This document shows positions 1 to 35,928 of a stretch of DNA of 35,928 bases, one piece after another. The DNA comes from a virus: IMG/VR virus record IMGVR_UViG_3300014539_000001, positions 1 through 35,928 of that record. One strand, 5' to 3'. Positions within the stretch are counted from its first letter, which is position 1, and every line of letters begins with the position of its first letter. Position numbers and translations under genes: made by a program. The notes under the pieces were generated by a model that saw only the letters and a list, made by a program, of their open reading frames with translations, was not told where the DNA came from and did not search any database.

Positions 1-99
1 ATCCAGAATATACAGGGAAATACATTACAAATTCCCGCTAATTGTTCCTTATTAAATGCGTATTATGGAACAACAATAGATAGAGTGGAATTTTCCCAA
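1..99. repeat. Terminal direct repeat (copy 1): identical to 35830-35928. This is the overlap of a circularly closed assembly.
   Basis: Read directly: the 99 nt ATCCAGAATATACAGGG...GTGGAATTTTCCCAA occur at both window ends. The repeat lies inside one continuous reading frame (the tail fibre). Confidence 0.95.
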
Positions 100-330
100 G
101 CTGGAACAATTACAGGAGAAGGAATTTTAATAAATGCTAGAAGTGGAAAATTGTTTTCAACAGACCCTAAAACTACAGACGGTGGAAAATACATTGACAG
201 TAAAACCGTAGGTGGATTAATAACAAAATATATCAAGGACAATTCCACCACCTTTTCAGGTTCTGTTTTAGGTGATACAAGTGGATTAACAGACAATACA
301 GATGCAATTTATAAAAAAGGATTTGATTAA
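1..330 (+). CDS. Tail fibre, C-terminal end. It continues 34360-35928 across the circular junction; the unique part is 100-330 and the stop is at 328-330.
   Basis: The frame of 34360 reaches the window end with no stop (523 codons). Position 35928 equals position 99, and position 100 is in frame with the listed ORF 85-330. Combined product is about 600 aa. Confidence 0.85.
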   Translation: MQNIQGNTLQIPANCSLLNAYYGTTIDRVEFSQAGTITGEGILINARSGKLFSTDPKTTDGGKYIDSKTVGGLITKYIKDNSTTFSGSVLGDTSGLTDNTDAIYKKGFD

Positions 331-356
331 GTTACCGCTCCCGATTGCCTTTGCTG

Positions 357-1249
357 TTAATAAGAACCAAACGATACATGAACAGAAGTGGCATAGCCAT
401 TATTGCCGTTTGCTTTTATATTGCTGTCTATCCTTGTGGCATCATATAATGCGGCGTTAATAACGCAAAATATACTACTAGGTATTATTTCCTTTGCCTC
501 ATCAATTCCATCAATTCCATTCCAATTATCAGGAAAACTAGCAGGGCGATTACAAGTTGCTAAAAAACCACTACCATAAACATTAGTAAGCTGAAGTTTA
601 TATGAACTTAAAACCGTATTATACGTATTCAATATGGAAGCACTTTTTGCTAATGTTATGTCTGCATATTGTGTGCTTATTAATGTATTACCTATTGCTA
701 TGCAATTTAAGCCTACTGCCGGATTATCAAATTTAGGTGTAGACAAATCTATTGAAACTCTTTGTAAATATAAAGAACTTGCTCCTTGTACAAGAACATT
801 ACCGTATTTATATACTAAATTCCCTTCTTCATCTCTATCTTGTAGGTTTATTTTATTGTATGGGACAGTAATTTTAGGATATTTTTTATAATTAAACCAT
901 GTTTGCCAGGAGCCGCTTATTGTTACATCTTTATTAGAAACATTTATAACTTTGGAAAGAGGGTATATATTTTTTGTATCATCATTATATATTTCCAAAG
1001 TGAATGTTATTGTCGGAACGTCTTTTTTTATTAAATCTATAGCTCTATCTAAAGTTTTAACTCTTTTTGTATAAGTAGAACCGTCATTATTATCGTCGCC
1101 GTTTTGACAATCTACGTAGATTGTTTGTTGTGGTGCTATTATTTGGTTTTGTAGTTTATCTATAGCGTCCTGTCCTAACGGTGGTGCTCCACCTATAGTT
1201 AAACTATTAGCCACTTCTATCGTATCGACAGTCAACTTCCCATTTATAT
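357..1249 (-). CDS. Silent, inverted alternative tail-fibre C-terminal cassette (receptor-binding module) with no start codon of its own.
   Basis: The minus-strand frame is open well upstream of the TTG (1235) used by the ORF track, with no ATG/GTG/TTG or SD before it. From NINGKLTVD onward it parallels residues from about 276 to the end of the expressed fibre (QIIAPQQTIYVD-x-NG-D-NNDG...). It lies tail-to-tail with the expressed C-terminus, 26 bp apart. Confidence 0.75.
1111..1147. repeat. Inverted repeat IR-B (silent-cassette copy), partner 35312-35348.
   Basis: The reverse complement of 1111-1147 matches 35312-35348 at 35 of 37 positions (ACCAAATAATAGCACCACAACAAAC.AT.TACGTAGA). Encodes QIIAPQQTIYVD in both cassettes. 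Confidence 0.9.
1223..1249. repeat. Inverted repeat IR-A (silent-cassette copy), partner 35186-35212. Candidate inversion crossover site.
   Basis: The reverse complement of 1223-1249 matches 35186-35212 at 26 of 27 positions (ATATAAATGGGAAGTTGAC[C/T]GTCGATA). Similarity between the two cassettes starts exactly here. Confidence 0.85.
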
Positions 1250-1279
1250 CATTTTCGGAACTTGAAAGGGGGTGATATA

Positions 1280-1576
1280 ATGCGAAGGATACTAGTAATT
1301 TTGGTAATAACCATAGCGTGCATGTGCTCGATATGCTCGGCGAAAAGTCTGCATAACCTGCAAGATGAGATACCGACAGACAAAGCCCTGCACTTTGCGG
1401 CAGGCTATATAATTTCCGACCAGCTTCAGCGCAATGCTCATTGCTCCGCGTTTGAAGCTTTTTTAATTACAAGTGGTATTGCATGGGCCAAAGAAAAGTG
1501 GGTAGATGACCATGTAGATAATAACGACGCATACGCTACGATGGCAGGTGGTTTGTTTTATCAAATTAAATTTTAA
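1280..1576 (+). CDS. Small exported protein or lipoprotein, YfiM/DUF2279-like.
   Basis: SD GGGGGTGA sits 7 nt before ATG 1280. Signal peptide MRRILVILVITIACMCSICSA. DKALHFAAGYIIS and GIAWAKEKW..D..ATMAGG resemble E. coli YfiM (DKAQHFLASAMLS ... GASKELW ... DVAGATTGY). The C-terminus YQIKF resembles an OMP beta-signal. Confidence 0.55.
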   Translation: MRRILVILVITIACMCSICSAKSLHNLQDEIPTDKALHFAAGYIISDQLQRNAHCSAFEAFLITSGIAWAKEKWVDDHVDNNDAYATMAGGLFYQIKF

Positions 1577-1588
1577 GAAGGTGAATAT

Positions 1589-1876
1589 ATGGCTGATGAA
1601 ACAATTCGTGTGTTATTTACAAAAGTAGACGAACTTACTGTTCAAATGACAAGAGTTGAAACACTTTTAGTAGAAACTGTAATTGCTAATCAAAAAAATA
1701 ACGCAGAGCGTCTTGACCGACACAGTAAAAAAATCGATGTTGCATTTGAGCGTATAAAAGAGCTTGAAAATGATAAAAAGCATATCATTTCTATTAAGAA
1801 CTTAGTTATTGGTTTTATAGGAGTAGTAGCTACCTGTACAAGCATTGTACTAGGTCTTACACAGCTAATGAGGTGA
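1589..1876 (+). CDS. xhlA: XhlA-like membrane protein (lysis-associated): coiled-coil N-terminus and a single C-terminal TM.
   Basis: 95 aa. The N-terminus is heptad-like and the C-terminus is LVIGFIGVVATCTSIVLGLTQLM. Lies just upstream of a small holin-like ORF and the endolysin. Confidence 0.6.
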   Translation: MADETIRVLFTKVDELTVQMTRVETLLVETVIANQKNNAERLDRHSKKIDVAFERIKELENDKKHIISIKNLVIGFIGVVATCTSIVLGLTQLMR

Positions 1877-1880
1877 TTGA

Positions 1881-2054
1881 ATGCAATACGAAAAATTAGA
1901 TATAGTAAATTTAGTAGTCGTTATCGGGCTTGTAATAGCTTTAATAACGGCTATTTTTTATGATAATGCAGAACTATCTACAACAATAAGTGCTGGCTTG
2001 TTGGGTTATCTAGGTGGGCTGGTACGAGTTAATAATAAAGATGTTACAAAATAG
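1881..2054 (+). CDS. Small two-TM holin-like protein (57 aa, below the ORF-track cutoff).
   Basis: My translation: MQYEKLDIVNLVVVIGLVIALITAIFYDNAELSTTISAGLLGYLGGLVRVNNKDVTK. SD AGGTGA precedes the ATG. Located in the lysis cluster. Confidence 0.5.
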   Translation: MQYEKLDIVNLVVVIGLVIALITAIFYDNAELSTTISAGLLGYLGGLVRVNNKDVTK

Positions 2055-2225
2055 GCACTTTTTGTAATGTGTATGCATAACATATTGCAAAAACAGCTAT
2101 TTTTATAAAACCTAGCACATTTCTAAAAGACAAAAACCTATAACCCGCACCGTTAAAGGATTTAATTGGAAGGTAATCGGTAGATTTAAGCTAAATTTTA
2201 GTTTATTTTTGGTTAAATTAAGAAA

Positions 2226-2249
2226 ACTGGTCGAATTCGACCAGTTTAA
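2226..2249. repeat. Perfect 24-bp palindrome AAACTGGTCGAATTCGACCAGTTT between the holin genes and the endolysin.
   Basis: Read directly. There is no U-tract beyond the stem, so it could be a hairpin/attenuator or a protein-binding site. Confidence 0.6.
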
Positions 2250-2267
2250 TAAAAGGAGTGGCAAATA

Positions 2268-2855
2268 ATGAAAGTAATAGATATTTCAGCTTGGCAAACA
2301 GATATTGACTGGCAGGCAGTAAAAGACGCTGGTATTGAAGGCGTGATTATTAAAATAGGTGAAGGTACTAATCTTGATGAAATGTTTTTTGAACACGTAA
2401 ATAATGCTGTAAATTATGGTTTAAAATATGGTGTATATTATTATGCTCATGCAAATTCTATAGATGAAGCAAGACGTGAAGCTTATACAGTAGACCAATG
2501 GCTTAAAACGTATATTCGTGGAGAAAATCCAGCATTAGGTATTTGGTATGACGCCGAAGATAATTCTATGCTTGAAGGTATAAATAACGTAGTTTATCCA
2601 ATAGCAAACTTTATTCATACAATGCGTGAAATAGGTTATAACTATGTAGGATTATACTCTTCTTATAACTGGCTTACTAATGTTATAGACCTTGAACCAT
2701 TACCAAAAGATGTTCCTATTTGGTCAGCCCAATATGGATACCATGAAAATAGTTTTGCTATTGAAAATCCTAATCGTATATGTCGTATTTGGCAATATAC
2801 AGATTGTGAACAAATAGGCGATATGAAGCTTGATTGTAACATTTACTATGAATAA
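2268..2855 (+). CDS. Endolysin, glycoside hydrolase family 25 muramidase.
   Basis: IDISAWQTDIDWQAVKDAGIEGVIIKIGEG...YGVYYYAHA is the GH25 (Cpl-1-type lysozyme) N-terminal signature. Strong SD AAAGGAG. Confidence 0.9.
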   Translation: MKVIDISAWQTDIDWQAVKDAGIEGVIIKIGEGTNLDEMFFEHVNNAVNYGLKYGVYYYAHANSIDEARREAYTVDQWLKTYIRGENPALGIWYDAEDNSMLEGINNVVYPIANFIHTMREIGYNYVGLYSSYNWLTNVIDLEPLPKDVPIWSAQYGYHENSFAIENPNRICRIWQYTDCEQIGDMKLDCNIYYE

Positions 2856-2886
2856 TAGAATAGATAATTTTTATTTAGTATTTAAT

Positions 2887-2948
2887 AAAAGTCCTCCATA
2901 TAATTGTTAATTTTTATTAATTATAAAGCTAACAAATGGAGGTCTTTT
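2887..2948 (+). terminator. Long hairpin plus T-run whose 3-prime arm contains the methyltransferase SD.
   Basis: AAAAG-T-CCTCCAT (2887-2899) pairs with ATGGAGG-T-CTTTT (2936-2948). The ATG is at 2950. It may act as the terminator of the lysis unit and/or mask the SD. Confidence 0.4.
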
Positions 2949-2949
2949 T

Positions 2950-3669
2950 ATGGATAAATTTTTAAATAAAATAATTTTAGGTGATAGTTTAGAAGTATTA
3001 AGACAAATACCAGATAACAGTGTGGATGCTGTTATTACAGATCCACCATATGCTAGTGGTGGGAAAACTACAGGAGAAAAAAGTGCATTACCATCAATAA
3101 AATATGCAAAAAATAAAGTAGTACACAGACCAGATTTTGTAGGTGATACGAAAGACAGCCGTTCCTGGTTACATTGGTGTGTATTATGGATTGGTGAATG
3201 CCATCGAATTTTAAAAGATAATGGTTATTTTTTAATGTTTAGCGATTGGCGACAATTACCAACAGCAACAGATGCAGTACAAATGGCGGATTTAATTTGG
3301 CGTGGTGTTGTAGCATGGGATAAAGGATTATGTGCTAGAGCCCCACATAAAGGCTATTTTAGGCATCAATGCGAGTATATAGTTTGGGGAACTAAGGGAA
3401 AATGTAAAAAAGCAGTCCATGCTGGTCCTTATGCTGGCTGTTTACGATACCAGGTAATGCAAAAGGATAAATTTCATTTAACAGGTAAACCAACGGCTTT
3501 GATGGAAGAACTTGTAAAAATAACTCCTGAAGGAGGTATAATTTTAGACCCATTTGTAGGCAGTGGTACTACTGCAGTAGCAGCTAAAAAACAGAATCGT
3601 AATTTTATTGGAATAGAAAAAACGGAAGTATATTATAATATTGCATTAAATCGTTTAAAGGAGATATAA
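2950..3669 (+). CDS. DNA methyltransferase, N6-adenine/N4-cytosine family (beta class). Orphan: no nuclease partner.
   Basis: Catalytic motif ITDPPY is near the N-terminus and the AdoMet motif DPFVGSGTTAVAA is near the C-terminus, as in PF01555-type enzymes. Confidence 0.9.
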   Translation: MDKFLNKIILGDSLEVLRQIPDNSVDAVITDPPYASGGKTTGEKSALPSIKYAKNKVVHRPDFVGDTKDSRSWLHWCVLWIGECHRILKDNGYFLMFSDWRQLPTATDAVQMADLIWRGVVAWDKGLCARAPHKGYFRHQCEYIVWGTKGKCKKAVHAGPYAGCLRYQVMQKDKFHLTGKPTALMEELVKITPEGGIILDPFVGSGTTAVAAKKQNRNFIGIEKTEVYYNIALNRLKEI

Positions 3670-3671
3670 CT

Positions 3672-3843
3672 ATGAAAATTTTAGTATATTCAAGAAATTT
3701 TTATACAATCTAACTGCCCAAATGAAAGCTTAAAAAATACTTTTAATCGTTTTGCTTTTATGCAAGGCAATCAAGTAATTTATTTTGATGATATTACTGT
3801 ACAAAATAGATGTGAAGCTATTATTACAGAAATAGAAGTTTAA
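3672..3843 (+). pseudogene. Small gene apparently disrupted by a frameshift at a T5 run.
   Basis: Strong SD AAGGAG precedes ATG 3672, but the ORF stops after 13 codons. The +1 frame stays open from 3685 to 3843. Removing one T from 3698-3702 would give a 57-aa ORF. Confidence 0.3.
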
Positions 3844-3854
3844 AGGATATATTT

Positions 3855-4208
3855 ATGTATGGATTATGGGAATTCTTACGGAAAAATGCTAAAAAAATTA
3901 TTATTTTTGGCGGTATTATTCTTCTGTGCTTGTTCATCGGTTTCATGTTCGGCGGAAGAGAAAACGTATCTAGTAACGGAGTCTCAATTAACGACGTTAG
4001 AACAGAACTTAGCAACGCTCAAGACGCAAAATCAGACATTGCAGACACAGCTTCAGATATCGCAGACACAAGTACAGGCATTGCAGAAACAGTCGGAAAT
4101 CTTGCAAACTCAATCGACACAGCTACAGGAGCAAGTAAACACTTTGATGCAATCATTGATGAATGCACAGGAATTATTGAGCAAATACGAAAACAACCAG
4201 CTGAATAA
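3855..4208 (+). CDS. N-terminally TM-anchored helical protein (117 aa). Candidate i-spanin-like partner of a dual-coding pair.
   Basis: SD AAAGGA sits 8 nt upstream. N-terminus KKIIIFGGIILLCLFIGFMFGG, then an Asp/Ala/Thr-rich helical region. Third-codon positions are almost free of G, like the other genes of the AT-rich arm. Confidence 0.5.
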   Translation: MYGLWEFLRKNAKKIIIFGGIILLCLFIGFMFGGRENVSSNGVSINDVRTELSNAQDAKSDIADTASDIADTSTGIAETVGNLANSIDTATGASKHFDAIIDECTGIIEQIRKQPAE

Positions 4209-4335
4209 TGAAGATGATTATATTATTGGTGTAGGTGTTAGTTCTGATAGTTTAGGTATGTATATATCTAAAAATAAAACATGGCTATATCTTGATGAAG
4301 ATACAGCCACGATAGGTTTACAATATAGATTTTAG
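3886..4335 (+). CDS. Exported coiled-coil lipoprotein-like protein with an OMP-type C-terminal beta-signal. It overlaps 3855-4208 in the +1 frame.
   Basis: Signal peptide MLKKLLFLAVLFFCAC, a long Q/L/T heptad region, and C-terminus TATIGLQYRF. The track ORF starts at 3859; ATG 3886 fits a signal peptide better. Confidence 0.6.
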   Translation: MLKKLLFLAVLFFCACSSVSCSAEEKTYLVTESQLTTLEQNLATLKTQNQTLQTQLQISQTQVQALQKQSEILQTQSTQLQEQVNTLMQSLMNAQELLSKYENNQLNNEDDYIIGVGVSSDSLGMYISKNKTWLYLDEDTATIGLQYRF

Positions 4336-4348
4336 TTTTCTTTATGAA

Positions 4349-4397
4349 AATAAGCCCTATTAATAGATAAAATGCTAATAATAGGGCTTATTTTTTT
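4349..4397 (+). terminator. Rho-independent terminator.
   Basis: AAGCCCTATTA (4352-4362) pairs with TAATAGGGCTT (4379-4389), followed by T7. Confidence 0.8.
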
Positions 4398-4416
4398 ATA
4401 TCTATTTGAAAATGTG

Positions 4417-4445
4417 TTGATAAAATCAAGATTAAATAATATAAT
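4417..4445 (+). promoter_or_regulatory. Near-consensus sigma70-type promoter.
   Basis: TTGATA (4417-4422), 17-nt spacer, TATAAT (4440-4445). Confidence 0.7.
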
Positions 4446-4499
4446 AAATATAGAAATTGAGGATTTGGTTAGTATTATTTTTTGTTAGAAGGTGATTAT

Positions 4500-4958
4500 A
4501 TGACGGATAAAGCAAAATGGGGAGGAAAAAGAGAGGGCGCAGGTCGCCCTCTAACAGCGGGAGAAGTAAGAAAACAAAGACAGTTAAGAGCCAGTGAAAA
4601 AGAATGGGAAATTATAAAAGAGTTTTCTAAAATCTTAAAAAAAGAACCTACAAAGGCTAATAAAATAATTAATGGAATTAAACGTGAAATAAGTGGATTA
4701 GATTTGTTAGATAATATGATAGATTATACAGGCAGTTTTACAGCAATAGAAGCTAGTTATTTAGCAACAATAGCTATAAAATATCAACTTGATTATTATG
4801 AAAACAATCCTGATGAAGCATATTATAACTATACACCTGATATCTTGAAAGAAACTTTAAAGAAAATAAATCCAGAGAATATGGCGGTTGATGAAGATAC
4901 TTTAACAATTAAAGAAATAATAAATAAAGTAGAAGCCTTAACAACATTTTTATATTAA
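4500..4958 (+). CDS. Putative ribbon-helix-helix (MobC/CopG-like N-terminus) DNA-binding protein with an unknown C-terminal domain.
   Basis: SD AAGGTGA precedes ATG 4500. GGKREGAGRP...RKQRQLRASEKEWEIIKEF resembles the GRP...R-beta-strand-helix N-terminus of RHH/MobC-type proteins. The C-terminal 100 aa were not recognised. Confidence 0.5.
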   Translation: MTDKAKWGGKREGAGRPLTAGEVRKQRQLRASEKEWEIIKEFSKILKKEPTKANKIINGIKREISGLDLLDNMIDYTGSFTAIEASYLATIAIKYQLDYYENNPDEAYYNYTPDILKETLKKINPENMAVDEDTLTIKEIINKVEALTTFLY

Positions 4959-4977
4959 TTTTATCTTCAGATGAAAA

Positions 4978-5005
4978 TAAAAAAGAGTAGCCATTTGGCT
5001 ACTCT
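4978..5005 (-). terminator. Hairpin whose U-tract is on the minus strand (a second, back-up terminator for leftward RNA).
   Basis: AGAGTAGCC (4984-4992) pairs with GGCTACTCT (4997-5005). An A-run lies immediately 5-prime on the + strand (a T-run after the stem in minus sense), and no T-run follows on the + strand. Confidence 0.5.
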
Positions 5006-5017
5006 AAGTTTATATAA

Positions 5018-5046
5018 TTGACAATTATTATGAATTAATATATCAT
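5018..5046 (+). promoter_or_regulatory. Near-consensus rightward promoter.
   Basis: TTGACA (5018-5023), 17-nt spacer, TATCAT (5041-5046). Confidence 0.65.
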
Positions 5047-5093
5047 AGAAGCGTAGATAATTTTCTTAACAATCGAATAAAAAGTTTTTAGAA

Positions 5094-5174
5094 ATAAAAA
5101 AGACCAAACGTGTTGGTAGCACGATTGGTCTTGCCGAACAACCTACCGCAAATAAGTTGTCCGAGTTACTTTCT
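5094..5174 (-). ncRNA. Candidate antisense small RNA of about 80 nt with two stem-loops.
   Basis: It starts about 7 nt downstream of a perfect consensus promoter (5209-5181). Stem-loop 1 spans 5135-5163 and has a G-U pair only in minus sense (A-C mismatch in plus sense). The terminator hairpin 5100-5132 is followed by a U-run only in minus sense. Confidence 0.65.
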
Positions 5175-5180
5175 AAACTC

Positions 5181-5209
5181 ATTATACTTATGTATTTGCG
5201 ATATGTCAA
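5181..5209 (-). promoter_or_regulatory. Perfect consensus sigma70 promoter on the minus strand.
   Basis: Minus-strand reading: TTGACA (5209-5204), exactly 17 nt, TATAAT (5186-5181). Confidence 0.8.
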
Positions 5210-5329
5210 CATATGATATCACAAAAATGATTTTAGGTAGGTTAAGTAGGCACATTATAGCATTATTCCATTTTTCCCATGTGGGAAAAATGATGAAAAA
5301 TGTTGTGATGTGTTTTTTAATATCTAAAA

Positions 5330-5581
5330 TCACCTGAAGGAATAAACTTCAGGAGCGTGCCAAGATGCTTATTCTTGGAGGGGAAACCACACTTGGCAAG
5401 GTGTATAAACTAGAATTGCAGAAAGTAATTCACCGTATCGTCAGCGGAGGCAGGGAAATCGGCGGGGCGTGCAAATATATTCTACTGTTTGCATTTACCT
5501 AAGAGGGCGGAATGTTGTTAAACTCCCTTAATAAGCCTAAGTAAATAAAAACTCATTAGAGCCGTTTAGACGGCTTTTTTT
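5330..5581 (+). ncRNA. Candidate structured RNA or leader. GC-richer, no ORF of 60 aa or more, ends in an intrinsic terminator. Family not recognised.
   Basis: Hairpin CCTGAAG/CTTCAGG (5333-5353). CCAAG can pair with either of two CTTGG copies (alternative pairings). G-rich tracts are present and the terminator is at 5560-5581. A 45-codon ORF (5365-5502, SD AGGAG 9 nt upstream) is an alternative reading. Confidence 0.4.
5560..5581 (+). terminator. Rho-independent terminator.
   Basis: AGCCGT-TTAG-ACGGCT followed by T7. Confidence 0.65.
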
Positions 5582-5589
5582 ATTGAGTA

Positions 5590-5900
5590 ATTATATTATA
5601 TGGTTAAAAGTAGACAACGGTGGTTAAACGCAACGTAAGTTGCAGACTGGGATTGTAGCAAATAAATAAGCTATAAGCCGTATTGGGATAATAGACGGAA
5701 ACATCTAGTGGTTGGGGCAATTAAGTAACCATAAATATCCTACCTGTATAAAAGCAGGGACTAGTAGAAAACTGGACTGGCAGACGCAAGAAAACCAGGC
5801 GTAAAAAATATAGTTATATCTTTAGTAAACTGCTAAAGGTATAACTATATCTAGAACATGGCTCCGCAATCCTCCCAAGCGTAATCTTTTTTAGGTTAGA
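5590..5900 (+). ncRNA. Second ORF-free, GC-richer structured segment upstream of the SAP-domain gene. Includes a 17-bp stem at 5809-5849.
   Basis: No ORF of 60 aa or more on either strand. Hairpins: GCAAC-GTAA-GTTGC (5630-5643) and TATAGTTATATCTTTAG/CTAAAGGTATAACTATA (5809-5849). The latter has a U-G wobble only in plus sense. Function unknown. Confidence 0.3.
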
Positions 5901-5964
5901 AGTAAAGCCAACATTAGTGTCTAGTTTAAATAAATTTATATACACCAAGAAAGAAGGTGAATAG

Positions 5965-6153
5965 ATGCCAACAATAAAAGAGATAAAAGCTATAGCAAAA
6001 AACAGAGCAGTAGGATTACCGAAGAAAGCTAAAAAAGCTAATATGATACATATACTGCAGGAACAAGAAGGGAATATACCTTGTTATGCAACTAAGAAAT
6101 GTAATGATGATGTATGTCTTTGGTATAAAGATTGCCAAAAAGCTATAAAATAA
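5965..6153 (+). CDS. Small SAP/Rho_N-like (helix-extension-helix) protein with a four-Cys C-terminus.
   Basis: TIKEIKAIAKNRAVGLPKKAKKANMIHIL matches the Rho-N/SAP motif. The C-terminus is CYATKKCNDDVCLWYKDC. SD GAAGGTGA. Confidence 0.6.
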   Translation: MPTIKEIKAIAKNRAVGLPKKAKKANMIHILQEQEGNIPCYATKKCNDDVCLWYKDCQKAIK

Positions 6154-6230
6154 TATCGTTTGTGAGCTGTTTAAATTTTTATTAGATATAAATATATTAA
6201 TTTAAATTTATAATGGCTTATATAGGCGAT

Positions 6231-6283
6231 AAAAAAAGTCCTTGAGAAGTGATGAACTTTGCTCAAGGACTTTCTTGTTTTTT
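6231..6283. terminator. Bidirectional terminator between convergent genes.
   Basis: AGTCCTTGAG (6237-6246) pairs with CTCAAGGACT (6262-6271). An A-run lies upstream and a T-run downstream. Confidence 0.8.
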
Positions 6284-6297
6284 ATATATTTATAAGC

Positions 6298-6573
6298 TTA
6301 TTTGGATAAGTCTTTTAATATTAATTCATTTACATAGTTATTAAAACTGCGACCTTCACTAATTGCTTTTAGTTTAGCTTGCTCATATGCAGTTGGATAA
6401 ATGGTTAGCTGTACGCGTTTAGTTAATTTTTCTTCATTTTTACTTATTACTTCACGTACATTATATTTAGCTTCAGATATTTCTTCTGTTGGAGTTGTTG
6501 TATTGTTATTTTCATTTGTATCAAAAAAGAATTCTGCAGCATTACTAAAATCTTTTTGTTCCATTAAAATCAT
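6298..6573 (-). CDS. Ribbon-helix-helix partition adaptor (ParG/omega-like), translationally coupled to parA.
   Basis: The C-terminus KRVQLTIYPTAYEQAKLKAISEGRSFNNYVNELI shows the RHH pattern. Its ATG overlaps the parA stop (ATGA). Confidence 0.65.
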   Translation of the reverse strand: MILMEQKDFSNAAEFFFDTNENNNTTTPTEEISEAKYNVREVISKNEEKLTKRVQLTIYPTAYEQAKLKAISEGRSFNNYVNELILKDLSK

Positions 6574-7334
6574 CCTTCATTTATAATTTCATTTATTAAA
6601 TTTTTATAATCTCTGCCAGCTGTAGAATAGCGAGCATAAGAAAAAATATCCATTTGTTTGGTTTGTGCTTCACGTATAGCAATACTTTCACGAATAGCTG
6701 TATTAAAAACTTTTGTTCCAATTTTTGTAGCTATATCTGTTAAACTTTTACGTAGTGATTTGCCCATCACAGTGCGGGAATTAAATCTAGTTATCAAAAT
6801 TCCCATTATTTTTAAGTTATCATTACTATTTTTTTTTACAGCATTAATAGTATCTGTGAGTAACCTAATTCCCTGGATAGCAAATATATCGGATGTAGTG
6901 GTTATTATTACATAATCGCTGGCGGTTAAAGCATTTATTGTTACTATACCCAATGCGGGTGGTGTATCAATTATTACATAATCATATATAGGTTCAAGTT
7001 TTTGCAGAATATATTTTAAGATACATTCTGCCCCTTTTTTATTTTGGAGAGTAACAAGATGTTGTGAACCAGCAATAAAATCATTGGTAATAGCTTCATT
7101 GATAGGAATTTTCCCAGTAAGTACGTCATAAATGTTGTTTTTAGACTTTGCATTTAGAGCAAATGTTAAATTACATTGTGAGTCTAAATCTAGTAATAGA
7201 ACTTTTTTAGCTTGTAAACGTAGACCACAAGCTATATTATGTGCGGTGGTTGTTTTTCCAACACCACCTTTTTGGTTTATTATGGATATTACTTGCATTA
7301 ATATCACTCCCTTGAATATATGTGGTTTATACAT
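6570..7334 (-). CDS. parA: ParA/Soj-family partition ATPase (small, type Ib-like).
   Basis: Deviant Walker A QKGGVGKTTTA, then LLLDLDSQCN and IIDTPPALG. Confidence 0.92.
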   Translation of the reverse strand: MYKPHIFKGVILMQVISIINQKGGVGKTTTAHNIACGLRLQAKKVLLLDLDSQCNLTFALNAKSKNNIYDVLTGKIPINEAITNDFIAGSQHLVTLQNKKGAECILKYILQKLEPIYDYVIIDTPPALGIVTINALTASDYVIITTTSDIFAIQGIRLLTDTINAVKKNSNDNLKIMGILITRFNSRTVMGKSLRKSLTDIATKIGTKVFNTAIRESIAIREAQTKQMDIFSYARYSTAGRDYKNLINEIINEG

Positions 7335-7344
7335 ATATTATACA

Positions 7345-7490
7345 TTATAAAAATGTAAAAATAAAGTATATTAAATGTATATATAATATTTAATAGATAT
7401 ATAATATATTATTTAAATGTATATATAACATTAAAATGATATTATTAATACATTAATTTAATATTATATAAATGTATTAAATACATTAAA
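7345..7490. promoter_or_regulatory. Iteron array upstream of parA: candidate centromere (parS-like) and par promoter region.
   Basis: AAATGTATATATAA occurs perfectly at 7373-7386 and 7415-7428 (42 bp apart). The AATGTAT core also occurs at 7448-7454 (inverted), 7470-7476 and 7480-7486 (inverted), forming the palindrome AATGTATTAAATACATT. Confidence 0.55.
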
Positions 7491-7751
7491 CAACAATATA
7501 TAGTGTTTTTATCACAAAAAATCATAGTCAATCACATTTTGTCAAAAATCCATTGAAGGTGTACAAAAAAAGTAATGTAAGAAAATGTTAGATACTATAT
7601 ATTGTGGTTTTAATATTCAAATTTTAAATTCTACTTCCTATTTTTTAGCAAATATGAAGTAGAATTTATTTTGTTGTATGGTAATGGGAATATAATATAT
7701 AATAGATACGTTGCTAACCTCCAAACTGGCAACAGGAGGGAGGTGTTCTGA

Positions 7752-7841
7752 ATGGAAAGTTTAATATTATCTTTAATGGTATCTATCGTGGCAAGTGTAA
7801 TTGCGCATTATATTTGCAAATGGATTGATGGATACAAATAG
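7752..7841 (+). CDS. Type I toxin-like hydrophobic peptide (29 aa), Fst/par-like.
   Basis: My translation: MESLILSLMVSIVASVIAHYICKWIDGYK. SD GGAGGT (7739-7744) can pair with the anti-SD ACCTCC (7717-7722). A convergent sRNA is complementary to codons 3-8. Confidence 0.65.
   Translation: MESLILSLMVSIVASVIAHYICKWIDGYK
7759..7774. repeat. Direct repeat GTTTAATATTATCTTT, copy 1 (inside the toxin ORF 5-prime end).
   Basis: 16/16 identical to 7989-8004. Confidence 0.9.
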
Positions 7842-7889
7842 CAACAATCCTGACCGCTTTAGCATTGGCGGTATATAAATTTAGTGCAA

Positions 7890-7930
7890 GAGGAACATGT
7901 TGTTGCAGCAACATGTTCCTCGTTTTTTTT
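7890..7930 (+). terminator. Toxin mRNA terminator with loop UUGCAG.
   Basis: GAGGAACATGTTG pairs with CAACATGTTCCTC (13 bp), followed by T8. Confidence 0.85.
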
Positions 7931-7932
7931 AT

Positions 7933-8008
7933 AAAAAAATACCGCGAAGTTGCAGCTTCACGGTATTTTTTGTCCTGAACGGAATTATGTTTAATATTAT
8001 CTTTTGTA
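7933..8008 (-). ncRNA. Candidate antitoxin sRNA of about 75 nt, convergent to the toxin gene.
   Basis: It starts just downstream of the extended -10 promoter 8041-8014. Its 5-prime end carries AAAGAUAAUAUUAAAC, complementary to 7759-7774. The terminator hairpin 7939-7966 has a G-U pair only in minus sense. Its loop GCUGCAAC is complementary to GUUGCAGC in the toxin terminator loop (7902-7909). Confidence 0.65.
7989..8004. repeat. Direct repeat GTTTAATATTATCTTT, copy 2 (inside the sRNA gene, read antisense).
   Basis: 16/16 identical to 7759-7774. Confidence 0.9.
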
Positions 8009-8013
8009 TTTCT

Positions 8014-8041
8014 ATTATATCATAAAAATACATATTTTCAA
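8014..8041 (-). promoter_or_regulatory. Strong minus-strand promoter with an extended -10.
   Basis: Minus-strand reading: TTGAAA (8041-8036), 16-nt spacer ending in TG-A, TATAAT (8019-8014). Confidence 0.7.
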
Positions 8042-8179
8042 ATTAATTGATAATTTTTATAGCTAAAAGACTACAAAAATACAATTTTTTTATTTGAAGT
8101 GTTATAAGGAGAGGCAATCTGAGTAATGTATTAATGTGGAGGTAATCCACATTTTAATACAGAAAGGAGGACCTCAATT

Positions 8180-8305
8180 ATGAAAGCCTTAATAATTTCA
8201 GCTATTGTGAAATTTATAGAAGCCTTATTATTGGATTTGGCAGTAAATGGAGCAATGGACTATTTAAATGAAATTCTTAGTTACCTAAATGGAATTTTAT
8301 TTTAA
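8180..8305 (+). CDS. 41-aa amphipathic peptide of unknown function.
   Basis: Strong SD AAAGGAGG sits 8 nt before the ATG. My translation: MKALIISAIVKFIEALLLDLAVNGAMDYLNEILSYLNGILF. An extended -10 TGTTATAAG lies at 8100-8108 and a 5-prime UTR hairpin at about 8128-8160. Confidence 0.45.
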   Translation: MKALIISAIVKFIEALLLDLAVNGAMDYLNEILSYLNGILF

Positions 8306-8331
8306 TATTGTTTCACGTGAAACTAAAAATT

Positions 8332-8970
8332 TCAGAAAAATCTAGCTCCATAGATGAAAAGGCAAAAACAGCTTATTACTATACTAGCTACACAAGGCAT
8401 AAAATATTTAGTTTTGTATAGACGATAGAAGAATATTAGCGTCAGTATTGGTACAAAGAAAAGTGGATAGATTATACCTAAAAGAGTAGCAGGCATTTTA
8501 TCTATAATGGCAACAGTTATAAGTGGCAAGATATTTATTATAAATCTATACTTACGTAGTTTTAGACTATAATTATACATAAGAAAAATTCCTAAAGGAT
8601 AGAATAATATAAACATAGTTAAAATAAACATATCTTCTTTGTAGAAAGTATCTTGTTTTATATTAGCAAGATGTTTTTTATGTTCTGCTTTGTGTGCATC
8701 ACCAAAAGCTGTTAACTTTTCAGCTACTATATTAGTTTGTTTATTATTTGTAGGTTCAATATTTTGTGACGCTTGTTTACTATCTAATTTTTTAGAATAA
8801 GATATGCCTGTACCAGGAATACTGGTAGTAAAACGTGTACCACTAGAGCCTATTGTAAGTTTTGCACCACGTGGTCCTATAGTGGTGCTTACTTTTTTTT
8901 TACTAATATTTAATCGAACGCCAGGAGCAACCTTAAAAGATTTATGAAATCTAAACCCCATAATATTCAC
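8332..8970 (-). CDS. DUF4236-domain protein with a multi-TM C-terminal half.
   Basis: The N-terminus GFRFHKSFKVAPGVRLNISKKKVSTTIGPRGAKLTIGSSGTRFTTSIPGTGISYS matches the DUF4236 pattern. About 4 predicted TM helices lie in the C-terminal half. Confidence 0.7.
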   Translation of the reverse strand: MNIMGFRFHKSFKVAPGVRLNISKKKVSTTIGPRGAKLTIGSSGTRFTTSIPGTGISYSKKLDSKQASQNIEPTNNKQTNIVAEKLTAFGDAHKAEHKKHLANIKQDTFYKEDMFILTMFILFYPLGIFLMYNYSLKLRKYRFIINILPLITVAIIDKMPATLLGIIYPLFFVPILTLIFFYRLYKTKYFMPCVASIVISCFCLFIYGARFF

Positions 8971-9032
8971 CAGCTTTTCATATATTTATAATATAATTAT
9001 AACATATAATTAATGTTATTTAAATGTAAAAT

Positions 9033-9073
9033 AGCTGTATAATAAACATTGTTTAAACATTTATTATACAGCT
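9033..9073 (-). terminator. Terminator hairpin after the 9079-9627 gene.
   Basis: AGCTGTATAATAAA pairs with TTTATTATACAGCT (14 bp). It is paralogous to the 9736-9778 hairpin (shared CTGTATAAT...ATTATACAG). Confidence 0.6.
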
Positions 9074-9078
9074 TTATT

Positions 9079-9627
9079 TTAAGGATTACATTTTTTACAA
9101 GGAACATAACCAGAATTCACAGCTTCATCACGACTGGCAAAAGTAACATAATTAGCAGATTTTATTTTATCTACATAACTGCAACTAGACTTATGAAATT
9201 TAGAAGTGCTGGCATTTCCAACATATGTTCTAGTAACTTGTGGTGCAGGTTCAACTGCTTCTTGTTGTACTGGAGGCGTAGAGGATGGAACTTGAGTTTG
9301 AGTTGTTACTTCTTCAGATGATGTGGATTGATTATTTGAAGATATTGACTCAGTGTTAGATGTTTCTTTTATATTAGAAGATATATCAGAGGAAGCAGTA
9401 TTTTCTTTCGTGGTAGTTGTTTCTATTGTTGGATTAGATGATGTAGTAGTTTTATTAGGATTATTGTTATCAGGTATATTTAGACAACTGATAAAGAAAA
9501 TAATTAATCCAATATAAAGAGTATTTTTCCATTTGCGTTTGCTTTTCTTTCTAATGAAGGAATATAACAATCCAAGTATAGCAATAATAATAGCTAAAAA
9601 TGAAAGTGAAAGAAATAAGAATACCAT
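9079..9627 (-). CDS. Membrane-anchored protein with a Ser/Thr-rich linker and a C-terminal Ada-like Cys-rich (zinc) domain.
   Basis: The N-terminus has two hydrophobic segments flanking IRKKSKRKW. The C-terminus YVGNASTSKFHKSSCSYVDKIKSANYVTFASRDEAVNSGYVPCKKCNP resembles the Ada N-terminal metal-binding fold. Confidence 0.65.
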   Translation of the reverse strand: MVFLFLSLSFLAIIIAILGLLYSFIRKKSKRKWKNTLYIGLIIFFISCLNIPDNNNPNKTTTSSNPTIETTTTKENTASSDISSNIKETSNTESISSNNQSTSSEEVTTQTQVPSSTPPVQQEAVEPAPQVTRTYVGNASTSKFHKSSCSYVDKIKSANYVTFASRDEAVNSGYVPCKKCNP

Positions 9628-9735
9628 GCTTTATTCTCCTTTTTTGATTATTTGTAATATGATTATATCATAATTATAAATATGTTTTTTTGATTGAAAT
9701 ATAAGTTGTGAAATATGTGTATTTTAGATGTAAAA

Positions 9736-9778
9736 AAACTGTATAATAAATATTTATATAACATAAATTATACAGTTT
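9736..9778 (-). terminator. Bidirectional-looking terminator after the 9800-10486 gene.
   Basis: AAACTGTATAAT pairs with ATTATACAGTTT, flanked by an A-run and a T-run. Confidence 0.7.
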
Positions 9779-9799
9779 TTTATTACAATATTAAATTTT

Positions 9800-10486
9800 T
9801 TATAATTTATTAAAATCTATGCCTGATTTAGAAAAAACTTCTATCAAATTAGTCGAAGCTTTTATAACTAAATCTTTAGAAGCATTTAATTTTTTTGTAG
9901 CGATTTCTATTTTTGTTTTATTTAGATTTCCACTATTGATACCATCTCTTAATGTCATGCAAGCACCACGTCTTTCTTGTGCTGCTTGTTGTAAACTCAT
10001 TACAGCGTTATCAATAGCTTGTTTTTGTTCATCATTTAAATTTTGAGGAGTTTCAATATCATTTAATTTATGGACAACATTATCCATATTGCTATAGACT
10101 AAATCAAAATTATTAGCTGCGTCCTTTGGTGATATTGTACCATTTTGTATTTGCTGAATTGTATCCAAAAATGGAGCAAATCCGTTATCAAATTCTGTAC
10201 TTACTGCATGAAATTTTTTATACCAATCTAATATAATTTTTTGTTGTTCTTCTTGTGTTAATTCTTTTGGTTGTTCAGTTTGTTCGGTAACTGCTGGTGG
10301 TGTAGATGTAGAATTAGTTTCTTTTTTCTCATCAGTTGTTGCTATAGATACGCATAAAATAATAATAGATAATACAATACCTATAGTCCATTTCTTTTTA
10401 GGTTTTTTCTTTATTGCAGAATAAATTAAACCAATGATACATACGAAAAATATTAAAATAGATAAAAGACCAAATAAAGCACTCAT
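9800..10486 (-). CDS. Membrane-anchored protein with a helical ectodomain, unknown function. Its N-terminal anchor is paralogous to that of 9079-9627.
   Basis: MSALFGLLSILIFFVCIIGLIYSAIKKKPKKKWTIGIVLSIIILCV compares with MVFLFLSLSFLAIIIAILGLLYSFIRKKSKRKWKNTLYIGLIIFFISC. Confidence 0.65.
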   Translation of the reverse strand: MSALFGLLSILIFFVCIIGLIYSAIKKKPKKKWTIGIVLSIIILCVSIATTDEKKETNSTSTPPAVTEQTEQPKELTQEEQQKIILDWYKKFHAVSTEFDNGFAPFLDTIQQIQNGTISPKDAANNFDLVYSNMDNVVHKLNDIETPQNLNDEQKQAIDNAVMSLQQAAQERRGACMTLRDGINSGNLNKTKIEIATKKLNASKDLVIKASTNLIEVFSKSGIDFNKL

Positions 10487-10649
10487 ATTGATACTCCTTT
10501 GTAAAAATTTTTGTAATATATAAATTCTATATGATATAAGTTTTTCCCTTTATTTATTAATATACATATATATATAACATATAAATAATGTTTAATATAC
10601 ATTTTATAAATGTTTTTATTATGTATATATTATGTTGTTTATACATTAA

Positions 10650-10673
10650 AAGACCACCTTTTTAGGTGGTCTT
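10650..10673 (-). terminator. Terminator downstream of the repressor gene (bidirectional shape).
   Basis: AAGACCACCT-TTTT-AGGTGGTCTT, flanked by A and T runs. Confidence 0.8.
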
Positions 10674-10703
10674 TTTAGTTAGTAGTTTTTATAAGAAGAA
10701 TAT

Positions 10704-11063
10704 TTATTTATCATCACTTATACGCTTCATAAGGTCTAGTATTAAATATTTATCTTTATTATTTAATGTTAAGAAAAGTTTAATAAACTTTGTTTCCATA
10801 TCATTTAAAGTATATTTTTTAGTAATTTCTTCTAGTGCAGTTTGTCTGTTATTTTTTTCAATTTCACCAGTACCGTGTAAAAGCCATTCTTTATTAATAT
10901 TATATTTTTCACAAATGGCATTTATAGTTCTTTCGGGTACATTTCTTTCGCCTGTTTCATATTGTCCAATAATGGTTTGTTTTAAATCAATACTTTCACC
11001 AAATTTTGCTTGACTAAGATTTTCAGATTTGCGGATTTTTTTTATTCTTTCACCAATAGTCAT
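10704..11063 (-). CDS. XRE-family HTH repressor (CI-like).
   Basis: MTIGERIKKIRKSENLSQAKFGESIDLKQTIIGQYETGERNVP is a canonical HTH_3 motif. It is transcribed divergently from the early genes. Confidence 0.85.
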   Translation of the reverse strand: MTIGERIKKIRKSENLSQAKFGESIDLKQTIIGQYETGERNVPERTINAICEKYNINKEWLLHGTGEIEKNNRQTALEEITKKYTLNDMETKFIKLFLTLNNKDKYLILDLMKRISDDK

Positions 11064-11087
11064 AGATTTTAACTCCTTTCTTATTTT

Positions 11088-11215
11088 TTGCGGTAATATT
11101 ATATTTTTTTACCGCAATTCAATGGTAACACAAAATAAACCGCAATTCAATTAAAAATGATTGTTTTATTTAATCTATTGTTGACAATATACCGCAAAGC
11201 GGTTATTCTTATAAT
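11088..11215. promoter_or_regulatory. Divergent promoter/operator region of the immunity switch.
   Basis: ACCGCAA half-sites: TTGCGGTAA (11088-11096), ACCGCAATTCAAT (11111-11123 and 11139-11151), and the palindrome ACCGCAAAGCGGT (11191-11203) between TTGACA (11181-11186) and TATTCT/TATAAT (11204-11215). A minus-strand TATAAT lies at 11103-11098. Confidence 0.6.
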
Positions 11216-11240
11216 ATAGATAAAAGGATGGTGATAAAAA

Positions 11241-11396
11241 ATGAAAGAAGAAAAATATAGAAAAAGTATAGAATTAACAGAGGAAGCGTTAAATATTCTA
11301 AAAAAAATGCCTAAAGAAAAACAGATGTATGTAATGGGTATTATAAAAGGTTTGACAATTAATAATGAAGATAAACCACAAAGCAATATTGCATAG
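11241..11396 (+). CDS. Small Cro-position protein (51 aa).
   Basis: SD AAAAGGATGGTGA. My translation: MKEEKYRKSIELTEEALNILKKMPKEKQMYVMGIIKGLTINNEDKPQSNIA. The assignment rests on position only. Confidence 0.45.
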   Translation: MKEEKYRKSIELTEEALNILKKMPKEKQMYVMGIIKGLTINNEDKPQSNIA

Positions 11397-11404
11397 TAGA
11401 AAAA

Positions 11405-11441
11405 AGCAGGTAGATAGTAGATATATTACTATTTACCTGCT
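11405..11441 (+). terminator. 15-bp stem-loop after the Cro-position gene, with no U-tract (possible regulated terminator or processing site).
   Basis: AGCAGGTAGATAGTA pairs with TACTATTTACCTGCT. The G-U wobble forms only in plus sense. Confidence 0.45.
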
Positions 11442-11567
11442 AAAACGAATCTTTATTTGATATATACCATTGACTCAGTAATATACACGATAAATAAAAA
11501 TACCCCTTTTTATATATACTTTTTGCTGGGTCTGTGGTGTATATTAATTGTTTAAAAATGAGGTGAA

Positions 11568-11792
11568 ATGATGATATATACAGACGGTAAATATATTTAT
11601 TTTGTTCGTGCTGGTCTAGGTAAAACCTATGCAGTATTTAAACAAATAGCAGGACCAATAAAAGCTGGTGGTCATAAATATCGCAGTTCTAGCAATAAAT
11701 GGCTAGAAGAAAAAGGAGCAGTACAGGACTATTTAGATAAGATAGCCGAGAAAAATGGTTGGGAAGAGTATGAGGATGGTGAAATACGATGA
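11568..11792 (+). CDS. Hypothetical early protein (74 aa).
   Basis: SD GAGGTGA. Overlaps the next ORF by ATGA coupling. No family recognised. Confidence 0.55.
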   Translation: MMIYTDGKYIYFVRAGLGKTYAVFKQIAGPIKAGGHKYRSSSNKWLEEKGAVQDYLDKIAEKNGWEEYEDGEIR

Positions 11793-12079
11793 AACGTATA
11801 ACCATGAAAGAAGCCTTTAAACTTTTGGCGGAAGGCGAAACAGTATGGATTTATAATCCAGAAATCGATGATAAAGTTTTAGAAATAAAAATAAATGATA
11901 ATGATGAAATAGTAGATGCCGACGGTCAAGCATATGATGAGATGGCATTTACTAAAGAAGATGAGTTTTATAGGAATAAAAAAATTATAAATGTGACATT
12001 AGAATACACAAATGATATTGGAGATACTAATGTTATTGAGTTAGATAGTAACCGATTAGAAACAATAAAAAAGCTTTAA
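11789..12079 (+). CDS. Hypothetical early protein (96 aa), acidic.
   Basis: ORF coupled to the upstream gene. No family recognised. Confidence 0.55.
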   Translation: MKRITMKEAFKLLAEGETVWIYNPEIDDKVLEIKINDNDEIVDADGQAYDEMAFTKEDEFYRNKKIINVTLEYTNDIGDTNVIELDSNRLETIKKL

Positions 12080-12151
12080 ATATAGATTTTAAAGCTGTAG
12101 TGGATATGTATAAATGAAGTTGTTCCGATTATTGCTTAAAAAATGATAATA

Positions 12152-12182
12152 GCCCTTAGATTATTGGTCGTAATCTAAGGGC
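12152..12182. other. Perfect 12-bp stem-loop upstream of rep. Candidate double-strand origin/nick hairpin, or a terminator.
   Basis: GCCCTTAGATTA-TTGGTCG-TAATCTAAGGGC. No adjacent T-run on the + strand. Confidence 0.3.
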
Positions 12183-12324
12183 TAAAGTGTAACCTCATAT
12201 ATTCAATTAAAATTATAAATCAGGGTTGTACTAAAGTCAAATTTTAAGCGTTCGATTGGGCGTTTTATAGACCTGCTAAAGGTATTATTTTAACAGGAAA
12301 ATATAAACCAAGGAGACGTTAAAT

Positions 12325-13215
12325 ATGGCATTAGTACAACAAATGGTATATGGTAAAAACTTCATAGATGTGTCTAGGTATCAAAGTGGACGTATTGGTA
12401 AAAAAATATTAAATGGTCCAGCGTTAGGGAAAACACCATTAAGGCAGTTGCGTTATCAAGATAAAAAATCCGAGCGTAATTGTAGATATAAACTCAATAT
12501 GAATTTTGGTGGAGGTGATTTGTTTCTAACGCTTAGTTATCCACCATATGAGTTGATTGATTTTGCTACAGCAAGAAAGAATATAAATACCTTTTTGGAT
12601 ACTGTAAGAAAAATATATAAGCGCAATGGTAAAAAACTTAAGTATATTTTTGTGGCAGGTCTAACTAAAAGAGGTATGATACATTTCCACATTGTACTTA
12701 ATAAATTTGATACTGATGTATTAACTAAAGCATGGCAAAAAATAGTAGGTACAGAAAATTTTAAGTATCCACGTGTAACCATAAGACATTTAGATTACAG
12801 CGGAGAATATAAAAAACTTGCTAGTTATTTAATAAAAAATAGTAGGGAACAGTTTTATGGTAAGGAAAAGGTGCATAAGAAACGTTTTTGTGCATCTAAA
12901 AATCTTATTATGCCATTAGTTGTAAAAAAAATACTTAAGTATAACAGATTTTGGAGAAATATACCTAAAGCTTTAACAGGTTATACAATAGATAAAAATT
13001 CTATATATGATGGTTATGGTTGGGCAGATAATGGCGGACATTATGAGTGCTGCAGAGTGCAAAGATATACCATGTATAAAACAGATTGCACTAATTGGAA
13101 CTTGTATAAAAGTAAATACCGAAAGATATTTACAGATGATGATATACCAGAAATTATTGAAGAATGGACTGAGGAAAGCCATGTTAAGAAAAGAAGCAAA
13201 AGAGGTAGTTTGTAA
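12325..13215 (+). CDS. rep: HUH-superfamily rolling-circle replication initiator (Rep).
   Basis: The three RCR motifs occur in order: LFLTLSY (motif 1), MIHFHIVLN (HUH motif 2) and LASYLIKN (catalytic Tyr motif 3). Confidence 0.75.
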   Translation: MALVQQMVYGKNFIDVSRYQSGRIGKKILNGPALGKTPLRQLRYQDKKSERNCRYKLNMNFGGGDLFLTLSYPPYELIDFATARKNINTFLDTVRKIYKRNGKKLKYIFVAGLTKRGMIHFHIVLNKFDTDVLTKAWQKIVGTENFKYPRVTIRHLDYSGEYKKLASYLIKNSREQFYGKEKVHKKRFCASKNLIMPLVVKKILKYNRFWRNIPKALTGYTIDKNSIYDGYGWADNGGHYECCRVQRYTMYKTDCTNWNLYKSKYRKIFTDDDIPEIIEEWTEESHVKKRSKRGSL

Positions 13216-13401
13216 ATATTGTAATAAAGTTTTTAAAACAAGAAAAGCAAAAGAGTTTTTTGCTCTGATTATTGTAGATATGAAGGTAAAAAAGAATATT
13301 TACGGCAAAAGGCAAAAGAGTATTATAAAAAATTAAAAAAGAGTAAGAGGCAAAATCAAGAAAATATTTTATTAATAAAAAAAGGTAATGATTATATATA
13401 A
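13181..13401 (+). pseudogene. zf-FCS-type zinc-ribbon gene interrupted by a -1 frame change at a T6 run (13256-13261).
   Basis: The frame of ATG 13181 (SD GAGGAAAG) gives ...CKYCNKVFKTRKAKEFF and then nonsense to 13336. The -1 frame continues CSDYCRYEGKKEYLRQKAKEYYKK... to 13401, restoring a CxxC...FCSxxC motif. Confidence 0.55.
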
Positions 13402-13537
13402 ATATAGAAAAATATCCCAAGATACAGGTCTTAGCTATGGAGTAGTTAAAGCATGGCATGATAATGCCACAGTTTTAAAACAGTTAGTAGCATATTATTC
13501 CTATGTAGGTAAAGAGAGGTATAGAGTAATTGACTAG
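13388..13537 (+). CDS. Small putative HTH protein (49 aa).
   Basis: My translation: MIIYKYRKISQDTGLSYGVVKAWHDNATVLKQLVAYYSYVGKERYRVID. ISQDTGLSYGVVKAW is HTH-like. Confidence 0.35.
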   Translation: MIIYKYRKISQDTGLSYGVVKAWHDNATVLKQLVAYYSYVGKERYRVID

Positions 13538-14078
13538 GACAAGAAGTGAAATAAATACAAAAAATAATGCACAAGGTAAAATTTTTGAAAATCAGATAGC
13601 AGCAGCTTGTTTAGGTTATCTATATGAAGGAAGAGCTTGTATAGATAAAATACCTGAGCCTTTTGGTGTAAAAGAAAAAGATTATAAAACAGGAATGTTT
13701 AAAGGTAGATTTTTTGGTAATAAGAAAGCACAGCCAGATTTTCAAGGTACGTTAAAAGGTGGAAAATCCATTATATTTGAAGCTAAGACAACAACTAAGG
13801 ATAAAATATCACTTAAAGTTTTATCTTCACATCAAGAAGCTTTGTTGGAAAAACATTATCATTTAGGAGCTATAACTGCTGTATGTGTAGGAATTAGCAA
13901 TGATTTTTATTTTGTGCCATATGCTCTTTGGCGGTTATGCAAAGACCAATGGGATAGGAAATATTTTACAAAAGTTGATTTAAAAAAATATAAAGTTCGT
14001 TTTAATGGTGCAGTTAATTTCTTGGATTTAGAAAATGGTCAAAAAATAGAAAATGTTATTGAATATGTAAAAGGATAA
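13530..14078 (+). CDS. recU: RecU-like Holliday-junction resolvase.
   Basis: QGKIFENQI...ACIDKIPEP...PDFQGTLKGGKSIIFEAKTTT...SSHQ parallels B. subtilis RecU (RGMTLEDDLN...AVIHKKPTP...DYNGIYKGRYIDFEAKETK...HQ). Confidence 0.75.
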   Translation: MTRTRSEINTKNNAQGKIFENQIAAACLGYLYEGRACIDKIPEPFGVKEKDYKTGMFKGRFFGNKKAQPDFQGTLKGGKSIIFEAKTTTKDKISLKVLSSHQEALLEKHYHLGAITAVCVGISNDFYFVPYALWRLCKDQWDRKYFTKVDLKKYKVRFNGAVNFLDLENGQKIENVIEYVKG

Positions 14079-14083
14079 ATAAA

Positions 14084-14455
14084 ATGAAAGCTAAATATAT
14101 AAAGAGAATGTGGCAAAGAAAATATAATAATACGATTCAAGGTAGAAGATTAAGACGTATTGTTGATAAGTTACATAAATACCAAGAATACGCAGAATTT
14201 TGTATGAATCCAGAAAGAACGCCGTTTAATAATTGGGACGAGATAATAGCTCATTTAAGATATGTTTTTTGGGTAGAATTTAAAAATTTTTTATTTAAGA
14301 AAGATATAAAACACGGTCTTAAAATGTGGTTTAGATATCATATAGAAGAGGCAGAATATTGGCAATCACCTAAATGGAGTTATTATGATAATTTTCGAGG
14401 GCATCTATGTATGCGATTGAAAATATATCAAGAAAGAGCGTGGGGAAATGAGTAA
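14084..14455 (+). CDS. Hypothetical protein (123 aa).
   Basis: ORF in the early operon, tightly packed. No family recognised. Confidence 0.55.
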   Translation: MKAKYIKRMWQRKYNNTIQGRRLRRIVDKLHKYQEYAEFCMNPERTPFNNWDEIIAHLRYVFWVEFKNFLFKKDIKHGLKMWFRYHIEEAEYWQSPKWSYYDNFRGHLCMRLKIYQERAWGNE

Positions 14456-14816
14456 TAAACGATTTAAGCATAGAAAATTACCGATATGTTATAAATATGC
14501 TAATGAAAGCTTATATAAACAAAATTTAAAAATTATTGAAGAATTTATGGAACAACAAAATGAATTTACAAATGTTGATAAAAAGTTAAAAAATAAGACT
14601 TTAACTTATGTAGATATTGAAAAGCTTGCTTTAGAATTGTTTGATATCAGTCAAGCAGCACAGCAAAATATATTTTTACTAGAAAAACATTTTGGAAAAC
14701 ATTTTTGTTTTACAGCAGATTCTATGATAGATAAAGGTATTAATAAAAATAGAAACCGTAAATATTATGAAAAAGAGGAGTCTTTTGATGTGGCGGATTG
14801 GGGCGGTGAAAAATGA
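14448..14816 (+). CDS. Hypothetical protein (122 aa).
   Basis: Overlaps both neighbours by a few nt (coupling). No family recognised. Confidence 0.55.
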   Translation: MSNKRFKHRKLPICYKYANESLYKQNLKIIEEFMEQQNEFTNVDKKLKNKTLTYVDIEKLALELFDISQAAQQNIFLLEKHFGKHFCFTADSMIDKGINKNRNRKYYEKEESFDVADWGGEK

Positions 14817-15010
14817 AATATTGGTGTACTAATACAGAATATGGTGCAGATATAGGTGGATATATCTGCACCATAATGAATAAACCATGCCCTTATTTGA
14901 AGCCATATTATACAAAAGAATGTGTAAAAATGGCTAAACTTGTAGAATTGGGAGTGCTTAAAACTATTATGAAAAGAGGTGTAAAAAATGAGACCAGGAA
15001 TAGTGATTGA
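14813..15010 (+). CDS. Hypothetical Cys-containing protein (65 aa).
   Basis: ATGA overlap with the upstream ORF. Confidence 0.5.
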   Translation: MKYWCTNTEYGADIGGYICTIMNKPCPYLKPYYTKECVKMAKLVELGVLKTIMKRGVKNETRNSD

Positions 15011-15446
15011 TGGTATTTGTATAAAAGAAGTGAAGTTAAAAGAAACCAGAAAAGAGGAAAAAATTTTTATAAAATATGTAAAAGATGATAAGCAAATAAC
15101 TTTAGAAGATACAGAGAGAGCAACAATAGATTTTTATGAAACATTATTAAATTTGCAGTCTGCAGGTCGGAGAATATTACAATTTCCTGTTTCGCTTAAA
15201 GATAGAATTACTATTACAGGAGTAACATTTAAATGGAATAAATACGGAGAATTAAGCCAAGCTATTTTGCAGGGGAAATATAAATTAGGATATAGAGATA
15301 TAAAACAATGTTTTTTTGCTAGAAATTATGAAGAAAGTGAAAACAATGGTGGATATAAAAAAGACGAATTAGAATTATTAGAAAAACTGCAGATATTGAC
15401 TATAAATTATATAAAAGGTATACGTGAACAAACAAGATTAATATAA
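14988..15446 (+). CDS. Hypothetical protein (152 aa).
   Basis: SD AGAGGTG. No family recognised. Confidence 0.55.
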   Translation: MRPGIVIDGICIKEVKLKETRKEEKIFIKYVKDDKQITLEDTERATIDFYETLLNLQSAGRRILQFPVSLKDRITITGVTFKWNKYGELSQAILQGKYKLGYRDIKQCFFARNYEESENNGGYKKDELELLEKLQILTINYIKGIREQTRLI

Positions 15447-15457
15447 GGAGAATTAAT

Positions 15458-15553
15458 ATGTTTATTGCAGGTCTTATACTTGGCGGTTGGATAGGTGCTT
15501 TTATAGGTATTGGTCTTATGTGCTTATTACAGATAAATAGAGGTGGAAGATAA
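15458..15553 (+). CDS. Glycine-zipper TM micro-protein (31 aa).
   Basis: SD AAGGAG. My translation: MFIAGLILGGWIGAFIGIGLMCLLQINRGGR. Confidence 0.4.
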   Translation: MFIAGLILGGWIGAFIGIGLMCLLQINRGGR

Positions 15554-15581
15554 TGGAATTTATGAATATTTTAATTGTAAA

Positions 15582-15701
15582 ATGGGTGTTATAATTGGAA
15601 TAATGTTAGGTGCTGTAGTTGGTTTTATTGGAATTGGAGCTATAGTGAGGATTGTTCTTAAATTTTTGGGTAAAAGCAAGCAAAAAATAAATAAAAGATG
15701 A
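15582..15701 (+). CDS. Glycine-zipper TM micro-protein (39 aa), a paralogue-like neighbour of 15458-15553.
   Basis: My translation: MGVIIGIMLGAVVGFIGIGAIVRIVLKFLGKSKQKINKR. Confidence 0.4.
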   Translation: MGVIIGIMLGAVVGFIGIGAIVRIVLKFLGKSKQKINKR

Positions 15702-15709
15702 GGAATAAT

Positions 15710-16237
15710 ATGGTTTACAATGATAGTTTTTGGGATAAATTTAGAAAGATAATAAGAGAAACAGTCCAAGAAATAATGAGAGAATTTATTTCTAAGCCAT
15801 TAACAAATGATAAAGATTATAGGAAAGAAACTGTAAAAAAATTAAAAGCATATCCCGTATTAAAAAATAATATAAAAGAATTTGAAAAAGATATTCAAGA
15901 TATACAAAAAGAAGAGTTTGGCAGTAGTCCAGCTGTTCATATTGCTCAGGCATGGTGGGGTGCAGAATTAACTATAGATGAAATTAGGCATGCCGAATGT
16001 TTAAAGATACAAAAAAAGATAGACCGCGATGAACGAGTTATAAATGAAGTAAATCGAGCCTTGAAGGAAATTGAGGATAATTGCTATGCACCAATTATTC
16101 CATTATATTTCTTTGAAAATAGGAAGGTACAAGAAATAGCCGAGATTCTGCATTGTGATGTAAAAACAATCTATGCAAATAAGAAAAAGCTAATAGACAT
16201 ATTAATATTGAAATTCTATGGCGGTGATGCAATTTGA
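15710..16237 (+). CDS. ArpU/RinA-like (sigma region-4-like) late-gene transcriptional regulator.
   Basis: KLKAYPVLKNNIKEFEKDIQDI, followed by the C-terminal HTH KVQEIAEILHCDVKTIYANKKKLIDIL. It lies just upstream of the packaging genes. The track start is 15698; ATG 15710 has the better SD. Confidence 0.6.
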   Translation: MVYNDSFWDKFRKIIRETVQEIMREFISKPLTNDKDYRKETVKKLKAYPVLKNNIKEFEKDIQDIQKEEFGSSPAVHIAQAWWGAELTIDEIRHAECLKIQKKIDRDERVINEVNRALKEIEDNCYAPIIPLYFFENRKVQEIAEILHCDVKTIYANKKKLIDILILKFYGGDAI

Positions 16238-16395
16238 ATATAAATAATGAATTTATTTATTATATAGGTGTATTAACAATTATGTGTTATGTGGCTTATT
16301 GTTTTTTGGGGATAGTTAATAAAATTTTTAAAGAATATAATAATCTTAAAGGTGAATATAAGAAAATATATTTAAAGCAAAAAAATAATAAGTGA
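16234..16395 (+). CDS. Possible small TM protein (53 aa, TTG start).
   Basis: The TTG overlaps the upstream stop. One hydrophobic segment, IGVLTIMCYVAYCFLGIV. Weak support. Confidence 0.3.
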   Translation: MNINNEFIYYIGVLTIMCYVAYCFLGIVNKIFKEYNNLKGEYKKIYLKQKNNK

Positions 16396-16399
16396 TAGA

Positions 16400-16639
16400 T
16401 TGACAAAAAATCCAGACCCTAATATTCCAAAAGAATGGATTTGCTGGGGTACAAATGATATGGTAAATACTTATCTTGAAGAAGAACATATTTGTAAAAT
16501 AGAAACACCAGCAGATGCAGAAGGTAAGGAAATAATAGAGTTGATAGACAGCAGACCGAATGGAGATATTTATATTACGCAGGTTGCTCTAAGAAAATTA
16601 ATTAAAGATATCTATATATTAGCAAATAGAAAAAGCTAG
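16400..16639 (+). CDS. Hypothetical protein (79 aa, TTG start).
   Basis: ORF-track entry. No family recognised. Confidence 0.45.
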   Translation: MTKNPDPNIPKEWICWGTNDMVNTYLEEEHICKIETPADAEGKEIIELIDSRPNGDIYITQVALRKLIKDIYILANRKS

Positions 16640-16652
16640 AAAAAAGACGCCA

Positions 16653-16681
16653 TTGAATATGGAAAAAGTACCTGCTATAAT
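16653..16681 (+). promoter_or_regulatory. Near-consensus promoter in front of the late operon.
   Basis: TTGAAT (16653-16658), 17-nt spacer, TATAAT (16676-16681). Confidence 0.7.
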
Positions 16682-16786
16682 TTTTATTGTGGAAAAATGA
16701 AATTTACAAATTAATGGTATTTCTTTTCTAGGTTACTAACGAACTCAAAACTTAATAGCGTGACTTAAGGACATTTGGCAGGGAAA

Positions 16787-16815
16787 GGCAATCAATTAAT
16801 ATTGATTGCCTTTTT
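16787..16815 (+). terminator. Intrinsic terminator about 125 nt downstream of the late promoter and upstream of the first late gene.
   Basis: GGCAATCAAT-TAAT-ATTGATTGCC (10-bp perfect stem), followed by T5. Confidence 0.8.
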
Positions 16816-16838
16816 CATTTATAAAAGAAGGTGAGTAA

Positions 16839-17051
16839 ATGACAATAATTAAATGTAACAAATCTAAATGTTACTACAATGTTAATGGTATCTGTACCCA
16901 TAGAAAGATTAAACTTAAGTATGGTAAGTGTTTAGGTTATACAAGAGATAGTAATAAAACTTTTACGGTTAGAGATTTGGTGCATTTTAAATCTACTTGC
17001 CATAAGGAACATGGAAAATATAAAAACAATTCATATAAAGTTTATAGATAA
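16839..17051 (+). CDS. Cys-rich small protein, DUF1540-like.
   Basis: IKCNKSKCYYNVNGICTHRKIKL resembles the DUF1540 pattern (C..C.YN...C.A..I.V). SD GAAGGTGAG. Confidence 0.5.
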   Translation: MTIIKCNKSKCYYNVNGICTHRKIKLKYGKCLGYTRDSNKTFTVRDLVHFKSTCHKEHGKYKNNSYKVYR

Positions 17052-17052
17052 G

Positions 17053-17114
17053 TTCACGGGTCCTTCCTGGGGGGTCCGTATGCTAATGCGGGACCGTGAG
17101 CCCGGACTTTTTTT
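17053..17114. other. GC-rich imperfect hairpin cluster ending in CGGACTTTTTT. Terminator and/or cos-region candidate.
   Basis: CACGGGTCC...GGGGTCCG...CGGGACCGTG...CCCGGAC then T7. CGGACTTTTTT recurs at 17200-17210. Confidence 0.35.
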
Positions 17115-17255
17115 CTCAAAAATTGAAAAAAATTGCCTTACAAGTCTGCATAAAAATGTCTTTTGGTAGTGTAAAAAATAGCTAAAAGCCTTTTAATGAC
17201 GGACTTTTTTATTTGCTTATTAAGTTTATAAATTTGTCAGATTTGAGGTGAGAAC

Positions 17256-17744
17256 ATGGCCAAAGAAAAAAATGAGCAAATAAAGAGCAAATTTATTTAT
17301 ACAACAGCTGATACTTGCGAATTTTTTTCGATAAGCCGTGATACTTTATCTAATTGGGCAAAAAAAGGCGCGCCAAAAGTAGGGCGTGGTAAGTGGGATA
17401 TAAGGCAATTAATGCTGTGGCGTTATGAACAACAGAAAAACGTCAGTCCAGAAGCCAGAAAACTAGAAGCAGATGCGCGGTATCGGGAATTAAAAGCAGA
17501 AATGACGGAAATTCAACGCGATATCTTAAACGGTAAGTATATTGCATCGGCGGAAGTATATAAAACATTGGTGGAATGTTTCGGAAAAATAAAATCAATT
17601 TTGCTTTTTACCAGCAATCAAATTGCAACGGACCTGAGTTCCCAATATCCGGAGATAACTTTACTGGTTAAAGAGAAAATCGATAAACAAATTGAGAGGT
17701 GCTTAAATGAGTTATCTAAAACGGGGGCTAGTAGAAAGAAGTAA
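17256..17744 (+). CDS. terS: Terminase small subunit, Nu1-like.
   Basis: N-terminal HTH TADTCEFFSISRDTLSNWAKKGAP. Overlaps the GpA-type TerL start. Confidence 0.75.
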   Translation: MAKEKNEQIKSKFIYTTADTCEFFSISRDTLSNWAKKGAPKVGRGKWDIRQLMLWRYEQQKNVSPEARKLEADARYRELKAEMTEIQRDILNGKYIASAEVYKTLVECFGKIKSILLFTSNQIATDLSSQYPEITLLVKEKIDKQIERCLNELSKTGASRKK

Positions 17745-19530
17745 TAGCTCACAGCAGACTTTAGATAAGATAATTGCTATGGCTATGCAGACATTTAAGC
17801 CACCAGAAAAATTAACTGTTAGTCAATGGGCAGATAAAAATAGAATTTTGTCTGCGGATGAAACAGATAAACCAGGACCGTGGGAGACGGCAAACGTTCC
17901 GTATCTTAGAAAAATAATGGACTGCTTCACTGATGAACACGTTAGGGAGATAGTTTTTCTTAAGTGTACGCAGATTGGTGGCACAGAAGCACTTTTAAAC
18001 ATGGTTGGTTATGTAGTAGACCAAAATCCGAACCGTGTTATTTATGTTTTGCCAGATGATACATTTTGCAAAGATTTTTCTGAGCTTAGACTTCAAAAAA
18101 TGCTGGATAGTTCGCCGATACTTAAAAATAAATTTAATGAATATGAGAGTAAGGATACATTGCTTAAATTTAACGGAGGTTTTATATTTTTTGCTTCGGC
18201 ACAATCTCCGTCAAAATTGGCCAGCTGGTCAAGTCGATATATTTTCCTGGATGAAATTGAGAAATTTCCAAAGAAAGCAAAGAAGGAAGCCAGCCCGTTA
18301 AAACTGGCGGAGGAAAGAACGAAAAACCGCTTTAATGCCAAAATCGTGAAAGTATCAACTCCGGTTTATAAAAGTGGTCCTATTTGGATTGCATGGGAAA
18401 AAGCAGATAAAAGATACCGCTATTTTGTTCCGTGTCCGCATTGTGGCGAGTACCAGACTTTTGAATTGGCAAATATAAAGTGGCCAAAAGATGAGGAAGG
18501 AAATTCCAATATCACATTGGCACGACAGGCTGCTTATTATGTCTGTAAAAAGTGTGGTGGTCGTATCGATGACCGGCATAAAATGCAGATGTTAAAGCAC
18601 GGAAAGTGGATGGCGGAAAATACAACGGTAGGACACGCTAAATCTGTAGCATTTCACATTAATTCAATTTATTCACCGTGGGTTAGATTCGGCGATGTGG
18701 CAGCCGAATTTTTGGCCAGCAAAAATGACCCCGTGGATATGCAGAACTTTGTAAACTCATGGCTTGGAATGCCCTATGAAGATACTGCATCGGAACTTGA
18801 AGCAAATCAGATTTTAGCAAGGAGAACGGAAATACAAGAGGGATGTGTTCCGGACTTTACACAGCTTATAACTTGTGGTGTGGACGTACAGAAAAACAAT
18901 CTTTATTACACTGTACGCGCTTGGGGATTTGGCGTAATAAGCCAGAATATACAGTACGGTTCTCTTAAAAATTTTGATGAACTTACGGAATTAATGGATA
19001 GATATTTTTGCGATACAAACGGAGAGCCACGTTGGCAGATAGATTTATGCGTTATAGATAGCGGGTACAGGACTGAAGAAGTTTATGACTACTGTCTGCA
19101 AATGCAGAGCCTTATGGGAAATGTGGTAATCCCCTGCAAAGGTGAGTTTAACGTAAAATCCGAGGGCAGATTTAGAAAAAAGGTAATAGATAATGTAAGT
19201 GTAACGGAGACAAAGGCGGGACTTGGGCAGACTATTTATCTTGTAAATGTAGATAAATACAAAGATGTTATTGCATCCCAATTAAAACGACCGATGTATC
19301 AATATGGTGCATTCATGTTTCACGCTGACACTGAAATTGAATATGCTGAACAGATGACAAGCGAGCATAAAATTGTAGAAATAAAGAATAATAGGGAAGT
19401 TTATACATGGGTACCAAAAACAAGCCATGCAAAAAATCACTATTGGGACTGTGAAGTATATGCTTCTTTGGCGGCTGATTTAATGCACGTAAGACATTTG
19501 GATAAATTAGATATAAAAGAAGGTGAATAA
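17707..19530 (+). CDS. terL: Terminase large subunit, lambda GpA family.
   Basis: LTVSQWADKNRIL..., FLKCTQIGGTE (Walker A-like), and the GpA-typical zinc ribbon CPHCGEYQ...CKKCGGRID. 607 aa. Confidence 0.9.
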   Translation: MSYLKRGLVERSNSSQQTLDKIIAMAMQTFKPPEKLTVSQWADKNRILSADETDKPGPWETANVPYLRKIMDCFTDEHVREIVFLKCTQIGGTEALLNMVGYVVDQNPNRVIYVLPDDTFCKDFSELRLQKMLDSSPILKNKFNEYESKDTLLKFNGGFIFFASAQSPSKLASWSSRYIFLDEIEKFPKKAKKEASPLKLAEERTKNRFNAKIVKVSTPVYKSGPIWIAWEKADKRYRYFVPCPHCGEYQTFELANIKWPKDEEGNSNITLARQAAYYVCKKCGGRIDDRHKMQMLKHGKWMAENTTVGHAKSVAFHINSIYSPWVRFGDVAAEFLASKNDPVDMQNFVNSWLGMPYEDTASELEANQILARRTEIQEGCVPDFTQLITCGVDVQKNNLYYTVRAWGFGVISQNIQYGSLKNFDELTELMDRYFCDTNGEPRWQIDLCVIDSGYRTEEVYDYCLQMQSLMGNVVIPCKGEFNVKSEGRFRKKVIDNVSVTETKAGLGQTIYLVNVDKYKDVIASQLKRPMYQYGAFMFHADTEIEYAEQMTSEHKIVEIKNNREVYTWVPKTSHAKNHYWDCEVYASLAADLMHVRHLDKLDIKEGE

Positions 19531-19737
19531 ATGCGAACAACACAAGAACAGTTGGAAGCCATAGATAAAGCAATTTATGCTTTAGAAAATACAGGAGTAA
19601 AAAGTTATAATCTTGGTACATACAGCGTAACGAGAGAGGATTTATCTACGCTATATGATGAGCGTAGGCAACTTAAAATAGAATTGGCATATGAAAATAA
19701 TAATGGAGGTGTATTTGTAGGAGTGTTTAACAAATGA
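19531..19737 (+). CDS. Head-tail joining protein, gpW-like (68 aa).
   Basis: Its size and its position between GpA-type TerL and the lambda-type portal match lambda gpW. Confidence 0.7.
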   Translation: MRTTQEQLEAIDKAIYALENTGVKSYNLGTYSVTREDLSTLYDERRQLKIELAYENNNGGVFVGVFNK

Positions 19738-21296
19738 ATATATTAGATAAGGTAATAAATTATATATCTCCAAGCTGGGCTTATAAGCGTATGCACTGGC
19801 GAATGGGAATACGACAGGCATATGATGCCGGTAAGGTTTTTAATACTTCTGCCAGTTGGGTTCCGTATAATGCCAAAGCTGAACAGTTGAACGAAGCCGA
19901 AAGAGATTTTATTCGTGCTAGGGCAAGAGATAGAGAACGTAATTCTGATTTTATGCAGTCGCTTATAAAAGCTTATGAAAGAAATGTGGTTGGTTCAGGC
20001 TTTAGGGTTCAATCACAGATAGAAGATGAAAAACTTGGAAATGAAATGGAAAAAATTTTTTCTGAATGGGCAAAACCTCGTAATTGTGAGGTAACGGGGC
20101 AGCTTAGCTTTAGAGAAATATGCAAAATGATTATCCGCCGTCGAATTATAGACGGCGGTATTTTAATTGTTAAGACATACAACGGCAATAAAAAATATCC
20201 ATTTCAGATACAGCTCCGAGAAGTAGACGATTTGGATACAGCTGTATTAACCGGAAGTAATGGCAATATGGTTATAAACGGTGTGGAGATAAATAGATAT
20301 CAAAAGCCCGTTGCTTATCATCTTAAAGTTTATTCGCCGGACGGATGGGACACAGGAAAAACAGAAAGAATACCAGCACAAAGAGTATTGTTTTTGTTCG
20401 ATAAAAAGATGCCGTCTCAAATTCGTGAAATAAGTGAAACAACATCGATGCTAACCAGAACAAATGACATCGATGATTATATTCACACGCTTTCATTAAA
20501 GGAAAAAATACAGGCGGCTTTTACTGTCTTTATTAAAAGGCAATTGCCTACTATGATTGGCGGTCTTGGAAGAAATATACCAGCACAAAAGCGGGAAAAA
20601 TATCCTATAACGGAGATTAAACCCGGCATGATATTTGAATTGCAACCAGGGGATGATGCAACTTCTATTGTACCGAATGGGCAGGCACAAAATGCTAAGG
20701 AATATATTTCTGCTATTCAGCGAATGGGTGCATCCGCGCTTGGTATTGGTTACGAAAATGCTAGTAGAGACATGAGTAATGTAAATTATTCTAGTGCTAG
20801 ACAGAACTTACTGGAGGACCAAAAGAATTTTACAGATTGGCAAATGTGGCTTATAGAACATTTCTTAATGGAAATTTATACAGAAGTTATTATTTCAGCA
20901 ATACTTGCAGGAACACTTAATGTAAAAAATTTTTGGGGAAAGAAAAAAGACTATCTTGCACATCGATGGATAGCTCCAGGTTGGAGCTGGATTGATCCGC
21001 AGAAAGAAGTTAATGCCAATAAAATAGCAATGGAAACAGGTCAAGATAGTGTTATAAATATTTGTGCCAAAGCAGGGCTTGATTATAAGGAAGTATTGGA
21101 GGACCAAGCAAAAGTTTTGGCATATAAAAAAGCACTGGAAGAAAAATATGGTATAAATTTTAGCTCCGGTAGTGCAATAAGCACCGTGCCGAAACAACAG
21201 ACAAATGAGGAGGAAGAAAATGCAGCAGAAAGTAAATCCAACAGAGCAGAAAGTACCACAAACCAGGGAAATAACACTGACGCAGGAAGCAATTAA
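19734..21296 (+). CDS. Portal protein, lambda family.
   Basis: 520 aa directly after gpW. The acidic/Asn-rich C-terminus and the order TerL-W-portal are those of lambda-like modules. Confidence 0.85.
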   Translation: MNILDKVINYISPSWAYKRMHWRMGIRQAYDAGKVFNTSASWVPYNAKAEQLNEAERDFIRARARDRERNSDFMQSLIKAYERNVVGSGFRVQSQIEDEKLGNEMEKIFSEWAKPRNCEVTGQLSFREICKMIIRRRIIDGGILIVKTYNGNKKYPFQIQLREVDDLDTAVLTGSNGNMVINGVEINRYQKPVAYHLKVYSPDGWDTGKTERIPAQRVLFLFDKKMPSQIREISETTSMLTRTNDIDDYIHTLSLKEKIQAAFTVFIKRQLPTMIGGLGRNIPAQKREKYPITEIKPGMIFELQPGDDATSIVPNGQAQNAKEYISAIQRMGASALGIGYENASRDMSNVNYSSARQNLLEDQKNFTDWQMWLIEHFLMEIYTEVIISAILAGTLNVKNFWGKKKDYLAHRWIAPGWSWIDPQKEVNANKIAMETGQDSVINICAKAGLDYKEVLEDQAKVLAYKKALEEKYGINFSSGSAISTVPKQQTNEEEENAAESKSNRAESTTNQGNNTDAGSN

Positions 21297-23100
21297 TGAG
21301 GAAAACCGAACGGCCGTATTATCTTTTGCATCGGAAACGCCGGTAAGACGTTGGTACGGTAGTGAAGTATTGCAAATTGATACGCAAAGTGTAGATATGC
21401 AGCGTATAAAAGACGGTCTTTGTTGTCTTTTATACAACCATGATACCGATGAAGTAATCGGGAAGGTAATGCGTGCATGGATAGAAGACGGAAAGGCAAA
21501 AGCTGAAGTGTACTTCGATGATGACGAGAAGTCGGAGAGGGTATGGCAGAAAGTAAGAAAAGGCATTTTAAAAGGCGTTTCTGTTGGTTATATCGTAGAC
21601 GTATGGGAAAAAGTCGAGGAGGGTGCCGTTTCTACAAATGGTCGTATAACGGGTCCAGCATATATTGCAACTCGTTGGAATGTATATGAAGTATCTATTG
21701 TATCCGTGCCGGCAGATTCAGAAGTGGGTGTCGGCAGGGCACAAAATATGCAAGAAGGAGAAACAGGAATGGGAACAAACCCGCAAGAAGGTAATAATCG
21801 TAGCCAGGCAAATAATATTTCGCCGCTTACAGATAAAAATGAAGGACAAACGGAAAATGAACGTGTAAGAGGCATTGTAAGCTTATGCAGAGAGTTCAAC
21901 ATTGAGAATGAAAGAATGGATAAATTTCTGGCCAATAGAAACATGACAATCCGTGATGTGGAACATGAAATTTTAGAAGGTCTTAAGCGTGATAATAAAC
22001 CATCTAATACAGCAAAAGCACAGGTTGGTACAGAAGAAAGAGAAAAATTCAGAGCTGCAGCAACGGATGCCATTATGATGCGTGAGGGTTTTAATATCGA
22101 AAAGCCAGCACCTGGCGCAACTGAATTGATGGGCGCTGGTATCCGTGATTATATGATTTATTGTGTAAAACGAGAGCAACCAGAATTAAGAAATCTTGAA
22201 TTTATGGATGTACAGGAACTGGCACGTGTAGCAATGACTGGCACTGGAGCTCTTCCAGGCATTTTAAGTAATGTGGCTAATAAATCTATGGCACAGGCTT
22301 ATGCTATGGCGAATACGACATATCAAACGTGGACTAGTAAAGGAAATAATAAGGATTTTAAGGAAGCAACGCGCTATCGTATTGGTGAAGCTGGAGAACT
22401 TTTAGAAATAAAAGAAAGTGGCGAATTTAAATTTGATACCTTAAAAGAAGCTTCTGCGAGAGCTAAAGTATTAACTTATGGTCGTGCATGGTCTCTTACA
22501 CGTCAAGCAATTATAAATGATGATTTGGGAGCATTAACAACAATTCCGACAAAATATGCTTATGCGGCTGTTTTGGGTATCAACAAATTGGTTTATAAAA
22601 CGCTGGCGGATACATCCACGTTGTTTACATCCACTCGTAAAAATCTCGGTACAGCAGGAAAATTAAGTGTTACAACGCTCGGAGAAGCCCGTAAGTTAAT
22701 GCGTAACTTTACTAATATTGGTAGTAAGGAAAAATTAAATATTGCCCCAAAATTCTTGATTGTACCGTCTACATTAGAAACGGAAGCACAGCAACTTTTA
22801 CAGTCAACGGCAGATCCGCAAGGTGCAAACAGTGGTGTAAATAATCCGTTCAGAAATGCGCTTACACTTGTCTGTGATAGTGAACTTGACCAGTATAGTG
22901 AAACAGCTTGGTATTTGGCAGCTGATCCGATGCTTGCTGGTGGTGGCATTGAAGTAACGTACTTGAATGGTAAGAACAGTCCGACTATAGACAGTCAAGT
23001 ATCTTTTAAAAATCTTGGTATGGATTTTCGTATCTATATTGATTATGGCGTTAATATCATTGATTGGCGTGCTTTTGTTAAAAATGCAGGTCAGGCGTAA
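21220..23100 (+). CDS. Fusion of prohead protease (HK97/S78-type), a linker/scaffold-like region and the major capsid protein.
   Basis: The N-terminal 190 aa (FASETPVRRWYG...LYNHD...VIGKV...KGVSVGY) fit the prohead protease pattern. A charged linker follows, then a roughly 330-aa capsid-like domain. SD AGGAGGAAG precedes ATG 21220. Confidence 0.75.
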   Translation: MQQKVNPTEQKVPQTREITLTQEAINEENRTAVLSFASETPVRRWYGSEVLQIDTQSVDMQRIKDGLCCLLYNHDTDEVIGKVMRAWIEDGKAKAEVYFDDDEKSERVWQKVRKGILKGVSVGYIVDVWEKVEEGAVSTNGRITGPAYIATRWNVYEVSIVSVPADSEVGVGRAQNMQEGETGMGTNPQEGNNRSQANNISPLTDKNEGQTENERVRGIVSLCREFNIENERMDKFLANRNMTIRDVEHEILEGLKRDNKPSNTAKAQVGTEEREKFRAAATDAIMMREGFNIEKPAPGATELMGAGIRDYMIYCVKREQPELRNLEFMDVQELARVAMTGTGALPGILSNVANKSMAQAYAMANTTYQTWTSKGNNKDFKEATRYRIGEAGELLEIKESGEFKFDTLKEASARAKVLTYGRAWSLTRQAIINDDLGALTTIPTKYAYAAVLGINKLVYKTLADTSTLFTSTRKNLGTAGKLSVTTLGEARKLMRNFTNIGSKEKLNIAPKFLIVPSTLETEAQQLLQSTADPQGANSGVNNPFRNALTLVCDSELDQYSETAWYLAADPMLAGGGIEVTYLNGKNSPTIDSQVSFKNLGMDFRIYIDYGVNIIDWRAFVKNAGQA

Positions 23101-23118
23101 GAAAGAGAGGTACAAAAG

Positions 23119-23469
23119 ATGAGTGATTTTATTCAGATTGGTGAAAAAATGGACTTCCTTAACAATACAGGGGCTGATATCGCATATTATGATGTTGTAC
23201 CTGTTGGCACTGCTTGTATTGGCGTGGCGGAGATGGAAATACCGCAAAAGGAAATGGGAACAGTTAATTTAGAAGGTGTTTGGGAACTCACGGCGGATAA
23301 TGCAACGGTGTTTAATGTCGGAGATATGCTTTACTGGAATACTGCCGGAAAGAAACTTACCAAAACAAACACCGATGTACCGGCAGGAATTTGCGTGTTA
23401 AAAAAAGACGCTTCCACAGAAACGGCAAGAGTAAAACTTTTAGGCAATGGAATACCGACAGGAGAGTAA
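23119..23469 (+). CDS. DUF2190-type head decoration/cement protein.
   Basis: 116 aa directly after the capsid gene. Gly-rich beta pattern (VGDMLYWNTAGKKLT). Confidence 0.55.
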   Translation: MSDFIQIGEKMDFLNNTGADIAYYDVVPVGTACIGVAEMEIPQKEMGTVNLEGVWELTADNATVFNVGDMLYWNTAGKKLTKTNTDVPAGICVLKKDASTETARVKLLGNGIPTGE

Positions 23470-23514
23470 TAAAAGCTATCTATAAAAAAAGGATGGCTTT
23501 TTTTGAGGTAAAAC

Positions 23515-23841
23515 ATGAACGATTTTGAAAAAATGGTGTTGCATGACCATAAAAAAATTTTTTTAAATCCGCATGAATTGGGGCAGGAACATAATTTAAA
23601 CGGGAGTATTTGTCTTGCAAGTGTACAGTCTTTAACGGATAAGGAAAAATTAGTACAGCAAAATGTGGATTTTGGCAGGCTTGCCGGAGAAACTATAAAC
23701 GTATTTTGTACGGAATACGATTTACAGGAAAAACCGTTTAAAGGTCAGTTATTCAGATTGGATGGGAAAGTTTATTATGTGCAGGAGGTTGTAGATAATT
23801 ATGGTATGCTTAAAATCACTTTAGGAGTGAACAAGCCATGA
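23515..23841 (+). CDS. Putative head-tail adaptor / head completion protein.
   Basis: Position only. Confidence 0.4.
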   Translation: MNDFEKMVLHDHKKIFLNPHELGQEHNLNGSICLASVQSLTDKEKLVQQNVDFGRLAGETINVFCTEYDLQEKPFKGQLFRLDGKVYYVQEVVDNYGMLKITLGVNKP

Positions 23842-24467
23842 GCTTTGTTGTAGATACAAAAGATTTGGAAAGAGTGCGTAAAATGCTTGCCGGCGTGCCG
23901 CACGGGTCTGAAAAAGCCGTGGCGAATGCTATTAACAAATCTGCTCGAACGGCGGTTACTGGAGTTATAAAAGGTTTAAGAAAAAACTATACAGTAAATT
24001 CAAAGCACATAAGAAAGAACGGTTTTAACATAAAACGTGCCAATGCGGGAAATTTAGCAGCCGTTATCACGATAAGAGGCAGAGTTTTAGGATTAAATAA
24101 TTTCTTTATGACCCCGAAAGAACCTGCAAGAGAAATTCCATTTGCTAGAGTAAAAAAAGGCGGAGGCGGCAGTTTTCCGGGTGCTTTTGTTGCACGCATG
24201 AAATCAGGGCATGTAGGAATTTTTCAGAGGCTTCAGGACGGAACACACGGTAATATAAAAAAATATATGCAGGGATATAAACCGAGAGCCAAAAGAAAAG
24301 GAAATGGTCAAACAAAAGGGCGTGCCAGTATCTCCGAATTTTATGGACCGTCTGCTTCTTATATGGCAAAAAATCCTGAAATTCATGCAGATATGACACT
24401 TGATGTAAAAAATACCTTTGAAACAGAACTAAGTAGACAAATCGGTAATATTTTAAAGAAAGAGTGA
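23838..24467 (+). CDS. Putative head-tail joining / tail completion protein (GpZ- or gp10-like).
   Basis: Position, plus N-terminal similarity to the minor-tail-Z / HK97 gp10 style (..LAGVP..SEKAVANAINKSARTA..). Confidence 0.4.
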   Translation: MSFVVDTKDLERVRKMLAGVPHGSEKAVANAINKSARTAVTGVIKGLRKNYTVNSKHIRKNGFNIKRANAGNLAAVITIRGRVLGLNNFFMTPKEPAREIPFARVKKGGGGSFPGAFVARMKSGHVGIFQRLQDGTHGNIKKYMQGYKPRAKRKGNGQTKGRASISEFYGPSASYMAKNPEIHADMTLDVKNTFETELSRQIGNILKKE

Positions 24468-24471
24468 TATT

Positions 24472-24954
24472 TTGGCAGCAATCGAATTGACACAGGAAAT
24501 AGTTAATTTTTTGAAAAAGATTAATAAAAATTACGACAGTAGAAATGAAAAAGAAATTGCCGTTGTCGAAGGATTTATACCGGATATGTCACATGTGTGC
24601 GACCTTGAAAAATTATGCCCGCGTATTATTGTGCGGGCATATCAAATTGAGGACAGTGATAAGGATTTATCCGGCGGTGTTGCTGATATAAAAGTGCTTA
24701 TTACTTTTTTGACATATGAAGAAATAGATGAAGATGCTTACCTTTTAATTTATAACTGGGTGGAAAAAAACCGCCGTGCATTATTAAAACACAGACATTT
24801 AGGGGCGTATGTTTTAATGCTACCGATGACAACGCGCGTTTTAGATGAGGATAGCCAACCCAGACCAATGTGGGGAGCTTATATAGAAGCAACTTATCAG
24901 ACGGTAAGTATAGAAGAGGATGGACTGATTGAAGATGACTACGGATACGAATAA
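24472..24954 (+). CDS. Putative neck/tail terminator protein (TTG start).
   Basis: Position only. Confidence 0.35.
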   Translation: MAAIELTQEIVNFLKKINKNYDSRNEKEIAVVEGFIPDMSHVCDLEKLCPRIIVRAYQIEDSDKDLSGGVADIKVLITFLTYEEIDEDAYLLIYNWVEKNRRALLKHRHLGAYVLMLPMTTRVLDEDSQPRPMWGAYIEATYQTVSIEEDGLIEDDYGYE

Positions 24955-25192
24955 CAGCACAGCAGTAATTTATATCGGCCCTATGATTGTGAAGTATGAT
25001 TTAGTGCCGAATAAATGCTTTAAAAAAGGTATTCCATATGATTATCCACCGTATAAACAGCTTTTTACTGAATATAATTTATTTAAATATTTATTCGCTG
25101 CGCCGAAAGAATTGATTGCTAAAAAACGTAATTTAAAATTGGTGGGAACGGTGGAAAATCAGGCGGTAAACCAGTTGAAAGAAGGGAAATAG
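24929..25192 (+). CDS. Hypothetical structural-module protein (87 aa).
   Basis: Position upstream of the sheath gene. Confidence 0.4.
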   Translation: MKMTTDTNNSTAVIYIGPMIVKYDLVPNKCFKKGIPYDYPPYKQLFTEYNLFKYLFAAPKELIAKKRNLKLVGTVENQAVNQLKEGK

Positions 25193-25196
25193 ATAA

Positions 25197-26648
25197 ATGC
25201 CAACGACATATAAACACGGGATTTACATTCAGGAGCAGGAAACATCTTTAGTTCCTACAATAGAGGTAAGTGCAGGGCTTCCTGTCGTAGTCGGTACGGC
25301 ACCGGTACATCTTGCAACGGACGCGGTACCGGCAAACAAGGCAACGCTTATTTATAACTATGCCGATGCGGCGTCTCAATTCGGGTATTCAGACGACTGG
25401 GACAATTATACTTTATGCGAGTATATGGACGCCGCTTTCAGCAAAAACAGCATAAGCCCCGTCATTTTTATAAATGTTTTGGATATAACAAAACATAAAC
25501 AGACGGTGGCAAGTACACAGAAAACACTTGTAAATAAAGAAATAACCCTAAATGAACCGGTAATTTTATCGACTTTAGTCGTGAAAAAAGACGACGCAGG
25601 AGAATCGCTTATTAAAGATACGGATTATCTGGCAGCTTACAATGATGACGGACAGCTTGTTATAAGCATATTAAAAGAAGATATTGAGGACAGTATTTAT
25701 GTTGCTTATGATAAAATCGATCCGTCTGCAATTGATAAAGATGATATTATCGGTGGGGTTGACACGGCGACGGGACAGAATACAGGACTTGAAGCAGTGG
25801 CGGACGTTTATCCGTTGTATAACCTTGTGCCGGGACAGATAATCGTACCGAAATACAGCTCTGACAGTGAAGTTGCCGCCGTAATGGATGCTAAATGCGA
25901 AAATATAAACGGCAGTTTTCGCTGTATTGCACTTATAGATGTGGATACAAACGCCGTTAAAAAATATACGGATGTTAATAATTGGAAAAACCAGAATAAT
26001 ATTTCTACGGCAAATCAGGTATGTTATTGGCCTATGGTTTCTCTTGGAAATAAAAAATATCACATGTCGGTTTTAGCTTCCTGTGTAACTTTAAATACAG
26101 ATGCGCAACATGATGATGTACCGTTTAAATCCCCGAGTAATGAAACAATAGTCGGAGACGGATTGTGTTTAGCGGACGAAACGGAAGTTGTTTTCGGCAA
26201 GGATATTGCCAATTATTTGAACGGTATCGGCACAGTTACGGCGATAAATCAGAATGGTTGGAAACTTTGGGGCAATAATACGGCTGCATATCCGGGAACA
26301 ACGGACCCGAAAGACAGGTGGATTGCCTGCCGCCGCATGATGAACTGGATAGGCAACACGCTTCAGACGACGTTTTTCTCTAAAGTGGACAATCCGATAA
26401 GACCGCGTTTTGTGGAAAATATAGTAAATTCCGCAAACGACTGGCTTAATGGACTTACGGCGCAACAGGTTATTTTAGGCGGCAGAGTTGAATTTCTGCA
26501 ATCCGAAAATCCTACAACAGATTTAATAAATGGAAAAGTAATGTATCATGTTTATATCGGATTGCCTGTTCCGGCGGAAAATATCACATTTACACTTGAG
26601 TTTGATGTAGCGTATTATGATACATTATTCGCCTCGATGACGGCATAA
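25197..26648 (+). CDS. Contractile tail sheath protein.
   Basis: 483 aa. The N-terminus TYKHGIYIQEQETSLVPTIEVSAGLPVVVGTAP is typical of P2 FI / Mu L sheaths. Confidence 0.9.
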   Translation: MPTTYKHGIYIQEQETSLVPTIEVSAGLPVVVGTAPVHLATDAVPANKATLIYNYADAASQFGYSDDWDNYTLCEYMDAAFSKNSISPVIFINVLDITKHKQTVASTQKTLVNKEITLNEPVILSTLVVKKDDAGESLIKDTDYLAAYNDDGQLVISILKEDIEDSIYVAYDKIDPSAIDKDDIIGGVDTATGQNTGLEAVADVYPLYNLVPGQIIVPKYSSDSEVAAVMDAKCENINGSFRCIALIDVDTNAVKKYTDVNNWKNQNNISTANQVCYWPMVSLGNKKYHMSVLASCVTLNTDAQHDDVPFKSPSNETIVGDGLCLADETEVVFGKDIANYLNGIGTVTAINQNGWKLWGNNTAAYPGTTDPKDRWIACRRMMNWIGNTLQTTFFSKVDNPIRPRFVENIVNSANDWLNGLTAQQVILGGRVEFLQSENPTTDLINGKVMYHVYIGLPVPAENITFTLEFDVAYYDTLFASMTA

Positions 26649-26660
26649 GGAGGTAAAAAA

Positions 26661-27176
26661 ATGAAACTGCCGACACATATAGAAAAAGCGAAATGTTATG
26701 ACGCGGATAATAATATGCAGTATGTAGGAATGGCAAGTATAACGCTTCCGAGTATAGAAAAGAAAAAAGCGACTATTGAAGGTATGGGCGTAATGGGCAC
26801 GATAGAAAACCCGACACGCCGAGCACTCGAAAGTATGACGCTTTCTTCTACATTCCGCGGGCTGACGGATAATAATATGGAGCTTTTAAACGGTGTTAAA
26901 TCTTTAGACTACAGAGCGGCGTTAAATGTTTATGATACAGCTCTGAAAGTAAATCGCACCGTACAAATACGCGTTGCAGTAACAGGACCCGTTTCAACTT
27001 ACGATTTAGGCGAAGCGGAAGTATCCAACGCCATGAGCGTACAGGCGGACATTGAGGTCTATAATCTTAAAGTCTGGCTTGATAAAAAACCGAAAATTGA
27101 GTTCGATAAATGGAATGAAATTTACAGAATAAACGGCATAGATGTAGCAAGCGACGTTGATGAAGCCGTAGATTGA
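26661..27176 (+). CDS. Tail tube protein (P2 FII-like).
   Basis: 171 aa after the sheath gene. The ..ITLPSIEKKKATIEGMGVMGTIENP.. pattern is present. Confidence 0.85.
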   Translation: MKLPTHIEKAKCYDADNNMQYVGMASITLPSIEKKKATIEGMGVMGTIENPTRRALESMTLSSTFRGLTDNNMELLNGVKSLDYRAALNVYDTALKVNRTVQIRVAVTGPVSTYDLGEAEVSNAMSVQADIEVYNLKVWLDKKPKIEFDKWNEIYRINGIDVASDVDEAVD

Positions 27177-27184
27177 GGTGAAAT

Positions 27185-27499
27185 ATGTTTATTTTAGAAT
27201 TACAGGAGCCGCTTAAATACGGCACAAATGAATATAAAAAATTAGAATTTGACTTTGAGAAATTGCGCGGCCAGGATTTTATCGACGCGGAAAGTGAAGT
27301 AAGAAAAACGAGGCCGGGTATTTTGTTCGTCGAAGCGGATGCGCAGTTTTTAATGGAACTTGCGGCAAAAGCGGCAGGTGTTTCCAGTGTGATTTTAGCT
27401 GATTTATCTGCAAAGGACTTTTGCAAAATAAAAAGCGTAGCAAGAAATTTTATGAATGTTTCGCTGGGAGTTCTGCCGGAAAAATCGAAACAGTACTGA
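27185..27499 (+). CDS. Tail assembly chaperone (P2 gpE-like).
   Basis: 104 aa between the tube and tape measure genes. The -1 frame is open from 27403 to 27660. Confidence 0.75.
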   Translation: MFILELQEPLKYGTNEYKKLEFDFEKLRGQDFIDAESEVRKTRPGILFVEADAQFLMELAAKAAGVSSVILADLSAKDFCKIKSVARNFMNVSLGVLPEKSKQY

Positions 27500-27660
27500 A
27501 AAACTTCAGGAGAAATATAATCTATCTTTCAAGGCATACTCATACACCGATAAACGTGTATTTGAATATGCCTGTTTTTGAATTGTATAAATGGATGCAA
27601 ATTACCGGAGAAATCCTTAGAAGTGAGGTGAAAAATATCCGTGGCAAGCAAAACATATGA
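27403..27660 (+). CDS. Frameshift extension of the tail chaperone (E-prime part), reached by a -1 shift from 27185-27499.
   Basis: The -1 frame is open from the stop at 27400-27402 to 27660 and overlaps the tape measure start. This is the conserved chaperone arrangement. Confidence 0.6.
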   Translation, partial: FICKGLLQNKKRSKKFYECFAGSSAGKIETVLKNFRRNIIYLSRHTHTPINVYLNMPVFELYKWMQITGEILRSEVKNIRGKQNI

Positions 27661-29680
27661 TTTTGCTTTTAAAATTCTCGGCGGTCTTGACCCGCAATTT
27701 GCCCGTTCGTTTCAACAGGCAACAGGACAGATAAAAAACCATAACAGAACGCTTTCCGAGCTTGAACAGAATTTAAAAGCAATGGAAGATGCGTATCGGA
27801 AAGGTATAATATCAGAACGCTCCTTTACGAACAACAAATCTGCACTTATTAATAAAATAAATCAGGAAACACAGGCAATCGAAAAACTTACACAACAACA
27901 AAAAGAATACCAGGAAGCACAAAATGCAATATCCGGTTTAGGCGGCGGAATAAGCGGAGCGGTCAGCGGCATAGCGGCGGGCTTAGGCGTCGGAGCAGTA
28001 TTGTCTCAAGTTGGAGCTTATCAGCAGGCGCTTGGACAGGCTCAGGCGCTTACGGGTGCAGTAGGTCAGGACTGGGAAAATATAAGCACAGCAATAAATA
28101 ATACGTATTTAACAGGGCTGGGCGCAGATTTGCAGGATGTGGCAAATTCCACAGGCCAAATAAGACAGATTATAGGCAACTTGGGTACGGATATAGATAA
28201 AGCCGTACAGCACGCTCTTGTTTTGCGCGATACCTTCGGAATGGAAATAACGGAATCGGCACGCGCGGCAAAAGTAATGATGGAACAGTTCCGTATAAGC
28301 GAACAGCAGGCGTACACTTTAATGGCTCAAGGTGCGCAGCTCGGCGCGGATAAAAACGGCGATTTACTTGATACACTAAATGAATACAGCGTACAATTTA
28401 AACAACTCGGTTTCGACGCTGAAAGTTTTATGAACATCTTAGTCGCCGGAGCAAATAGCGGAGTATGGTCAATTGATAAAATCGGAGATGCCGTAAAGGA
28501 ATTCGGCATAAGAGTAAAAGACGGCAGTAAAACAACAGCGGAAGGATTTTCAACAATTGGGTTAGATGTCGATGAAATGGCACAAAAATTTGCCAAAGGC
28601 GGCGAAAGTGCGCAAAATGCTTTTCTTGAAACGATAAATGCGCTTAAAGCTGTAGATGACCCTGTTCAAAGAAATATTGCGGGTGTGAACTTATTCGGCA
28701 CTATGTGGGAAGATATGGGCGAAAAAGCCGTTTTTGCGCTTGCTGATACGAATAATGCCGTAAATATGAATGGTCAAACGTTAGATGATATAACGAATAA
28801 CAAATTAAATAATTTTAATACTGCAATAACAAAACTCGGCAGGGTGTTAATGGTAAATATAATTGCTCCTTTATCAGAACAATTAACACCGGCAATAAAC
28901 GCTTTTTCCGAAGCAATTTCCGCTATTAATCCGGATGTACTTGTTGCGGCAATAGCAGGTATCGGTGCGGCGATAGCGGCATTTCAAATCGGTTCTTTTC
29001 TGGCAAGTTTTGGCGGTATTGCGGCAGCGGCTACAGCAGCAGGGGCTGCGATTACGGCTATATCGTGGCCAATAATAGCAGCAACCGTGGTAATCGGTGC
29101 ACTTGTAGCAGCCGGTGTATATCTTTATCAAAACTGGGATGTTATTTCTGCAAAGGCTAGTGAGCTGTACGATAATGTTTCCGCTTCTTTTGCTGAACTT
29201 TACAACAGTGTAATAAGTGAAATAAACCGAATTACAGCAGAAGGTATGGCATTATGGGAACAATTCACCAGTTTTCTATCTCATCCGATTGACAGTACGA
29301 TAAATTTAGTCAGAAATATAATTACAAATGATGACGGCGGAGCAGATGTGCCGGGGTTTGCCAGCGGCGGTCTTATAAATCGACCGACACTGGCAACATT
29401 TGCAGAAAATTCTCCTGAAATGGCAATCCCGATTAACGGTTCTGACCGTTCTATCGGGCTTTGGCAACAGGCAGGACAAATGCTCGGTGTAGATAGCAGT
29501 ATTCCGGCATCTTCCAATACAACAAATTATGGCGGCAATATTACATTTGCTCCGACGATTACAATTCAGGGAAATGCAGACAGAGTGGATATACAGTCAG
29601 CAGTGAAAGACGCATATTCCGAGTTTAAAAACATGATGAGCAGATATGCACGAGAACAAAGGCGGCTGAGCTATGAATGA
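27641..29680 (+). CDS. Tape measure protein.
   Basis: 679 aa. Coiled-coil N-terminus, Gly/Ala-rich hydrophobic segments, position after E/E-prime. GTG start with SD GAGGTGA. Confidence 0.9.
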   Translation: MASKTYDFAFKILGGLDPQFARSFQQATGQIKNHNRTLSELEQNLKAMEDAYRKGIISERSFTNNKSALINKINQETQAIEKLTQQQKEYQEAQNAISGLGGGISGAVSGIAAGLGVGAVLSQVGAYQQALGQAQALTGAVGQDWENISTAINNTYLTGLGADLQDVANSTGQIRQIIGNLGTDIDKAVQHALVLRDTFGMEITESARAAKVMMEQFRISEQQAYTLMAQGAQLGADKNGDLLDTLNEYSVQFKQLGFDAESFMNILVAGANSGVWSIDKIGDAVKEFGIRVKDGSKTTAEGFSTIGLDVDEMAQKFAKGGESAQNAFLETINALKAVDDPVQRNIAGVNLFGTMWEDMGEKAVFALADTNNAVNMNGQTLDDITNNKLNNFNTAITKLGRVLMVNIIAPLSEQLTPAINAFSEAISAINPDVLVAAIAGIGAAIAAFQIGSFLASFGGIAAAATAAGAAITAISWPIIAATVVIGALVAAGVYLYQNWDVISAKASELYDNVSASFAELYNSVISEINRITAEGMALWEQFTSFLSHPIDSTINLVRNIITNDDGGADVPGFASGGLINRPTLATFAENSPEMAIPINGSDRSIGLWQQAGQMLGVDSSIPASSNTTNYGGNITFAPTITIQGNADRVDIQSAVKDAYSEFKNMMSRYAREQRRLSYE

Positions 29681-29873
29681 ATACAAAACCTTGCAAGGAG
29701 ATACATGGGACTTAATCGCATTTAATAAACTTGGCGGTGAACAGTACACGGACAGGCTTATAGAAGCAAATTTAAATTACCGGGAATATGTAGTATTTCC
29801 GGCAAATATAACGCTTGTTCTGCCGGAAATACAAACGCCGAAAACAATGATACTTCCGCCGTGGAAGAGGTGA
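29673..29873 (+). CDS. Tail protein X (LysM-like, P2 gpX family).
   Basis: YKTLQGDTWDLIAFNKLG...ANLNY...VFPANITLVLPEI. Confidence 0.8.
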   Translation: MNEYKTLQGDTWDLIAFNKLGGEQYTDRLIEANLNYREYVVFPANITLVLPEIQTPKTMILPPWKR

Positions 29874-29877
29874 GAAT

Positions 29878-30882
29878 ATGATAGGACGGCAGAATATACC
29901 GAAAGTACTCTATAACAACAAAGATATTACGCAGGATTTAGCACGATTTTTAGAAAGTATAAGCTACAATGACCCTTTAAGTGATAAAGCCGACGATTTG
30001 ACGCTTACCGTAGATAATTCGCTTAAACTTTGGAATAATAATTGGCTGCCGGAAAAAGGCGCAATGCTCGAAGTTTCTTTGATATCCAAAATGGACAATA
30101 AAGAAGAAGTTTACCCGCTCGGAAAGTTTGAAATCGACGAAATTGAAGTAAGCGGCACACCGTCTGTCGCACAAATAAAAGCCGTATCCATTCCGGATAA
30201 TGCAATGCTTCGTGGTGTAGATAAAAACAAATCCTGGGAAAAATACACCCTGTCTCAAATAGCGCAGGATATAGCAAATATTGCCAAAATGGAGCTTATT
30301 TACAGCGCGGATACCAACCCTGTAATCGAACGCGCGGAAGTTACGGAGGAAAGTTATCTGGCATTTTTACAAAAATTGTGCATCGATAACGGTATGGCAT
30401 TAAAAGTGTCGAACATGAAGCTGATAATTTTTGAGGAATACAAATACGAGCAACAGGAACCTACCGCTGAAATAGATTTTTCGGTGCAACGTGTAATTTC
30501 ATACAGGTTTACAAGCAAATTGCGGGATACTTATAAATCATGTCATATAAAATATACGGATACGAATACGGGGCAGACATATGAAGGCACATTCACAGAT
30601 GAAAACAAACAGACGGGACAGACGCTGGAGATAAATAAGCAGGTTATTTCCATTGCGGACGCTGAACGATTGGCAAAACAGGAACTCAGGAACACGAATA
30701 AAGATGAACTTACAGCCGATATCGAGATTGAAACGGCTGTTTTCTATTATGCAGGGCAAACAATTAATATAAAAAATATGGGTGCATTTTCCGGTAAATA
30801 TATAATTACAAATGTATCCTACGATATAAGCAGCGGTATGAATGTAAAACTAACGATAAGGCGGTGTCTGAATGGCTACTGA
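29878..30882 (+). CDS. Late control D / tail hub protein (P2 gpD, Mu gp44-like).
   Basis: 334 aa, by position and general pattern. Confidence 0.75.
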   Translation: MIGRQNIPKVLYNNKDITQDLARFLESISYNDPLSDKADDLTLTVDNSLKLWNNNWLPEKGAMLEVSLISKMDNKEEVYPLGKFEIDEIEVSGTPSVAQIKAVSIPDNAMLRGVDKNKSWEKYTLSQIAQDIANIAKMELIYSADTNPVIERAEVTEESYLAFLQKLCIDNGMALKVSNMKLIIFEEYKYEQQEPTAEIDFSVQRVISYRFTSKLRDTYKSCHIKYTDTNTGQTYEGTFTDENKQTGQTLEINKQVISIADAERLAKQELRNTNKDELTADIEIETAVFYYAGQTINIKNMGAFSGKYIITNVSYDISSGMNVKLTIRRCLNGY

Positions 30883-31279
30883 TAATAATATTATTCGCGA
30901 AGGAATTGTTTCCACTGTAGACCCCGAAACAATGACGGCAACTGTGATTTTTCCCGATAAGGACAATACCGTTTCCGGTCCTTTGAAAATAGGTACACAG
31001 GGAAGTCGTGAAGATAAAATGGCATGGCTGCCGCTTCCGGGAGACCCTGTGGCATGTGTAATGAAGCAGAATAATACAACCAGCTTAAACCAGGGCTTTA
31101 TTATCTGTACGTTTTTTAATGAACAAAATAAACCTCCCGATGATATCGGAACAGGAAAGCGGATTTTAAATTTCGGCGACGGTACGAAGATAACTTACGA
31201 TAAAAATTCTCATGAACTTAGAATTGACTGTGTAGGGAAAATATATATAAACGGTTCAGAGATACATTTAAATGAATGA
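30872..31279 (+). CDS. Baseplate spike / assembly protein V.
   Basis: GIVSTVDPETMTATVIFPDKDNTVSGPLKI is the gpV OB-fold N-terminus. Confidence 0.75.
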   Translation: MATDNNIIREGIVSTVDPETMTATVIFPDKDNTVSGPLKIGTQGSREDKMAWLPLPGDPVACVMKQNNTTSLNQGFIICTFFNEQNKPPDDIGTGKRILNFGDGTKITYDKNSHELRIDCVGKIYINGSEIHLNE

Positions 31280-31307
31280 AAAATCATATTTTATGAATAT
31301 TGTTTAA

Positions 31308-31368
31308 ATGTAATTTATATGTAATTATTAGATTTTTATACAGATTAATAATGTAATAATGATGTAAT
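31308..31368. repeat. Four phased ATGTAAT repeats in the AT-rich spacer upstream of the PAAR gene.
   Basis: Copies at 31308, 31319, 31351 and 31362 form two pairs spaced 11 bp apart. Confidence 0.6.
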
Positions 31369-31382
31369 AAAGAGGTGATAAG

Positions 31383-31700
31383 ATGTCGGCTGTAACAAGA
31401 ATATTAGATACTACTACAGGAATTTGTGATTTAAAATTACCGGATTGCCCACATTCTCGAACAGGAAGCAATAACGAAGGCAGTCCGAATGTATTTGTTA
31501 ATGGTCAGCCTGTTCATCGGCAGGGCGACGGCGGTGCGACTAATTGCCCGCACAGCGGAACTTTTAAAAGTACGAATGGAAGTAGTAGCGTATTTGTAAA
31601 CGGCAGACCGATAACAAGAATTGGCGATACGACAAATTGCTCTGTATGCGGACAGAACGGCACGCACAACAGCGGAAGTGATAACGTATTTGCCGGATAG
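31383..31700 (+). CDS. PAAR-like spike-tip protein.
   Basis: Three repeats of the S.NVFVNG.P..R.GD type, plus Cys/His ligands. Confidence 0.8.
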   Translation: MSAVTRILDTTTGICDLKLPDCPHSRTGSNNEGSPNVFVNGQPVHRQGDGGATNCPHSGTFKSTNGSSSVFVNGRPITRIGDTTNCSVCGQNGTHNSGSDNVFAG

Positions 31701-31712
31701 AGGAGTGTTTTT

Positions 31713-32237
31713 ATGGCGGTAATCGGAAGTTTAGGAACAGTTATTTTTCAGGTTAGTAACGACAGTTTATTTAGTGGAAAAGGAATGGGTGCAGTTGGCA
31801 GTTTATTAAATATGGCGACCAATCAGAAAGGCATCATATACAGAACCCCAAAAAACTATCAGAGAAAATCTTCCGCGCGTTGGGCAGTACATGATATTAT
31901 CGGTCAAAAACCCGTTTCCGAATTTATTGGAGCAGGATTGGAAAGTTTTTCTTTTGGTTTAACATTGGATGCTGAACTCGGCACAAATCCAAACAAGGAA
32001 CTTGAAAAACTTAGGCAAATGCGCGATACCGGTGAAAAAGTATTTTTGATTTTAGGAAATAAACCTGTGTTAAAAAATGGAGCACGCGTTTATATAACGG
32101 ATATCAGTGAAAATGTAATAAGAACAAATAAAAACGGCAAAATAACGGCAATTGATGTATCCGTTTCACTTCAGGAGTATACATTGCGGCAAGAGGAGAT
32201 GTTTATAAGTGGTAATAGTACAAATAAATCTGGCTGA
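31713..32237 (+). CDS. Tail protein, P2 gpU-like.
   Basis: ..ARWAVHDIIGQKPVSEFIGAGLESFSFGLTLDAELG...LEKLRQM.. parallels the gpU pattern. Confidence 0.6.
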   Translation: MAVIGSLGTVIFQVSNDSLFSGKGMGAVGSLLNMATNQKGIIYRTPKNYQRKSSARWAVHDIIGQKPVSEFIGAGLESFSFGLTLDAELGTNPNKELEKLRQMRDTGEKVFLILGNKPVLKNGARVYITDISENVIRTNKNGKITAIDVSVSLQEYTLRQEEMFISGNSTNKSG

Positions 32238-32547
32238 GCCGCAAAAAATAGATTTTGCACCGGCAAATATGATATTAGAAGTAGCGCAGAACGTTTATAC
32301 ACTTCTTGCTACAGATAAATATACTGTTCCTTTAGATCGTAATTTCGGCTTATCTACAACCTTAATCGACCAGCCAATAAATTTAGTACAGGCACAGCTT
32401 CGAGCTGAAATACTGGAGGCCGTAGCACAATACGAGCCACGTTTTATAGTGGAAGAAATTAATTTTATAAAAAGTACAAAATTAAAAGAAGGCGTTTTAT
32501 ATCCGACGATAAAAGGAAGAATAAACGATGAATACACAATAAATTGA
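32209..32547 (+). CDS. Baseplate wedge protein, GPW/gp25 family.
   Basis: ..VPLDRNFGLSTTLIDQPIN..AQLRAEILEAVAQYEPRF.. is the gp25 signature. GTG start with SD GAGGAG. Confidence 0.8.
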   Translation: MVIVQINLAEPQKIDFAPANMILEVAQNVYTLLATDKYTVPLDRNFGLSTTLIDQPINLVQAQLRAEILEAVAQYEPRFIVEEINFIKSTKLKEGVLYPTIKGRINDEYTIN

Positions 32548-33721
32548 AGAAATTTTAAATTCTATTTTCGACTATGATACAGATGAAAATAATCAAATAA
32601 CTTTTGTTAATATAAATACGGATTTAATCCAAGAAACAATAATAAGCCTGTATGAAAAAATTACGGGACGAACGCTTGAAAGAGCAGACCCTATTAGATT
32701 ATTTATCTTGAGTATATGTTATATAGTTATTTTGCTGTTGAAAGTAATTAACTATACGGGAAAACAAAATTTGCTAAGATATTCGGCAGGCAAATATCTA
32801 GACGAACTCGGATATCTAATGGACACAGAGCGTCTATCTGCAACAGCGGCGCAGACAACGATAAAAGTTACGCTTTCGGATACATTTACGAAAGATACTG
32901 TAATACCAAAAGGAATAAGAGTTTCTCCAGATGGAAATATTTATTTTTCAACCGATGAAGTTCTTATAATCGGCGCCGGCAAAAAAGAGGGCACAGTCTC
33001 TGCGACATGTACAGAGCTCGGTACAATCGGCAACGGTTTTCTGCCGGGGCAGATAAAATTAATAATCGATCCGAACCCGTATGTGCAGGCAATGGAAAAC
33101 ACGACACTTTCCGAAGGCGGCAGCGAAATTGAGGAAGACGACGTATACAGAGAGCGTATCCATAATTCACCCGAAAAATTTTCTGTTGCAGGACCGGATG
33201 GAGCATATGAATTTTGGGCCCGCAGTGCATCGGCACTGATTGAGGATGTACGTGTAGTTTCTCCTGTGCCGGGAGATGTAGATATTTATGCAATACTTCA
33301 GGGCGGTGAGCTTCCACAGCAGGAACTTTTGGACGAAATTTACACTATATGCAATGATAAAAAAATACGGCCATTGACGGACCATGTATTTGTAAAAACG
33401 CCGGAAGTTATAAAATACGATATAAATGTAACGTATTTTGTGCATATAGATGACCAGTACAAACTTACGGAAATAAGTGCGGCGGTAGAAAGTGCCATAA
33501 ATAATTTTGCGCTATGGACTAAAAGTAAAATCGGCAGAGATATAAATATAACCGAACTTCACAGTAGAATTTTAGCCGCTGGCGTGAAGCGTGTTGATAT
33601 AAAAATTCCGCAATATACGCAAATACTGGAAGGCGATAACACGAAAAAAATAATTGACCCGGTACAGCTCGCGGTAGCGGAAAATATAACAATAACTTAT
33701 GGCGGTATTGAGTATGATTAA
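32528..33721 (+). CDS. Baseplate J-like protein, with an in-frame TAA at codon 5 (32540-32542). The canonical-start ORF begins only at 32708.
   Basis: The frame is open from 32543. It encodes ITFVN...LYEKITGRTLERADPIRLFI...GKQNLLRYSAGKYLDELG, the conserved baseplate-J N-terminus, with no ATG/GTG/TTG in it. ATG 32528 (SD AAGGAAG) gives MNTQ and then TAA. Confidence 0.8.
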
Positions 33722-34367
33722 AATAGACGATATCCAATTTGACAAAATCCTGCCCTACAGCATAAAAAATGATGAAACAGTTAAAAATATAGTGCAGGTT
33801 TTAGATAAAACTTTTAATAAGATAAGTGCCAATATAGATAAGGTACTGCTTTGGGACAAAATAGATGTTTTACCCGAAGAAATTTTGGACCTGCTGGCAT
33901 ATCAATTGAAAGTAGACTATTACGATATCATGATGCCGACAGTAGAGCAAAAAAGAATATTAATAAAAGACTCCATACGGCAGCACAAAATAAAAGGGAC
34001 ACCGGCAGCAGTAGAAAAGCTGGTGTCCTTTTACTTTGAGTCAGCGAAAACATTGGAAAATTGGGAATATGAAGGAGGAGAAGCGTATCATTTCAAGATA
34101 ATCGATATACTTGCGCCGATGCCGAGTATACGAATGCTAATGGACCTGATAAAAGTTATTTATACGAGTAAAAATACGCGTTCTTGGTGCGATGAAGTAC
34201 GCTTCCAACGGAACTATAGCAAGACGATTTATTACGGTGCCTATACAAATATGTATAAAAAAATAATTTTAAGACCGCATGTGTTTGATAAGGATAAACT
34301 TATAGGAATAACTTACATGACTGGATATACCAATATGTATAAGAAAGTGGGGATAAAAAATGCCTAA
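33699..34367 (+). CDS. Tail protein I (P2 gpI-like).
   Basis: ILPYSIKNDE...LLWDKIDVLPEEILDLLAYQLKVDYY...KRILIKDSIRQHKIKGTPAAV. Alternative start at ATG 33714. Confidence 0.8.
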   Translation: MAVLSMIKIDDIQFDKILPYSIKNDETVKNIVQVLDKTFNKISANIDKVLLWDKIDVLPEEILDLLAYQLKVDYYDIMMPTVEQKRILIKDSIRQHKIKGTPAAVEKLVSFYFESAKTLENWEYEGGEAYHFKIIDILAPMPSIRMLMDLIKVIYTSKNTRSWCDEVRFQRNYSKTIYYGAYTNMYKKIILRPHVFDKDKLIGITYMTGYTNMYKKVGIKNA

Positions 34368-35928
34368 TATAGAAGGATACAAACTTACCAATAAAGGTAA
34401 TGCGCTTCAGATAAAGGTTGAAGCTGGAAAATGTAAATTAGATATAACTAAATTAAAACTTGGTAGCGGTACGGCAAGCGGCGATATTGTAAATTTAACG
34501 GATTTAGTAAAAGTTGAACAAACTGTACCGATTTCCAAAATAGAGGTAATAGACGATTACACATGTCGTATAACGGGGCTTGTAACTAATCAGGGGCTTA
34601 ATAAAACGTATTATATCCGCGAAATCGGACTGTATGCACAGGACCCGGACGACGGCGAAATACTATATCTTGTGGCGGTTGATAAAAATCCCGACGTAAT
34701 GCCGGCAGACAATTACCAAATGATTATAAGCCAAGAATTTAACATAGACGTAGTAGTAAGCAATGTCGACAGCGTAAACGTAACCAGCCAGCCCGTACAT
34801 TTAATAACGGATGACGAATTAAACAAAAAAATAGAAGAACACAATACATCTGCAAATCCGCATGAAAATATATTTAAACGTGTGCTTATAACCGAAGCAA
34901 AAACCGCTGCAAATACCTCAGACTGGAACATGTTGATTGAAAGTCGCACCTATAAGATATCAGGAGCAACATTTGCCGCGGATAAACATCAGCCGGTCGG
35001 AGCAGTCGGCACCGGTGAACTAGTAGTATTGAAAAATGGAGATGATACCATAGCACAGGTGTATTATGCAAACTCTGCCGCCTACGACAAAGCAGGCGCA
35101 TACCACAGAATGTGTATTAGTGGAGCGTGGACGGATTGGGTGTATAACATAACTAATAAAGGCGGTAATGTAACTGGAGATTTTAATATAAATGGGAAGT
35201 TGACCGTCGATAGTGTACAAGTAAATGATAGACTTATGATCGGTGAAATAGACCCTGCACATCCAGATACAAGCAATTTTTTGACACCTGAAGATTTGAA
35301 AAAGATACAAGACCAAATAATAGCACCACAACAAACTATTTACGTAGACCAAAAAAATGGAAATGATAATAATGATGGAACAATTTCTAATAAAGCGTTT
35401 AGAACACTAAATAAAGCAATAGCTTCTATACGACAAGATATTCCTACATTAGCAATAAATTTAAAAACATATACAGAAGAAAAAGATAGAATGTATAATA
35501 CATTCTATCTAGATGAACCCATAAATTTTAGTAACACGTATCAATCTCCGTATAGAGCGATACGCGTTAGTAAGCAATTTAGTATATCTGCTACATGGGA
35601 AAATTATATAAGCAATAATATTGTAGCTAAGATAGTAGCACCTTATGGAAAAGTAAGTACAGGAGATAAAATAGATAATACATTATTATACGCATGGGGA
35701 AATATATTGTTTATAGCCCCCAAGTGTGATTTAAAGTTTGTTGCAGTAAATTTTGCTTTTCCAGAAGACGTGCAAAATGATAGTAAATTTACCAACACAT
35801 TATTTTATCAGCTTGTTGGTAGTTTAGAAATCCAGAATATACAGGGAAATACATTACAAATTCCCGCTAATTGTTCCTTATTAAATGCGTATTATGGAAC
35901 AACAATAGATAGAGTGGAATTTTCCCAA
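34360..35928 (+). CDS. Tail fibre. The N-terminal constant part plus the currently expressed C-terminal cassette. It runs off the window end and continues at 100-330.
   Basis: ATG 34360 overlaps the gpI stop. The N-terminus MPNIEGYKLTNKGNALQ...LGSGT resembles the P2 gpH N-terminal domain. No stop before 35928. The C-terminal IYVDQKNGNDNNDGT motif is typical of a beta-helix N-cap. Confidence 0.85.
   Translation, partial: MPNIEGYKLTNKGNALQIKVEAGKCKLDITKLKLGSGTASGDIVNLTDLVKVEQTVPISKIEVIDDYTCRITGLVTNQGLNKTYYIREIGLYAQDPDDGEILYLVAVDKNPDVMPADNYQMIISQEFNIDVVVSNVDSVNVTSQPVHLITDDELNKKIEEHNTSANPHENIFKRVLITEAKTAANTSDWNMLIESRTYKISGATFAADKHQPVGAVGTGELVVLKNGDDTIAQVYYANSAAYDKAGAYHRMCISGAWTDWVYNITNKGGNVTGDFNINGKLTVDSVQVNDRLMIGEIDPAHPDTSNFLTPEDLKKIQDQIIAPQQTIYVDQKNGNDNNDGTISNKAFRTLNKAIASIRQDIPTLAINLKTYTEEKDRMYNTFYLDEPINFSNTYQSPYRAIRVSKQFSISATWENYISNNIVAKIVAPYGKVSTGDKIDNTLLYAWGNILFIAPKCDLKFVAVNFAFPEDVQNDSKFTNTLFYQLVGSLEIQNIQGNTLQIPANCSLLNAYYGTTIDRVEFSQ
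35186..35212. repeat. Inverted repeat IR-A (expressed-gene copy), partner 1223-1249.
   Basis: 26/27 identity in inverted orientation. Marks the constant/variable boundary (NINGKLTVD). Confidence 0.85.
35312..35348. repeat. Inverted repeat IR-B (expressed-gene copy), partner 1111-1147.
   Basis: 35/37 identity in inverted orientation (QIIAPQQTIYVD). Confidence 0.9.
35830..35928. repeat. Terminal direct repeat (copy 2), identical to 1-99.
   Basis: Read directly. Confidence 0.95.

What the first reader, a model, noticed from the sequence alone, without database searches (positions are those of the whole stretch)
1..1249. Start-less inverted tail-fibre C-terminal cassette: a Mu-G/P1-C-style host-range switch that is visible only after circularising the window
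Seen:
- The fibre ORF (34360-35928) has no stop in the window and continues in frame at 100-330.
- 26 bp beyond its stop, on the opposite strand, lies a roughly 297-codon open frame (357-1249). It has no ATG/GTG/TTG or SD upstream of an internal TTG.
- Its similarity to the expressed fibre begins exactly at NINGKLTVD. The DNA there (1223-1249) is 26/27 identical, in inverted orientation, to 35186-35212.
- A second inverted repeat (1111-1147 vs 35312-35348, 35/37) encodes QIIAPQQTIYVD.
- Between and beyond these repeats the two cassettes are clearly homologous but diverged, and they differ in length.

Established: constant N-terminus plus two tail-to-tail alternative C-termini bounded by short inverted repeats is the design of the Mu G, P1 C and p15B Min segments.

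Inference: inversion of the roughly 1.84-kb segment between the IR-A copies would swap a 324-aa receptor-binding end for a 296-aa one.
Basis: partly seen in the sequence, partly recalled or inferred. Interest (0 to 1): 0.78.

Follow-up and report, generated by a model that had tools for sequence, protein, structure and literature searches.

The report
Invertible phage tail-fibre tip, no invertase
A gut phage-plasmid carries a spare, start-less copy of its tail-fibre tip in reverse orientation; in a related Lachnospiraceae prophage with the same 17-base core in its 21-base end repeat this segment flips repeatedly in nature, yet none of these phages encodes the flipping enzyme beside the segment.

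Summary
The window is a 35,829-bp circle with a 99-bp assembly overlap. The 599-aa fibre gene crosses the junction. A start-less 297-codon cassette lies tail-to-tail 26 bp after the fibre's stop. Its homology to the fibre begins exactly at INGKLTVD.

The same design occurs in every complete related locus I fetched, across two tail types and three fibre N-termini. Eight contigs of a Fusicatenibacter prophage give direct evidence of flipping. Three flank haplotypes each carry both orientations of an identical 1,947-bp segment. That segment is bounded only by a 21-bp repeat, TGATATAAATGGGAAGTTGAC, which holds the window's 17-nt IR-A core.

The 17-nt core keeps rare codons unchanged in nearly all of 25 distinct copies. 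This points to site-specific recombination rather than general homologous recombination.

The complete window genome encodes no recombinase, and no related locus has one nearby. The enzyme must therefore act in trans and is probably host-encoded. The site has a 28-bp 11-6-11 layout, and in relatives its outer arm resembles Firmicutes dif.

No flipped form of the window itself was found, and its two sites differ by one base in the putative crossover region. IR-B marks older homologous exchange and is not the switch site. This is a new variant of a known kind.

The parts
34360..35928 (+). Expressed tail-fibre gene, first part (codons 1-523). It continues at 100-330 once the circle is closed. Residues 1-275 (34360-35184) are the constant part, made of a P2-type tail-collar fibre N-terminal domain plus the family's invariant central domain.
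   Evidence: There is a weak PF12571 hit. The central domain is invariant in 11 fibres. The gene follows Tail_P2_I, Baseplate_J and gp25, as annotated in the syntenic relative L001.
100..330 (+). Expressed tail-fibre gene, last 76 codons plus the stop (GFD-type body end). Bases 1-99 duplicate 35830-35928.
1..99 (.). Assembly overlap, identical to 35830-35928. It marks a circular contig.
   Evidence: Direct repeat D2, 99/99 identical.
35173..35200 (+). Putative 28-bp recombination site at the expressed end: outer arm ACTGGAGATTT, overlap TAATAT, inner arm AAATGGGAAGT. The invariant 17-mer core lies at 35188-35204.
   Evidence: In L048/L052 the inversion breakpoint lies within TGAT plus the 17-mer.
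1235..1262 (-). Putative 28-bp recombination site at the silent end: outer arm AGTTCCGAAAA, overlap TGATAT, inner arm AAATGGGAAGT. The 17-mer core lies at 1231-1247.
   Evidence: The outer arm is non-coding, yet TTCC and AAA are invariant in all silent flanks listed. It sits at a fixed distance from the core, while its distance to the neighbouring SD varies.
357..1250 (-). Silent, start-less alternative C-terminal cassette (297 codons; linker type 1 plus FGSY-type beta-helix body; stop at 357-359).
   Evidence: The AF2 model has pLDDT 86.9 and is a beta-helix. No promoter-like signal above the shuffle background was found.
331..356 (.). 26-bp spacer between the two converging stop codons. It lies inside the invertible segment.
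35306..35348 (+). IR-B, expressed copy (QIIAPQQTIYVD). It is a junction of homologous exchange, not the switch boundary.
   Evidence: 40/43 identical to the copy at 1111-1153. The 99%-identical stretch shared with the silent cassette of L004 starts at 35306. This stretch is not conserved at DNA level across the family.
1111..1153 (-). IR-B, silent copy.
1280..1576 (+). Gene for a 98-aa protein with a hydrophobic N-terminus, just outside the silent end. Its SD lies about 10 nt from the site. It travels with the fibre module in both phage backbones and precedes the holin/endolysin genes.
   Evidence: It has no Pfam or PHROG hit.

Best explanation
Window 34360..(junction)..1262 is a two-cassette, invertible receptor-binding switch.

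The fibre gene encodes a constant N-terminal and central part. It reads through a recombination site into a linker and a beta-helix body (GFD type). A second linker and body (FGSY type) lies tail-to-tail behind it. That cassette has no start codon and begins at the same site in inverted orientation.

Inversion of the roughly 1.84-1.89-kb segment between the two sites would place the FGSY body behind the constant part and silence the GFD body.

I propose that the reaction is conservative site-specific recombination. It would occur at a roughly 28-bp site made of an outer arm, a 6-bp overlap T-NNN-AT, and the inner arm AAATGGGAAGT.

The recombinase would be supplied in trans, most likely a host tyrosine recombinase and possibly Xer-like. 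The phage encodes none.

What is shown:
- the architecture;
- the homology between fibre and cassette;
- the absence of any recombinase gene in the window;
- recurrent clean inversion of the orthologous segment in a related prophage.

What is inferred:
- that the window's own segment flips;
- the identity and class of the enzyme;
- that the two bodies bind different receptors.
For: 1. Anatomy is confirmed.

2. The design is conserved. The window and loci L001, L004, L005, L007, L011, L012/13, L015, L016, L020 and L048-56 all have an expressed fibre followed by a silent cassette. The silent cassette always starts at N-x-INGKLTVD, and a stop codon usually lies 2 codons upstream.

3. The same body types are expressed in some genomes and silent in others. 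P0036 (silent, 19 contigs) matches by eye the C-terminal 299 aa of P0033 (expressed, 6 contigs).

4. L048 and L052 differ only by an inversion. The left flank is 3000/3000 identical and the right flank 2999/3000. The inner segment is 1947/1947 identical after reverse-complementing. The repeat at its ends is 21 bp, and the first polymorphic base after it moves with the body.

5. Both orientations occur on each of three flank haplotypes. That requires at least three independent events.

6. The core codons ATA AAT GGG AAG are invariant in 25/25 distinct copies, and TTG in 22/25. In this genome GGG, AAG and TTG make up only 9%, 18% and 16% of their codon families. The next invariant residues T, V and D vary freely at synonymous sites.

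7. The three bases at the centre of the dyad (AAT, GAT or ACA) match between the two sites of the same genome in 11 of 13 genomes.

8. No recombinase was found. Pfam scans. PHROGs. TBLASTN with Hin gave a best E of 1.7, and the gene gaps hold no open frame longer than 95 aa. No recombinase gene lies near any related locus.

9. Both bodies model as right-handed beta-helices, with tailspike and glycosidase structures as the best matches.
Against: - No flipped form of the window's own cassette pair was found. The protein database, IMG/VR and JGI metagenomes were searched. All five contigs that carry the FGSY cassette have it silent.
- The window's two sites differ at one base of the putative overlap (TAATAT against TGATAT). 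In tyrosine-recombinase systems such a difference usually lowers recombination. The close relative L001 has matching overlaps.
- dN/dS between silent FGSY copies is 0.71, based on only 22 differences. Purifying selection on the silent copy is therefore not demonstrated.
- Linker and body reassort at IR-B, so homologous recombination also acts on these cassettes.
- The recombinase is unidentified.
- The dif resemblance is strong for one arm only. In the relative L048 the outer arm matches 10/11 and the inner arm 6/11. The window's site matches 15/28 overall.
- The window's host is unknown.
Confidence: 0.6

Rival explanations
1. The segment inverts, but through general (RecA-type) homologous recombination between the short repeats and conserved linkers. 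No dedicated recombinase or specific site is involved. The 17-mer is conserved only because it ends a recently spread, highly conserved central domain and serves as a homology anchor.
For: - No recombinase gene lies in cis in any locus, and the window has none at all.
- Repeat length varies from 24 to 176 bp between genomes, with 100% identity over 114 bp in L005. That pattern is typical of gene conversion.
- Chimeras have junctions at IR-B as well as IR-A.
- The phage encodes RecU, a Holliday-junction resolvase.
Against: - In the prophage where flipping is documented, the repeat is only 21 bp perfect. Even so, at least three independent clean inversions occurred on backgrounds with 0-1 substitutions in 6 kb. 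That rate is far too high for RecA acting on 21 bp.
- Synonymous sites of the core are frozen across 25 copies, while the adjacent codons drift.
- The non-coding outer arm of the silent site is conserved at a fixed distance from the core.
- The homology boundary falls at the same base in all genomes.
Confidence: 0.17
2. In this particular genome the cassette is a frozen relic or reservoir. The family switches, but the window's copy no longer does, because of overlap heterology and diverged linkers. Its silent cassette matters only as donor material for recombination with other phages.
For: - All five contigs with the FGSY cassette show it silent, and no expressed FGSY fibre exists in a 5.8-billion-cluster protein database.
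- The two sites differ by one base in the putative overlap.
- dN/dS between silent copies is 0.71.
- Cassettes clearly move between phages: the silent slot of L004 and the expressed fibre P0046 both carry the window's GFD body.
Against: - The 297-codon frame is intact in an AT-rich genome.
- The core is perfect at both ends.
- L001, a close relative with the same cassettes, has matching overlaps.
- The silent slot of L004 is exactly the reciprocal product expected from a flip in a window-type genome.
- Five contigs, several of them near-identical, are too small a sample to exclude a minority orientation.
Confidence: 0.18
3. The 357-1249 frame is an independent gene with its own start, for example a second fibre or tailspike protein translated from the TTG at 1235.
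For: Gene callers annotate it from the internal TTG as a 292-aa protein (P0001). The frame is open for 369 codons.
Against: - No ATG/GTG/TTG lies upstream of the TTG at 1235, and there is no SD at a usable distance.
- In most relatives a stop codon lies 2 codons before INGKLTVD.
- Promoter-like sites do not exceed the shuffle expectation.
- The start of homology coincides with the middle of a fibre, so the cassette lacks any baseplate-attachment domain.
- The identical cassette is found fused to the constant part in other contigs.
Confidence: 0.03
4. The arrangement is an assembly artefact of circularisation or of a misjoin at a repeat.
For: The feature spans the contig ends. Several related contigs break at or near the repeat.
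Against: - The 99-bp overlap is exact and keeps the reading frame.
- L001 is an independent NCBI contig in which the locus is internal, and it has the same arrangement at 99.6% identity.
- More than ten independent assemblies made with different assemblers show the same design.
Confidence: 0.02

Closest known systems
Mu G segment/Gin, P1 C segment/Cin, p15B Min, e14 P/Pin (serine-invertase tail-fibre switches of enterobacterial phages)
   Same: A constant fibre N-terminus reads across an inverted repeat into one of two or more oppositely oriented, start-less C-terminal cassettes. Inversion exchanges the receptor-binding end. The window element is carried by a plasmid-like prophage, as P1 and p15B are.
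   Different: - There is no Gin/Cin/Min/Pin-type gene next to the segment or anywhere in the genome.
- There is no tail-fibre assembly gene (U/U') inside the segment.
- The cassettes are beta-helix, tailspike-like bodies.
- The relative whose host was identified is a Lachnospiraceae prophage. The window's own host is unknown.
- The site is an invariant 17-mer within a 28-bp dyad layout, with no evident gix/cix resemblance. That last comparison rests on memory only.
Rin shufflon of Bifidobacterium prophages (Mavrich et al. 2018, PMC6109161)
   Same: A gut Gram-positive phage RBP C-terminus is exchanged by inversion at short sites. A tyrosine-type mechanism is proposed.
   Different: Rin has its own XerD-like tyrosine invertase gene flanking the cassettes, several cassettes, and 11-bp rix sites (TTCCCTAACCC). 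Here there is no cis recombinase, there are two cassettes, and the site is different. The rix motif is absent from the locus.
[quoted passage not shown]
   Same: An inverted 3' gene end plus a small gene, with no flanking recombinase. The authors proposed an invertase supplied in trans and stated that this had not been reported before in phages.
   Different: That case rests on one pair of genomes, an 8-bp repeat, and genes of unknown function. Here the gene is a tail fibre, the site is defined, the design spans several phage backbones, and recurrent flipping is documented on three haplotypes.
BV01-like Phocaeicola phage tail-fibre shufflon (PMC13596623)
   Same: A gut temperate phage diversifies the distal tail fibre by inversion.
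   Different: That element is a multi-cassette shufflon flanked by a recombinase, with 10-bp motifs, in Bacteroidota hosts.
Xer/dif-exploiting elements (IMEXs such as CTXphi; plasmid cer/psi sites)
   Same: A mobile element carries a roughly 28-bp 11-6-11 site and relies on a host tyrosine recombinase. The outer arm of the silent site in the relative L048 matches 10 of 11 positions of the B. subtilis dif XerC-side arm.
   Different: - Known Xer-exploiting elements use the enzyme for integration or dimer resolution, not for switching a structural gene.
- The inner arm is not XerD-like (6/11).
- No experiment links Xer to this site.

Membership tests
Gin/Cin/Min/Pin-type invertible tail-fibre segments | Constant fibre 5' part followed by oppositely oriented, start-less alternative 3' cassettes | tested here: met
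Gin/Cin/Min/Pin-type invertible tail-fibre segments | Serine invertase gene (Resolvase plus HTH) adjacent to the segment | tested here: not met
   Pfam was run on every ORF of 150 aa or more and on many smaller ones. PHROGs was also run. TBLASTN with Hin gave a best E of 1.7, and the gene gaps have no frame longer than 95 aa. Neighbouring genes in relatives carry no recombinase domain.
Gin/Cin/Min/Pin-type invertible tail-fibre segments | 26-bp gix/cix/hix-type crossover sites and a Fis-dependent enhancer | not tested
   No curated gix/cix model was available. By eye, and from memory only, the 17-mer does not resemble them.
Gin/Cin/Min/Pin-type invertible tail-fibre segments | Tail-fibre assembly (chaperone) gene paired with each cassette inside the segment | tested here: not met
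   The segment holds only the two converging C-terminal coding parts and a 26-bp spacer.
Gin/Cin/Min/Pin-type invertible tail-fibre segments | Both orientations observed | tested here: inconclusive
   Both orientations are seen for the orthologous segment in a related prophage. They are not seen for the window's own cassettes. Reads were not available.
Rin shufflon | Cis-encoded XerD-like tyrosine invertase and rix sites TTCCCTAACCC | tested here: not met
   There is no Phage_integrase-type hit. The only near-match to rix lies at 12421-12431 and is at chance level.
INGKLTVD fibre-cassette family (defined here) | Invariant 17-mer ATAAATGGGAAGTTGAC at both ends in inverted orientation, with homology of the silent copy starting at that point | tested here: met
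   There are two exact copies, at 35188-35204 (+) and 1231-1247 (-). The boundary is the same as in all relatives.
INGKLTVD fibre-cassette family (defined here) | Matching central bases (T-NNN-AT) in the two sites of one genome | tested here: not met
   The window has TAATAT against TGATAT. Eleven of 13 genomes match, including the close relative L001.
INGKLTVD fibre-cassette family (defined here) | Beta-helix receptor-binding bodies in both slots | tested here: met
   The AF2 models have pLDDT 86.9 and 83.0. The best PDB fold matches are GH136 enzymes, the CBA120 TSP1 tailspike and pectin-lyase-fold enzymes. The expressed type was modelled from P0006, which is 88% identical.
Xer/dif-type core site | 28 bp made of two 11-bp arms around a 6-bp central region, resembling the host dif | tested here: inconclusive
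   The layout fits, and identity between partner sites starts at the first overlap base. Against B. subtilis dif, the outer arm of the relative L048 matches 10/11, its inner arm only 6/11, and its whole site 17/28. The window's site matches 15/28. The host's own dif could not be retrieved.

The most novel reading that the evidence does not exclude
Phages of at least two tail backbones, plus a phage-plasmid with no recombinase of its own, share one 'public' recombination site. Under this reading they hand control of their host-range switch to a chromosomally encoded tyrosine recombinase of their Lachnospiraceae host. That enzyme could be Xer-like, acting at 28-bp dif-like sites. The bacterium's own housekeeping or master recombinase would then set the rate at which its prophages diversify their receptor-binding tips.
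Probability: 0.3. Interest if true: 0.85.

Novelty: new variant of a known kind. Interest (0 to 1): 0.66.

Why it matters
Tail-fibre inversion switches are a textbook mechanism, but they are known almost only from enterobacterial phages, where the phage's own invertase sits next to the segment.

Here the same logic appears in gut Firmicutes phages with no cis recombinase. It has a sharply defined 21-28-bp site. Metagenomes show that the switch fires repeatedly in human guts.

- It gives a concrete, testable case of a phage structural switch run by a trans-acting enzyme that is probably host-encoded.
- It supplies a simple sequence signature, the 17-mer at both ends of a roughly 1.9-kb segment. 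That signature can be used to find such switches and to count orientations in existing metagenomes.
- It identifies a set of interchangeable beta-helix receptor-binding modules for Lachnospiraceae, a group for which cultured phages and known receptors are scarce.
- It warns that gene callers annotate the silent cassettes as independent 280-310-aa proteins.

Tried and rejected
- **Recombinase in the window.** I looked with Pfam, PHROGs, TBLASTN using Hin recalled from memory, and a check of the gene gaps. Nothing was found.
- **Flipped form of the window's own cassette.** I searched with junction patterns. IMG/VR had zero hits even for the unflipped pattern, and JGI metagenomes had zero. These collections simply lack this phage. 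The pattern was validated on the window itself.
- **Species-representative genomes.** The scan for the fibre family found nothing.
- **GenBank phages.** There was no match to the terminase-to-capsid region.
- **17-mer alone in IMG/VR.** It gave 26 hits. By my rough estimate about half are expected by chance, so this was of little use.
- **First reading of the L048/L052 repeat.** I initially read it as about 168 bp from overlapping BLAST segments. That was wrong. The collinear alignment had run on into the diverged linkers, and the true perfect repeat is 21 bp.
- **dN/dS on the silent cassette.** Too few differences were available to be informative.
- **Search with the constant N-terminus.** It gave no flipped partner for window-type phages. 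It did not even return the window's own fibre, which shows the limits of the word index.
- **Lachnospiraceae dif.** I looked in the Kono et al. supplement. No such genomes are listed.
- **Independent-gene and assembly-artefact readings.** Both were considered and rejected (see rivals).
Full report
**1. What is in the window**

Bases 1-99 repeat 35830-35928 exactly. The window is therefore a circular assembly of 35,829 bp.

It is a complete myovirus-like genome. It encodes:
- a gpA-type terminase, a lambda-type portal, a protease-capsid fusion and a tail tube;
- P2-type baseplate genes, by synteny with L001;
- a fibre gene, followed by holin-like genes, a GH25 endolysin and an N6/N4 methylase;
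- a ParA ATPase, an HUH-type Rep, RecU and an HTH repressor.

It has no integrase, so it looks like a phage-plasmid.

The fibre gene runs 34360-35928 and continues at 100-330, giving 599 aa. Its stop is followed by a 26-bp spacer and then by the stop of a minus-strand frame at 357-359. That frame is open for 369 codons, but its first possible start codon is the TTG at 1235.

The cassette's similarity to the fibre is 36% over 196 aa with E=1e-32. It begins exactly at INGKLTVD.

IR-A is 26/27 identical and IR-B is 35/37, extending to 40/43.

**2. The design is a family trait**

A search with the silent cassette found two kinds of relatives:
- proteins of 280-330 aa that start at an internal TTG or GTG of LTVD, which are silent cassettes mis-called as genes;
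- full fibres of 480-530 aa.

Fetching their contigs showed the same layout every time: a fibre gene, a converging start-less cassette, a 98-aa gene, and then lysis genes.

This layout occurs in P2-like phages related to the window (L001, L004, L011). It also occurs in prophages with an unrelated E217-like tail module (L005-7, L012-17, L020, L048-56).

Fibres have three different N-termini, an invariant central domain of about 110 aa, and then INGKLTVD.

In every silent copy the homology starts at N-x-INGKLTVD. In most, a stop codon lies two codons upstream.

Body types, named by their last residues, occur expressed in some genomes and silent in others. Examples are GFD, SNIGS, SNIVN, KNWS and YSNL.

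The window's GFD body also occurs in two other settings:
- about 99% identical in DNA in the silent slot of L004, a phage otherwise only 74% identical to the window;
- near-identical by eye on a fibre with a different N-terminus, P0046.

**3. Direct evidence that the segment flips**

P0036 is a silent form found on 19 contigs. By eye it matches the C-terminal 299 aa of P0033, an expressed form found on 6 contigs.

Their contigs carry the same prophage at the same chromosomal place. PtsI beside the cassette on one of these contigs (L049) is 99% identical to that of Fusicatenibacter saccharivorans.

L048 and L052 compare as follows:
- the left flank is 3000/3000 identical;
- the right flank is 2999/3000 identical;
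- the 1,947-bp segment between the cores is 1947/1947 identical only after reverse-complementing.

The inverted repeat there is just TGATATAAATGGGAAGTTGAC, 21 bp. The two cassettes have different linkers. The first polymorphic base after the 17-mer travels with its body, so the crossover lies inside the 21-mer.

My first estimate of a 168-bp repeat was an alignment artefact.

Eight contigs fall into three flank haplotypes. One of them differs from the others by 114 substitutions in 4.9 kb. Each haplotype includes both orientations, and the inner segment is identical in all eight. At least three independent, clean inversions therefore occurred with essentially no other change. That is the behaviour of a programmed switch.

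These assemblies come from different assemblers (k-mer sizes 119-141 are stated in several contig names). A 21-bp repeat cannot confuse them.

Several other contigs stop within 0-71 nt of the core, or exactly at its outer edge. Mixed orientations within a sample would produce such breaks.

**4. Site-specific or homologous?**

Four things point to a specific site.

(a) Repeated flipping occurs at 21 bp of identity.

(b) The core is conserved at DNA level. ATA AAT GGG AAG is invariant in 25 of 25 distinct copies, and TTG in 22 of 25. GGG, AAG and TTG are rare codons here (9%, 18% and 16% of their families). The next invariant residues T, V and D use 3, 4 and 2 codons.

(c) The non-coding flank of the silent site is conserved as A-N-TTCC-N-N-AAA at a fixed distance from the core, while its distance to the neighbouring SD varies.

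(d) The site has a dyad. ACTTCC and GGAAGT lie 16 nt apart, which gives an 11-6-11 layout:
- most silent sites read ACTTCCTAAAA | T-NNN-AT | AAATGGGAAGT;
- identity between partner sites starts at the first base of the 6-bp centre;
- the three central bases (AAT, GAT or ACA) differ between genomes but match between the two sites of one genome in 11 of 13 cases.

That is the pattern expected for the overlap region of a conservative recombinase.

The outer arm matches 10 of 11 positions of the XerC-side arm of B. subtilis dif (ACTTCCTAGAATATATATTATGTAAACT). The dif sequence was confirmed in Kono et al. 2011, Table S1. The inner arm matches only 6 of 11. The Xer idea is therefore a lead, not a result.

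Homologous recombination also acts on these cassettes. Linkers and bodies reassort at the QIIAPxQ stretch, which is IR-B. The silent slot of L004 consists of the window's silent-slot linker (96-98% identical) joined at IR-B to the window's expressed body (96-100% identical). Some genomes have homogenised repeats of 114-176 bp.

IR-B is not conserved at DNA level across the family. I read it as a scar of exchange and not as the switch boundary.

**5. No recombinase**

- Every ORF of 150 aa or more, and many smaller ones, was scanned against Pfam.
- Ten unknown ORFs were scanned against PHROGs.
- The two gene-poor gaps hold no frame longer than 95 aa, and TBLASTN with Hin gives nothing.
- No related locus has a recombinase within the 6-10 kb fetched on each side.

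The enzyme must therefore act in trans. For a plasmid-like prophage without any recombinase, a host enzyme is the simplest source. A co-resident prophage is the alternative.

**6. What the cassettes are**

AlphaFold models were built for the silent FGSY cassette (pLDDT 86.9) and for a GFD-type cassette (P0006, 88% identical to the window's expressed end; pLDDT 83.0). Both are right-handed beta-helices.

They have the same best structural neighbours:
- GH136 lacto-N-biosidases of Lachnospiraceae and bifidobacteria;
- the phage CBA120 tailspike TSP1;
- pectin-lyase-fold enzymes.

The scores are modest, with E about 5e-4 and TM about 0.35. Only the fold class is supported, not an activity. The bodies are probably glycan-binding or glycan-cleaving receptor-binding domains.

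**7. The window itself**

Its sites are:
- expressed end, 35173-35200: ACTGGAGATTT|TAATAT|AAATGGGAAGT;
- silent end, reverse complement of 1235-1262: AGTTCCGAAAA|TGATAT|AAATGGGAAGT.

The core is perfect at both ends. One base of the putative overlap differs. The close relative L001 has identical overlaps.

All five contigs that carry the FGSY cassette hold it in the silent slot (window, L001, L002, L003, L008). No expressed FGSY fibre exists in the protein database.

The window is therefore a member of a switching family. Whether its own copy is active is open.

**8. Comparison with known systems**

It works like Mu G, P1 C, p15B Min and e14 P. It fails two defining features of that family: the adjacent serine invertase and the internal chaperone genes.

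It also differs from the Rin shufflon of bifidophages, which has a cis tyrosine invertase and rix sites (rix is absent here). It differs too from the BV01-like shufflon, which is flanked by a recombinase.

The nearest precedent is the recombinase-less inverted locus that Mavrich et al. noted in two bifidophages. [quoted passage not shown]

Systematic surveys list tail fibres among the gene families with programmed inversions.

I found no description of this family, its site, or its recurrent flipping in the papers searched. That library is incomplete.

**9. Verdict**

- The mechanism is most likely site-specific inversion by a trans-acting recombinase.
- Novelty: a new variant of a known kind.

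Noticed in passing
window 6570-7334 (-), 12325-13215 (+), 7357-7488, 8982-9081, 9718-9785: The genome looks like a phage-plasmid. It has ParA, an HUH-type Rep (PF23343) and AT-rich repeat clusters (families D1, D5 and I3) that could be partition or origin sites. There is no integrase. A plasmid prophage with no recombinase also has no evident dimer-resolution function, which would be another reason to use a host Xer-type enzyme.
   Followed up: partly
P0046 (Logan contig, 15.5 kb); L004 1133-1755: The window's expressed GFD body is near-identical on a fibre with a different N-terminus (MAEKPDF type) and in the silent slot of a phage only 74% identical elsewhere. The same receptor-binding module therefore circulates among at least three phage backbones.
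   Followed up: partly
L019/L038, L022, L021/L040, L018/L035, L057: Independent metagenome contigs end 1 nt after the 17-mer, inside it, 49 or 71 nt after it, or exactly at the outer TGAT. A 21-bp repeat should not break an assembly. This suggests that both orientations, or several cassettes, coexist in those samples.
   Followed up: partly
P0050 (348 aa, ENA contig 14.8 kb): This is an L004-type fibre in which INGKLTV is joined directly to the middle of an SNIVN-type body. It looks like an aberrant deletion or recombination product at the core site.
   Followed up: no
L048 about 12998 / L052 (host RsgA-like gene): A third copy of ATAAATGGGAAG lies in the host flank, about 4.5 kb beyond the silent site. 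It lacks the rest of the core and is probably chance.
   Followed up: no
window 1225-1252 (+): A promoter-like TCGACA-16-TATCAT (10/12) overlaps the silent site and points into the 98-aa gene and the lysis genes. The count of such sites in the region does not exceed the shuffles, so it may mean nothing.
   Followed up: no
window 1280-1576 (+) and its homologues in L005, L007, L009, L048: A 98-aa protein with a hydrophobic N-terminus always sits immediately outside the silent end, in both phage backbones (about 76% DNA identity). It has no Pfam or PHROG hit and its role is unknown.
   Followed up: partly
L049 8570-12367; L055 1477-7377: In two contigs the silent cassette is followed directly by host-like genes (PTS/HPr/PtsI; GH43 and beta-helix proteins) instead of the lysis genes. 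These may be prophage remnants or chimeric contigs.
   Followed up: no
window 19734-21296 and 21205-23100: The portal ORF overlaps by 92 nt an ORF that fuses a prohead protease (S78) to the major capsid protein.
   Followed up: no
L002 against L003 (same NCBI metagenome assembly): Two contigs from one assembly carry the same silent cassette. L002 has a 141-bp duplication of window 1231-1371 next to the site. This is probably an assembly artefact at the repeat.
   Followed up: no

What the first reader, a model, noticed from the sequence alone, without database searches (positions are those of the whole stretch)
3855..4335. Two long ORFs overlapping almost completely in different frames: a TM-anchored helical protein and a coiled-coil lipoprotein with an OMP beta-signal (spanin-like pair?)
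Seen:
- From a shared SD region, frame A (3855-4208) encodes an N-in TM anchor plus a helical domain.
- The +1 frame B (3886-4335) encodes a signal/lipobox-like peptide, a roughly 90-aa heptad coiled coil and a beta-rich end, ...TATIGLQYRF.
- Both frames stay open for more than 110 codons in AT-rich DNA, which is unlikely by chance.
- By eye, frame A keeps the local habit of avoiding G at third positions across the overlap. Frame B is G3-rich there but reverts to A/T-ending codons after frame A stops. That is the pattern expected for genuine dual coding.

Established: phages of diderm hosts encode i-spanin (TM plus coiled coil) and o-spanin (lipoprotein) genes that are embedded or overlapped in the +1 frame (lambda Rz/Rz1, P2 lysB/lysC).

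Inference: this is an atypical, near-total-overlap spanin-like pair, or another envelope-spanning device. The long coiled-coil lipoprotein is unlike classical short Pro-rich o-spanins.
Basis: partly seen in the sequence, partly recalled or inferred. Interest (0 to 1): 0.62.

Follow-up and report, generated by a model that had tools for sequence, protein, structure and literature searches.

The report
Two-frame, lipoprotein-free spanin-like lysis pair
The last 480 bases of this Megamonas-type phage's lysis gene cluster are read in two frames from start codons 4 bases apart, giving an inner-membrane-anchored helical rod and an exported coiled coil with an outer-membrane-type beta tail, which is probably how phages of two-membraned Firmicutes break an outer membrane that classical lipoprotein spanins cannot reach.

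Summary
Frame A (3855-4208) and frame B (+1; 3859-4335) are both open in all 25 distinct homologous DNA versions, down to 41% identity, and in remote relatives. Codon resampling that keeps either protein predicts 6-13 stops in the other frame (P <= 0.0006).

B carries the stronger constraint (dN/dS 0.29). Three things show selection on A: its membrane helix, its C-terminal ECxxII..RKQ motif, and an NTGnATG twin start found in every relative.

The predicted structures are:
- A: a membrane helix followed by one 72-residue helix.
- B: a cleavable leader, a 76-residue coiled coil, and four beta strands ending in an invariant GxxYxF beta-signal.

B is not a lipoprotein. Only 5 of 147 family leaders have a canonical lipobox, and the cleavage sites are of signal peptidase I type. 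The pair is always the last gene pair of the lysis cassette.

Most relatives carry a hydrophobic helix in place of the beta tail, so the C-terminus is an interchangeable membrane anchor.

The best reading is a lipoprotein-independent analogue of a two-component spanin, for hosts that lack LolA/LolB. The function is inferred, not shown.

I found no published description. This scan has noted the same kind before on other DNA (Veillonella, Dialister and Megamonas phages).

The parts
3842..3847 (+). Shared Shine-Dalgarno (AAAGGA), 7 nt before A's ATG and 11 nt before B's ATG
   Evidence: Read directly from the sequence. Comparable purine-rich boxes precede the twin start in most homologues, though the box is weak in L004.
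3855..3861 (+). Twin start ATGTATG: A starts at 3855 and B at 3859 (+1 frame)
   Evidence: NTGnATG is present in all 25 distinct homologous sequences. ATGAATG is present in the remote type-2 loci. L036 has an ATGTG variant.
3855..4208 (+). Frame A, 117 aa. Short basic N-terminus, membrane helix (residues 12-33, 3888-3953), linker, then a single long helix (residues 41-112, 3975-4190). It looks like an i-spanin.
   Evidence: ORF. AlphaFold2 model with pLDDT about 80-87 in the helix. The membrane-helix hydrophobicity (KD 2.3-3.1) exceeds B-preserving codon shuffles, p <= 0.008 in 6 lineages. More than 195 called homologues.
4161..4196 (+). Conserved C-terminal motif of A, ECTGIIEQIRKQ, with Cys104, Ile107 and Arg112 invariant
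   Evidence: Invariant across types. B-synonymous diversity drops here to 0.05-0.11, against 0.2-0.4 elsewhere. Some changes are synonymous in A but not in B: ATT to ATC, and CGA to AGA.
3859..4335 (+). Frame B, 158 aa (alternative internal ATG at 3886). Exported coiled-coil protein with a C-terminal beta tail.
   Evidence: ORF. 29 called homologues. dN/dS is 0.29 in the overlap and 0.38 in the tail. AlphaFold2 model.
3859..3954 (+). B leader (residues 1-32), with a predicted signal peptidase I site ...SCSA|EEKTY
   Evidence: Family-wide the site follows the -3/-1 rule and has no lipobox. Leader helix at residues 4-25.
3958..4020 (+). Conserved mature N-terminal motif of B, EKTYxVTESQLTxLEQNLxxL (E34, T36, Y37, T40, E41, L44, N50, L51 and L54 invariant)
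   Evidence: Alignments A1 and A3. The motif YxITExELTxLExNL is kept in about 150 remote representatives.
3979..4206 (+). B coiled-coil rod (residues 41-116), encoded by the same DNA as A's rod
   Evidence: pLDDT 93-94. Length varies only in whole heptads: all distances are 3 mod 7 in type 1, and 171 of 178 in type 2.
4219..4332 (+). B beta tail: four strands (residues 121-128, 131-138, 141-145, 150-154). The last one, TIGLQYRF (4309-4332), contains the GxxYxF beta-signal at 4315-4332. Lies outside the overlap.
   Evidence: AlphaFold2 strands, pLDDT 64-81. G124, G126, W142, D146, G153 and F158 are invariant. Normal codon periodicity and A/T-ending codons. Most relatives have a hydrophobic helix at the same position.
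4346..4395 (+). Intrinsic terminator closing the lysis transcription unit
   Evidence: Hairpin of -23.4 kcal/mol, z = -6.1, followed by a U run.
1262..3669 (+). Upstream lysis cluster: exported 104-aa protein ending GGLFYQIKF (1262-1576), coiled-coil plus C-terminal membrane-helix protein with a weak holin match (1589-1876), 57-aa protein with two hydrophobic segments, holin-like by eye (1881-2054), GH25 endolysin (2268-2855), and a DNA methyltransferase (2950-3669)
   Evidence: ORFs. Pfam Glyco_hydro_25 at 1.6e-28 and N6_N4_Mtase at 1.7e-36. PHROG endolysin at 3e-37. phrog_689 holin at 3.9e-4.

Best explanation
The locus encodes two envelope proteins from one stretch of DNA. Ribosomes loaded at a single SD choose between two start codons 4 nt apart.

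- **Frame A** gives a type II inner-membrane protein: N-terminus in the cytoplasm, one membrane helix, and an 11-nm periplasmic helix that ends in the conserved Cys-containing motif ECxxII..RKQ.
- **Frame B** gives a Sec-exported protein cleaved by signal peptidase I. It has a conserved N-terminal tip (EKTYxITExxLxxLExNL), an 11-nm heptad coiled coil, and a C-terminal four-strand beta tail with a BAM-type beta-signal. As an oligomer, the tail anchors B in the outer membrane.

Shown here: the dual coding, the predicted anatomy, the conserved position as the last genes of the lysis cassette, and the absence of any lipoprotein candidate.

Inferred: A and B together bridge the periplasm, most simply with A's C-terminal tip meeting B's N-terminal tip. 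Once the endolysin has removed the peptidoglycan, they collapse or zipper and so disrupt or fuse the outer membrane. In this reading the pair is the functional equivalent of a two-component spanin.

The outer-membrane subunit is beta-anchored rather than lipid-anchored. That fits a host class (Negativicutes) in which no LolA/LolB pathway for sending lipoproteins to the outer membrane has been found. Because both rods are read from the same DNA, every 21-nt indel changes both by exactly one heptad, which keeps them matched in length.
For: **Dual coding**
- Both frames are open in all relatives.
- Resampling gives P <= 0.0006 and P <= 0.04 in remote loci.
- The twin start is universal.
- A's membrane helix is not a by-product of B's leader.
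- A's C-terminal motif suppresses B-synonymous variation and shows A-synonymous changes.
- Both frames have depressed synonymous-codon fit in the overlap, whereas B's tail is normal.

**Anatomy**
- AlphaFold2 models of A and B.
- Heptad-quantised rod length.
- Invariant G153...F158 at B's C-terminus.

**Position**
- In L026 the order is coiled-coil plus membrane-helix protein, holin-like ORF, endolysin, pair. In the others the pair follows the endolysin after one to three intervening ORFs, always including a small one of 69-82 aa.
- Remote relatives sit after GH25 or M15 endolysins and Phage_holin_4_1.
- In the window the pair is followed directly by the operon terminator.

**Anchor swap**
- About 125 of 150 representatives carry a short hydrophobic helix where this protein has the beta tail. 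The C-terminus is therefore a membrane anchor.

**No classical alternative**
- No lipobox ORF exists in the window.

**Host**
- Homologues of A at 67-75% identity are named as Megamonas funiformis proteins.
- No LolA or LolB was found in any Negativicutes genome (PMC5007114).
- A weak PHROG match of B to Rz-like spanin phrog_214, E = 2.4e-4.
Against: - No experiment or expression data.
- No significant sequence or fold match to any known spanin, YadA-type anchor or other family.
- Over the whole overlap A is no better conserved than the non-coding third frame: amino-acid identity 0.55 against 0.54, and A's dN/dS is 1.76. Constraint on A is therefore local (membrane helix, C-terminal motif, openness) rather than global.
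- The four strands are short (5-8 residues in the model, pLDDT 64-81), and only a monomer could be modelled.
- If the tail works like a trimeric-autotransporter anchor, the coiled coil would be on the cell surface rather than in the periplasm.
- In most relatives both proteins appear anchored by alpha-helices, which does not obviously reach the outer membrane. I could not verify the hosts of those relatives myself.
- In the window a methyltransferase and a broken small ORF lie between the endolysin and the pair.
Confidence: 0.6

Rival explanations
1. Both proteins are made, but they act at the inner membrane as accessory lysis or timing factors, such as partners of the holin or membrane-lesion enhancers like XhlA-type proteins. 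They are not an outer-membrane disruptor.
For: - Most relatives (type 2) have B anchored by a C-terminal hydrophobic helix, so both partners would sit in the cytoplasmic membrane.
- The lysis cluster already contains other small membrane proteins.
- I did not verify the hosts of type 2.
Against: - The window's B has a beta tail with an invariant BAM-type signal, not a helix. Such a tail has no use in the inner membrane.
- The pair occupies the last position of the cassette, as spanins do.
- No other outer-membrane-disruption candidate is present.
- Earlier notes of this scan, untested here, place the relatives in Veillonella and Dialister, which are also two-membraned.
Confidence: 0.15
2. B is a lysogenic-conversion gene: a miniature trimeric-autotransporter-like surface fibre (adhesin or superinfection-exclusion protein) whose rod passes through its own barrel. 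A is an unrelated small membrane protein overprinted on it.
For: - The architecture (leader, coiled coil, four C-terminal strands ending in Phe) is that of a trimeric-autotransporter anchor.
- The gene lies at the end of a transcription unit next to a non-lysis gene, the methyltransferase, where morons often sit.
Against: - No YadA_anchor Pfam match, even at E <= 10 on the C-terminal 60 residues of five variants.
- No structural match.
- There is no own promoter above chance, and the pair shares the lysis operon terminator.
- Synteny with endolysins of three different types.
- Relatives with a helical C-terminal anchor must keep the rod in the periplasm.
- The universal co-encoding with A under a twin start argues for a joint function.
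Confidence: 0.1
3. Only B is a functional protein. Frame A is translated or kept open for a reason unrelated to its product, for example to tune B's translation through competition at the twin start.
For: - B shows ordinary coding periodicity and dN/dS of 0.29 in the overlap.
- A's overall amino-acid conservation equals that of the non-coding third frame, and its dN/dS is 1.76.
Against: - A's hydrophobic helix exceeds what B's leader imposes.
- The ECxxII..R motif is invariant from 34% to 52% GC relatives.
- B-synonymous sites are frozen there, and A-synonymous double changes (CGA to AGA) occur.
- A's first and second codon positions have normal gene composition.
- A mere decoy ORF would not need 110-130 stop-free codons.
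Confidence: 0.08
4. The locus is a single gene broken by a sequencing error, or is read through by programmed frameshifting.
For: Four predicted proteins join parts of the two frames. P0157 has A's end fused to B's tail. P0255, P0287 and P0291 have B's start fused to A's end.
Against: - The two chimeras whose contigs I read (P0291, P0287) lie on scaffolds with one indel that also orphans the remaining pieces.
- 25 + 9 independent loci keep two complete ORFs with their own starts, leaders and stops.
Confidence: 0.02

Closest known systems
Two-component spanins: lambda Rz/Rz1 (embedded) and P2 LysB/LysC (overlapped); survey by Kongari et al. 2018, PMC6139136
   Same: - Last genes of the lysis cassette of a phage with a two-membraned host.
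- One subunit is a type II inner-membrane protein with a helical periplasmic domain and a conserved periplasmic Cys.
- The second subunit is encoded in the +1 frame of the first and runs past its stop, which is formally the 'overlapped' class.
- Gene callers usually annotate only one of the two, as the survey describes.
   Different: - The outer-membrane candidate has no lipobox and no lipoylated Cys. It is 126 residues when mature, longer than its partner, and is a long coiled coil with a beta-signal tail rather than a short Pro-rich lipoprotein.
- The overlap is near-total. It begins 4 nt after the partner's start, with one shared SD.
- No sequence homology. The best match is phrog_214 at E = 2.4e-4, over leader plus coil only.
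Unimolecular spanin, T1 gp11
   Same: A single exported chain with one membrane-targeting signal at each end. The type-2 relatives of B (leader plus C-terminal hydrophobic helix) have the same gross layout, and they sit at the same cassette position.
   Different: - gp11 needs an N-terminal outer-membrane lipoprotein signal. B and its relatives have signal peptidase I sites.
- B always comes with the co-encoded partner A.
- The window's B ends in beta strands, not a membrane helix.
Trimeric autotransporter membrane anchor (YadA_anchor, PF03895)
   Same: A coiled coil followed directly by four C-terminal beta strands ending in an aromatic residue. It would give a 12-stranded barrel as a trimer, inserted by BAM.
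   Different: - No HMM or fold match.
- The strands are shorter.
- The rod is expected to stay in the periplasm, since relatives are anchored there by a helix.
- The gene is a phage lysis-cassette gene of 158 codons.
Dual-start motifs of phage lysis genes (lambda S105/S107)
   Same: Two start codons a few nucleotides apart behind one ribosome-binding region set the ratio of two lysis proteins.
   Different: Here the two starts are in different frames, so they yield two unrelated proteins rather than a holin and its antiholin.

Membership tests
Two-component spanin (Rz/Rz1 type) | Encoded in the lysis cassette of a phage that infects a host with an outer membrane | tested here: met
   The pair follows the holin-like genes and the GH25 endolysin and ends at the operon terminator. 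The position is the same in all relatives. The host is inferred from homologues named Megamonas funiformis. That Megamonas, a Negativicute, has two membranes is established knowledge.
Two-component spanin (Rz/Rz1 type) | i-spanin: N-terminal membrane helix (N-in) with a helical periplasmic domain | tested here: met
   Prediction only. Frame A has a membrane helix at residues 12-33 flanked by KNAKK and GGRE, and a helix at 41-112.
Two-component spanin (Rz/Rz1 type) | o-spanin: outer-membrane lipoprotein with a lipobox and a lipoylated Cys | tested here: not met
   No lipobox in B or in any other ORF in the window. The family leaders have signal peptidase I sites, with a lipobox in only 5 of 147.
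Two-component spanin (Rz/Rz1 type) | o-spanin gene embedded in, or overlapping, the +1 frame of the i-spanin gene, or adjacent to it | tested here: met
   B is +1 relative to A and extends 127 nt beyond A's stop. It is atypical in starting 4 nt after A's start.
Two-component spanin (Rz/Rz1 type) | Periplasmic Cys residues for intermolecular disulfides | tested here: inconclusive
   A has one invariant periplasmic Cys, C104. Mature B in the window has none, by direct reading of the sequence.
Two-component spanin (Rz/Rz1 type) | Sequence homology to a described spanin family | tested here: not met
   Only weak coiled-coil-level PHROG matches: phrog_214 at 2.4e-4 and phrog_739 at 0.05-0.14. Nothing in Pfam or NCBIfam.
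Two-component spanin (Rz/Rz1 type) | Required for outer-membrane disruption in the last step of lysis | not testable with these tools
   This needs genetics in a lysogen or a reconstituted cassette.
Unimolecular spanin (T1 gp11 type) | N-terminal outer-membrane lipoprotein signal plus a C-terminal membrane helix in one chain | tested here: not met
   B has no lipobox and ends in beta strands.
Trimeric autotransporter anchor (YadA_anchor PF03895) | Match to the family profile or fold | tested here: not met
   No Pfam hit at E <= 10 on the C-terminal 60 residues of five variants. No Foldseek match in PDB with E below 0.3.
BAM-dependent outer-membrane beta proteins | C-terminal beta-signal (polar-x-G-x-x-hydrophobic-x-aromatic at the very end) and amphipathic beta strands | tested here: met
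   The window's B ends in T-I-G-L-Q-Y-R-F. G153 and F158 are invariant in 33 sequences. Four strands are predicted. Actual insertion by BAM was not tested.

The most novel reading that the evidence does not exclude
This is a new class of spanin for two-membraned Firmicutes. The outer-membrane subunit is delivered by Sec and BAM as a beta-anchored coiled coil instead of by Lol as a lipoprotein. The two rods are encoded by the same DNA from a twin start, so they are forced to stay equal in length, heptad by heptad. They zipper tip-to-tip, A's ECxxII..RKQ end onto B's EKTYxITE end, into an antiparallel bundle that pulls the inner and outer membranes together, much like a SNARE or a viral fusion hairpin. 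The relatives with an Ala/Gly-rich C-terminal helix would be the same machine using a fusion-peptide-like insert in place of the barrel.
Probability: 0.45. Interest if true: 0.85.

Novelty: new variant of a known kind. Interest (0 to 1): 0.77.

Why it matters
**The open question.** Every described spanin needs an outer-membrane lipoprotein signal (PMC6139136). No LolA or LolB has been found in Negativicutes (PMC5007114), so how their phages get through the outer membrane is unknown. I found no paper that addresses it.

**What this locus offers.** It gives a concrete, testable candidate with defined parts: two starts, two anchors, two conserved tips and one invariant Cys.

**As a case of overlapping genes.** About 350 nt encode two long helical rods in two frames, maintained from 34% to 52% GC. 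The design ties the lengths of the two products together.

**Practical consequences.**
- Gene callers report only one of the two frames. A was called more than 195 times and B 29 times. Gut-phage annotations therefore systematically miss one protein.
- A family of beta-signal-bearing phage proteins could be a useful probe of BAM function in two-membraned Firmicutes.

Tried and rejected
**Searches that found nothing**
- tblastn of A, B and three remote relatives against 50,697 deposited phage genomes: no match. Against PLSDB plasmids, by DNA and by protein: no match.
- Pfam, PHROGs and NCBIfam: only sub-threshold coiled-coil noise.
- PDB profile search: generic coiled coils only.
- Foldseek of the B model against PDB and BFVD: nothing below E = 0.03. 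Membership of the trimeric-autotransporter family is rejected; only the resemblance remains.

**Readings rejected**
- B as a lipoprotein.
- A single gene split by an error. The chimeric ORFs P0157, P0255, P0287 and P0291 looked at first like natural fusions of the two frames. The two contigs I read (for P0291 and P0287) each carry one indel that breaks the normal arrangement.

**Steps that failed**
- Host identification for the relatives with a helix anchor. No organism names in cluster look-ups. A tail-protein search gave only distant Lysinibacillus phage hits. The one genome-contig scan found a single MAG contig.
- The search for related loci with the divergent alignment A5 failed for lack of a conserved block.
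- Only monomers could be folded, so the A-B complex and the oligomeric barrel remain untested.
Full report
**1. What is in the window**

The window is a virus record of 35,928 bases. Between 1262 and 4395 lies one rightward gene cluster, made up of:

- an exported 104-aa protein ending GGLFYQIKF;
- a coiled-coil protein with a C-terminal membrane helix (weak match to holin phrog_689);
- a 57-aa protein with two hydrophobic segments;
- a GH25 endolysin (Pfam 1.6e-28, PHROG endolysin 3e-37);
- an N6/N4 DNA methyltransferase;
- a short broken ORF;
- the flagged stretch.

A strong hairpin with a U run closes the cluster at 4346-4395 (-23.4 kcal/mol, z = -6.1).

In the flagged stretch, frame A runs 3855-4208 (117 aa). 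The +1 frame B is open to 4335.

**2. Is the double open frame more than chance?**

I collected 27 homologous viral loci with a profile of B, plus L004 and L005. Together with the window these give 25 distinct DNA versions, ranging from 96% down to 41% identity in B.

- Both frames are open in every one. The third frame is closed, with open runs of 2-44 codons.
- I resampled synonymous codons with the phage's own usage while keeping the B protein. This predicts 5.8-11.5 stops in frame A. Keeping the A protein predicts 7.2-13.3 stops in frame B.
- The probability of an open frame was at most 0.0006 in each of nine lineages, from 5,000 resamplings each.
- The same test on three remote loci of different base composition gave P from 0.04 to below 0.0002.

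- In the overlap, B's third positions are G 0.38 and T 0.13. After A's stop they are T 0.57 and G 0.07.
- B's synonymous-codon fit is 0.00 in the overlap against 0.51 in the tail. A's is 0.07. Ordinary genes of the window score 0.09-0.38.
- A's first and second positions have normal gene composition.

**3. Which frame is under selection?**

Substitution patterns show that B dominates.

| Measure | Value |
|---|---|
| Pairwise diversity, B position 1 | 0.21 |
| Pairwise diversity, B position 2 (= A position 3) | 0.20 |
| Pairwise diversity, B position 3 (= A position 1) | 0.32 |
| Nei-Gojobori dN/dS, B in the overlap | 0.29 |
| dN/dS, B in its tail | 0.38 |
| dN/dS, A | 1.76 |
| Amino-acid identity, A | 0.55 |
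| Amino-acid identity, non-coding third frame | 0.54 |

Taken alone, these figures would suggest that A is a shadow of B. Four further results show that it is not.

- **Openness.** This is the stop-avoidance result of section 2.
- **Membrane helix.** A's N-terminal hydrophobic helix (Kyte-Doolittle 2.3-3.1 over 19 residues) is more hydrophobic than B's leader would impose. It exceeds B-preserving shuffles with p <= 0.008 in six lineages. Conversely, the odd Cys/Ser/Phe/Trp-rich make-up of B's leader is what frame A's need for T at its second codon positions would produce.
- **C-terminal motif.** B-synonymous diversity falls from 0.2-0.4 to 0.05-0.11 exactly over A's motif ECxxII..RKQ. In the most distant lineage there are changes that alter B but are silent in A: ATT to ATC for Ile, and CGA to AGA for Arg.
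- **Deep conservation.** The motif, with Cys104, Ile107 and Arg112 invariant, survives in relatives of 42-52% GC whose B proteins are only remotely similar.

Selection on A is therefore real, but it is local rather than spread over the whole protein.

**4. The twin start**

All 25 versions have NTGnATG. A starts at the first codon (ATG, or TTG in one lineage) and B at the ATG 4 nt later, behind one purine-rich box. Remote relatives have ATGAATG or an ATGTG overlap.

A is then overlapped over its whole length except its first four bases.

**5. Anatomy of the products**

AlphaFold2 with family alignments gave the following.

- **A:** a membrane helix at residues 12-33, a short low-confidence linker, and one helix at residues 41-112 with pLDDT about 80-87.
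- **B:** a leader helix at 4-25, one helix at 41-116 with pLDDT 93-94, and four strands at 121-128, 131-138, 141-145 and 150-154 with pLDDT 64-81.

B's C-terminus reads T-I-G-L-Q-Y-R-F. G153 and F158 are invariant in 33 sequences, as are G124, G126, W142 and D146. The pattern polar-x-G-x-x-hydrophobic-x-aromatic at the very end is the beta-signal of BAM/SAM substrates (established knowledge). The strands alternate hydrophobic with small or polar residues.

The distance between B's N-terminal motif and its C-terminal YE motif takes only the values 52, 59, 66, 73 and 80. In the wider family, 171 of 178 sequences fall in the same class modulo 7. The rod is therefore one continuous coiled coil whose phase matters. 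Each 21-nt indel also changes A by one heptad.

**6. B is not a lipoprotein**

- No ORF in the window combines a basic N-terminus, a hydrophobic core and even a relaxed lipobox.
- Among 147 family members with the YxIT(E) motif, only 5 have a canonical lipobox and 63 have no Cys within nine residues of the site.
- Residue -1 is Ala in 112 of the 143 predicted sites. Residue -3 is C, S, A or V.

This is a signal peptidase I site. The often-conserved Cys is simply a small -3 residue.

**7. The wider family and the anchor swap**

A profile search of 1.84 billion representative proteins found 362 relatives at E <= 0.001.

- About a dozen share the beta tail, for example P0154, P0165, P0200 and P0244.
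- About 125 of the best 150 instead end in a basic stretch (..QRN) followed by a short Ala/Gly-rich hydrophobic helix.
- Both kinds sit last in lysis cassettes. Their neighbours are Phage_holin_4_1 with a GH25 endolysin, or with a Peptidase_M15_3 and a further 107-aa ORF in between.
- Both kinds carry the overlapping A frame with a membrane helix, an ..ELD.. segment and the ECQxII..VR motif.

The C-terminus of B is therefore an exchangeable membrane anchor, and the two-frame design is old.

I could not identify the hosts of the helix-tail relatives. Earlier notes of this scan name Veillonella and Dialister. I treat that as an untested lead.

**8. Mechanism proposed**

Shown: two proteins are under selection, with the predicted topologies above, at the spanin position, in a phage whose close relatives lie in Megamonas genomes.

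Established: Negativicutes have an outer membrane, and no LolA or LolB was found in them (PMC5007114). All described spanins depend on an outer-membrane lipoprotein signal (PMC6139136).

Inferred:
- A is the inner-membrane subunit.
- B is exported, cleaved, and anchored in the outer membrane by its beta tail as a dimer or trimer, giving 8 or 12 strands.
- The two 11-nm rods bridge the periplasm. A's conserved C-terminal tip and B's conserved N-terminal tip are the only strongly conserved soluble segments, and geometrically they face each other.
- After peptidoglycan removal the rods collapse and breach or fuse the outer membrane.

I put 0.6 on this reading.

**9. Rivals**

- An inner-membrane accessory role: 0.15.
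- A surface fibre or moron: 0.10.
- B alone functional, with A as a translational device: 0.08.
- An error or a frameshifted single gene: 0.02.

For the last rival, four chimeric predicted proteins turned up. The two whose contigs I read each trace to a single indel in a metagenome scaffold. Evidence for and against each rival is in the fields above.

**10. Comparison and novelty**

By layout and position the pair works like a two-component spanin of the overlapped class. It fails the defining lipoprotein feature and has no homology to any spanin family, so I do not file it as a member.

The resemblance to trimeric-autotransporter anchors is architectural only.

No match exists in deposited phage or plasmid records. 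I found no paper on spanins in Negativicutes phages.

This scan has met the same kind of locus before in other genomes, including Megamonas phages. Those notes agree with what I tested here and did not set my scores.

**11. Limits**

- Only monomer models were possible.
- The host of this particular phage is inferred from the names of homologues.
- Function is inferred throughout.

Noticed in passing
window 3672-3843: The small ORF just upstream of the pair is broken in the window: 13 codons, then a frame change. Relatives carry an intact 69-82-aa gene at the same place, for example L009 2692-2904, L010 2328-2537 and L011 2693-2941. This conserved small protein of unknown function usually precedes the pair but is absent in L026.
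   Followed up: partly
window 1262-1576: The first gene of the lysis cluster encodes an exported 104-aa protein ending ...GGLFYQIKF, a second OMP-like C-terminus in the same operon. A homologue is seen at L010 2-283. It has no family match in Pfam, PHROGs or NCBIfam. It may be another part of the outer-membrane step.
   Followed up: partly
L033 3979-4432, L037 5979-6432, L043-L048: A very common gut or rumen prophage family (one B protein was seen in 367 blocks of the collection) carries the same two-frame pair at about 51% GC. Its B ends in a hydrophobic helix (..QRNIAYVIAAAAVYFAVRKT) instead of beta strands. The pair lies directly after Phage_holin_4_1 and GH25 and before serine recombinases. 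The host was not identified.
   Followed up: partly
L049 2994-3460; L050 220-647: These metagenome scaffolds each carry one indel in the middle of the overlap. The result is a called protein that starts as B and ends as A, with the other halves orphaned. They could be assembly errors or decaying copies. Either way, gene catalogues contain chimeric proteins from this locus type.
   Followed up: yes
window 4280-4311: A 14-pair inverted repeat lies inside the coding region of B's third and fourth strands (CATGGCTATATCTT..AAGATACAGCCACG). The terminator scan scores it on the minus strand, with a T run. I did not check whether it is conserved or functional.
   Followed up: no
alignments A1/A3; proteins P0001-P0029: B's beta tail occurs in a few discrete sequence types (..GLQYRF, ..GWQIKF, ..GYKFKF, ..GIKYKF(YL)). 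These are shuffled relative to the leader and rod types, which suggests modular recombination within the gene.
   Followed up: no

What the first reader, a model, noticed from the sequence alone, without database searches (positions are those of the whole stretch)
5018..5209. Face-to-face consensus promoters producing a roughly 80-nt antisense sRNA against the 5-prime part of a long rightward RNA
Seen:
- The rightward promoter is TTGACA-17-TATCAT (5018-5046).
- About 160 bp away and pointing leftward is a perfect TTGACA-17-TATAAT (5209-5181).
- The leftward transcript would run about 80 nt through a stem-loop (5135-5163). The imperfect pair in this stem is G-U in minus sense but A-C in plus sense.
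- It ends at a hairpin (5100-5132) whose U-run exists only in minus sense, with a second minus-oriented hairpin at 4984-5005.
- No convincing ORF lies here. The listed 5110-5337 ORF has a GTG start and no SD.

Established: this geometry and RNA size recall three kinds of system:
- countertranscript control in plasmids (ColE1 RNAI/RNAII, pT181/pIP501 attenuation, prgQ/prgX);
- RNA immunity in phage-plasmids (P1 c4, P4 CI);
- convergent-promoter switches (186, P2).

Inference: this is an RNA-based copy-number, immunity or anti-repressor control for the element. I cannot place it in a known RNA family.
Basis: partly seen in the sequence, partly recalled or inferred. Interest (0 to 1): 0.7.

Follow-up and report, generated by a model that had tools for sequence, protein, structure and literature searches.

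The report
Antisense-controlled RNA module, likely plasmid replicon
A small antisense RNA made from a perfect promoter sits at the front of a conserved, protein-free, roughly 0.9-kb folded RNA shared by phage-plasmids and plasmids of gut Megamonas-type bacteria, and this RNA pair is probably how these elements replicate and set their copy number without a replication protein.

Summary
Both face-to-face promoters exist, and their hexamers are invariant in 43 distinct relatives while the spacers vary. The ~81-nt leftward RNA (5174 to about 5094) folds into a stem-loop plus a terminator. Covariation supports both, and only in the minus sense: stem-loop 1 is 100% paired in minus sense and 64% in plus sense.

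The rightward RNA is not an mRNA. It is a structured non-coding RNA of about 0.85-0.9 kb with a leader, an internal terminator T1, domain 1, a second terminator T2 and domain 2. Predicted pairs with compensatory changes number 21 of 61 (domain 1) and 29 of 67 (domain 2). No Rfam family matches it.

The module (5015-5960) travels with a 62-aa HeH-like gene and parA/parG. It occurs in this circular 35.8-kb phage-plasmid, in small mobilizable plasmids and in a 46-kb Megamonas funiformis conjugative plasmid. No Rep protein was found in those plasmids. A close phage relative carries an integrase at this position instead.

Best reading (0.5): a Rep-independent, RNA-based replicon, with the antisense RNA setting copy number and incompatibility. 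This function is inferred and was not demonstrated. How the antisense RNA acts is unresolved.

The parts
4984..5005 (.). Bidirectional terminator hairpin of the upstream gene. It insulates the module and could back up termination of the antisense RNA. It lies outside the conserved block.
   Evidence: One search finds it on both strands. Homology with all relatives starts only at 5015/5016.
5018..5046 (+). P(+), TTGACA-17-TATCAT. Predicted start of the long RNA at about 5053.
   Evidence: The -35 is invariant in 43 distinct relatives; the -10 varies as TATCAT/TATTAT/TATAAT/TATGAT. The left border of the conserved cassette coincides with the -35.
5181..5209 (-). P(-), perfect TTGACA-17-TATAAT. 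Predicted start of the antisense RNA at about 5174.
   Evidence: Both hexamers are invariant, and the spacer sequence varies at a constant 17 nt. A 12/12 promoter sits at the equivalent place in the plasmid clade and in the Megamonas plasmid.
5094..5174 (-). Antisense sRNA of about 81 nt, complementary to positions about +42 to +122 of the long RNA.
   Evidence: Fold z = -4.9. Covariation on 17 sequences. There are 29 or more distinct variants.
5134..5164 (-). Stem-loop 1 of the antisense RNA: 14 bp, loop 5148-5150. Its 3' arm, GGUAGGUUGUUCGG, is invariant. The loop is hypervariable.
   Evidence: 100% paired in minus sense against 64% in plus sense; 36% of cells are G-U. Loop entropy is 1.62 bits, the highest of all regions.
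5096..5132 (-). Terminator hairpin of the antisense RNA (5100-5132) plus U6 (5101-5096). The 6-7-nt loop is a probable kissing loop.
   Evidence: Seven pairs have compensatory double changes. The U-run is invariant. The hairpin occurs in both orientations among relatives. A YUNR motif sits at the 5' side of the loop in one of the two complementary RNAs in all 22 variants.
5133..5147 (+). Target arm GCCGAACAACCUACC in the long RNA. It pairs with the antisense RNA and, within the long RNA, with 5236-5251.
   Evidence: Invariant. The long-range helix appears in minimum-energy folds of representatives of all three clades. An analogous helix with a different sequence exists in the Megamonas plasmid.
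5236..5251 (+). Segment III, GGUAGGUUAAGUAGGC. It is an internal mimic of the antisense 3' arm. It can pair either with the target arm or with the U-run and 3' flank of T1.
   Evidence: GGTAGG is invariant.
5251..5318 (+). T1: a long plus-sense hairpin (5251-5312) followed by U6 (5313-5318). It is an internal terminator or attenuator of the long RNA.
   Evidence: 21 distinct variants, 31-64 nt long, always followed by U6-7. Plus sense is more stable in 17 of 21 (mean -20.3 against -13.3 kcal/mol). Matched two-sided deletions occur. The scan calls it a terminator in the plasmid clade.
5333..5583 (+). Domain 1 of the long RNA, a multi-stem structured RNA that ends in the canonical terminator T2 (5558-5577 plus U-run). 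The 45-aa ORF at 5365-5502 inside it is not a gene.
   Evidence: RNAalifold on 34 distinct sequences gives 61 pairs, 21 with compensatory double changes. The ORF is frame-shifted in relatives, while the stems are compensated. T2.
5598..5890 (+). Domain 2 of the long RNA, closed by long-range helices and including hairpin 5808-5850.
   Evidence: RNAalifold on 37 distinct sequences gives 67 pairs, 29 compensatory, with many invariant plus-sense G-U pairs. Hairpin (I19).
5965..6153 (+). Gene for a 62-aa HeH/LEM-like, Cys4 small protein. It is linked to the module and to parA/parG in every element, but its position varies.
   Evidence: The ORF is conserved with amino-acid substitutions. Homologues P0001-P0007. 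It lies on the other side of parA in the plasmid clade. The Pfam HeH match is weak only.
6298..7334 (-). Partition genes, convergent with the module: a ParG/HicB-like 91-aa protein (6298-6573) and ParA (6570-7334).
   Evidence: The same synteny is seen in relatives.

Best explanation
Window 5015-5960 is an RNA-only maintenance module: most likely the plasmid-state replicon of this phage-plasmid, with a built-in antisense copy-number and incompatibility control.

Shown at sequence level:
- P(+) drives a non-coding structured RNA made of a leader, T1, domain 1, T2 and domain 2 (about 0.85-0.9 kb if both terminators are read through).
- P(-), 121 bp downstream and facing it, drives an ~81-nt antisense RNA with a stem-loop and a terminator hairpin. 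It is fully complementary to +42..+122 of the long RNA.

Inferred:
- The long RNA acts in cis as the initiator or pre-primer of plasmid replication, as ColE1 RNA II or the non-coding RNA origins of extrachromosomal mycobacteriophage prophages do.
- The antisense RNA is made constitutively, so its level follows gene dosage. It first contacts the long RNA through its variable loops (a YUNR kissing loop).
- It then pairs with the invariant target arm and displaces the internal long-range helix 5133-5147 / 5236-5251.
- This lowers the yield of full-length functional RNA. Possible routes are stronger termination at T1, misfolding, duplex cleavage, or promoter collision.
- T1 and T2 keep productive transcripts rare, as a low-copy, parA-partitioned element would need.
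- Loop divergence creates new incompatibility specificities.
For: 1. The antisense RNA is real at sequence level. Searches show that the -35 of P(+) and both hexamers of P(-) never vary, that spacers are variable, and that covariation holds only in minus sense.
2. The long RNA is a structured non-coding RNA. Domain 1 has 21 of 61 compensatory pairs and domain 2 has 29 of 67. The fold z-score is -8.2. The 45-aa ORF is not conserved. No Rfam family matches.
3. The window is a complete circular 35.8-kb genome (99-bp terminal repeat). It has ParA and a cI-like repressor, and no integrase among the ORFs scanned.
4. Phage L004 is 93% identical across window 1870-4656. It carries a tyrosine integrase where this phage carries the module, the HeH gene and parAB.
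5. The same module occurs in non-phage elements:
   - L046, 11.3-kb circular: MobA/MobL, ParA/ParG, resolvase, HipA-like.
   - L056, 14.2 kb, and L057.
   - The 46-kb conjugative plasmid of Megamonas funiformis JCM 14723. Domain 1 matches at E 1.5e-61 and domain 2 at 5e-43, in a 2.3-kb gene-free gap divergent from parA.
   No Rep protein was found in these elements: Pfam and NCBIfam on L046, Pfam only on L056, L057 and the Megamonas plasmid.
6. The only things common to all carriers are the RNA module, the HeH gene and parA/parG.
7. The antisense loops are the most variable positions among otherwise near-identical elements. This is the pattern known for incompatibility determinants (background knowledge, ColE1 and R1).
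8. Precedents:
   - A ~600-bp non-coding transcribed region next to parABS is necessary and sufficient for replication of non-RepA mycobacteriophage prophages (PMC7157519).
   - A gene-free 1-kb region holding the ARRPOF RNA is sufficient for replication of Fusobacterium plasmid pKH9 (PMC5737381).
Against: - No expression or replication data exist. Every functional step is inferred.
- The phage-plasmids also encode a rolling-circle-type Rep (12325-13215). It co-occurs with the module in six contigs and could serve the prophage.
- 'No Rep found' rests on profile searches. Small unknown ORFs and the HeH protein remain untested as initiators.
- Two canonical intrinsic terminators inside a supposed pre-primer are unusual.
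- T1 forms in minimum-energy folds whether or not the target is blocked, so no clean switch is visible.
- No DnaA box was found. GC skew only tracks gene orientation.
- In L037 no ParA gene lies among the genes called next to the module; in L024 the genes beside it are cut by the contig end.
Confidence: 0.5

Rival explanations
1. The pair is a regulatory or maintenance RNA system of another kind, carried by the plasmid backbone and not an origin. Examples would be control of partition or HeH expression, exclusion or immunity between related elements, or a stability or anti-defence RNA. The antisense RNA would be its repressor.
For: The module always travels with parA/parG and the HeH gene. Loop hypervariability also fits immunity or exclusion specificity, as in P1/P7 c4 (background knowledge). 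The phage has its own Rep. T1 and T2 would give discrete RNAs of about 265 and 530 nt that could act in trans.
Against: It leaves the plasmids with no identified replicon. No second target for the invariant arm exists in the window: the only other match has 3 mismatches, as chance allows. The integrase swap implies that the cassette supplies replication as well as partition.
Confidence: 0.22
2. The whole 0.9-kb RNA is an attenuated leader of the 62-aa HeH gene. The antisense RNA and the two terminators would then tune HeH expression, as in pIP501/pT181-type attenuation or prgQ/prgX.
For: In the phage-plasmid clades the conserved block runs from P(+) to just past the HeH gene. No sigma-70-like promoter of 9/12 or better lies on the plus strand between 5330 and 5965. 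T1 lies about 90 nt past the target, the geometry of an attenuator.
Against: In the plasmid clade and in the Megamonas plasmid the HeH gene sits elsewhere. There the module ends in its own hairpin, or another gene follows it. In L027 and L029-L035 another gene is inserted between them. Domains 1 and 2 show far more covariation than a leader needs.
Confidence: 0.08
3. Domains 1 and 2 act as single-stranded DNA. They would be a lagging-strand origin (sso/ssi), used after rolling-circle replication of the phage or after conjugative entry of the plasmids.
For: The carriers are phages with a rolling-circle-type Rep and Mob or conjugative plasmids; both pass through single-stranded DNA. Weinberg et al. 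note that plasmid-associated motifs might act as single-stranded DNA (PMC5737381).
Against: Conserved double-stranded promoters and three canonical terminators with invariant U-runs frame the structures in the same sense. Many pairs are invariant G-U, which would be weak G-T pairs in DNA. At 850 nt it is several times a typical sso (background knowledge). An sso needs no antisense RNA. It would also leave the plasmids without a replicon.
Confidence: 0.08
4. It is a type I toxin-antitoxin locus, or simply chance promoter-like and hairpin sequences in AT-rich DNA.
For: The geometry resembles par of pAD1 or hok/sok. AT-rich DNA gives many promoter-like hits (19 found against 12.3 expected).
Against: No small hydrophobic ORF is conserved in the sense RNA. 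The covariation, the invariant hexamers and the 118-call statistics exclude chance. A separate Fst-like toxin ORF lies at 7752-7841.
Confidence: 0.02

Closest known systems
ColE1-type replicons (RNA I / RNA II, with Rom)
   Same: A constitutive consensus promoter inside the transcribed region, about 110-120 nt from the start of a long non-coding RNA of 550 nt or more, makes a ~80-108-nt fully complementary stem-loop RNA. Its loops vary between relatives. A long-range alternative pairing exists in the target RNA. No Rep protein was found on the plasmids that carry it. A small (~62-aa) protein gene lies nearby.
   Different: There are two hairpins, not three. The antisense 3' end lies about 40 nt inside the long RNA, not at its start. 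Two intrinsic terminators sit inside the long RNA. The host is Bacillota (Negativicutes), not Enterobacteria. There is no similarity to Rfam RNAI. The element is low-copy and parA-partitioned. The HeH protein is unrelated to Rom. Primer function, RNase H and Pol I dependence are untested.
RNA-based origins of extrachromosomal (non-RepA, parABS) mycobacteriophage prophages (Wetzel et al. 2020, PMC7157519)
   Same: A gene-free transcribed region of 0.6-0.9 kb lies beside the partition genes of a phage-plasmid with no plasmid-type Rep. The cassette is exchangeable with an integrase cassette in close relatives. In the Megamonas plasmid the RNA is even divergent from parA, as in those phages.
   Different: The host phylum and sequence are different. 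No antisense RNA is described in the sections of that paper read here. Here the module is also shared with conjugative and mobilizable plasmids. Replication function was shown there by experiment and is only inferred here.
Countertranscript attenuation in pT181 / pIP501 / pAMbeta1
   Same: In a Gram-positive-type system, a short antisense RNA from a strong promoter targets the leader of the essential replication transcript. An intrinsic terminator (T1) lies shortly downstream of the target.
   Different: No rep ORF follows. No clear preemptor-terminator alternative is seen: T1 folds in both states. There is no Rfam ctRNA match.
ARRPOF RNA region of Fusobacterium plasmid pKH9 (Weinberg et al. 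2017, PMC5737381)
   Same: A large structured RNA motif lies inside a gene-free ~1-kb region that suffices for plasmid replication, in an AT-rich anaerobe.
   Different: There is no match to the Rfam model. No antisense partner is mentioned in the passage read.
P1 c4 / P4 CI immunity RNAs, P22 sar, and convergent-promoter switches (pCF10 prgQ/prgX, 186, P2)
   Same: Small structured RNAs, or face-to-face promoters, on temperate elements. A few loop bases set the specificity (P1 against P7).
   Different: c4 and CI are processed from the same strand as their targets. No anti-repressor, pheromone or lysis-lysogeny gene lies downstream. The module also occurs on non-phage plasmids. No Rfam C4 match was found.

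Membership tests
ColE1 RNA I / RNA II | A short RNA from a convergent promoter, fully complementary to the 5' part of a long non-coding (pre-primer) RNA. | tested here: met
   Promoters, terminator and covariation. The long RNA is non-coding and structured. This is sequence-level evidence only.
ColE1 RNA I / RNA II | Homology to RNA I (Rfam RF00106); three stem-loops. | tested here: not met
   No Rfam match at gathering score or at E up to 10. There are two hairpins.
ColE1 RNA I / RNA II | Replication independent of any plasmid-encoded Rep protein. | tested here: inconclusive
   No Rep was found in the complete plasmids L046 and L056 or in the Megamonas plasmid. Unknown small ORFs remain, and the phage carries a rolling-circle-type Rep.
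ColE1 RNA I / RNA II | RNA II forms a persistent hybrid at the origin, is cut by RNase H and is extended by Pol I. | not testable with these tools
   This needs mapping of the RNA-DNA junction and host mutants.
pT181 / pIP501 / pAMbeta1 countertranscript attenuation | The target lies in the leader of a rep mRNA. | tested here: not met
   No rep ORF lies downstream. The next gene is a 62-aa HeH-like protein, which is absent from that position in the plasmid clade.
pT181 / pIP501 / pAMbeta1 countertranscript attenuation | An intrinsic terminator just downstream of the target, whose formation depends on antisense binding (a preemptor alternative). | tested here: inconclusive
   T1 is present and conserved. 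It forms in minimum-energy folds with or without the target blocked.
P1 c4 / P4 CI immunity RNA | The RNA is processed from the same transcript it regulates; it controls an anti-repressor or the early operon; it matches Rfam C4. | tested here: not met
   It has its own convergent promoter. No anti-repressor lies downstream. There is no C4 match. The module is present on non-phage plasmids.
Type I toxin-antitoxin (hok/sok, par of pAD1) | A conserved small hydrophobic toxin ORF in the sense RNA. | tested here: not met
   No conserved ORF exists in 5053-5960.
RNA-based prophage origins (mycobacteriophage non-RepA type) | A gene-free transcribed region adjacent to the partition genes, taking the place of an integrase cassette. 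| tested here: met
   Synteny with parA. An integrase sits at the same position in L004. Transcription is inferred from the promoters only.
RNA-based prophage origins (mycobacteriophage non-RepA type) | [quoted passage not shown] | not testable with these tools
   This needs cloning and deletion experiments.
ARRPOF / GEBRO / other Rfam plasmid-associated RNAs | A match to the covariance model. | tested here: not met
   Searches list none of them.
Single-strand origins (sso/ssi) | An orientation-specific structured single-stranded DNA with the conserved RSB and CS-6 motifs, priming the lagging strand. | not tested
   I did not search for the motifs. The RNA-type signals (promoters, U-run terminators, invariant G-U pairs) argue against it.

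The most novel reading that the evidence does not exclude
A Rep-protein-independent replicon built from a ~0.9-kb structured RNA and an ~80-nt kissing-loop antisense RNA. It would be shared as an exchangeable cassette, together with parA/parG and a tiny HeH protein, by conjugative plasmids, mobilizable plasmids and phage-plasmids of gut Megamonas (Negativicutes). It would be the first such RNA replicon in Bacillota. The size and covariation of the large folded domains suggest they do more than prime: they might recruit host replication factors or open the origin themselves.
Probability: 0.4. Interest if true: 0.85.

Novelty: new variant of a known kind. Interest (0 to 1): 0.72.

Why it matters
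- **Scarcity of examples.** Replication without a Rep protein is textbook for ColE1 in enterobacteria and hardly documented elsewhere. Known cases are mycobacteriophage prophages and pKH9. A conserved RNA module shared by phages and plasmids of an abundant but genetically intractable gut genus would extend that principle to Bacillota.
- **A new RNA family.** It would add a large structured RNA family, absent from Rfam, with an unusually clear antisense partner.
- **Co-residence.** Loop-encoded incompatibility types would explain how many related elements coexist.
- **Practical use.** It would give a minimal, protein-free replicon for building vectors. A cultured strain, M. funiformis JCM 14723, carries a related copy of the module.
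- **Annotation.** 'Rep-less' plasmids and phage-plasmids in metagenomes may be complete, and their replicons may lie in their 'gene-free' gaps.

Tried and rejected
- **Rfam.** At gathering score on the whole window and at E up to 10 on 4900-6000, only noise appeared (miRNA, rli36, FtrA and similar, far below threshold). No tRNA or tmRNA was found.
- **blastn.** Window 4400-6300 found nothing in the phage collection. In the plasmid collection it hit only the HeH gene of the Megamonas plasmid. Domains 1 and 2 were found there only later, with nhmmer profiles.
- **Genome scan.** The first scan, with a clade-1 domain-2 21-mer, gave 0 hits.
- **45-aa ORF 5365-5502.** It has an AGGAG site, and its only difference from the closest relative is synonymous. 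I rejected it because of frameshifts and compensated stems in L009 and others and no Pfam hit.
- **ORF 5110-5337.** Rejected because of matched two-sided indels in T1.
- **Simple anti-terminator model** (target arm against the T1 arm). Not supported by the folds.
- **Trans target** of the invariant arm within the phage. None found beyond chance.
- **DnaA boxes and GC skew** as origin markers. Uninformative.
- **A hidden universal Rep among plasmid ORFs.** The 177-aa and 168-aa proteins are not shared by all carriers.
- **TnpB omega RNA, retron or bridge RNA readings.** No TnpB/IscB or reverse-transcriptase domain was hit in any protein scanned beside the module, and the only TnpB seen lies 3 kb away on the Megamonas plasmid.
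- **Rep in the integrase-bearing relative.** The viral-contig scan returned only module-bearing contigs, so this test was inconclusive.
Full report
**1. The observation**

P(+) TTGACA-17-TATCAT lies at 5018-5046 (11/12) and P(-) TTGACA-17-TATAAT at 5209-5181 (12/12). In this AT-rich DNA loose promoter-like hits are common (19 found against 12.3 expected), but near-perfect ones are not. The whole 35.9-kb window holds five sites with at most one mismatch at 17-nt spacing. The expectation is 0.92, and 0 of 100 shuffles reach five. Two of the five are this facing pair, and P(-) is the only perfect one.

From P(-) the transcript would start near 5174. It runs through stem-loop 1 (5134-5164) and ends at hairpin 5100-5132 followed by U6, about 81 nt in all. 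The 86-nt stretch folds at -29.3 kcal/mol, z = -4.9. Stem-loop 1 has five G-U pairs in the window copy, all of which would be A-C on the other strand. No known RNA family matches, at Rfam gathering scores or at E up to 10.

**2. Relatives and what they show about the antisense RNA**

The region has no match in the phage collection, and only the neighbouring small gene matches in the plasmid collection. I found relatives in four ways:
- exact motifs in viral contigs;
- homologues of the adjacent 62-aa protein and their contigs;
- a two-block pattern in genomes, giving one MAG contig;
- the same pattern in human-gut metagenomes, giving 28 contigs.

In every relative, similarity to the window begins at 5015/5016, the -35 of P(+).

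Across 43 distinct leaders, the -35 of P(+) and both hexamers of P(-) never vary. The -10 of P(+) varies between TATCAT, TATTAT, TATAAT and TATGAT (0.32 bits). Promoter spacers vary at constant length, and the U-runs are invariant. The most variable spot is the loop of stem-loop 1 (1.62 bits), followed by the apex of the next hairpin and the terminator loop. The target arm and the P(-) -10 were part of the pattern used for 29 loci. They were already invariant in the 20 distinct sequences obtained by other routes.

On 17 distinct antisense sequences, 98% of cells are paired.
- Stem-loop 1 is 100% paired. Seven of its pairs change on one side only, always through G-U.
- The terminator hairpin has seven pairs with compensatory double changes.
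- Of 500 shuffles, none reaches the observed percentage paired, covariation score or number of doubly changed cells. The count of pairs changed on both sides is reached by 48 shuffles, and the count of further pair types by all 500.
- Slid registers fall to 28-53% paired.

The same pairs read in plus sense are only 64% paired in stem-loop 1. The leftward RNA is therefore the selected structure, and its target in the rightward RNA is kept comparatively open.

The terminator hairpin occurs in both orientations among relatives, as an exact reverse complement including the loop. In all 22 variants its 6-7-nt loop starts with a YUNR motif (UUGG, CUGG, UUAG or CUAG) in exactly one of the two complementary RNAs. 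The two cases scored 'neither' are an offset artefact of my loop definition. From background knowledge (Franch et al. 1999), YUNR U-turn loops speed up antisense-target recognition.

**3. The long rightward RNA**

It is not an mRNA. The 45-aa ORF at 5365-5502 looks plausible in the window, but it is frame-shifted in relatives while the stems it overlaps are compensated.

From P(+) the RNA contains, in order:
1. **A leader** holding the antisense target.
2. **Hairpin T1** (5251-5312) followed by an invariant U6-7. There are 21 distinct variants of 31-64 nt. Relatives show matched two-sided deletions. The plus sense is more stable in 17 of 21. In the plasmid clade T1 is a plain 12-bp terminator that the scanner calls as such.
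3. **Domain 1** (5333-5583), ending in the canonical terminator T2. RNAalifold on 34 distinct sequences gives 61 pairs, 21 with compensatory double changes.
4. **Domain 2** (5598 to about 5890). On 37 sequences it gives 67 pairs, 29 compensatory, with many invariant plus-sense G-U pairs.

No conserved promoter lies between T2 and domain 2, and no plus-strand site of 9/12 or better lies between 5330 and 5965. Domain 2 is therefore probably reached by read-through; this is inference.

In minimum-energy folds of six sequences drawn from all three clades, the invariant target arm GCCGAACAACCUACC (5133-5147) pairs with GGUAGGUU..GGC (5236-5251) just before T1. The invariant 3' arm of the antisense RNA, GGUAGGUUGUUCGGC, is a near copy of that internal partner. 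The antisense RNA would therefore compete with an intramolecular helix.

The Megamonas plasmid has the same logic with a different sequence. Six ACUACUAAAG repeats lie under its antisense RNA, and one CUUUAGUAG lies just past its P(-).

**4. Context**

The window carries a 99-bp terminal direct repeat, so it is a complete circular genome of 35.8 kb. Its genes include:
- holin, endolysin and a spanin-like gene, and a DNA methylase;
- ParA with a small ParG/HicB-like partner;
- a cI-like repressor;
- a rolling-circle-type Rep in the early operon;
- terminase and tail genes.

No integrase appeared among the ORFs scanned. This is a phage-plasmid.

A phage 93% identical over window 1870-4656 (L004) has a tyrosine integrase at the place where this genome has the RNA module, the small HeH-like gene and parAB.

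The same RNA module occurs in elements that are not phages:
- **L057** carries a resolvase, ParA/ParG and a MobA/MobL relaxase.
- **L046** is a complete 11.3-kb circle (55-bp terminal repeat). It has a relaxase, ParA/ParG, a resolvase and a HipA-like gene, and no Rep by Pfam or NCBIfam.
- **L056** (14.2 kb, 37-bp terminal repeat) also has no Rep by Pfam.

Profiles built from domains 1 and 2 hit the 46-kb conjugative plasmid of Megamonas funiformis JCM 14723 (NZ_CP048628.1) at E 1.5e-61 and 5e-43. The hit lies in a 2.3-kb unannotated gap, divergent from a parA gene that crosses the record start. A perfect TTGACA-17-TATAAT and a homologous terminator hairpin sit at the antisense position. That plasmid has no annotated Rep, and none appeared among its larger hypothetical proteins.

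The small plasmids share a relaxase 89% identical with the Megamonas plasmid. The only items common to all carriers are the RNA module, the HeH-like protein and ParA/ParG. The probable host is therefore Megamonas or a relative. That fits the spanin-like gene, since Negativicutes are diderm, although the one MAG hit is binned as 'uncultured Bacilli'.

In the plasmid clade the HeH gene lies on the other side of parA, and the module ends in its own hairpin. The RNA is therefore not merely the leader of that gene.

**5. Most likely mechanism**

An element that is partitioned by ParA, stands where relatives carry an integrase, and is shared with plasmids in which no Rep was found needs a replicon. 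The RNA module is the only conserved candidate.

I therefore read it as an RNA-based, Rep-independent replicon (confidence 0.5). The long RNA would be the cis-acting initiator or pre-primer. The antisense RNA would be a dosage-dependent inhibitor whose variable loops set incompatibility. T1 and T2 would keep productive transcripts rare.

Two precedents exist. Non-coding transcribed regions next to parABS are necessary and sufficient for replication of non-RepA mycobacteriophage prophages (PMC7157519). A gene-free region containing ARRPOF suffices for replication of pKH9 (PMC5737381).

- **Shown:** promoters, terminators, strand-specific structures, covariation, distribution and synteny.
- **Inferred:** transcription itself, the replication role, and the mode of inhibition.

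The mode of inhibition is open. T1 folds whether or not the target is blocked. Segment III can pair either with the target arm or with the U-run and flank of T1. Candidates for the mode of action are enhanced termination, misfolding of the leader, cleavage of the 81-bp duplex, and collision between the facing promoters.

**6. Rivals**

- **Another backbone regulatory or exclusion RNA (0.22).** This fits the loop variability and the phage's own Rep, which co-occurs with the module in six contigs. It leaves the plasmids without a replicon.
- **An attenuated leader of the HeH gene (0.08).** The plasmid clade contradicts it.
- **A single-stranded DNA origin for domains 1 and 2 (0.08).** This would suit rolling-circle phages and Mob plasmids. 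It is hard to reconcile with the conserved promoters, the U-run terminators, the invariant G-U pairs and the antisense RNA.
- **Type I toxin-antitoxin, or chance (0.02).** These are excluded by the lack of a conserved peptide and by the covariation.

**7. Comparison and novelty**

It works most like ColE1 RNA I/RNA II. It shares the terminator-after-target geometry of pT181 and pIP501. It is a member of neither. There is no model match, it has two hairpins instead of three, no rep ORF follows, and its long RNA contains internal terminators.

I found no description of it in the literature searched. I rate it a new variant of a known kind: a cis-antisense control joined to a large, previously undescribed structured RNA family. 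A cultured host strain is available for testing.

Noticed in passing
window 7752-7841 (+), with hairpins at 7893-7920 and 7934-7971: A 29-aa hydrophobic ORF (MESLILSLMVSIVASVIAHYICKWIDGYK) has a strong Shine-Dalgarno site and is followed by back-to-back terminators. It looks like an Fst-type type I toxin-antitoxin locus. The Megamonas plasmid has an annotated Fst toxin.
   Followed up: partly
window 7360-7500: AT-rich direct and inverted repeats (AATGTATATATAA...) lie just upstream of parA. They are probably the centromere (parS) and operator.
   Followed up: no
window 1-99 and 35830-35928: A 99-bp terminal direct repeat shows that the window is a complete circular assembly of about 35.8 kb.
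   Followed up: yes
L004 4576-5691 (-), against window 4482-10500: A phage 93% identical across the lysis and methylase region carries a tyrosine integrase where this genome carries the RNA module, the HeH gene, parAB and the toxin-antitoxin locus. This is an integrase-for-plasmid-cassette swap.
   Followed up: yes
window 5100-5132 against L008 3328-3360: The antisense terminator hairpin is present as its exact reverse complement, loop included, in some relatives. The whole hairpin has flipped, which moves the YUNR loop motif from the target RNA to the antisense RNA.
   Followed up: partly
L070 (NZ_CP048628.1) 45300-45380: The leader of the Megamonas plasmid holds six tandem ~11-nt repeats (ACTACTAAAAG) under its longer (~175-nt) antisense RNA. 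One complementary copy lies past the antisense promoter. The repeats are iteron-like, and whether they act as DNA or RNA is unknown.
   Followed up: partly
window 5965-6153 (+); L070 5981-6190: A 62-69-aa HeH/LEM-like protein with four conserved cysteines accompanies parA/parG and the RNA module in phage-plasmids and plasmids. In the Megamonas plasmid it directly follows a resolvase gene. Its function is unknown.
   Followed up: partly
window 3859-4335 (+): A spanin-like coiled-coil gene sits in the lysis cassette. It suggests a diderm host, which fits Megamonas (Negativicutes).
   Followed up: partly
window 8180-8305 (+): A 41-aa ORF (MKALIISAIVKFIEALLLDLAVNGAMDYLNEILSYLNGILF) has a strong AAAGGAGG site. 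A 41-aa gene is called at the equivalent place in relatives.
   Followed up: no
L027 and L029-L035, about 2101-2484: In some close relatives a 119-127-aa ORF with its own upstream signals is inserted between domain 2 and the HeH gene. This shows that the two are separable.
   Followed up: partly
window 12325-13215 (+): A rolling-circle-type replication initiator (PF23343, phrog_3584) sits in the early operon. It co-occurs with the RNA module in six phage-plasmid contigs.
   Followed up: partly

What the first reader, a model, noticed from the sequence alone, without database searches (positions are those of the whole stretch)
5330..5960. About 600 bp of ORF-free, GC-enriched, hairpin-rich sequence: candidate large structured RNA(s) or single-strand origin
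Seen:
- In an arm where intergenic DNA is extremely AT-rich, 5330-5960 is visibly GC-richer and has no ORF of 60 aa or more on either strand.
- The first part (5330-5581) has a hairpin that includes part of an SD (5333-5353), mutually exclusive CCAAG/CTTGG pairings, purine/G-rich tracts, and ends in an intrinsic terminator (5560-5581).
- The second part (5590-5900) has several stems, including a 17-bp one (5809-5849) whose wobble pair works only in plus sense. It leads into a small SAP/Rho_N-domain gene.
- I could not match it to any riboswitch, ribozyme, tRNA/tmRNA or intron consensus from memory.

Inference, any of four options:
- a novel large phage/plasmid ncRNA (large ornate RNAs such as ROOL/GOLLD are often prophage-borne);
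- a regulated leader;
- the lagging-strand (sso-type) origin that an RCR Rep replicon needs;
- in part, a 45-codon ORF (5365-5502).
Basis: partly seen in the sequence, partly recalled or inferred. Interest (0 to 1): 0.66.

Follow-up and report, generated by a model that had tools for sequence, protein, structure and literature searches.

The report
Large plasmid-borne structured RNA, antisense partner
The flagged stretch is the core of a previously undescribed, elaborately folded non-coding RNA of about 0.85 kb, paired with a small antisense RNA, found only on plasmids and phage-plasmids of Megamonas-type gut bacteria next to their partition genes, and its function is unknown.

Summary
Window 5018 to about 5900 (+) is a transcription unit for a large non-coding RNA.

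- **Distribution:** I found 26 non-identical copies (58-98% identical) in human-gut phage-plasmids, plasmid-like contigs and one isolate plasmid (Megamonas funiformis NZ_CP048628).
- **Structure:** On a structure-blind alignment, 95 proposed pairs are 97.3% paired, against 37-47% for slid controls. Of these, 43 pairs carry compensatory double changes. Supported features include an H-type pseudoknot, a kissing loop, two long-range helices and an invariant GAAA loop with a receptor-like CCUAA/AUGG internal loop.
- **Not coding, not DNA:** No ORF is conserved. G·U pairs and GNRA/UNCG loop swaps argue for plus-sense RNA rather than ssDNA.
- **Antisense partner:** A conserved promoter (12/12 consensus match) drives an RNA of about 83 nt (5174->5092). 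Its hairpin is 99% paired on the antisense strand but only 69% on the sense strand.
- **Internal terminator:** The hairpin at 5558-5581 sits at the tip of a covarying arm joining both halves.
- **Known families:** Rfam 15 has no match, including ROOL and GOLLD.
- **Context:** The locus lies beside parA/parB in nearly all copies, about 4 kb away in the isolate plasmid.

Function is inferred only. My leading specific guess is antisense-controlled plasmid maintenance or copy control.

The parts
5018..5046 (+). Sense promoter: TTGACA (5018-5023), 17-nt spacer, TATCAT (5041-5046). Predicted start is near 5053.
   Evidence: The scan scores it 11/12. Similarity to all relatives begins exactly at the -35 box. 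TTGACAAT and the spacing are invariant in all clades that have the leader. The Megamonas plasmid has TTGACG-17-TATTAT at the matching place.
5053..5227 (+). 5' leader of the large RNA, the target of the antisense RNA. It contains the invariant stretch UUGCCGAACAACCUACC (5131-5147), which is predicted to be single-stranded.
   Evidence: This is the most conserved part across clades. The stretch is unpaired in the MFE fold.
5181..5209 (-). Antisense promoter: TTGACA (5209-5204), 17-nt spacer, TATAAT (5186-5181).
   Evidence: The scan scores it 12/12. Both hexamers are invariant, and the spacer varies in sequence but not in length. A 12/12 promoter sits at the equivalent place in the Megamonas plasmid.
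5092..5174 (-). Antisense RNA of about 83 nt with two stem-loops. Hairpin 1 uses sense coordinates 5135-5147/5151-5163. The terminator hairpin is 5100-5132, followed by a U-run at 5092-5099.
   Evidence: Hairpin 1 is 99.0% paired when read on the antisense strand and 69.0% on the sense strand. The terminator hairpin is 97.7% against 90.6%, with many compensatory pairs.
5228..5332 (+). Helix P0 (5228-5239 with 5321-5332) enclosing a hairpin of variable length (about 5246-5318).
   Evidence: RNAalifold pairs these columns. Six sequences have lost both arms of the inner stem together. A C-G to U-A change occurs in L038. By eye, the Megamonas copy keeps P0 as GGUUUUAGA/UCUAAAAUC.
5333..5378 (+). 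Hairpins P1 (5333-5339/5347-5353) and P2 (5360-5364/5374-5378), with a loop-loop kissing pairing K1 (5341-5345 with 5369-5373).
   Evidence: P1 has 6 of 7 pairs and P2 3 of 5 pairs with compensatory changes, both about 99-100% paired. K1 is 99% paired: GAAUAA/UUAUUC becomes GAUUAA/UUAAUC in L047 and L071.
5389..5464 (+). Hairpins P4 (5389-5404), P5 (5414-5430) and P6 (5433-5447), plus the H-type pseudoknot PK6 (loop 5439-5442 with 5461-5464).
   Evidence: PK6 has 4 of 4 pairs compensatory and is 100% paired. Its five sequence states are CGUC/GGCG, CACC/GGUG, CGGC/GCCG, UGCA/UGCA and UGCG/CGCA.
5469..5529 (+). Hairpins P8 (5469-5475/5488-5494) and P9 (5503-5507/5525-5529). Their loops make long-range pairings: LR1 (5480-5485), LR2 (5513-5519) and the competing K8-9 (5477-5482 with 5510-5515).
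   Evidence: P8 has 4 of 7 pairs compensatory. P9 changes A-U to G-C or U-A. LR1, LR2 and K8-9 are each 100% paired with 3 compensatory pairs.
5535..5604 (+). Arm closed by GCC (5535-5537) with GGU (5602-5604). It has a tetraloop-receptor-like internal loop, CCUAAG (5536-5541) facing UAUGG (5599-5603), then the helix ACUCA (5551-5555) with UGAGU (5584-5588). The intrinsic terminator hairpin (5558-5577 plus U-run to 5581) sits at its tip.
   Evidence: The terminator is found by the scan. The arm folds in every clade with different flank sequences. Cognate 5' and 3' flanks pair better than non-cognate ones in a cross matrix of four sequence types. CCUAA and AUGG are invariant.
5605..5880 (+). 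3' half of the core. It holds the LR2 partner (5613-5619), a three-way junction P12 (5684-5690/5736-5742) with P13 (5693-5706, invariant GAAA loop 5698-5701) and P14 (5708-5713/5727-5732), P15 (5743-5758), the LR1 partner (5764-5769), the long hairpin P17 (5810-5848) and a conserved pyrimidine-rich tail (5860-5881). The 3' end is not defined.
   Evidence: Compensatory pairs are 6 of 7 in P12, 4 of 5 in P13, 3 of 6 in P14 and 2 of 5 in P15. The GAAA loop is kept on 8 different stems.
5965..6153 (+). Neighbouring 62-aa HeH/SAP-like ORF with four Cys. It is not part of the RNA.
   Evidence: A source names a homologue 'HeH/LEM domain protein', and distant homologues carry PF07498. The ORF is not adjacent to the RNA in L060-L064, L047, L038 or the Megamonas plasmid.

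Best explanation
Window 5018 to about 5900 (+) is the gene for a large non-coding RNA with an elaborate, pseudoknotted fold. It would be about 0.85 kb if read through, or about 0.53 kb if it stops at the internal terminator. It overlaps a convergent gene for an antisense RNA of about 83 nt (5174->5092, -).

**Shown:**
- It is conserved in 26 non-identical copies.
- It shows heavy compensatory variation in at least 17 helices, including a pseudoknot, a kissing loop and helices linking the two halves.
- It is plus-sense and non-coding.
- It has a conserved sense promoter, antisense promoter and both terminators.
- The antisense hairpin is under strand-specific selection.

**Inferred:**
1. The RNA works as a free-standing folded RNA, a scaffold or machine in the manner of ROOL, GOLLD or OLE, and not as an mRNA leader.
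2. The antisense RNA pairs with the exposed UUGCCGAACAACCUACC stretch of the leader. This sets the amount or the folding of the large RNA, which is the logic of ColE1 RNA I on RNA II.
3. The internal terminator gives a short and a long isoform. The long one is the form in which the covarying cross-terminator helices can form.
4. All copies found so far lie on phage-plasmids or plasmid-type contigs, one of them a complete 46-kb plasmid. All that can be typed are Megamonas-like, and in nearly all the locus lies within about 2 kb of parA/parB. I therefore place its role in keeping the element as a plasmid. The most likely specific role is replication or copy-number control, at about 0.3. The remaining probability is spread over unknown trans-acting roles.

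The confidence given (0.8) is for the shown part plus inferences 1-3. The specific functional assignment in inference 4 is much less certain.
For: **Extent and homologues**
- Similarity to 9 phage contigs runs from 5016 to 6153-6200.
- Further copies come from metagenome contigs and from plasmid-like and phage-plasmid contigs reached through the neighbouring small ORF.
- One isolate plasmid carries the core: Megamonas funiformis NZ_CP048628, 45160->44542, E 5e-93.

**Structure**
- RNAalifold on 19 sequences gives 245 pairs, 44 of them compensatory.
- On the structure-blind MAFFT alignment A4, 95 curated pairs are 97.3% paired against 37-47% when slid. There are 43 pairs with double changes against 2-12 when slid, and 0 of 500 shuffles reach the observed value.
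- PK6, K1, LR1, LR2 and K8-9 are 99-100% paired.
- The flanks of the terminator co-evolve.

**RNA, plus strand, non-coding**
- 10.9% of cells are G·U, and 4 pairs are always G·U.
- The P3 loop swaps between GAAA, GAGA and UACG, and the GAAA loop of P13 is invariant.
- No ORF is conserved.

**Signals and antisense RNA**
- Searches show the promoters and terminators.
- The antisense hairpin is 99% paired on the antisense strand against 69% on the sense strand.

**Context**
- parA/parB lie beside the RNA in the window and in L038, L047, L060-64, L067-71.
- In the Megamonas plasmid the annotated parA/parB pair is about 4 kb away, and a second, unannotated ParA-like gene read by eye lies about 600 bp upstream.
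- That plasmid has no annotated Rep gene, and the RNA sits in its largest gene-free gap.

**No known family**
- Rfam gives nothing.
Against: - No transcript data exist. Promoters, terminators and RNA ends are all predictions.
- The sequences fall into two deep clades plus subclades. Several long-range pairings (LR1, K8-9) therefore rest on essentially one evolutionary event each, and I estimate that a scan of all column pairs would produce a few such helices by chance.
- K8-9 overlaps LR1 and LR2, so at least one is alternative, intermolecular or spurious.
- A strong internal terminator argues that much transcription stops before the 3' half.

Against the maintenance or replication reading:
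- The phage-plasmids carry their own Rep (REP_ORF2-G2P).
- DnaA boxes are not enriched.
- GC skew in the Megamonas plasmid does not turn at the locus.
- Related plasmids L052-L056 have the same parAB and small ORF but no RNA within 5 kb.
- The antisense target is the most conserved part of the locus. This is the opposite of what incompatibility pressure on a copy-control RNA would produce.
Confidence: 0.8

Rival explanations
1. RNA-primed, Rep-independent plasmid replicon of the ColE1 type. The large RNA would be a pre-primer that forms a hybrid with the template near its 3' part. The antisense RNA would be the copy-number inhibitor. The locus would be the plasmid-state origin of these elements.
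For: - A cis-antisense RNA lies against the first 40-120 nt or so of a long non-coding structured transcript.
- The same layout occurs with a different leader sequence in the Megamonas plasmid.
- The locus always lies beside partition genes.
- The 46-kb Megamonas plasmid has no annotated Rep, and the RNA lies in its largest non-coding gap.
- In the phage-plasmid the only Rep sits in the early operon, divergent from a CI-like repressor. A separate plasmid-state replicon is therefore plausible.
Against: - There is no similarity to RNAI or RNAII.
- A primer has no known need for a receptor-like loop, an invariant GAAA loop, kissing loops or pseudoknots.
- A strong terminator lies inside the RNA.
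- There is no DnaA-box enrichment and no GC-skew turn.
- The leader and antisense region is more conserved than the core across elements that share a host range. That would make them mutually incompatible.
- Plasmids L052-56 have the same backbone but lack the RNA nearby.
Confidence: 0.25
2. Cis-regulatory leader. The whole region would be a long, antisense- and terminator-controlled 5' UTR. It would govern read-through into the downstream small HeH/SAP gene, or produce convergent transcription into parB/parA.
For: - In the window and in L067-L070 the small ORF with its RBS follows directly.
- An internal terminator could act as an attenuator.
- The 3' end of the RNA points at the 3' end of parB in most contexts.
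Against: - The small ORF is on the far side of parAB in L060-L064. It is 1.5-1.9 kb away, with parAB between, in L047 and L038, and about 7 kb away in the Megamonas plasmid.
- A different gene follows the RNA in L038 and L071.
- About 320 nt of covarying structure lies after the 'attenuator' and pairs with sequence before it.
Confidence: 0.1
3. Single-strand DNA element: an sso of the rolling-circle Rep replicon, or an ssi for complementary-strand synthesis after conjugative entry. The folds would form in ssDNA, not RNA.
For: - The phage-plasmids encode an RCR-type Rep on the same strand as the element.
- The plasmid hosts are conjugative, with T4SS, ArdA and SSB.
- The folding is strand-specific.
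Against: - Conservation starts at an ordinary duplex promoter and includes two intrinsic terminators with conserved U-runs.
- GNRA/UNCG tetraloop exchange, an invariant GAAA loop with a receptor-like CCUAA/AUGG loop, and four always-G·U pairs are RNA hallmarks.
- There is no CS-6 TAGCGW motif.
- At about 850 nt it is several times the size of ssoA- or ssoU-type origins, which by my own recollection are roughly 150-300 nt.
- The opposite strand carries its own selected hairpin.
Confidence: 0.03
4. Protein-coding or type I toxin-antitoxin locus. A small peptide, such as the 45-codon ORF at 5365-5502, would be the product, and the antisense RNA would be its antitoxin.
For: - An antisense RNA against the 5' part of a highly folded RNA recalls hok/sok.
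- An ATG in the P2 loop is conserved in most copies.
Against: - The ORF from that ATG is 45-52 codons in some copies but 14-17 codons in L033, L068 and the Megamonas copy. The start is AGG in L047.
- Indels of +2, +1 and -1 shift the frame. The SD is not conserved. The peptides are not hydrophobic.
- No other ORF is shared by all clades.
Confidence: 0.02
5. Degenerate or unrecognised self-splicing intron or other known ribozyme class, such as group I, group II including permuted forms, or RNase P-like.
For: The GAAA loop with an 11-nt-receptor-like motif, the multi-helix junctions and the size all resemble large ribozymes.
Against: - There is no hit to Intron_gpI, Intron_gpII, the group-II-D1D4 models, RNase P or any other Rfam model. 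This holds even at E<=5-10 with relaxed filters on four divergent copies.
- The element is intergenic with its own promoter, so there are no exons to join.
- I found no domain V-like hairpin by eye.
Confidence: 0.03

Closest known systems
ROOL RNA (Rfam RF03087)
   Same: - It is a large ornate non-coding RNA with multiple pseudoknots (PMC12286853).
- It is carried on phages, prophages and a megaplasmid. By my own recollection the 520-nt L. salivarius megaplasmid lncRNA of PMC5643018 was later recognised as a ROOL member; I did not check this.
- No function is known.
- Covariation-supported loop-loop contacts are present. In ROOL some of these turned out to be intermolecular (PMC12286853).
   Different: - There is no sequence or structure match in cmscan, even at E<=10.
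- ROOL lies near tRNA islands on phages. This RNA lies beside parA/parB on plasmid-type elements.
- This RNA has a dedicated cis-antisense RNA and an internal terminator.
- The host group is Megamonas-like (Negativicutes).
GOLLD RNA (Rfam RF01998)
   Same: The size is similar (about 800 nt). It has a two-part architecture, is borne on mobile elements, has kissing loops and a conserved GAAA loop, and its function is unknown (PMC12286853).
   Different: There is no cmscan match. The context differs, and GOLLD has no antisense partner or par linkage.
ColE1 RNA II / RNA I replication control (RNAI, Rfam RF00106)
   Same: A short cis-encoded antisense RNA with stem-loops is complementary to the 5' roughly 100 nt of a long, folded, non-coding plasmid transcript. 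Binding could redirect folding downstream. The ColE1 details here are from established knowledge.
   Different: - There is no homology.
- The target RNA carries tertiary motifs, pseudoknots and an internal terminator.
- Origin function is undemonstrated.
- The host is not a proteobacterium.
- The antisense target is more conserved than the rest of the locus.
ssoA/ssoU-type single-strand origins of RCR plasmids
   Same: Both are orientation-specific, heavily folded non-coding elements on replicons that encode an RCR-type Rep.
   Different: This element is several times larger. It is flanked by duplex-type promoter and terminator signals, shows RNA-type loop motifs and G·U pairs, has no CS-6 motif, and is present on a conjugative plasmid without an RCR Rep.
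hok/sok-type and par(pAD1) type I toxin-antitoxin loci
   Same: An antisense RNA acts against the leader of a highly folded RNA on plasmids, and a fold-back pairing of the leader is possible (CCUACC 5142-5147 with GGUAGG 5236-5241).
   Different: There is no conserved toxin ORF, and the RNA is 2-4 times longer.

Membership tests
ROOL (RF03087) | Match to the family covariance model at or near the curated score | tested here: not met
   No ROOL hit at gathering on the window or on the Megamonas plasmid. None at E<=10 on 4950-6250, and none at E<=5 on L068, L060 or L047.
GOLLD (RF01998) | Match to the family covariance model at or near the curated score | tested here: not met
   Same scans, no hit.
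ColE1-type RNA-primed replicon | Cis-antisense RNA complementary to the 5' part of a long non-coding transcript | tested here: met
   This is predicted from sequence only. The antisense promoter scores 12/12, a terminator follows, and the antisense hairpin is under strand-specific selection. The layout is repeated in the Megamonas plasmid.
ColE1-type RNA-primed replicon | Homology of the antisense RNA to RNAI (RF00106) or other plasmid ctRNA families | tested here: not met
   No such Rfam hit at E<=10.
ColE1-type RNA-primed replicon | Replication of the element without a plasmid-encoded initiator | tested here: inconclusive
   No Rep is annotated on the complete Megamonas plasmid, though the gene table is incomplete. 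The phage-plasmids do encode a Rep.
ColE1-type RNA-primed replicon | Persistent RNA-DNA hybrid at the origin, cut by RNase H and extended by DNA polymerase I | not testable with these tools
   This needs replication assays and primer mapping.
ssoA-type single-strand origin | Conserved CS-6 (TAGCGW) in a terminal loop | tested here: not met
   The motif is absent from 6 of 7 representative copies and is not at a conserved place in the seventh.
ssoA-type single-strand origin | Orientation-dependent conversion of ssDNA to dsDNA | not testable with these tools
   This needs an experiment.
Type I toxin-antitoxin | Conserved small toxin ORF in the sense RNA | tested here: not met
   No ORF is shared by all clades. 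The candidate ORF is truncated or lacks its start in 4 of 9 representatives.
Group I / group II introns, RNase P, tmRNA, tRNA | Match to Rfam models or ARAGORN | tested here: not met
Large ornate bacterial ncRNA (descriptive class, not a homology family) | More than 500 nt, no conserved ORF, many covarying helices with pseudoknots or tertiary contacts, conserved unpaired nucleotides | tested here: met

The most novel reading that the evidence does not exclude
The locus is a protein-independent, RNA-governed plasmid replicon in Negativicutes. An ornate pre-primer or initiator RNA of about 0.85 kb would have its folding gated by a cis-antisense RNA. This would be a ColE1-like principle outside Proteobacteria, but with a tertiary-structured RNA, shared by conjugative plasmids and phage-plasmids. 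A second reading is also not excluded: the conflicting, covarying loop pairings (K8-9 against LR1 and LR2) are intermolecular bridges, and the RNA self-assembles into a multimer as ROOL and GOLLD do.
Probability: 0.2. Interest if true: 0.9.

Novelty: new variant of a known kind. Interest (0 to 1): 0.8.

Why it matters
- **Rarity:** Only a handful of bacterial non-coding RNA classes above 500 nt with intricate folds are known (OLE, GOLLD, ROOL, HEARO, and raiA if counted). Each has opened new biology or structural surprises.
- **What is new here:** This one is a separate family with no Rfam match. It has strong comparative support, a narrow and tractable host (a cultured Megamonas funiformis strain carries it) and two features the others lack. 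These are a dedicated cis-antisense RNA and a constant link to plasmid partition modules on both plasmids and phage-plasmids.
- **A handle on function:** The antisense promoter can be mutated, and copy number and stability can be measured.
- **Open question on replication:** How these Negativicutes elements, including a 46-kb conjugative plasmid with no recognisable Rep, replicate as plasmids is not known. This locus is a candidate to test.

Tried and rejected
- **Database scans with no result:** Rfam at gathering and relaxed thresholds on the window and four divergent copies gave only chance hairpin hits, such as rli36 on the 17-bp stem and miRNA models. ARAGORN found nothing. blastn and megablast of the window against GenBank phages and PLSDB found nothing except the small ORF in the Megamonas plasmid. 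Later queries with the divergent copies found only that plasmid again.
- **Chance pattern hits:** Exact 17-mer scans of IMG/VR gave extra hits (L015, L018, L020, L022, L024) that lie in coding DNA of an unrelated high-GC phage. A further hit, L030, is only an 18-nt match and was judged chance without being read.
- **Scans that found nothing:** A 20-base pattern scan of GTDB genomes found nothing. One viral scan was wasted on a pattern with a wrong spacer. The corrected pattern found only the known contigs.
- **Rejected pairings:** RNAalifold paired 5134-5142 with 5455-5463 and 5492-5510 with 5858-5885. By eye these do not hold in the other clades. The local PK6 and P9 pairings explain the same columns with real compensatory changes.
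- **Rejected replicon swap:** I tested whether the 318-aa gene that replaces the RNA in L052-L056 is an alternative Rep. It is a Sel1/TPR repeat protein.
- **Uninformative origin tests:** DnaA-box counts and GC skew gave no signal.
- **Rejected ORF and motif:** The 45-codon ORF and the CS-6 motif were both rejected.
- **No second promoter:** By eye I found no conserved promoter between the terminator and 5599.
- **Literature:** Searches for a described RNA of this kind in Megamonas, plasmids or phage-plasmids found nothing relevant.
Full report
**1. Observation**

The flagged stretch 5330-5960 is 0.38 GC. Other ORF-free stretches of the window are 0.20-0.29. It holds no ORF above 45 aa. It folds better than shuffled sequence, with z = -2.4 for 5320-5585 and -4.7 for 5586-5964. 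The hairpin 5333-5353, the CCAAG/CTTGG hairpin, the terminator at 5558-5581 and the long stem 5810-5848 are all present. Rfam at gathering on the whole window, Rfam at E<=10 on 4950-6250, and ARAGORN find no known RNA.

**2. Extent and relatives**

GenBank phages and PLSDB gave no DNA match to the window.

- Searching IMG/VR with the neighbouring 62-aa ORF found nine phage contigs of 35-47 kb. Window 5016-6153/6200 is 83-93% identical in them, and similarity starts exactly at a TTGACA box.
- A pattern scan of metagenomes added 14 human-gut contigs.
- Looking up contigs that encode relatives of the small ORF added three more divergent groups. These are phage-plasmids L060-L064, plasmid-like contigs L047/L057 and L071, and contigs L067-L070 that share a gene block with a Megamonas plasmid (539-aa ORF, 69-aa ORF, SSB, 105-aa ORF, ArdA, then ParA).
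- A profile of all copies then found the core in an isolate: Megamonas funiformis JCM 14723 plasmid NZ_CP048628, 45160->44542, E 5e-93.

In all there are 26 non-identical copies. Identity between clades falls to 58-66%. A loop-anchored pattern found no further IMG/VR members.

**3. Structure**

RNAalifold on 19 sequences predicted 245 pairs, 44 of them with compensatory changes. I curated 17 helices (95 pairs) and counted them on A4, a plain MAFFT alignment of the 26 cores.

| Measure | Observed | Slid controls (1-3 columns) |
|---|---|---|
| Cells paired | 97.3% | 37-47% |
| Pairs with changes on both sides | 43 | 2-12 |

None of 500 shuffles reached the observed values. Highlights:

- **P1:** 6 of 7 pairs compensatory.
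- **P12:** 6 of 7 pairs compensatory.
- **PK6 (H-type pseudoknot):** the loop of P6 (5439-5442) pairs with 5461-5464 in five different sequence states, with 4 of 4 pairs compensatory.
- **K1 (kissing loop):** the loops of P1 and P2 pair as GAAUAA/UUAUUC, which becomes GAUUAA/UUAAUC in L047.
- **LR1 and LR2:** 5480-5485 pairs with 5764-5769, and 5513-5519 pairs with 5613-5619. Both tie the 5' half to the 3' half.
- **K8-9:** a third pairing (5477-5482 with 5510-5515) is equally well kept but overlaps LR1 and LR2. It is either an alternative state or an intermolecular contact. In ROOL and GOLLD, covariation-supported contacts proved to be intermolecular (PMC12286853).
- **Loop motifs:** the GAAA loop at 5698-5701 is invariant on eight different stems. 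A CCUAA(G)/(U)AUGG internal loop resembling the 11-nt tetraloop receptor is invariant. The P3 loop swaps between GAAA, GAGA and UACG.

A caution applies. The structure was derived from these sequences, and the copies form two deep clades. LR1 and K8-9 therefore rest largely on one event each.

**4. RNA, plus strand, non-coding**

G·U pairs make up 10.9% of paired cells, and four pairs are G·U in every sequence. On the other strand these would be A·C. The candidate 45-codon ORF is 14-17 codons in three clades and has no start codon in another. No ORF is shared by all clades, and the supposed SD varies.

**5. Transcription signals and the antisense RNA**

- **Sense promoter:** 5018-5046 scores 11/12. 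A predicted start near 5053 gives a leader of about 175 nt.
- **Antisense promoter:** on the minus strand, TTGACA-17-TATAAT at 5209-5181 scores 12/12. Its hexamers are invariant while its spacer varies in sequence but not length.
- **Antisense terminator:** the hairpin 5132-5100 plus U-run follows.
- **Antisense RNA:** the predicted RNA of about 83 nt folds into two hairpins. Across 23 distinct sequences the first hairpin is 99.0% paired when read on the antisense strand but only 69.0% on the sense strand. All variation runs through G·U-preserving transitions, which is direct evidence that the antisense transcript itself is under selection.
- **Target:** it includes the invariant UUGCCGAACAACCUACC, which is unpaired in the predicted sense fold.
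- **Megamonas plasmid:** the leader sequence is different and holds five CTACTAAAAG repeats. The layout is the same: sense promoter, antisense terminator, and a 12/12 antisense promoter just upstream of helix P0.

**6. The internal terminator**

The hairpin 5558-5577 with its conserved U-run looks like a working terminator. The sequences on its two sides nevertheless pair. The arm folds in every clade with four different flank sequence types, and cognate flanks pair better than non-cognate ones. Together with LR1 and LR2, this says that a read-through RNA of about 850 nt is the selected form, perhaps alongside a 530-nt form. I found no conserved promoter after the terminator. The 3' end is undefined. 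Conservation across clades fades after about 5880.

**7. Context and host**

The window is a phage-plasmid-like genome.

| Feature | Coordinates |
|---|---|
| GH25 lysin | 2268-2855 |
| DNA methylase | 2950-3669 |
| ParA | 6570-7334 (-) |
| Small RHH ParB | 6298-6573 (-) |
| CI-like repressor | 10704-11063 (-) |
| RCR-type Rep | 12325-13215 |
| Terminase | 17707-19530 |

No integrase turned up among the ORFs I scanned in the first 17 kb. In every context the RNA lies on the same element as a parA/parB pair and within about 2 kb of it. The exception is the Megamonas plasmid, where an IS and a methylase cassette intervene and a second, unannotated ParA-like gene, read by eye, lies about 600 bp upstream.

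The small HeH-like ORF follows the RNA only in some contexts, so the RNA is not its leader. Plasmids L052-L056 have the same parAB and ORF but carry a Sel1-repeat gene where the RNA would be.

Host indications point to Megamonas. A homologue of the small ORF is named from a Megamonas funiformis MAG. The best PLSDB ParA match is the Megamonas plasmid at 51%. The one isolate copy is also in Megamonas.

**8. Comparison with known families**

The RNA resembles ROOL and GOLLD in size, ornate fold, carriage on mobile elements and unknown function. It fails their covariance models and differs in context (PMC12286853). The antisense arrangement works like ColE1 RNA I/RNA II, but there is no homology and origin function is untested. 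The sso, type I TA and intron readings each fail a defining feature.

**9. Mechanism**

- **Shown:** there is a conserved, covarying, plus-sense non-coding RNA locus with an antisense partner.
- **Inferred:** it acts as a free-standing folded RNA. The antisense RNA controls its level or folding through the leader.
- **Role:** it probably lies in plasmid-state maintenance, and replication or copy-number control is the most specific candidate at about 0.25-0.3.
- **Against the replicon idea:** the phage-plasmids have their own Rep. There is no DnaA-box enrichment or skew signal. The antisense target is unusually well conserved. The fold is richer in tertiary motifs than a primer would need.

**10. 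Verdict**

This is a real, well-supported new family of large structured RNA with a cis-antisense regulator. Function is unknown but experimentally accessible in a cultured strain.

Noticed in passing
window 5965-6153 (+); L032 4001-4210; L058/L065: The 62-aa ORF after the RNA has an N-terminal HeH/SAP/Rho_N-like helix pair and an invariant C-x6-C-x4-C-x5-C tail. In Megamonas-type plasmids its homologue sits directly after a serine recombinase gene. This hints at a DNA-binding accessory of resolution or partition rather than a link to the RNA.
   Followed up: partly
window 3859-4335 (+), overlapped by 3855-4208 in another frame: This ORF downstream of the GH25 lysin has a signal-peptide or lipobox-like N-terminus (…LFFCACSS…) and a long Q/L-rich coiled coil. 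That would fit a spanin-like lysis protein, and so a host with an outer membrane such as the Negativicutes.
   Followed up: no
L076 (NZ_CP048628) 45290-45760 and 45790 onward: Upstream of the RNA in the Megamonas plasmid I saw five CTACTAAAAG direct repeats, three AGTTTAT repeats and two large palindromes (20-bp arms at 45691-45734). A ParA-like gene (MNNRVIAIVNQKGGVGKT…) runs across the record start and is missing from the gene table. These are probably the operator or centromere of a second par locus.
   Followed up: partly
L047 1060-3318: In a MAG contig labelled 'uncultured Bacilli', the RNA and parAB module sits next to a 458-aa MFS transporter (PF07690), which by eye looks like a Tet(L)/Tet(K)-type efflux pump, and an IS6-family transposase. 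The module therefore also travels with what may be a resistance gene, and the MAG label may be a binning artefact given the Megamonas affinities.
   Followed up: no
window 7335-7800: The stretch upstream of parA is extremely AT-rich (GC 0.15-0.20). It is probably the par promoter or centromere region and was not analysed for repeats.
   Followed up: no
window 5142-5147 and 5236-5241: The leader CCUACC is complementary to GGUAGG, which overlaps the 5' strand of P0, and the antisense RNA carries the same GGUAGG. The Megamonas copy lacks both. Instead it has leader CUACUAAAG repeats complementary to CUUUAGUAG just upstream of P0. This may be a fold-back switch, but invariant columns give no covariation test.
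   Followed up: partly
window 4984-5005 and 6238-6275: A two-way terminator hairpin at 4984-5005 (both strands in the scan) bounds the RNA and small-ORF module on the left, and a similar-looking hairpin read by eye at 6238-6275 bounds it on the right. The module 5016-6153 is flanked by unrelated sequence in some relatives (L002, L007), so it behaves as a mobile cassette.
   Followed up: partly

What the first reader, a model, noticed from the sequence alone, without database searches (positions are those of the whole stretch)
35186..35928. The fibre switch has two nested inverted-repeat pairs but no recombinase anywhere in the closed genome
Seen:
- I read every listed ORF plus the small ORFs I translated myself. 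None shows a serine-recombinase (YxRVST..Q) or tyrosine-recombinase (R..HxxR..Y) pattern.
- The gene flanking the segment, where Gin/Cin/Pin normally sit, is a 98-aa exported YfiM-like protein.
- The only DNA-cleaving proteins I recognise are the HUH Rep, the RecU-like resolvase and the terminase.
- Two IR pairs (27 bp and 37 bp, about 100 bp apart) offer two possible crossover points, which would give chimeric junctions.

Inference, one of three options:
- Inversion is catalysed in trans by a host invertase.
- It is catalysed by an unrecognised protein or RNA of this element.
- The cassette is a reservoir used by rare homologous exchange.

An orphan, recombinase-less phage shufflon would be unusual.
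Basis: partly seen in the sequence, partly recalled or inferred. Interest (0 to 1): 0.7.

Follow-up and report, generated by a model that had tools for sequence, protein, structure and literature searches.

The report
Tail-fibre flip switch without its own recombinase
A 35.8-kb plasmid-like phage of the gut bacterium Megamonas carries a real DNA flip-switch that swaps the tip of its tail fibre, yet no recognisable enzyme to flip it was found in its genome, so the flipping most likely depends on the host, on another resident element or on general recombination.

Summary

- **Genome.** The window is a closed 35,829-bp circle.
- **Fibre gene.** It runs 34360..35928 and continues to 330. It has a constant N-terminal part and an expressed C-terminal cassette A. 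Tail-to-tail with A lies a promoterless inverted cassette B (357..1249, minus strand).
- **Repeats.** IR1 is 26/27 identical between its arms. IR2 is 40/43.
- **No recombinase.** Pfam scans of the ORFs listed in the full report found no serine or tyrosine recombinase, DDE transposase or reverse transcriptase.
- **The inversion is real.** Contig L051 carries the same IR1-to-IR1 segment at 99.74% identity (5 mismatches in 1,895 bp), exactly reversed, with B fused to the fibre. Four more cassettes occur in the expressed slot in one phage and the silent slot in another.
- **IR1 is constrained at the nucleotide level.** Its rare codons GGG-AAG-TTG are kept in nearly all of the 34 distinct arm sequences compared; the one single-cassette relative lacks them.
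- **IR2.** It is a conserved coding motif that has served as a second junction (natural B-head + A-body chimeras).
- **Sister phages.** Phages on the same plasmid backbone carry a Rin-like shufflon with a tyrosine recombinase in the same slot.
- **Host.** Megamonas.

Who catalyses the flip is unresolved. I favour a recombinase supplied in trans (about 0.5) over homology-driven exchange (about 0.3).

The parts
34360..35185 (+). Constant N-terminal part of the tail-fibre gene (residues 1-275), ending ...TNKGGNVTGDFN
   Evidence: ORF translation. It is 93-97% identical in L002, L003, L037 and P0107. The N-terminal 100-130 residues match annotated phage tail and tail-fibre proteins.
35186..35212 (+). 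IR1, expressed-side arm (ATATAAATGGGAAGTTGACCGTCGATA). The 19-nt core ATATAAATGGGAAGTTGAC lies at 35186-35204. This is the outer boundary of the invertible segment.
   Evidence: 26/27 identity with 1223-1249. The core is conserved in the 34 distinct arm sequences compared, with one-base changes in the TTG codon in a few. The reversed alignment to L051 starts at 35184.
35186..35928 (+). Cassette A (expressed C-terminal receptor-binding part), first part. It continues at window 100-330, because 1-99 repeats 35830-35928.
   Evidence: The AlphaFold model has pLDDT 87.6 and is beta-rich, with weak matches to beta-helix glycosidases and tailspikes.
1..330 (+). Cassette A, end of the fibre ORF (stop at 328-330). 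Bases 1-99 duplicate 35830-35928, the circular assembly overlap.
35305..35347 (+). IR2, A-side arm, encoding ...IQDQIIAPQQTIYVD
   Evidence: 40/43 identity with 1111-1153. The similarity of L050 and L053 to cassette A starts or ends here.
331..356 (.). 26-nt spacer between the two tail-to-tail cassettes
   Evidence: It is part of the segment that is reversed in L051.
357..1249 (-). Cassette B, the silent alternative C-terminal cassette (296 codons from INGKLTVD to the stop). It has no usable start codon or ribosome-binding site.
   Evidence: In L051/P0107 it is fused in frame to the constant part as a 572-aa fibre.
1111..1153 (-). IR2, B-side arm
1223..1249 (-). IR1, silent-side arm (reverse complement ATATAAATGGGAAGTTGACTGTCGATA)
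1250..1262 (-). Conserved flank outside the silent arm (AGTTCCGAAAATG in cassette sense; TTCC-N-AAAAT in nearly all silent arms)
   Evidence: Alignment of the related silent arms among 16 retrieved sequences (two are not phage arms). Its function is unknown. A dif-like reading was tested and rejected.
1280..1576 (+). 98-aa exported protein that always abuts the silent arm. It is not specific to the switch.
   Evidence: It is present next to the locus in all relatives, including the single-cassette L002 and most recombinase-bearing sister phages (5 of 7). No Pfam or PHROG match.

Best explanation
This is a two-state invertible host-range switch of a Megamonas phage-plasmid.

The fibre gene has a constant 5' part. 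A 1.89-kb segment bounded by the inverted 19-29-bp IR1 sites follows it. That segment carries two tail-to-tail receptor-binding cassettes (A and B). Reciprocal crossover within IR1 flips the segment and fuses the other cassette in frame to the constant part.

Shown:
- the anatomy;
- the in-frame design;
- a natural flipped copy;
- cassettes moving between the expressed and the silent slot;
- nucleotide-level constraint on IR1;
- the absence of any recognisable recombinase in the closed genome.

Inferred: the strand exchange at IR1 is done by a site-specific recombinase supplied in trans. That enzyme would come from the Megamonas host or from a co-resident prophage or plasmid. It would recognise the conserved core ATATAAATGGGAAG(TTGAC).

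IR2 is not a second dedicated site. It is a conserved coding stretch where ordinary homologous exchange has reshuffled cassette heads and bodies.
For: Anatomy.

Inversion in nature:
- L051 10827-12721 equals window 35184..1249 reversed, at 99.74% identity with 0 gaps. Its fibre P0107 is the constant part plus B, and A sits in the silent slot.
- L049 shows the same state.
- Slot polymorphism of other cassettes: L008/L010 expressed equals L017 silent at 97%; L042 expressed equals L050 silent at 96%; L019 expressed equals L042 silent at 91%.

All silent cassettes are intact 285-330-codon ORFs. Most are preceded by a stop codon and none has a usable start.

Site-like properties of IR1:
- The outer boundary is fixed in every genome.
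- The perfect identity between arms is only 16-29 nt in 12 of 14 genomes.
- The core keeps the rare codons GGG (8% of Gly codons), AAG (18% of Lys) and TTG (17% of Leu) in nearly all arms.
- The single-cassette relative L002 encodes the same INGKL with GGA-AAA-TTA.
- A conserved TTCC-N-AAAAT flank lies outside the repeat on the silent side.

No recombinase in cis. None lies in the DNA held around the locus (3-10 kb downstream, about 10 kb upstream in most) in relatives on three other backbones.

Precedent inside the family for recombinase-driven fibre switching: sister phages with 94-100% identical plasmid genes carry a PF00589 recombinase plus up to 11 CAGTGGGGA sites in the same slot.
Against: - No candidate trans recombinase was identified.
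- The exact 19-mer core occurs in no related locus of 185,579 species-representative genomes. No host locus therefore shares the exact site, which is what a global invertase regulon would predict.
- IR1 shows no gix/hix-like dyad.
- Natural exchange at IR2, and a 606-bp inversion in L039 without any repeat, show that non-site-specific recombination also reshapes this locus.
- Two genomes have long arms (54 and 93 nt perfect identity).
- Flipped copies were seen only between samples, so the flipping rate is unknown.
Confidence: 0.5

Rival explanations
1. Homology-driven inversion. The flip and the cassette reshuffling are produced by general recombination between the short identical stretches (IR1, IR2). 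The route would be RecA-dependent crossover or RecA-independent template switching during replication, possibly with junctions cut by the phage RecU. Events are rare, but frequent enough for selection to keep both cassettes. IR1 is conserved as a universal linker that allows cassette exchange between phages.
For: - Chimeras whose junction is IR2, which is not a family-wide site.
- Cassette partners differ between close relatives, so replacement by exchange is common.
- The whole IR1-to-IR1 module is 99.7% identical between backbones that are only 77% identical. This shows recent horizontal transfer by recombination at or near IR1.
- Two genomes have 54-nt and 93-nt perfect arms.
- The phage encodes RecU.
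- No recombinase was found anywhere.
Against: - Perfect arm identity is only 16-21 nt in 8 of 14 genomes. From general knowledge, this is below the roughly 25 nt that RecA-type exchange needs.
- The outer boundary of the repeat is identical in all lineages.
- The conserved flank outside the repeat is not explained by homology needs.
Confidence: 0.32
2. An unrecognised recombinase, or an unusual use of a known nuclease, encoded by the phage itself. Candidates are one of the hypothetical early proteins at 14084-15446, the HUH Rep, or RecU.
For: Several early proteins (123, 122, 152 and 158 aa) have no Pfam, PHROG or PDB sequence match. The only structure prediction tried for them was unusable (pLDDT 37).
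Against: - In the DNA held for phages with unrelated backbones, the only window gene always found with the same switch is the 98-aa exported protein.
- That protein also occurs in the single-cassette phage and in most recombinase-bearing phages.
- The unknown proteins are shorter than any known complete recombinase.
- The plasmid-module genes visible in the held DNA, including the 158-aa protein, are shared with sister phages that nevertheless carry their own recombinase. The region holding Rep, RecU and the 122-152-aa proteins was not within the DNA held for any relative.
Confidence: 0.07
3. The switch is no longer active in this particular phage. The inverted cassette is a relic or reservoir. 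The flipped copies reflect ancient events, or events catalysed when the module resided in integrase-bearing or recombinase-bearing relatives.
For: - Only between-sample differences were seen.
- Integrated relatives (L039, L054, L055) presumably carry an integrase elsewhere.
- Cassette B is found mostly in the silent form: 12 of 13 cluster members.
Against: - The flipped segment differs by only 5 of 1,895 bases.
- Silent cassettes are intact in every genome examined.
- The IR1 rare codons are maintained.
Confidence: 0.08

Closest known systems
Serine-invertase tail-fibre switches: Mu G segment/Gin, P1 C segment/Cin, e14 Pin, p15B Min
   Same: A constant fibre N-terminus is fused to one of two inverted alternative C-terminal cassettes. 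Short inverted repeats sit exactly at the constant/variable junction. Inversion changes receptor specificity. The crossover site lies at the outer edge of the repeat.
   Different: No adjacent or distant serine invertase gene. No 26-bp gix/hix-type dyad. No fibre-chaperone genes inside the segment. The host is a diderm Firmicute (Megamonas).
Tyrosine-recombinase shufflons: R64 Rci/sfx, and the Rin shufflon of Bifidobacterium prophages (PMC6109161)
   Same: Short asymmetric repeats inside the coding sequence of a receptor-binding protein. The sister phages here (L040, L041, L043, L044, L046-L048) are of this kind. They have a 340-aa PF00589 enzyme and up to 11 CAGTGGGGA sites in the same genomic slot.
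   Different: The window has only two sites and two cassettes. It has no PF00589 gene and no remnant of one. Its repeat differs from the sister phages' CAGTGGGGA site.
Orphan invertible loci served by trans-acting recombinases: Bacteroides fragilis Mpi and Clostridioides difficile RecV (own knowledge), and the recombinase-less inverted locus proposed in tRNA-Met bifidophages (PMC6109161). Invertible regions without a nearby recombinase are also noted in PMC9881135.
   Same: An invertible segment flanked by inverted repeats, with no recombinase in cis.
   Different: Here the orphan locus sits in an autonomous, closed phage-plasmid genome with no recombinase at all. No host locus with the same core was found. 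The trans enzyme is hypothetical.
Silent-cassette antigenic variation by general recombination (Neisseria pilE/pilS; own knowledge)
   Same: Promoterless partial gene copies that reach the expression site by recombination at short conserved stretches. Mosaic products occur (the IR2 chimeras).
   Different: The window/L051 pair is a reciprocal inversion that keeps both cassettes. It is not a non-reciprocal conversion.

Membership tests
Gin/Hin/Cin/Pin-type fibre inversion system | Constant fibre part plus two inverted alternative C-terminal cassettes, with inverted repeats at the junction | tested here: met
Gin/Hin/Cin/Pin-type fibre inversion system | Segment actually found in both orientations | tested here: met
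   L051 and L049 versus the window, 99.7% identity, reversed
Gin/Hin/Cin/Pin-type fibre inversion system | Serine invertase gene (PF00239) next to the segment | tested here: not met
   No PF00239 in any scanned ORF. tblastn with Hin/Gin was negative.
Gin/Hin/Cin/Pin-type fibre inversion system | 26-bp dyad crossover site with an AAACC-NN-GGTTT core | tested here: not met
   No match at either IR1 arm. The window-wide count equals chance.
Gin/Hin/Cin/Pin-type fibre inversion system | Fis-dependent enhancer | not testable with these tools
   No recombinase gene in which to look. This needs biochemistry.
Tyrosine-recombinase shufflon (Rci, Rin) | PF00589 recombinase adjacent to the cassettes | tested here: not met
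   Absent from the window. Present in sister phages L040-L048.
Tyrosine-recombinase shufflon (Rci, Rin) | Three or more short repeats separating multiple cassettes | tested here: not met
   Only two IR1 arms and two cassettes. The sister phages have up to 11 sites.
Orphan inverton served by a trans-acting recombinase | Invertible segment flanked by inverted repeats, with no recombinase in cis | tested here: met
Orphan inverton served by a trans-acting recombinase | Same repeat consensus at other loci of the host genome (a regulon of one invertase) | tested here: inconclusive
   The exact 19-mer was found in no related genome locus. Only exact matches could be searched, and only one genome per species.
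Orphan inverton served by a trans-acting recombinase | Identified host recombinase required for the flip | not testable with these tools
This needs genetics.
Diversity-generating retroelement | Reverse transcriptase plus a template/variable repeat pair | tested here: not met
   No reverse transcriptase domain in any scan. The repeats are inverted and the cassettes are only about 36% identical.
RecA-type silent-cassette conversion | Non-reciprocal copying from a silent to an expressed copy | tested here: not met
   The window/L051 difference is a reciprocal inversion that retains both cassettes. Mosaics at IR2 do exist.

The most novel reading that the evidence does not exclude
The flip is carried out by something encoded in the phage that no current profile recognises. 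Candidates are a new small recombinase among the hypothetical early proteins, or a non-canonical use of the rolling-circle Rep or the RecU resolvase at the IR1 core. This would define a new class of DNA-inversion enzyme.
Probability: 0.07. Interest if true: 0.85.

Novelty: new variant of a known kind. Interest (0 to 1): 0.6.

Why it matters
Invertible tail-fibre segments are a long-studied model of programmed DNA inversion. In every studied phage case known to me the phage brings its own invertase.

Here a complete, autonomous phage-plasmid of an abundant human-gut genus (Megamonas) keeps a working two-cassette switch and no recognisable recombinase was found in it. Its closest relatives, on the same backbone, do carry a recombinase with a different fibre module.

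If the enzyme comes from the host or from a co-resident element, then a phage's host-range choice is controlled from outside the phage. That gives a new layer of phage-host and phage-phage dependence, and a caution for host-range prediction from phage genomes alone.

If it is homology-driven, it shows how short a repeat can sustain a maintained switch.

The system is directly testable. The sites, both states and the host genus are now defined.

Tried and rejected
1. **gix/hix-like site.** No AAACC-NN-GGTTT core at IR1. The window-wide count equals chance.
2. **dif-like site for host Xer recombinases.** The silent-side site matches a Firmicute dif at 18/28 (10/11 in one arm; dif sequences from PMC3025954). 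But 30 other positions in this AT-rich genome score as well or better. Rejected as chance.
3. **Remnant of the sister phages' tyrosine recombinase, or similarity of IR1 to their CAGTGGGGA sites.** No tblastn hit. The site similarity is weak.
4. **L039 versus L042.** A 606-bp inversion inside the expressed cassette at 100% identity looked like a second switch. It has no repeats at its ends and truncates the fibre, so it is an illegitimate event or a misassembly.
5. **L031.** It looked like a solitary IR1 site in another context. It is a CRISPR spacer.
6. **Contig ends.** L052 ends exactly at the outer edge of IR1 and L053 at IR2. This is compatible with mixed orientations in those samples, but equally with strain mixtures, so it was not used as evidence.
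7. **Structure prediction of a hypothetical early protein without an alignment.** pLDDT was 37, unusable. PDB sequence searches of four unknown proteins gave nothing.
8. **Annotated collections and genomes.** No close relative in annotated phages or plasmids. No relative in the species-representative genomes.
9. **Rfam and tRNA scans of the window.** Nothing found.
Full report
**What is in the window**

Bases 1-99 repeat 35830-35928, so the sequence is a closed 35,829-bp circle. It encodes:
- a gpA-type terminase, a lambda-type portal and a protease-capsid fusion;
- a contractile tail with a P2-like baseplate;
- a GH25 lysin and a DNA methylase;
- ParA with upstream 42-nt repeats, and a cI-like repressor;
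- a rolling-circle Rep and RecU.

No integrase was found, so it looks like a plasmid-type prophage. G+C content is 34%.

**The locus**

The tail-fibre ORF starts at 34360, crosses the junction of the circle and stops at 330, giving 599 aa.
- Residues 1-275 are the constant part.
- From 35186 onward is cassette A.
- On the other strand, tail-to-tail after a 26-nt spacer, lies cassette B (357..1249). It is 36% identical in protein to A (E 3e-32).
- B has no usable start codon. In most relatives a stop codon sits two codons upstream of its first conserved residue.

The two repeats:
- IR1 (35186-35212 / 1223-1249) is 26/27 identical.
- IR2 (35305-35347 / 1111-1153) is 40/43 identical.
- Between them the two cassettes differ and have a 24-nt indel.

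An AlphaFold model of cassette A, built on 28 homologues, is confident (pLDDT 87.6) and beta-rich. It gives only weak matches, to beta-helix glycosidases and phage tailspikes. This fits a receptor-binding or depolymerase tip but does not prove it.

**No recombinase**

Pfam scans covered:
- every stop-to-stop ORF of 80 aa or more in 1-17.7 kb, both strands;
- the main annotated late genes of 100 aa or more from the large terminase to gene 33699..34367;
- the twelve largest antisense ORFs there.

Not scanned were the constant part and first 214 codons of the fibre/cassette-A ORF, three short late ORFs (65-90 aa) and the smaller ORFs (<122 aa) in other frames of the late region.

None of the scans gave a serine or tyrosine recombinase, a DDE transposase or a reverse transcriptase. 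Rfam and tRNA scans were empty. PHROG and PDB sequence searches left four small early proteins unexplained. The one structure prediction I could spend on them was unusable.

**Relatives and host**

The window has no close relative among annotated phages or plasmids. Its large terminase is 44% identical to that of Faecalibacterium phage FP_Epona.

Related metagenomic loci were found with the fibre's constant part, with the IR1 19-mer and by exact-protein look-ups.

The order 'fibre, inverted cassette, 98-aa exported protein, lysis genes' recurs on at least four different phage backbones. No recombinase lies in the DNA held around the locus, which reaches 3-10 kb downstream and about 10 kb upstream in most of these loci.

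One integrated relative (L039) is flanked by genes whose exact products are annotated Megamonas (TypA, YlqF, SepF, an aldo/keto reductase). The host genus is therefore Megamonas, a diderm Firmicute. This rests on shared, nearly identical cassette, holin-like and flank genes between L039 and the window.

**The inversion is real**

- Contig L051 carries the segment window 35184..1249 at 99.74% identity (5 mismatches in 1,895 bp, no gaps) in the opposite orientation. The alignment ends exactly at the IR1 arms.
- Its fibre (P0107, 572 aa) is the constant part fused in frame to cassette B. Cassette A sits in the silent slot.
- A second contig, L049, shows the same state.
- The flanks of L051 are much less similar: 77% over the tail genes and 91-97% on the lysis side. 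The module has therefore also moved between backbones.
- Other cassettes occupy the expressed slot in one phage and the silent slot in another: L008/L010 versus L017 at 97%, L042 versus L050 at 96%, and L019 versus L042 at 91%.

**IR1 versus IR2**

In 14 genomes that hold both arms:
- The outer edge of the repeat is always at the same base.
- The perfect identity between arms is 16-29 nt in twelve genomes, and 54 and 93 nt in two.
- The core ATAAATGGGAAGTTGAC is kept in 18 expressed-arm sequences and in the 14 related silent-arm sequences compared, with one-base changes in the TTG codon in a few. It uses codons that are rare in this genome: GGG 8%, AAG 18%, TTG 17%.

The only single-cassette relative (L002) encodes the same INGKL with GGA-AAA-TTA. 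The nucleotide conservation therefore belongs to the two-cassette arrangement, not to the protein motif. This is one genome only.

A short flank outside the repeat on the silent side (TTCC-N-AAAAT) is also conserved.

IR2 encodes QIIAPQQTIYVD at the start of the predicted beta-rich domain. Its high arm-to-arm nucleotide identity is seen in only some genomes. Even so, natural cassettes exist that join the B head to the A body exactly there (L042/P0030, L050).

**Sister phages**

L040, L041 and L048 share the window's plasmid module at 94-100% protein identity. They have a different fibre, several short inverted fragments, up to 11 copies of CAGTGGGGA and a 340-aa PF00589 recombinase. All of this lies in the slot where the window has cassette B.

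This is the Rin type of shufflon described for Bifidobacterium prophages (PMC6109161). The same paper mentions a recombinase-less inverted locus in other bifidophages and suggests an invertase supplied in trans. PMC9881135 notes that invertible regions without a nearby recombinase exist in bacteria.

**Mechanism**

The steps shown are the anatomy, the in-frame exchange at IR1, the natural occurrence of both states, and the lack of a recognisable enzyme in cis. The catalyst is inferred.

I favour a site-specific recombinase supplied in trans (about 0.5), for these reasons:
- arm identity is often too short for RecA-type exchange;
- the boundary is fixed;
- the core is constrained at synonymous sites;
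- a flank outside the repeat is conserved.

Homology-driven exchange (about 0.3) is supported by the IR2 chimeras, by frequent cassette replacement, and by the lack of any host locus with the exact core.

A hidden phage enzyme (about 0.07) is unlikely. In the DNA held for the other backbones, the only window gene that always accompanies the switch is the 98-aa exported protein. That protein also occurs in phages without the switch.

**Verdict**

This is a real tail-fibre inversion switch that is well conserved across related phages and lacks its own recombinase. It is a new variant of a known kind, in phages of an abundant gut genus. It is of moderate-to-good interest and can be tested directly.

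Noticed in passing
L031 4400-5100 (metagenome contig OIXS01002071.1): A CRISPR array (30-nt repeat ATTTAACTTTAACAAGAGTTGTATTTGAAT). One 35-nt spacer, AGTTCCTAAAATAATATAAATGGGAAGTTGACGGT, equals the silent-side flank plus IR1 core of L042-type phages. A bacterium has therefore acquired immunity against exactly this junction.
   Followed up: partly
L039 7931-8536 versus L042: A 606-bp piece inside the expressed cassette is inverted at 100% identity. There are no inverted repeats at the breakpoints, and the inversion truncates the fibre to 277 aa. It is either an illegitimate inversion in an integrated prophage or a misassembly.
   Followed up: partly
L040, L041, L043, L044, L046, L047, L048 (about 5-9 kb in each locus): Sister phages carry a multi-cassette fibre shufflon, with up to 11 CAGTGGGGA sites encoding QWG, and a 340-aa tyrosine recombinase. 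It lies in the same slot between the fibre and the lysis genes. In L040 the recombinase ORF is split.
   Followed up: partly
window 7350-8330: About 1 kb with no ORF of 60 aa or more, upstream of parA. It holds 42-nt direct repeats at 7371-7470 and perfect palindromes at 7890-7921 and 7934-7971. Likely a partition site, an origin or regulatory DNA.
   Followed up: no
window 9029-9078 and 9732-9781: A 50-nt inverted repeat pair (78% identical) brackets the gene 9079..9627, which encodes a membrane protein with an Ada-type zinc-binding domain.
   Followed up: no
window 21205-23100: A single 631-aa ORF combines an S78 prohead protease domain and a major capsid domain.
   Followed up: no
L052 (1,881-bp contig) and L053 (1,494-bp contig): Short contigs that hold the invertible segment end exactly at the outer edge of IR1 (L052) and at the edge of IR2 (L053). 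This is expected if the assembly graph branches there in those samples. L052 also has a roughly 100-nt deletion that splits cassette B.
   Followed up: partly
window 1280-1576: The 98-aa exported protein next to the switch has no Pfam or PHROG match. It is conserved (45-98% identity) beside the fibre locus in most relatives, with or without the switch. Its role is unknown.
   Followed up: partly
Cassette homologues P0027 and P0096: Public records name these fibre cassettes 'asparaginyl-tRNA synthetase'. The cause is a weak match of the IR2-encoded helix region to the N-terminal extension of human AsnRS (PDB 4zya). This is a misannotation.
   Followed up: yes
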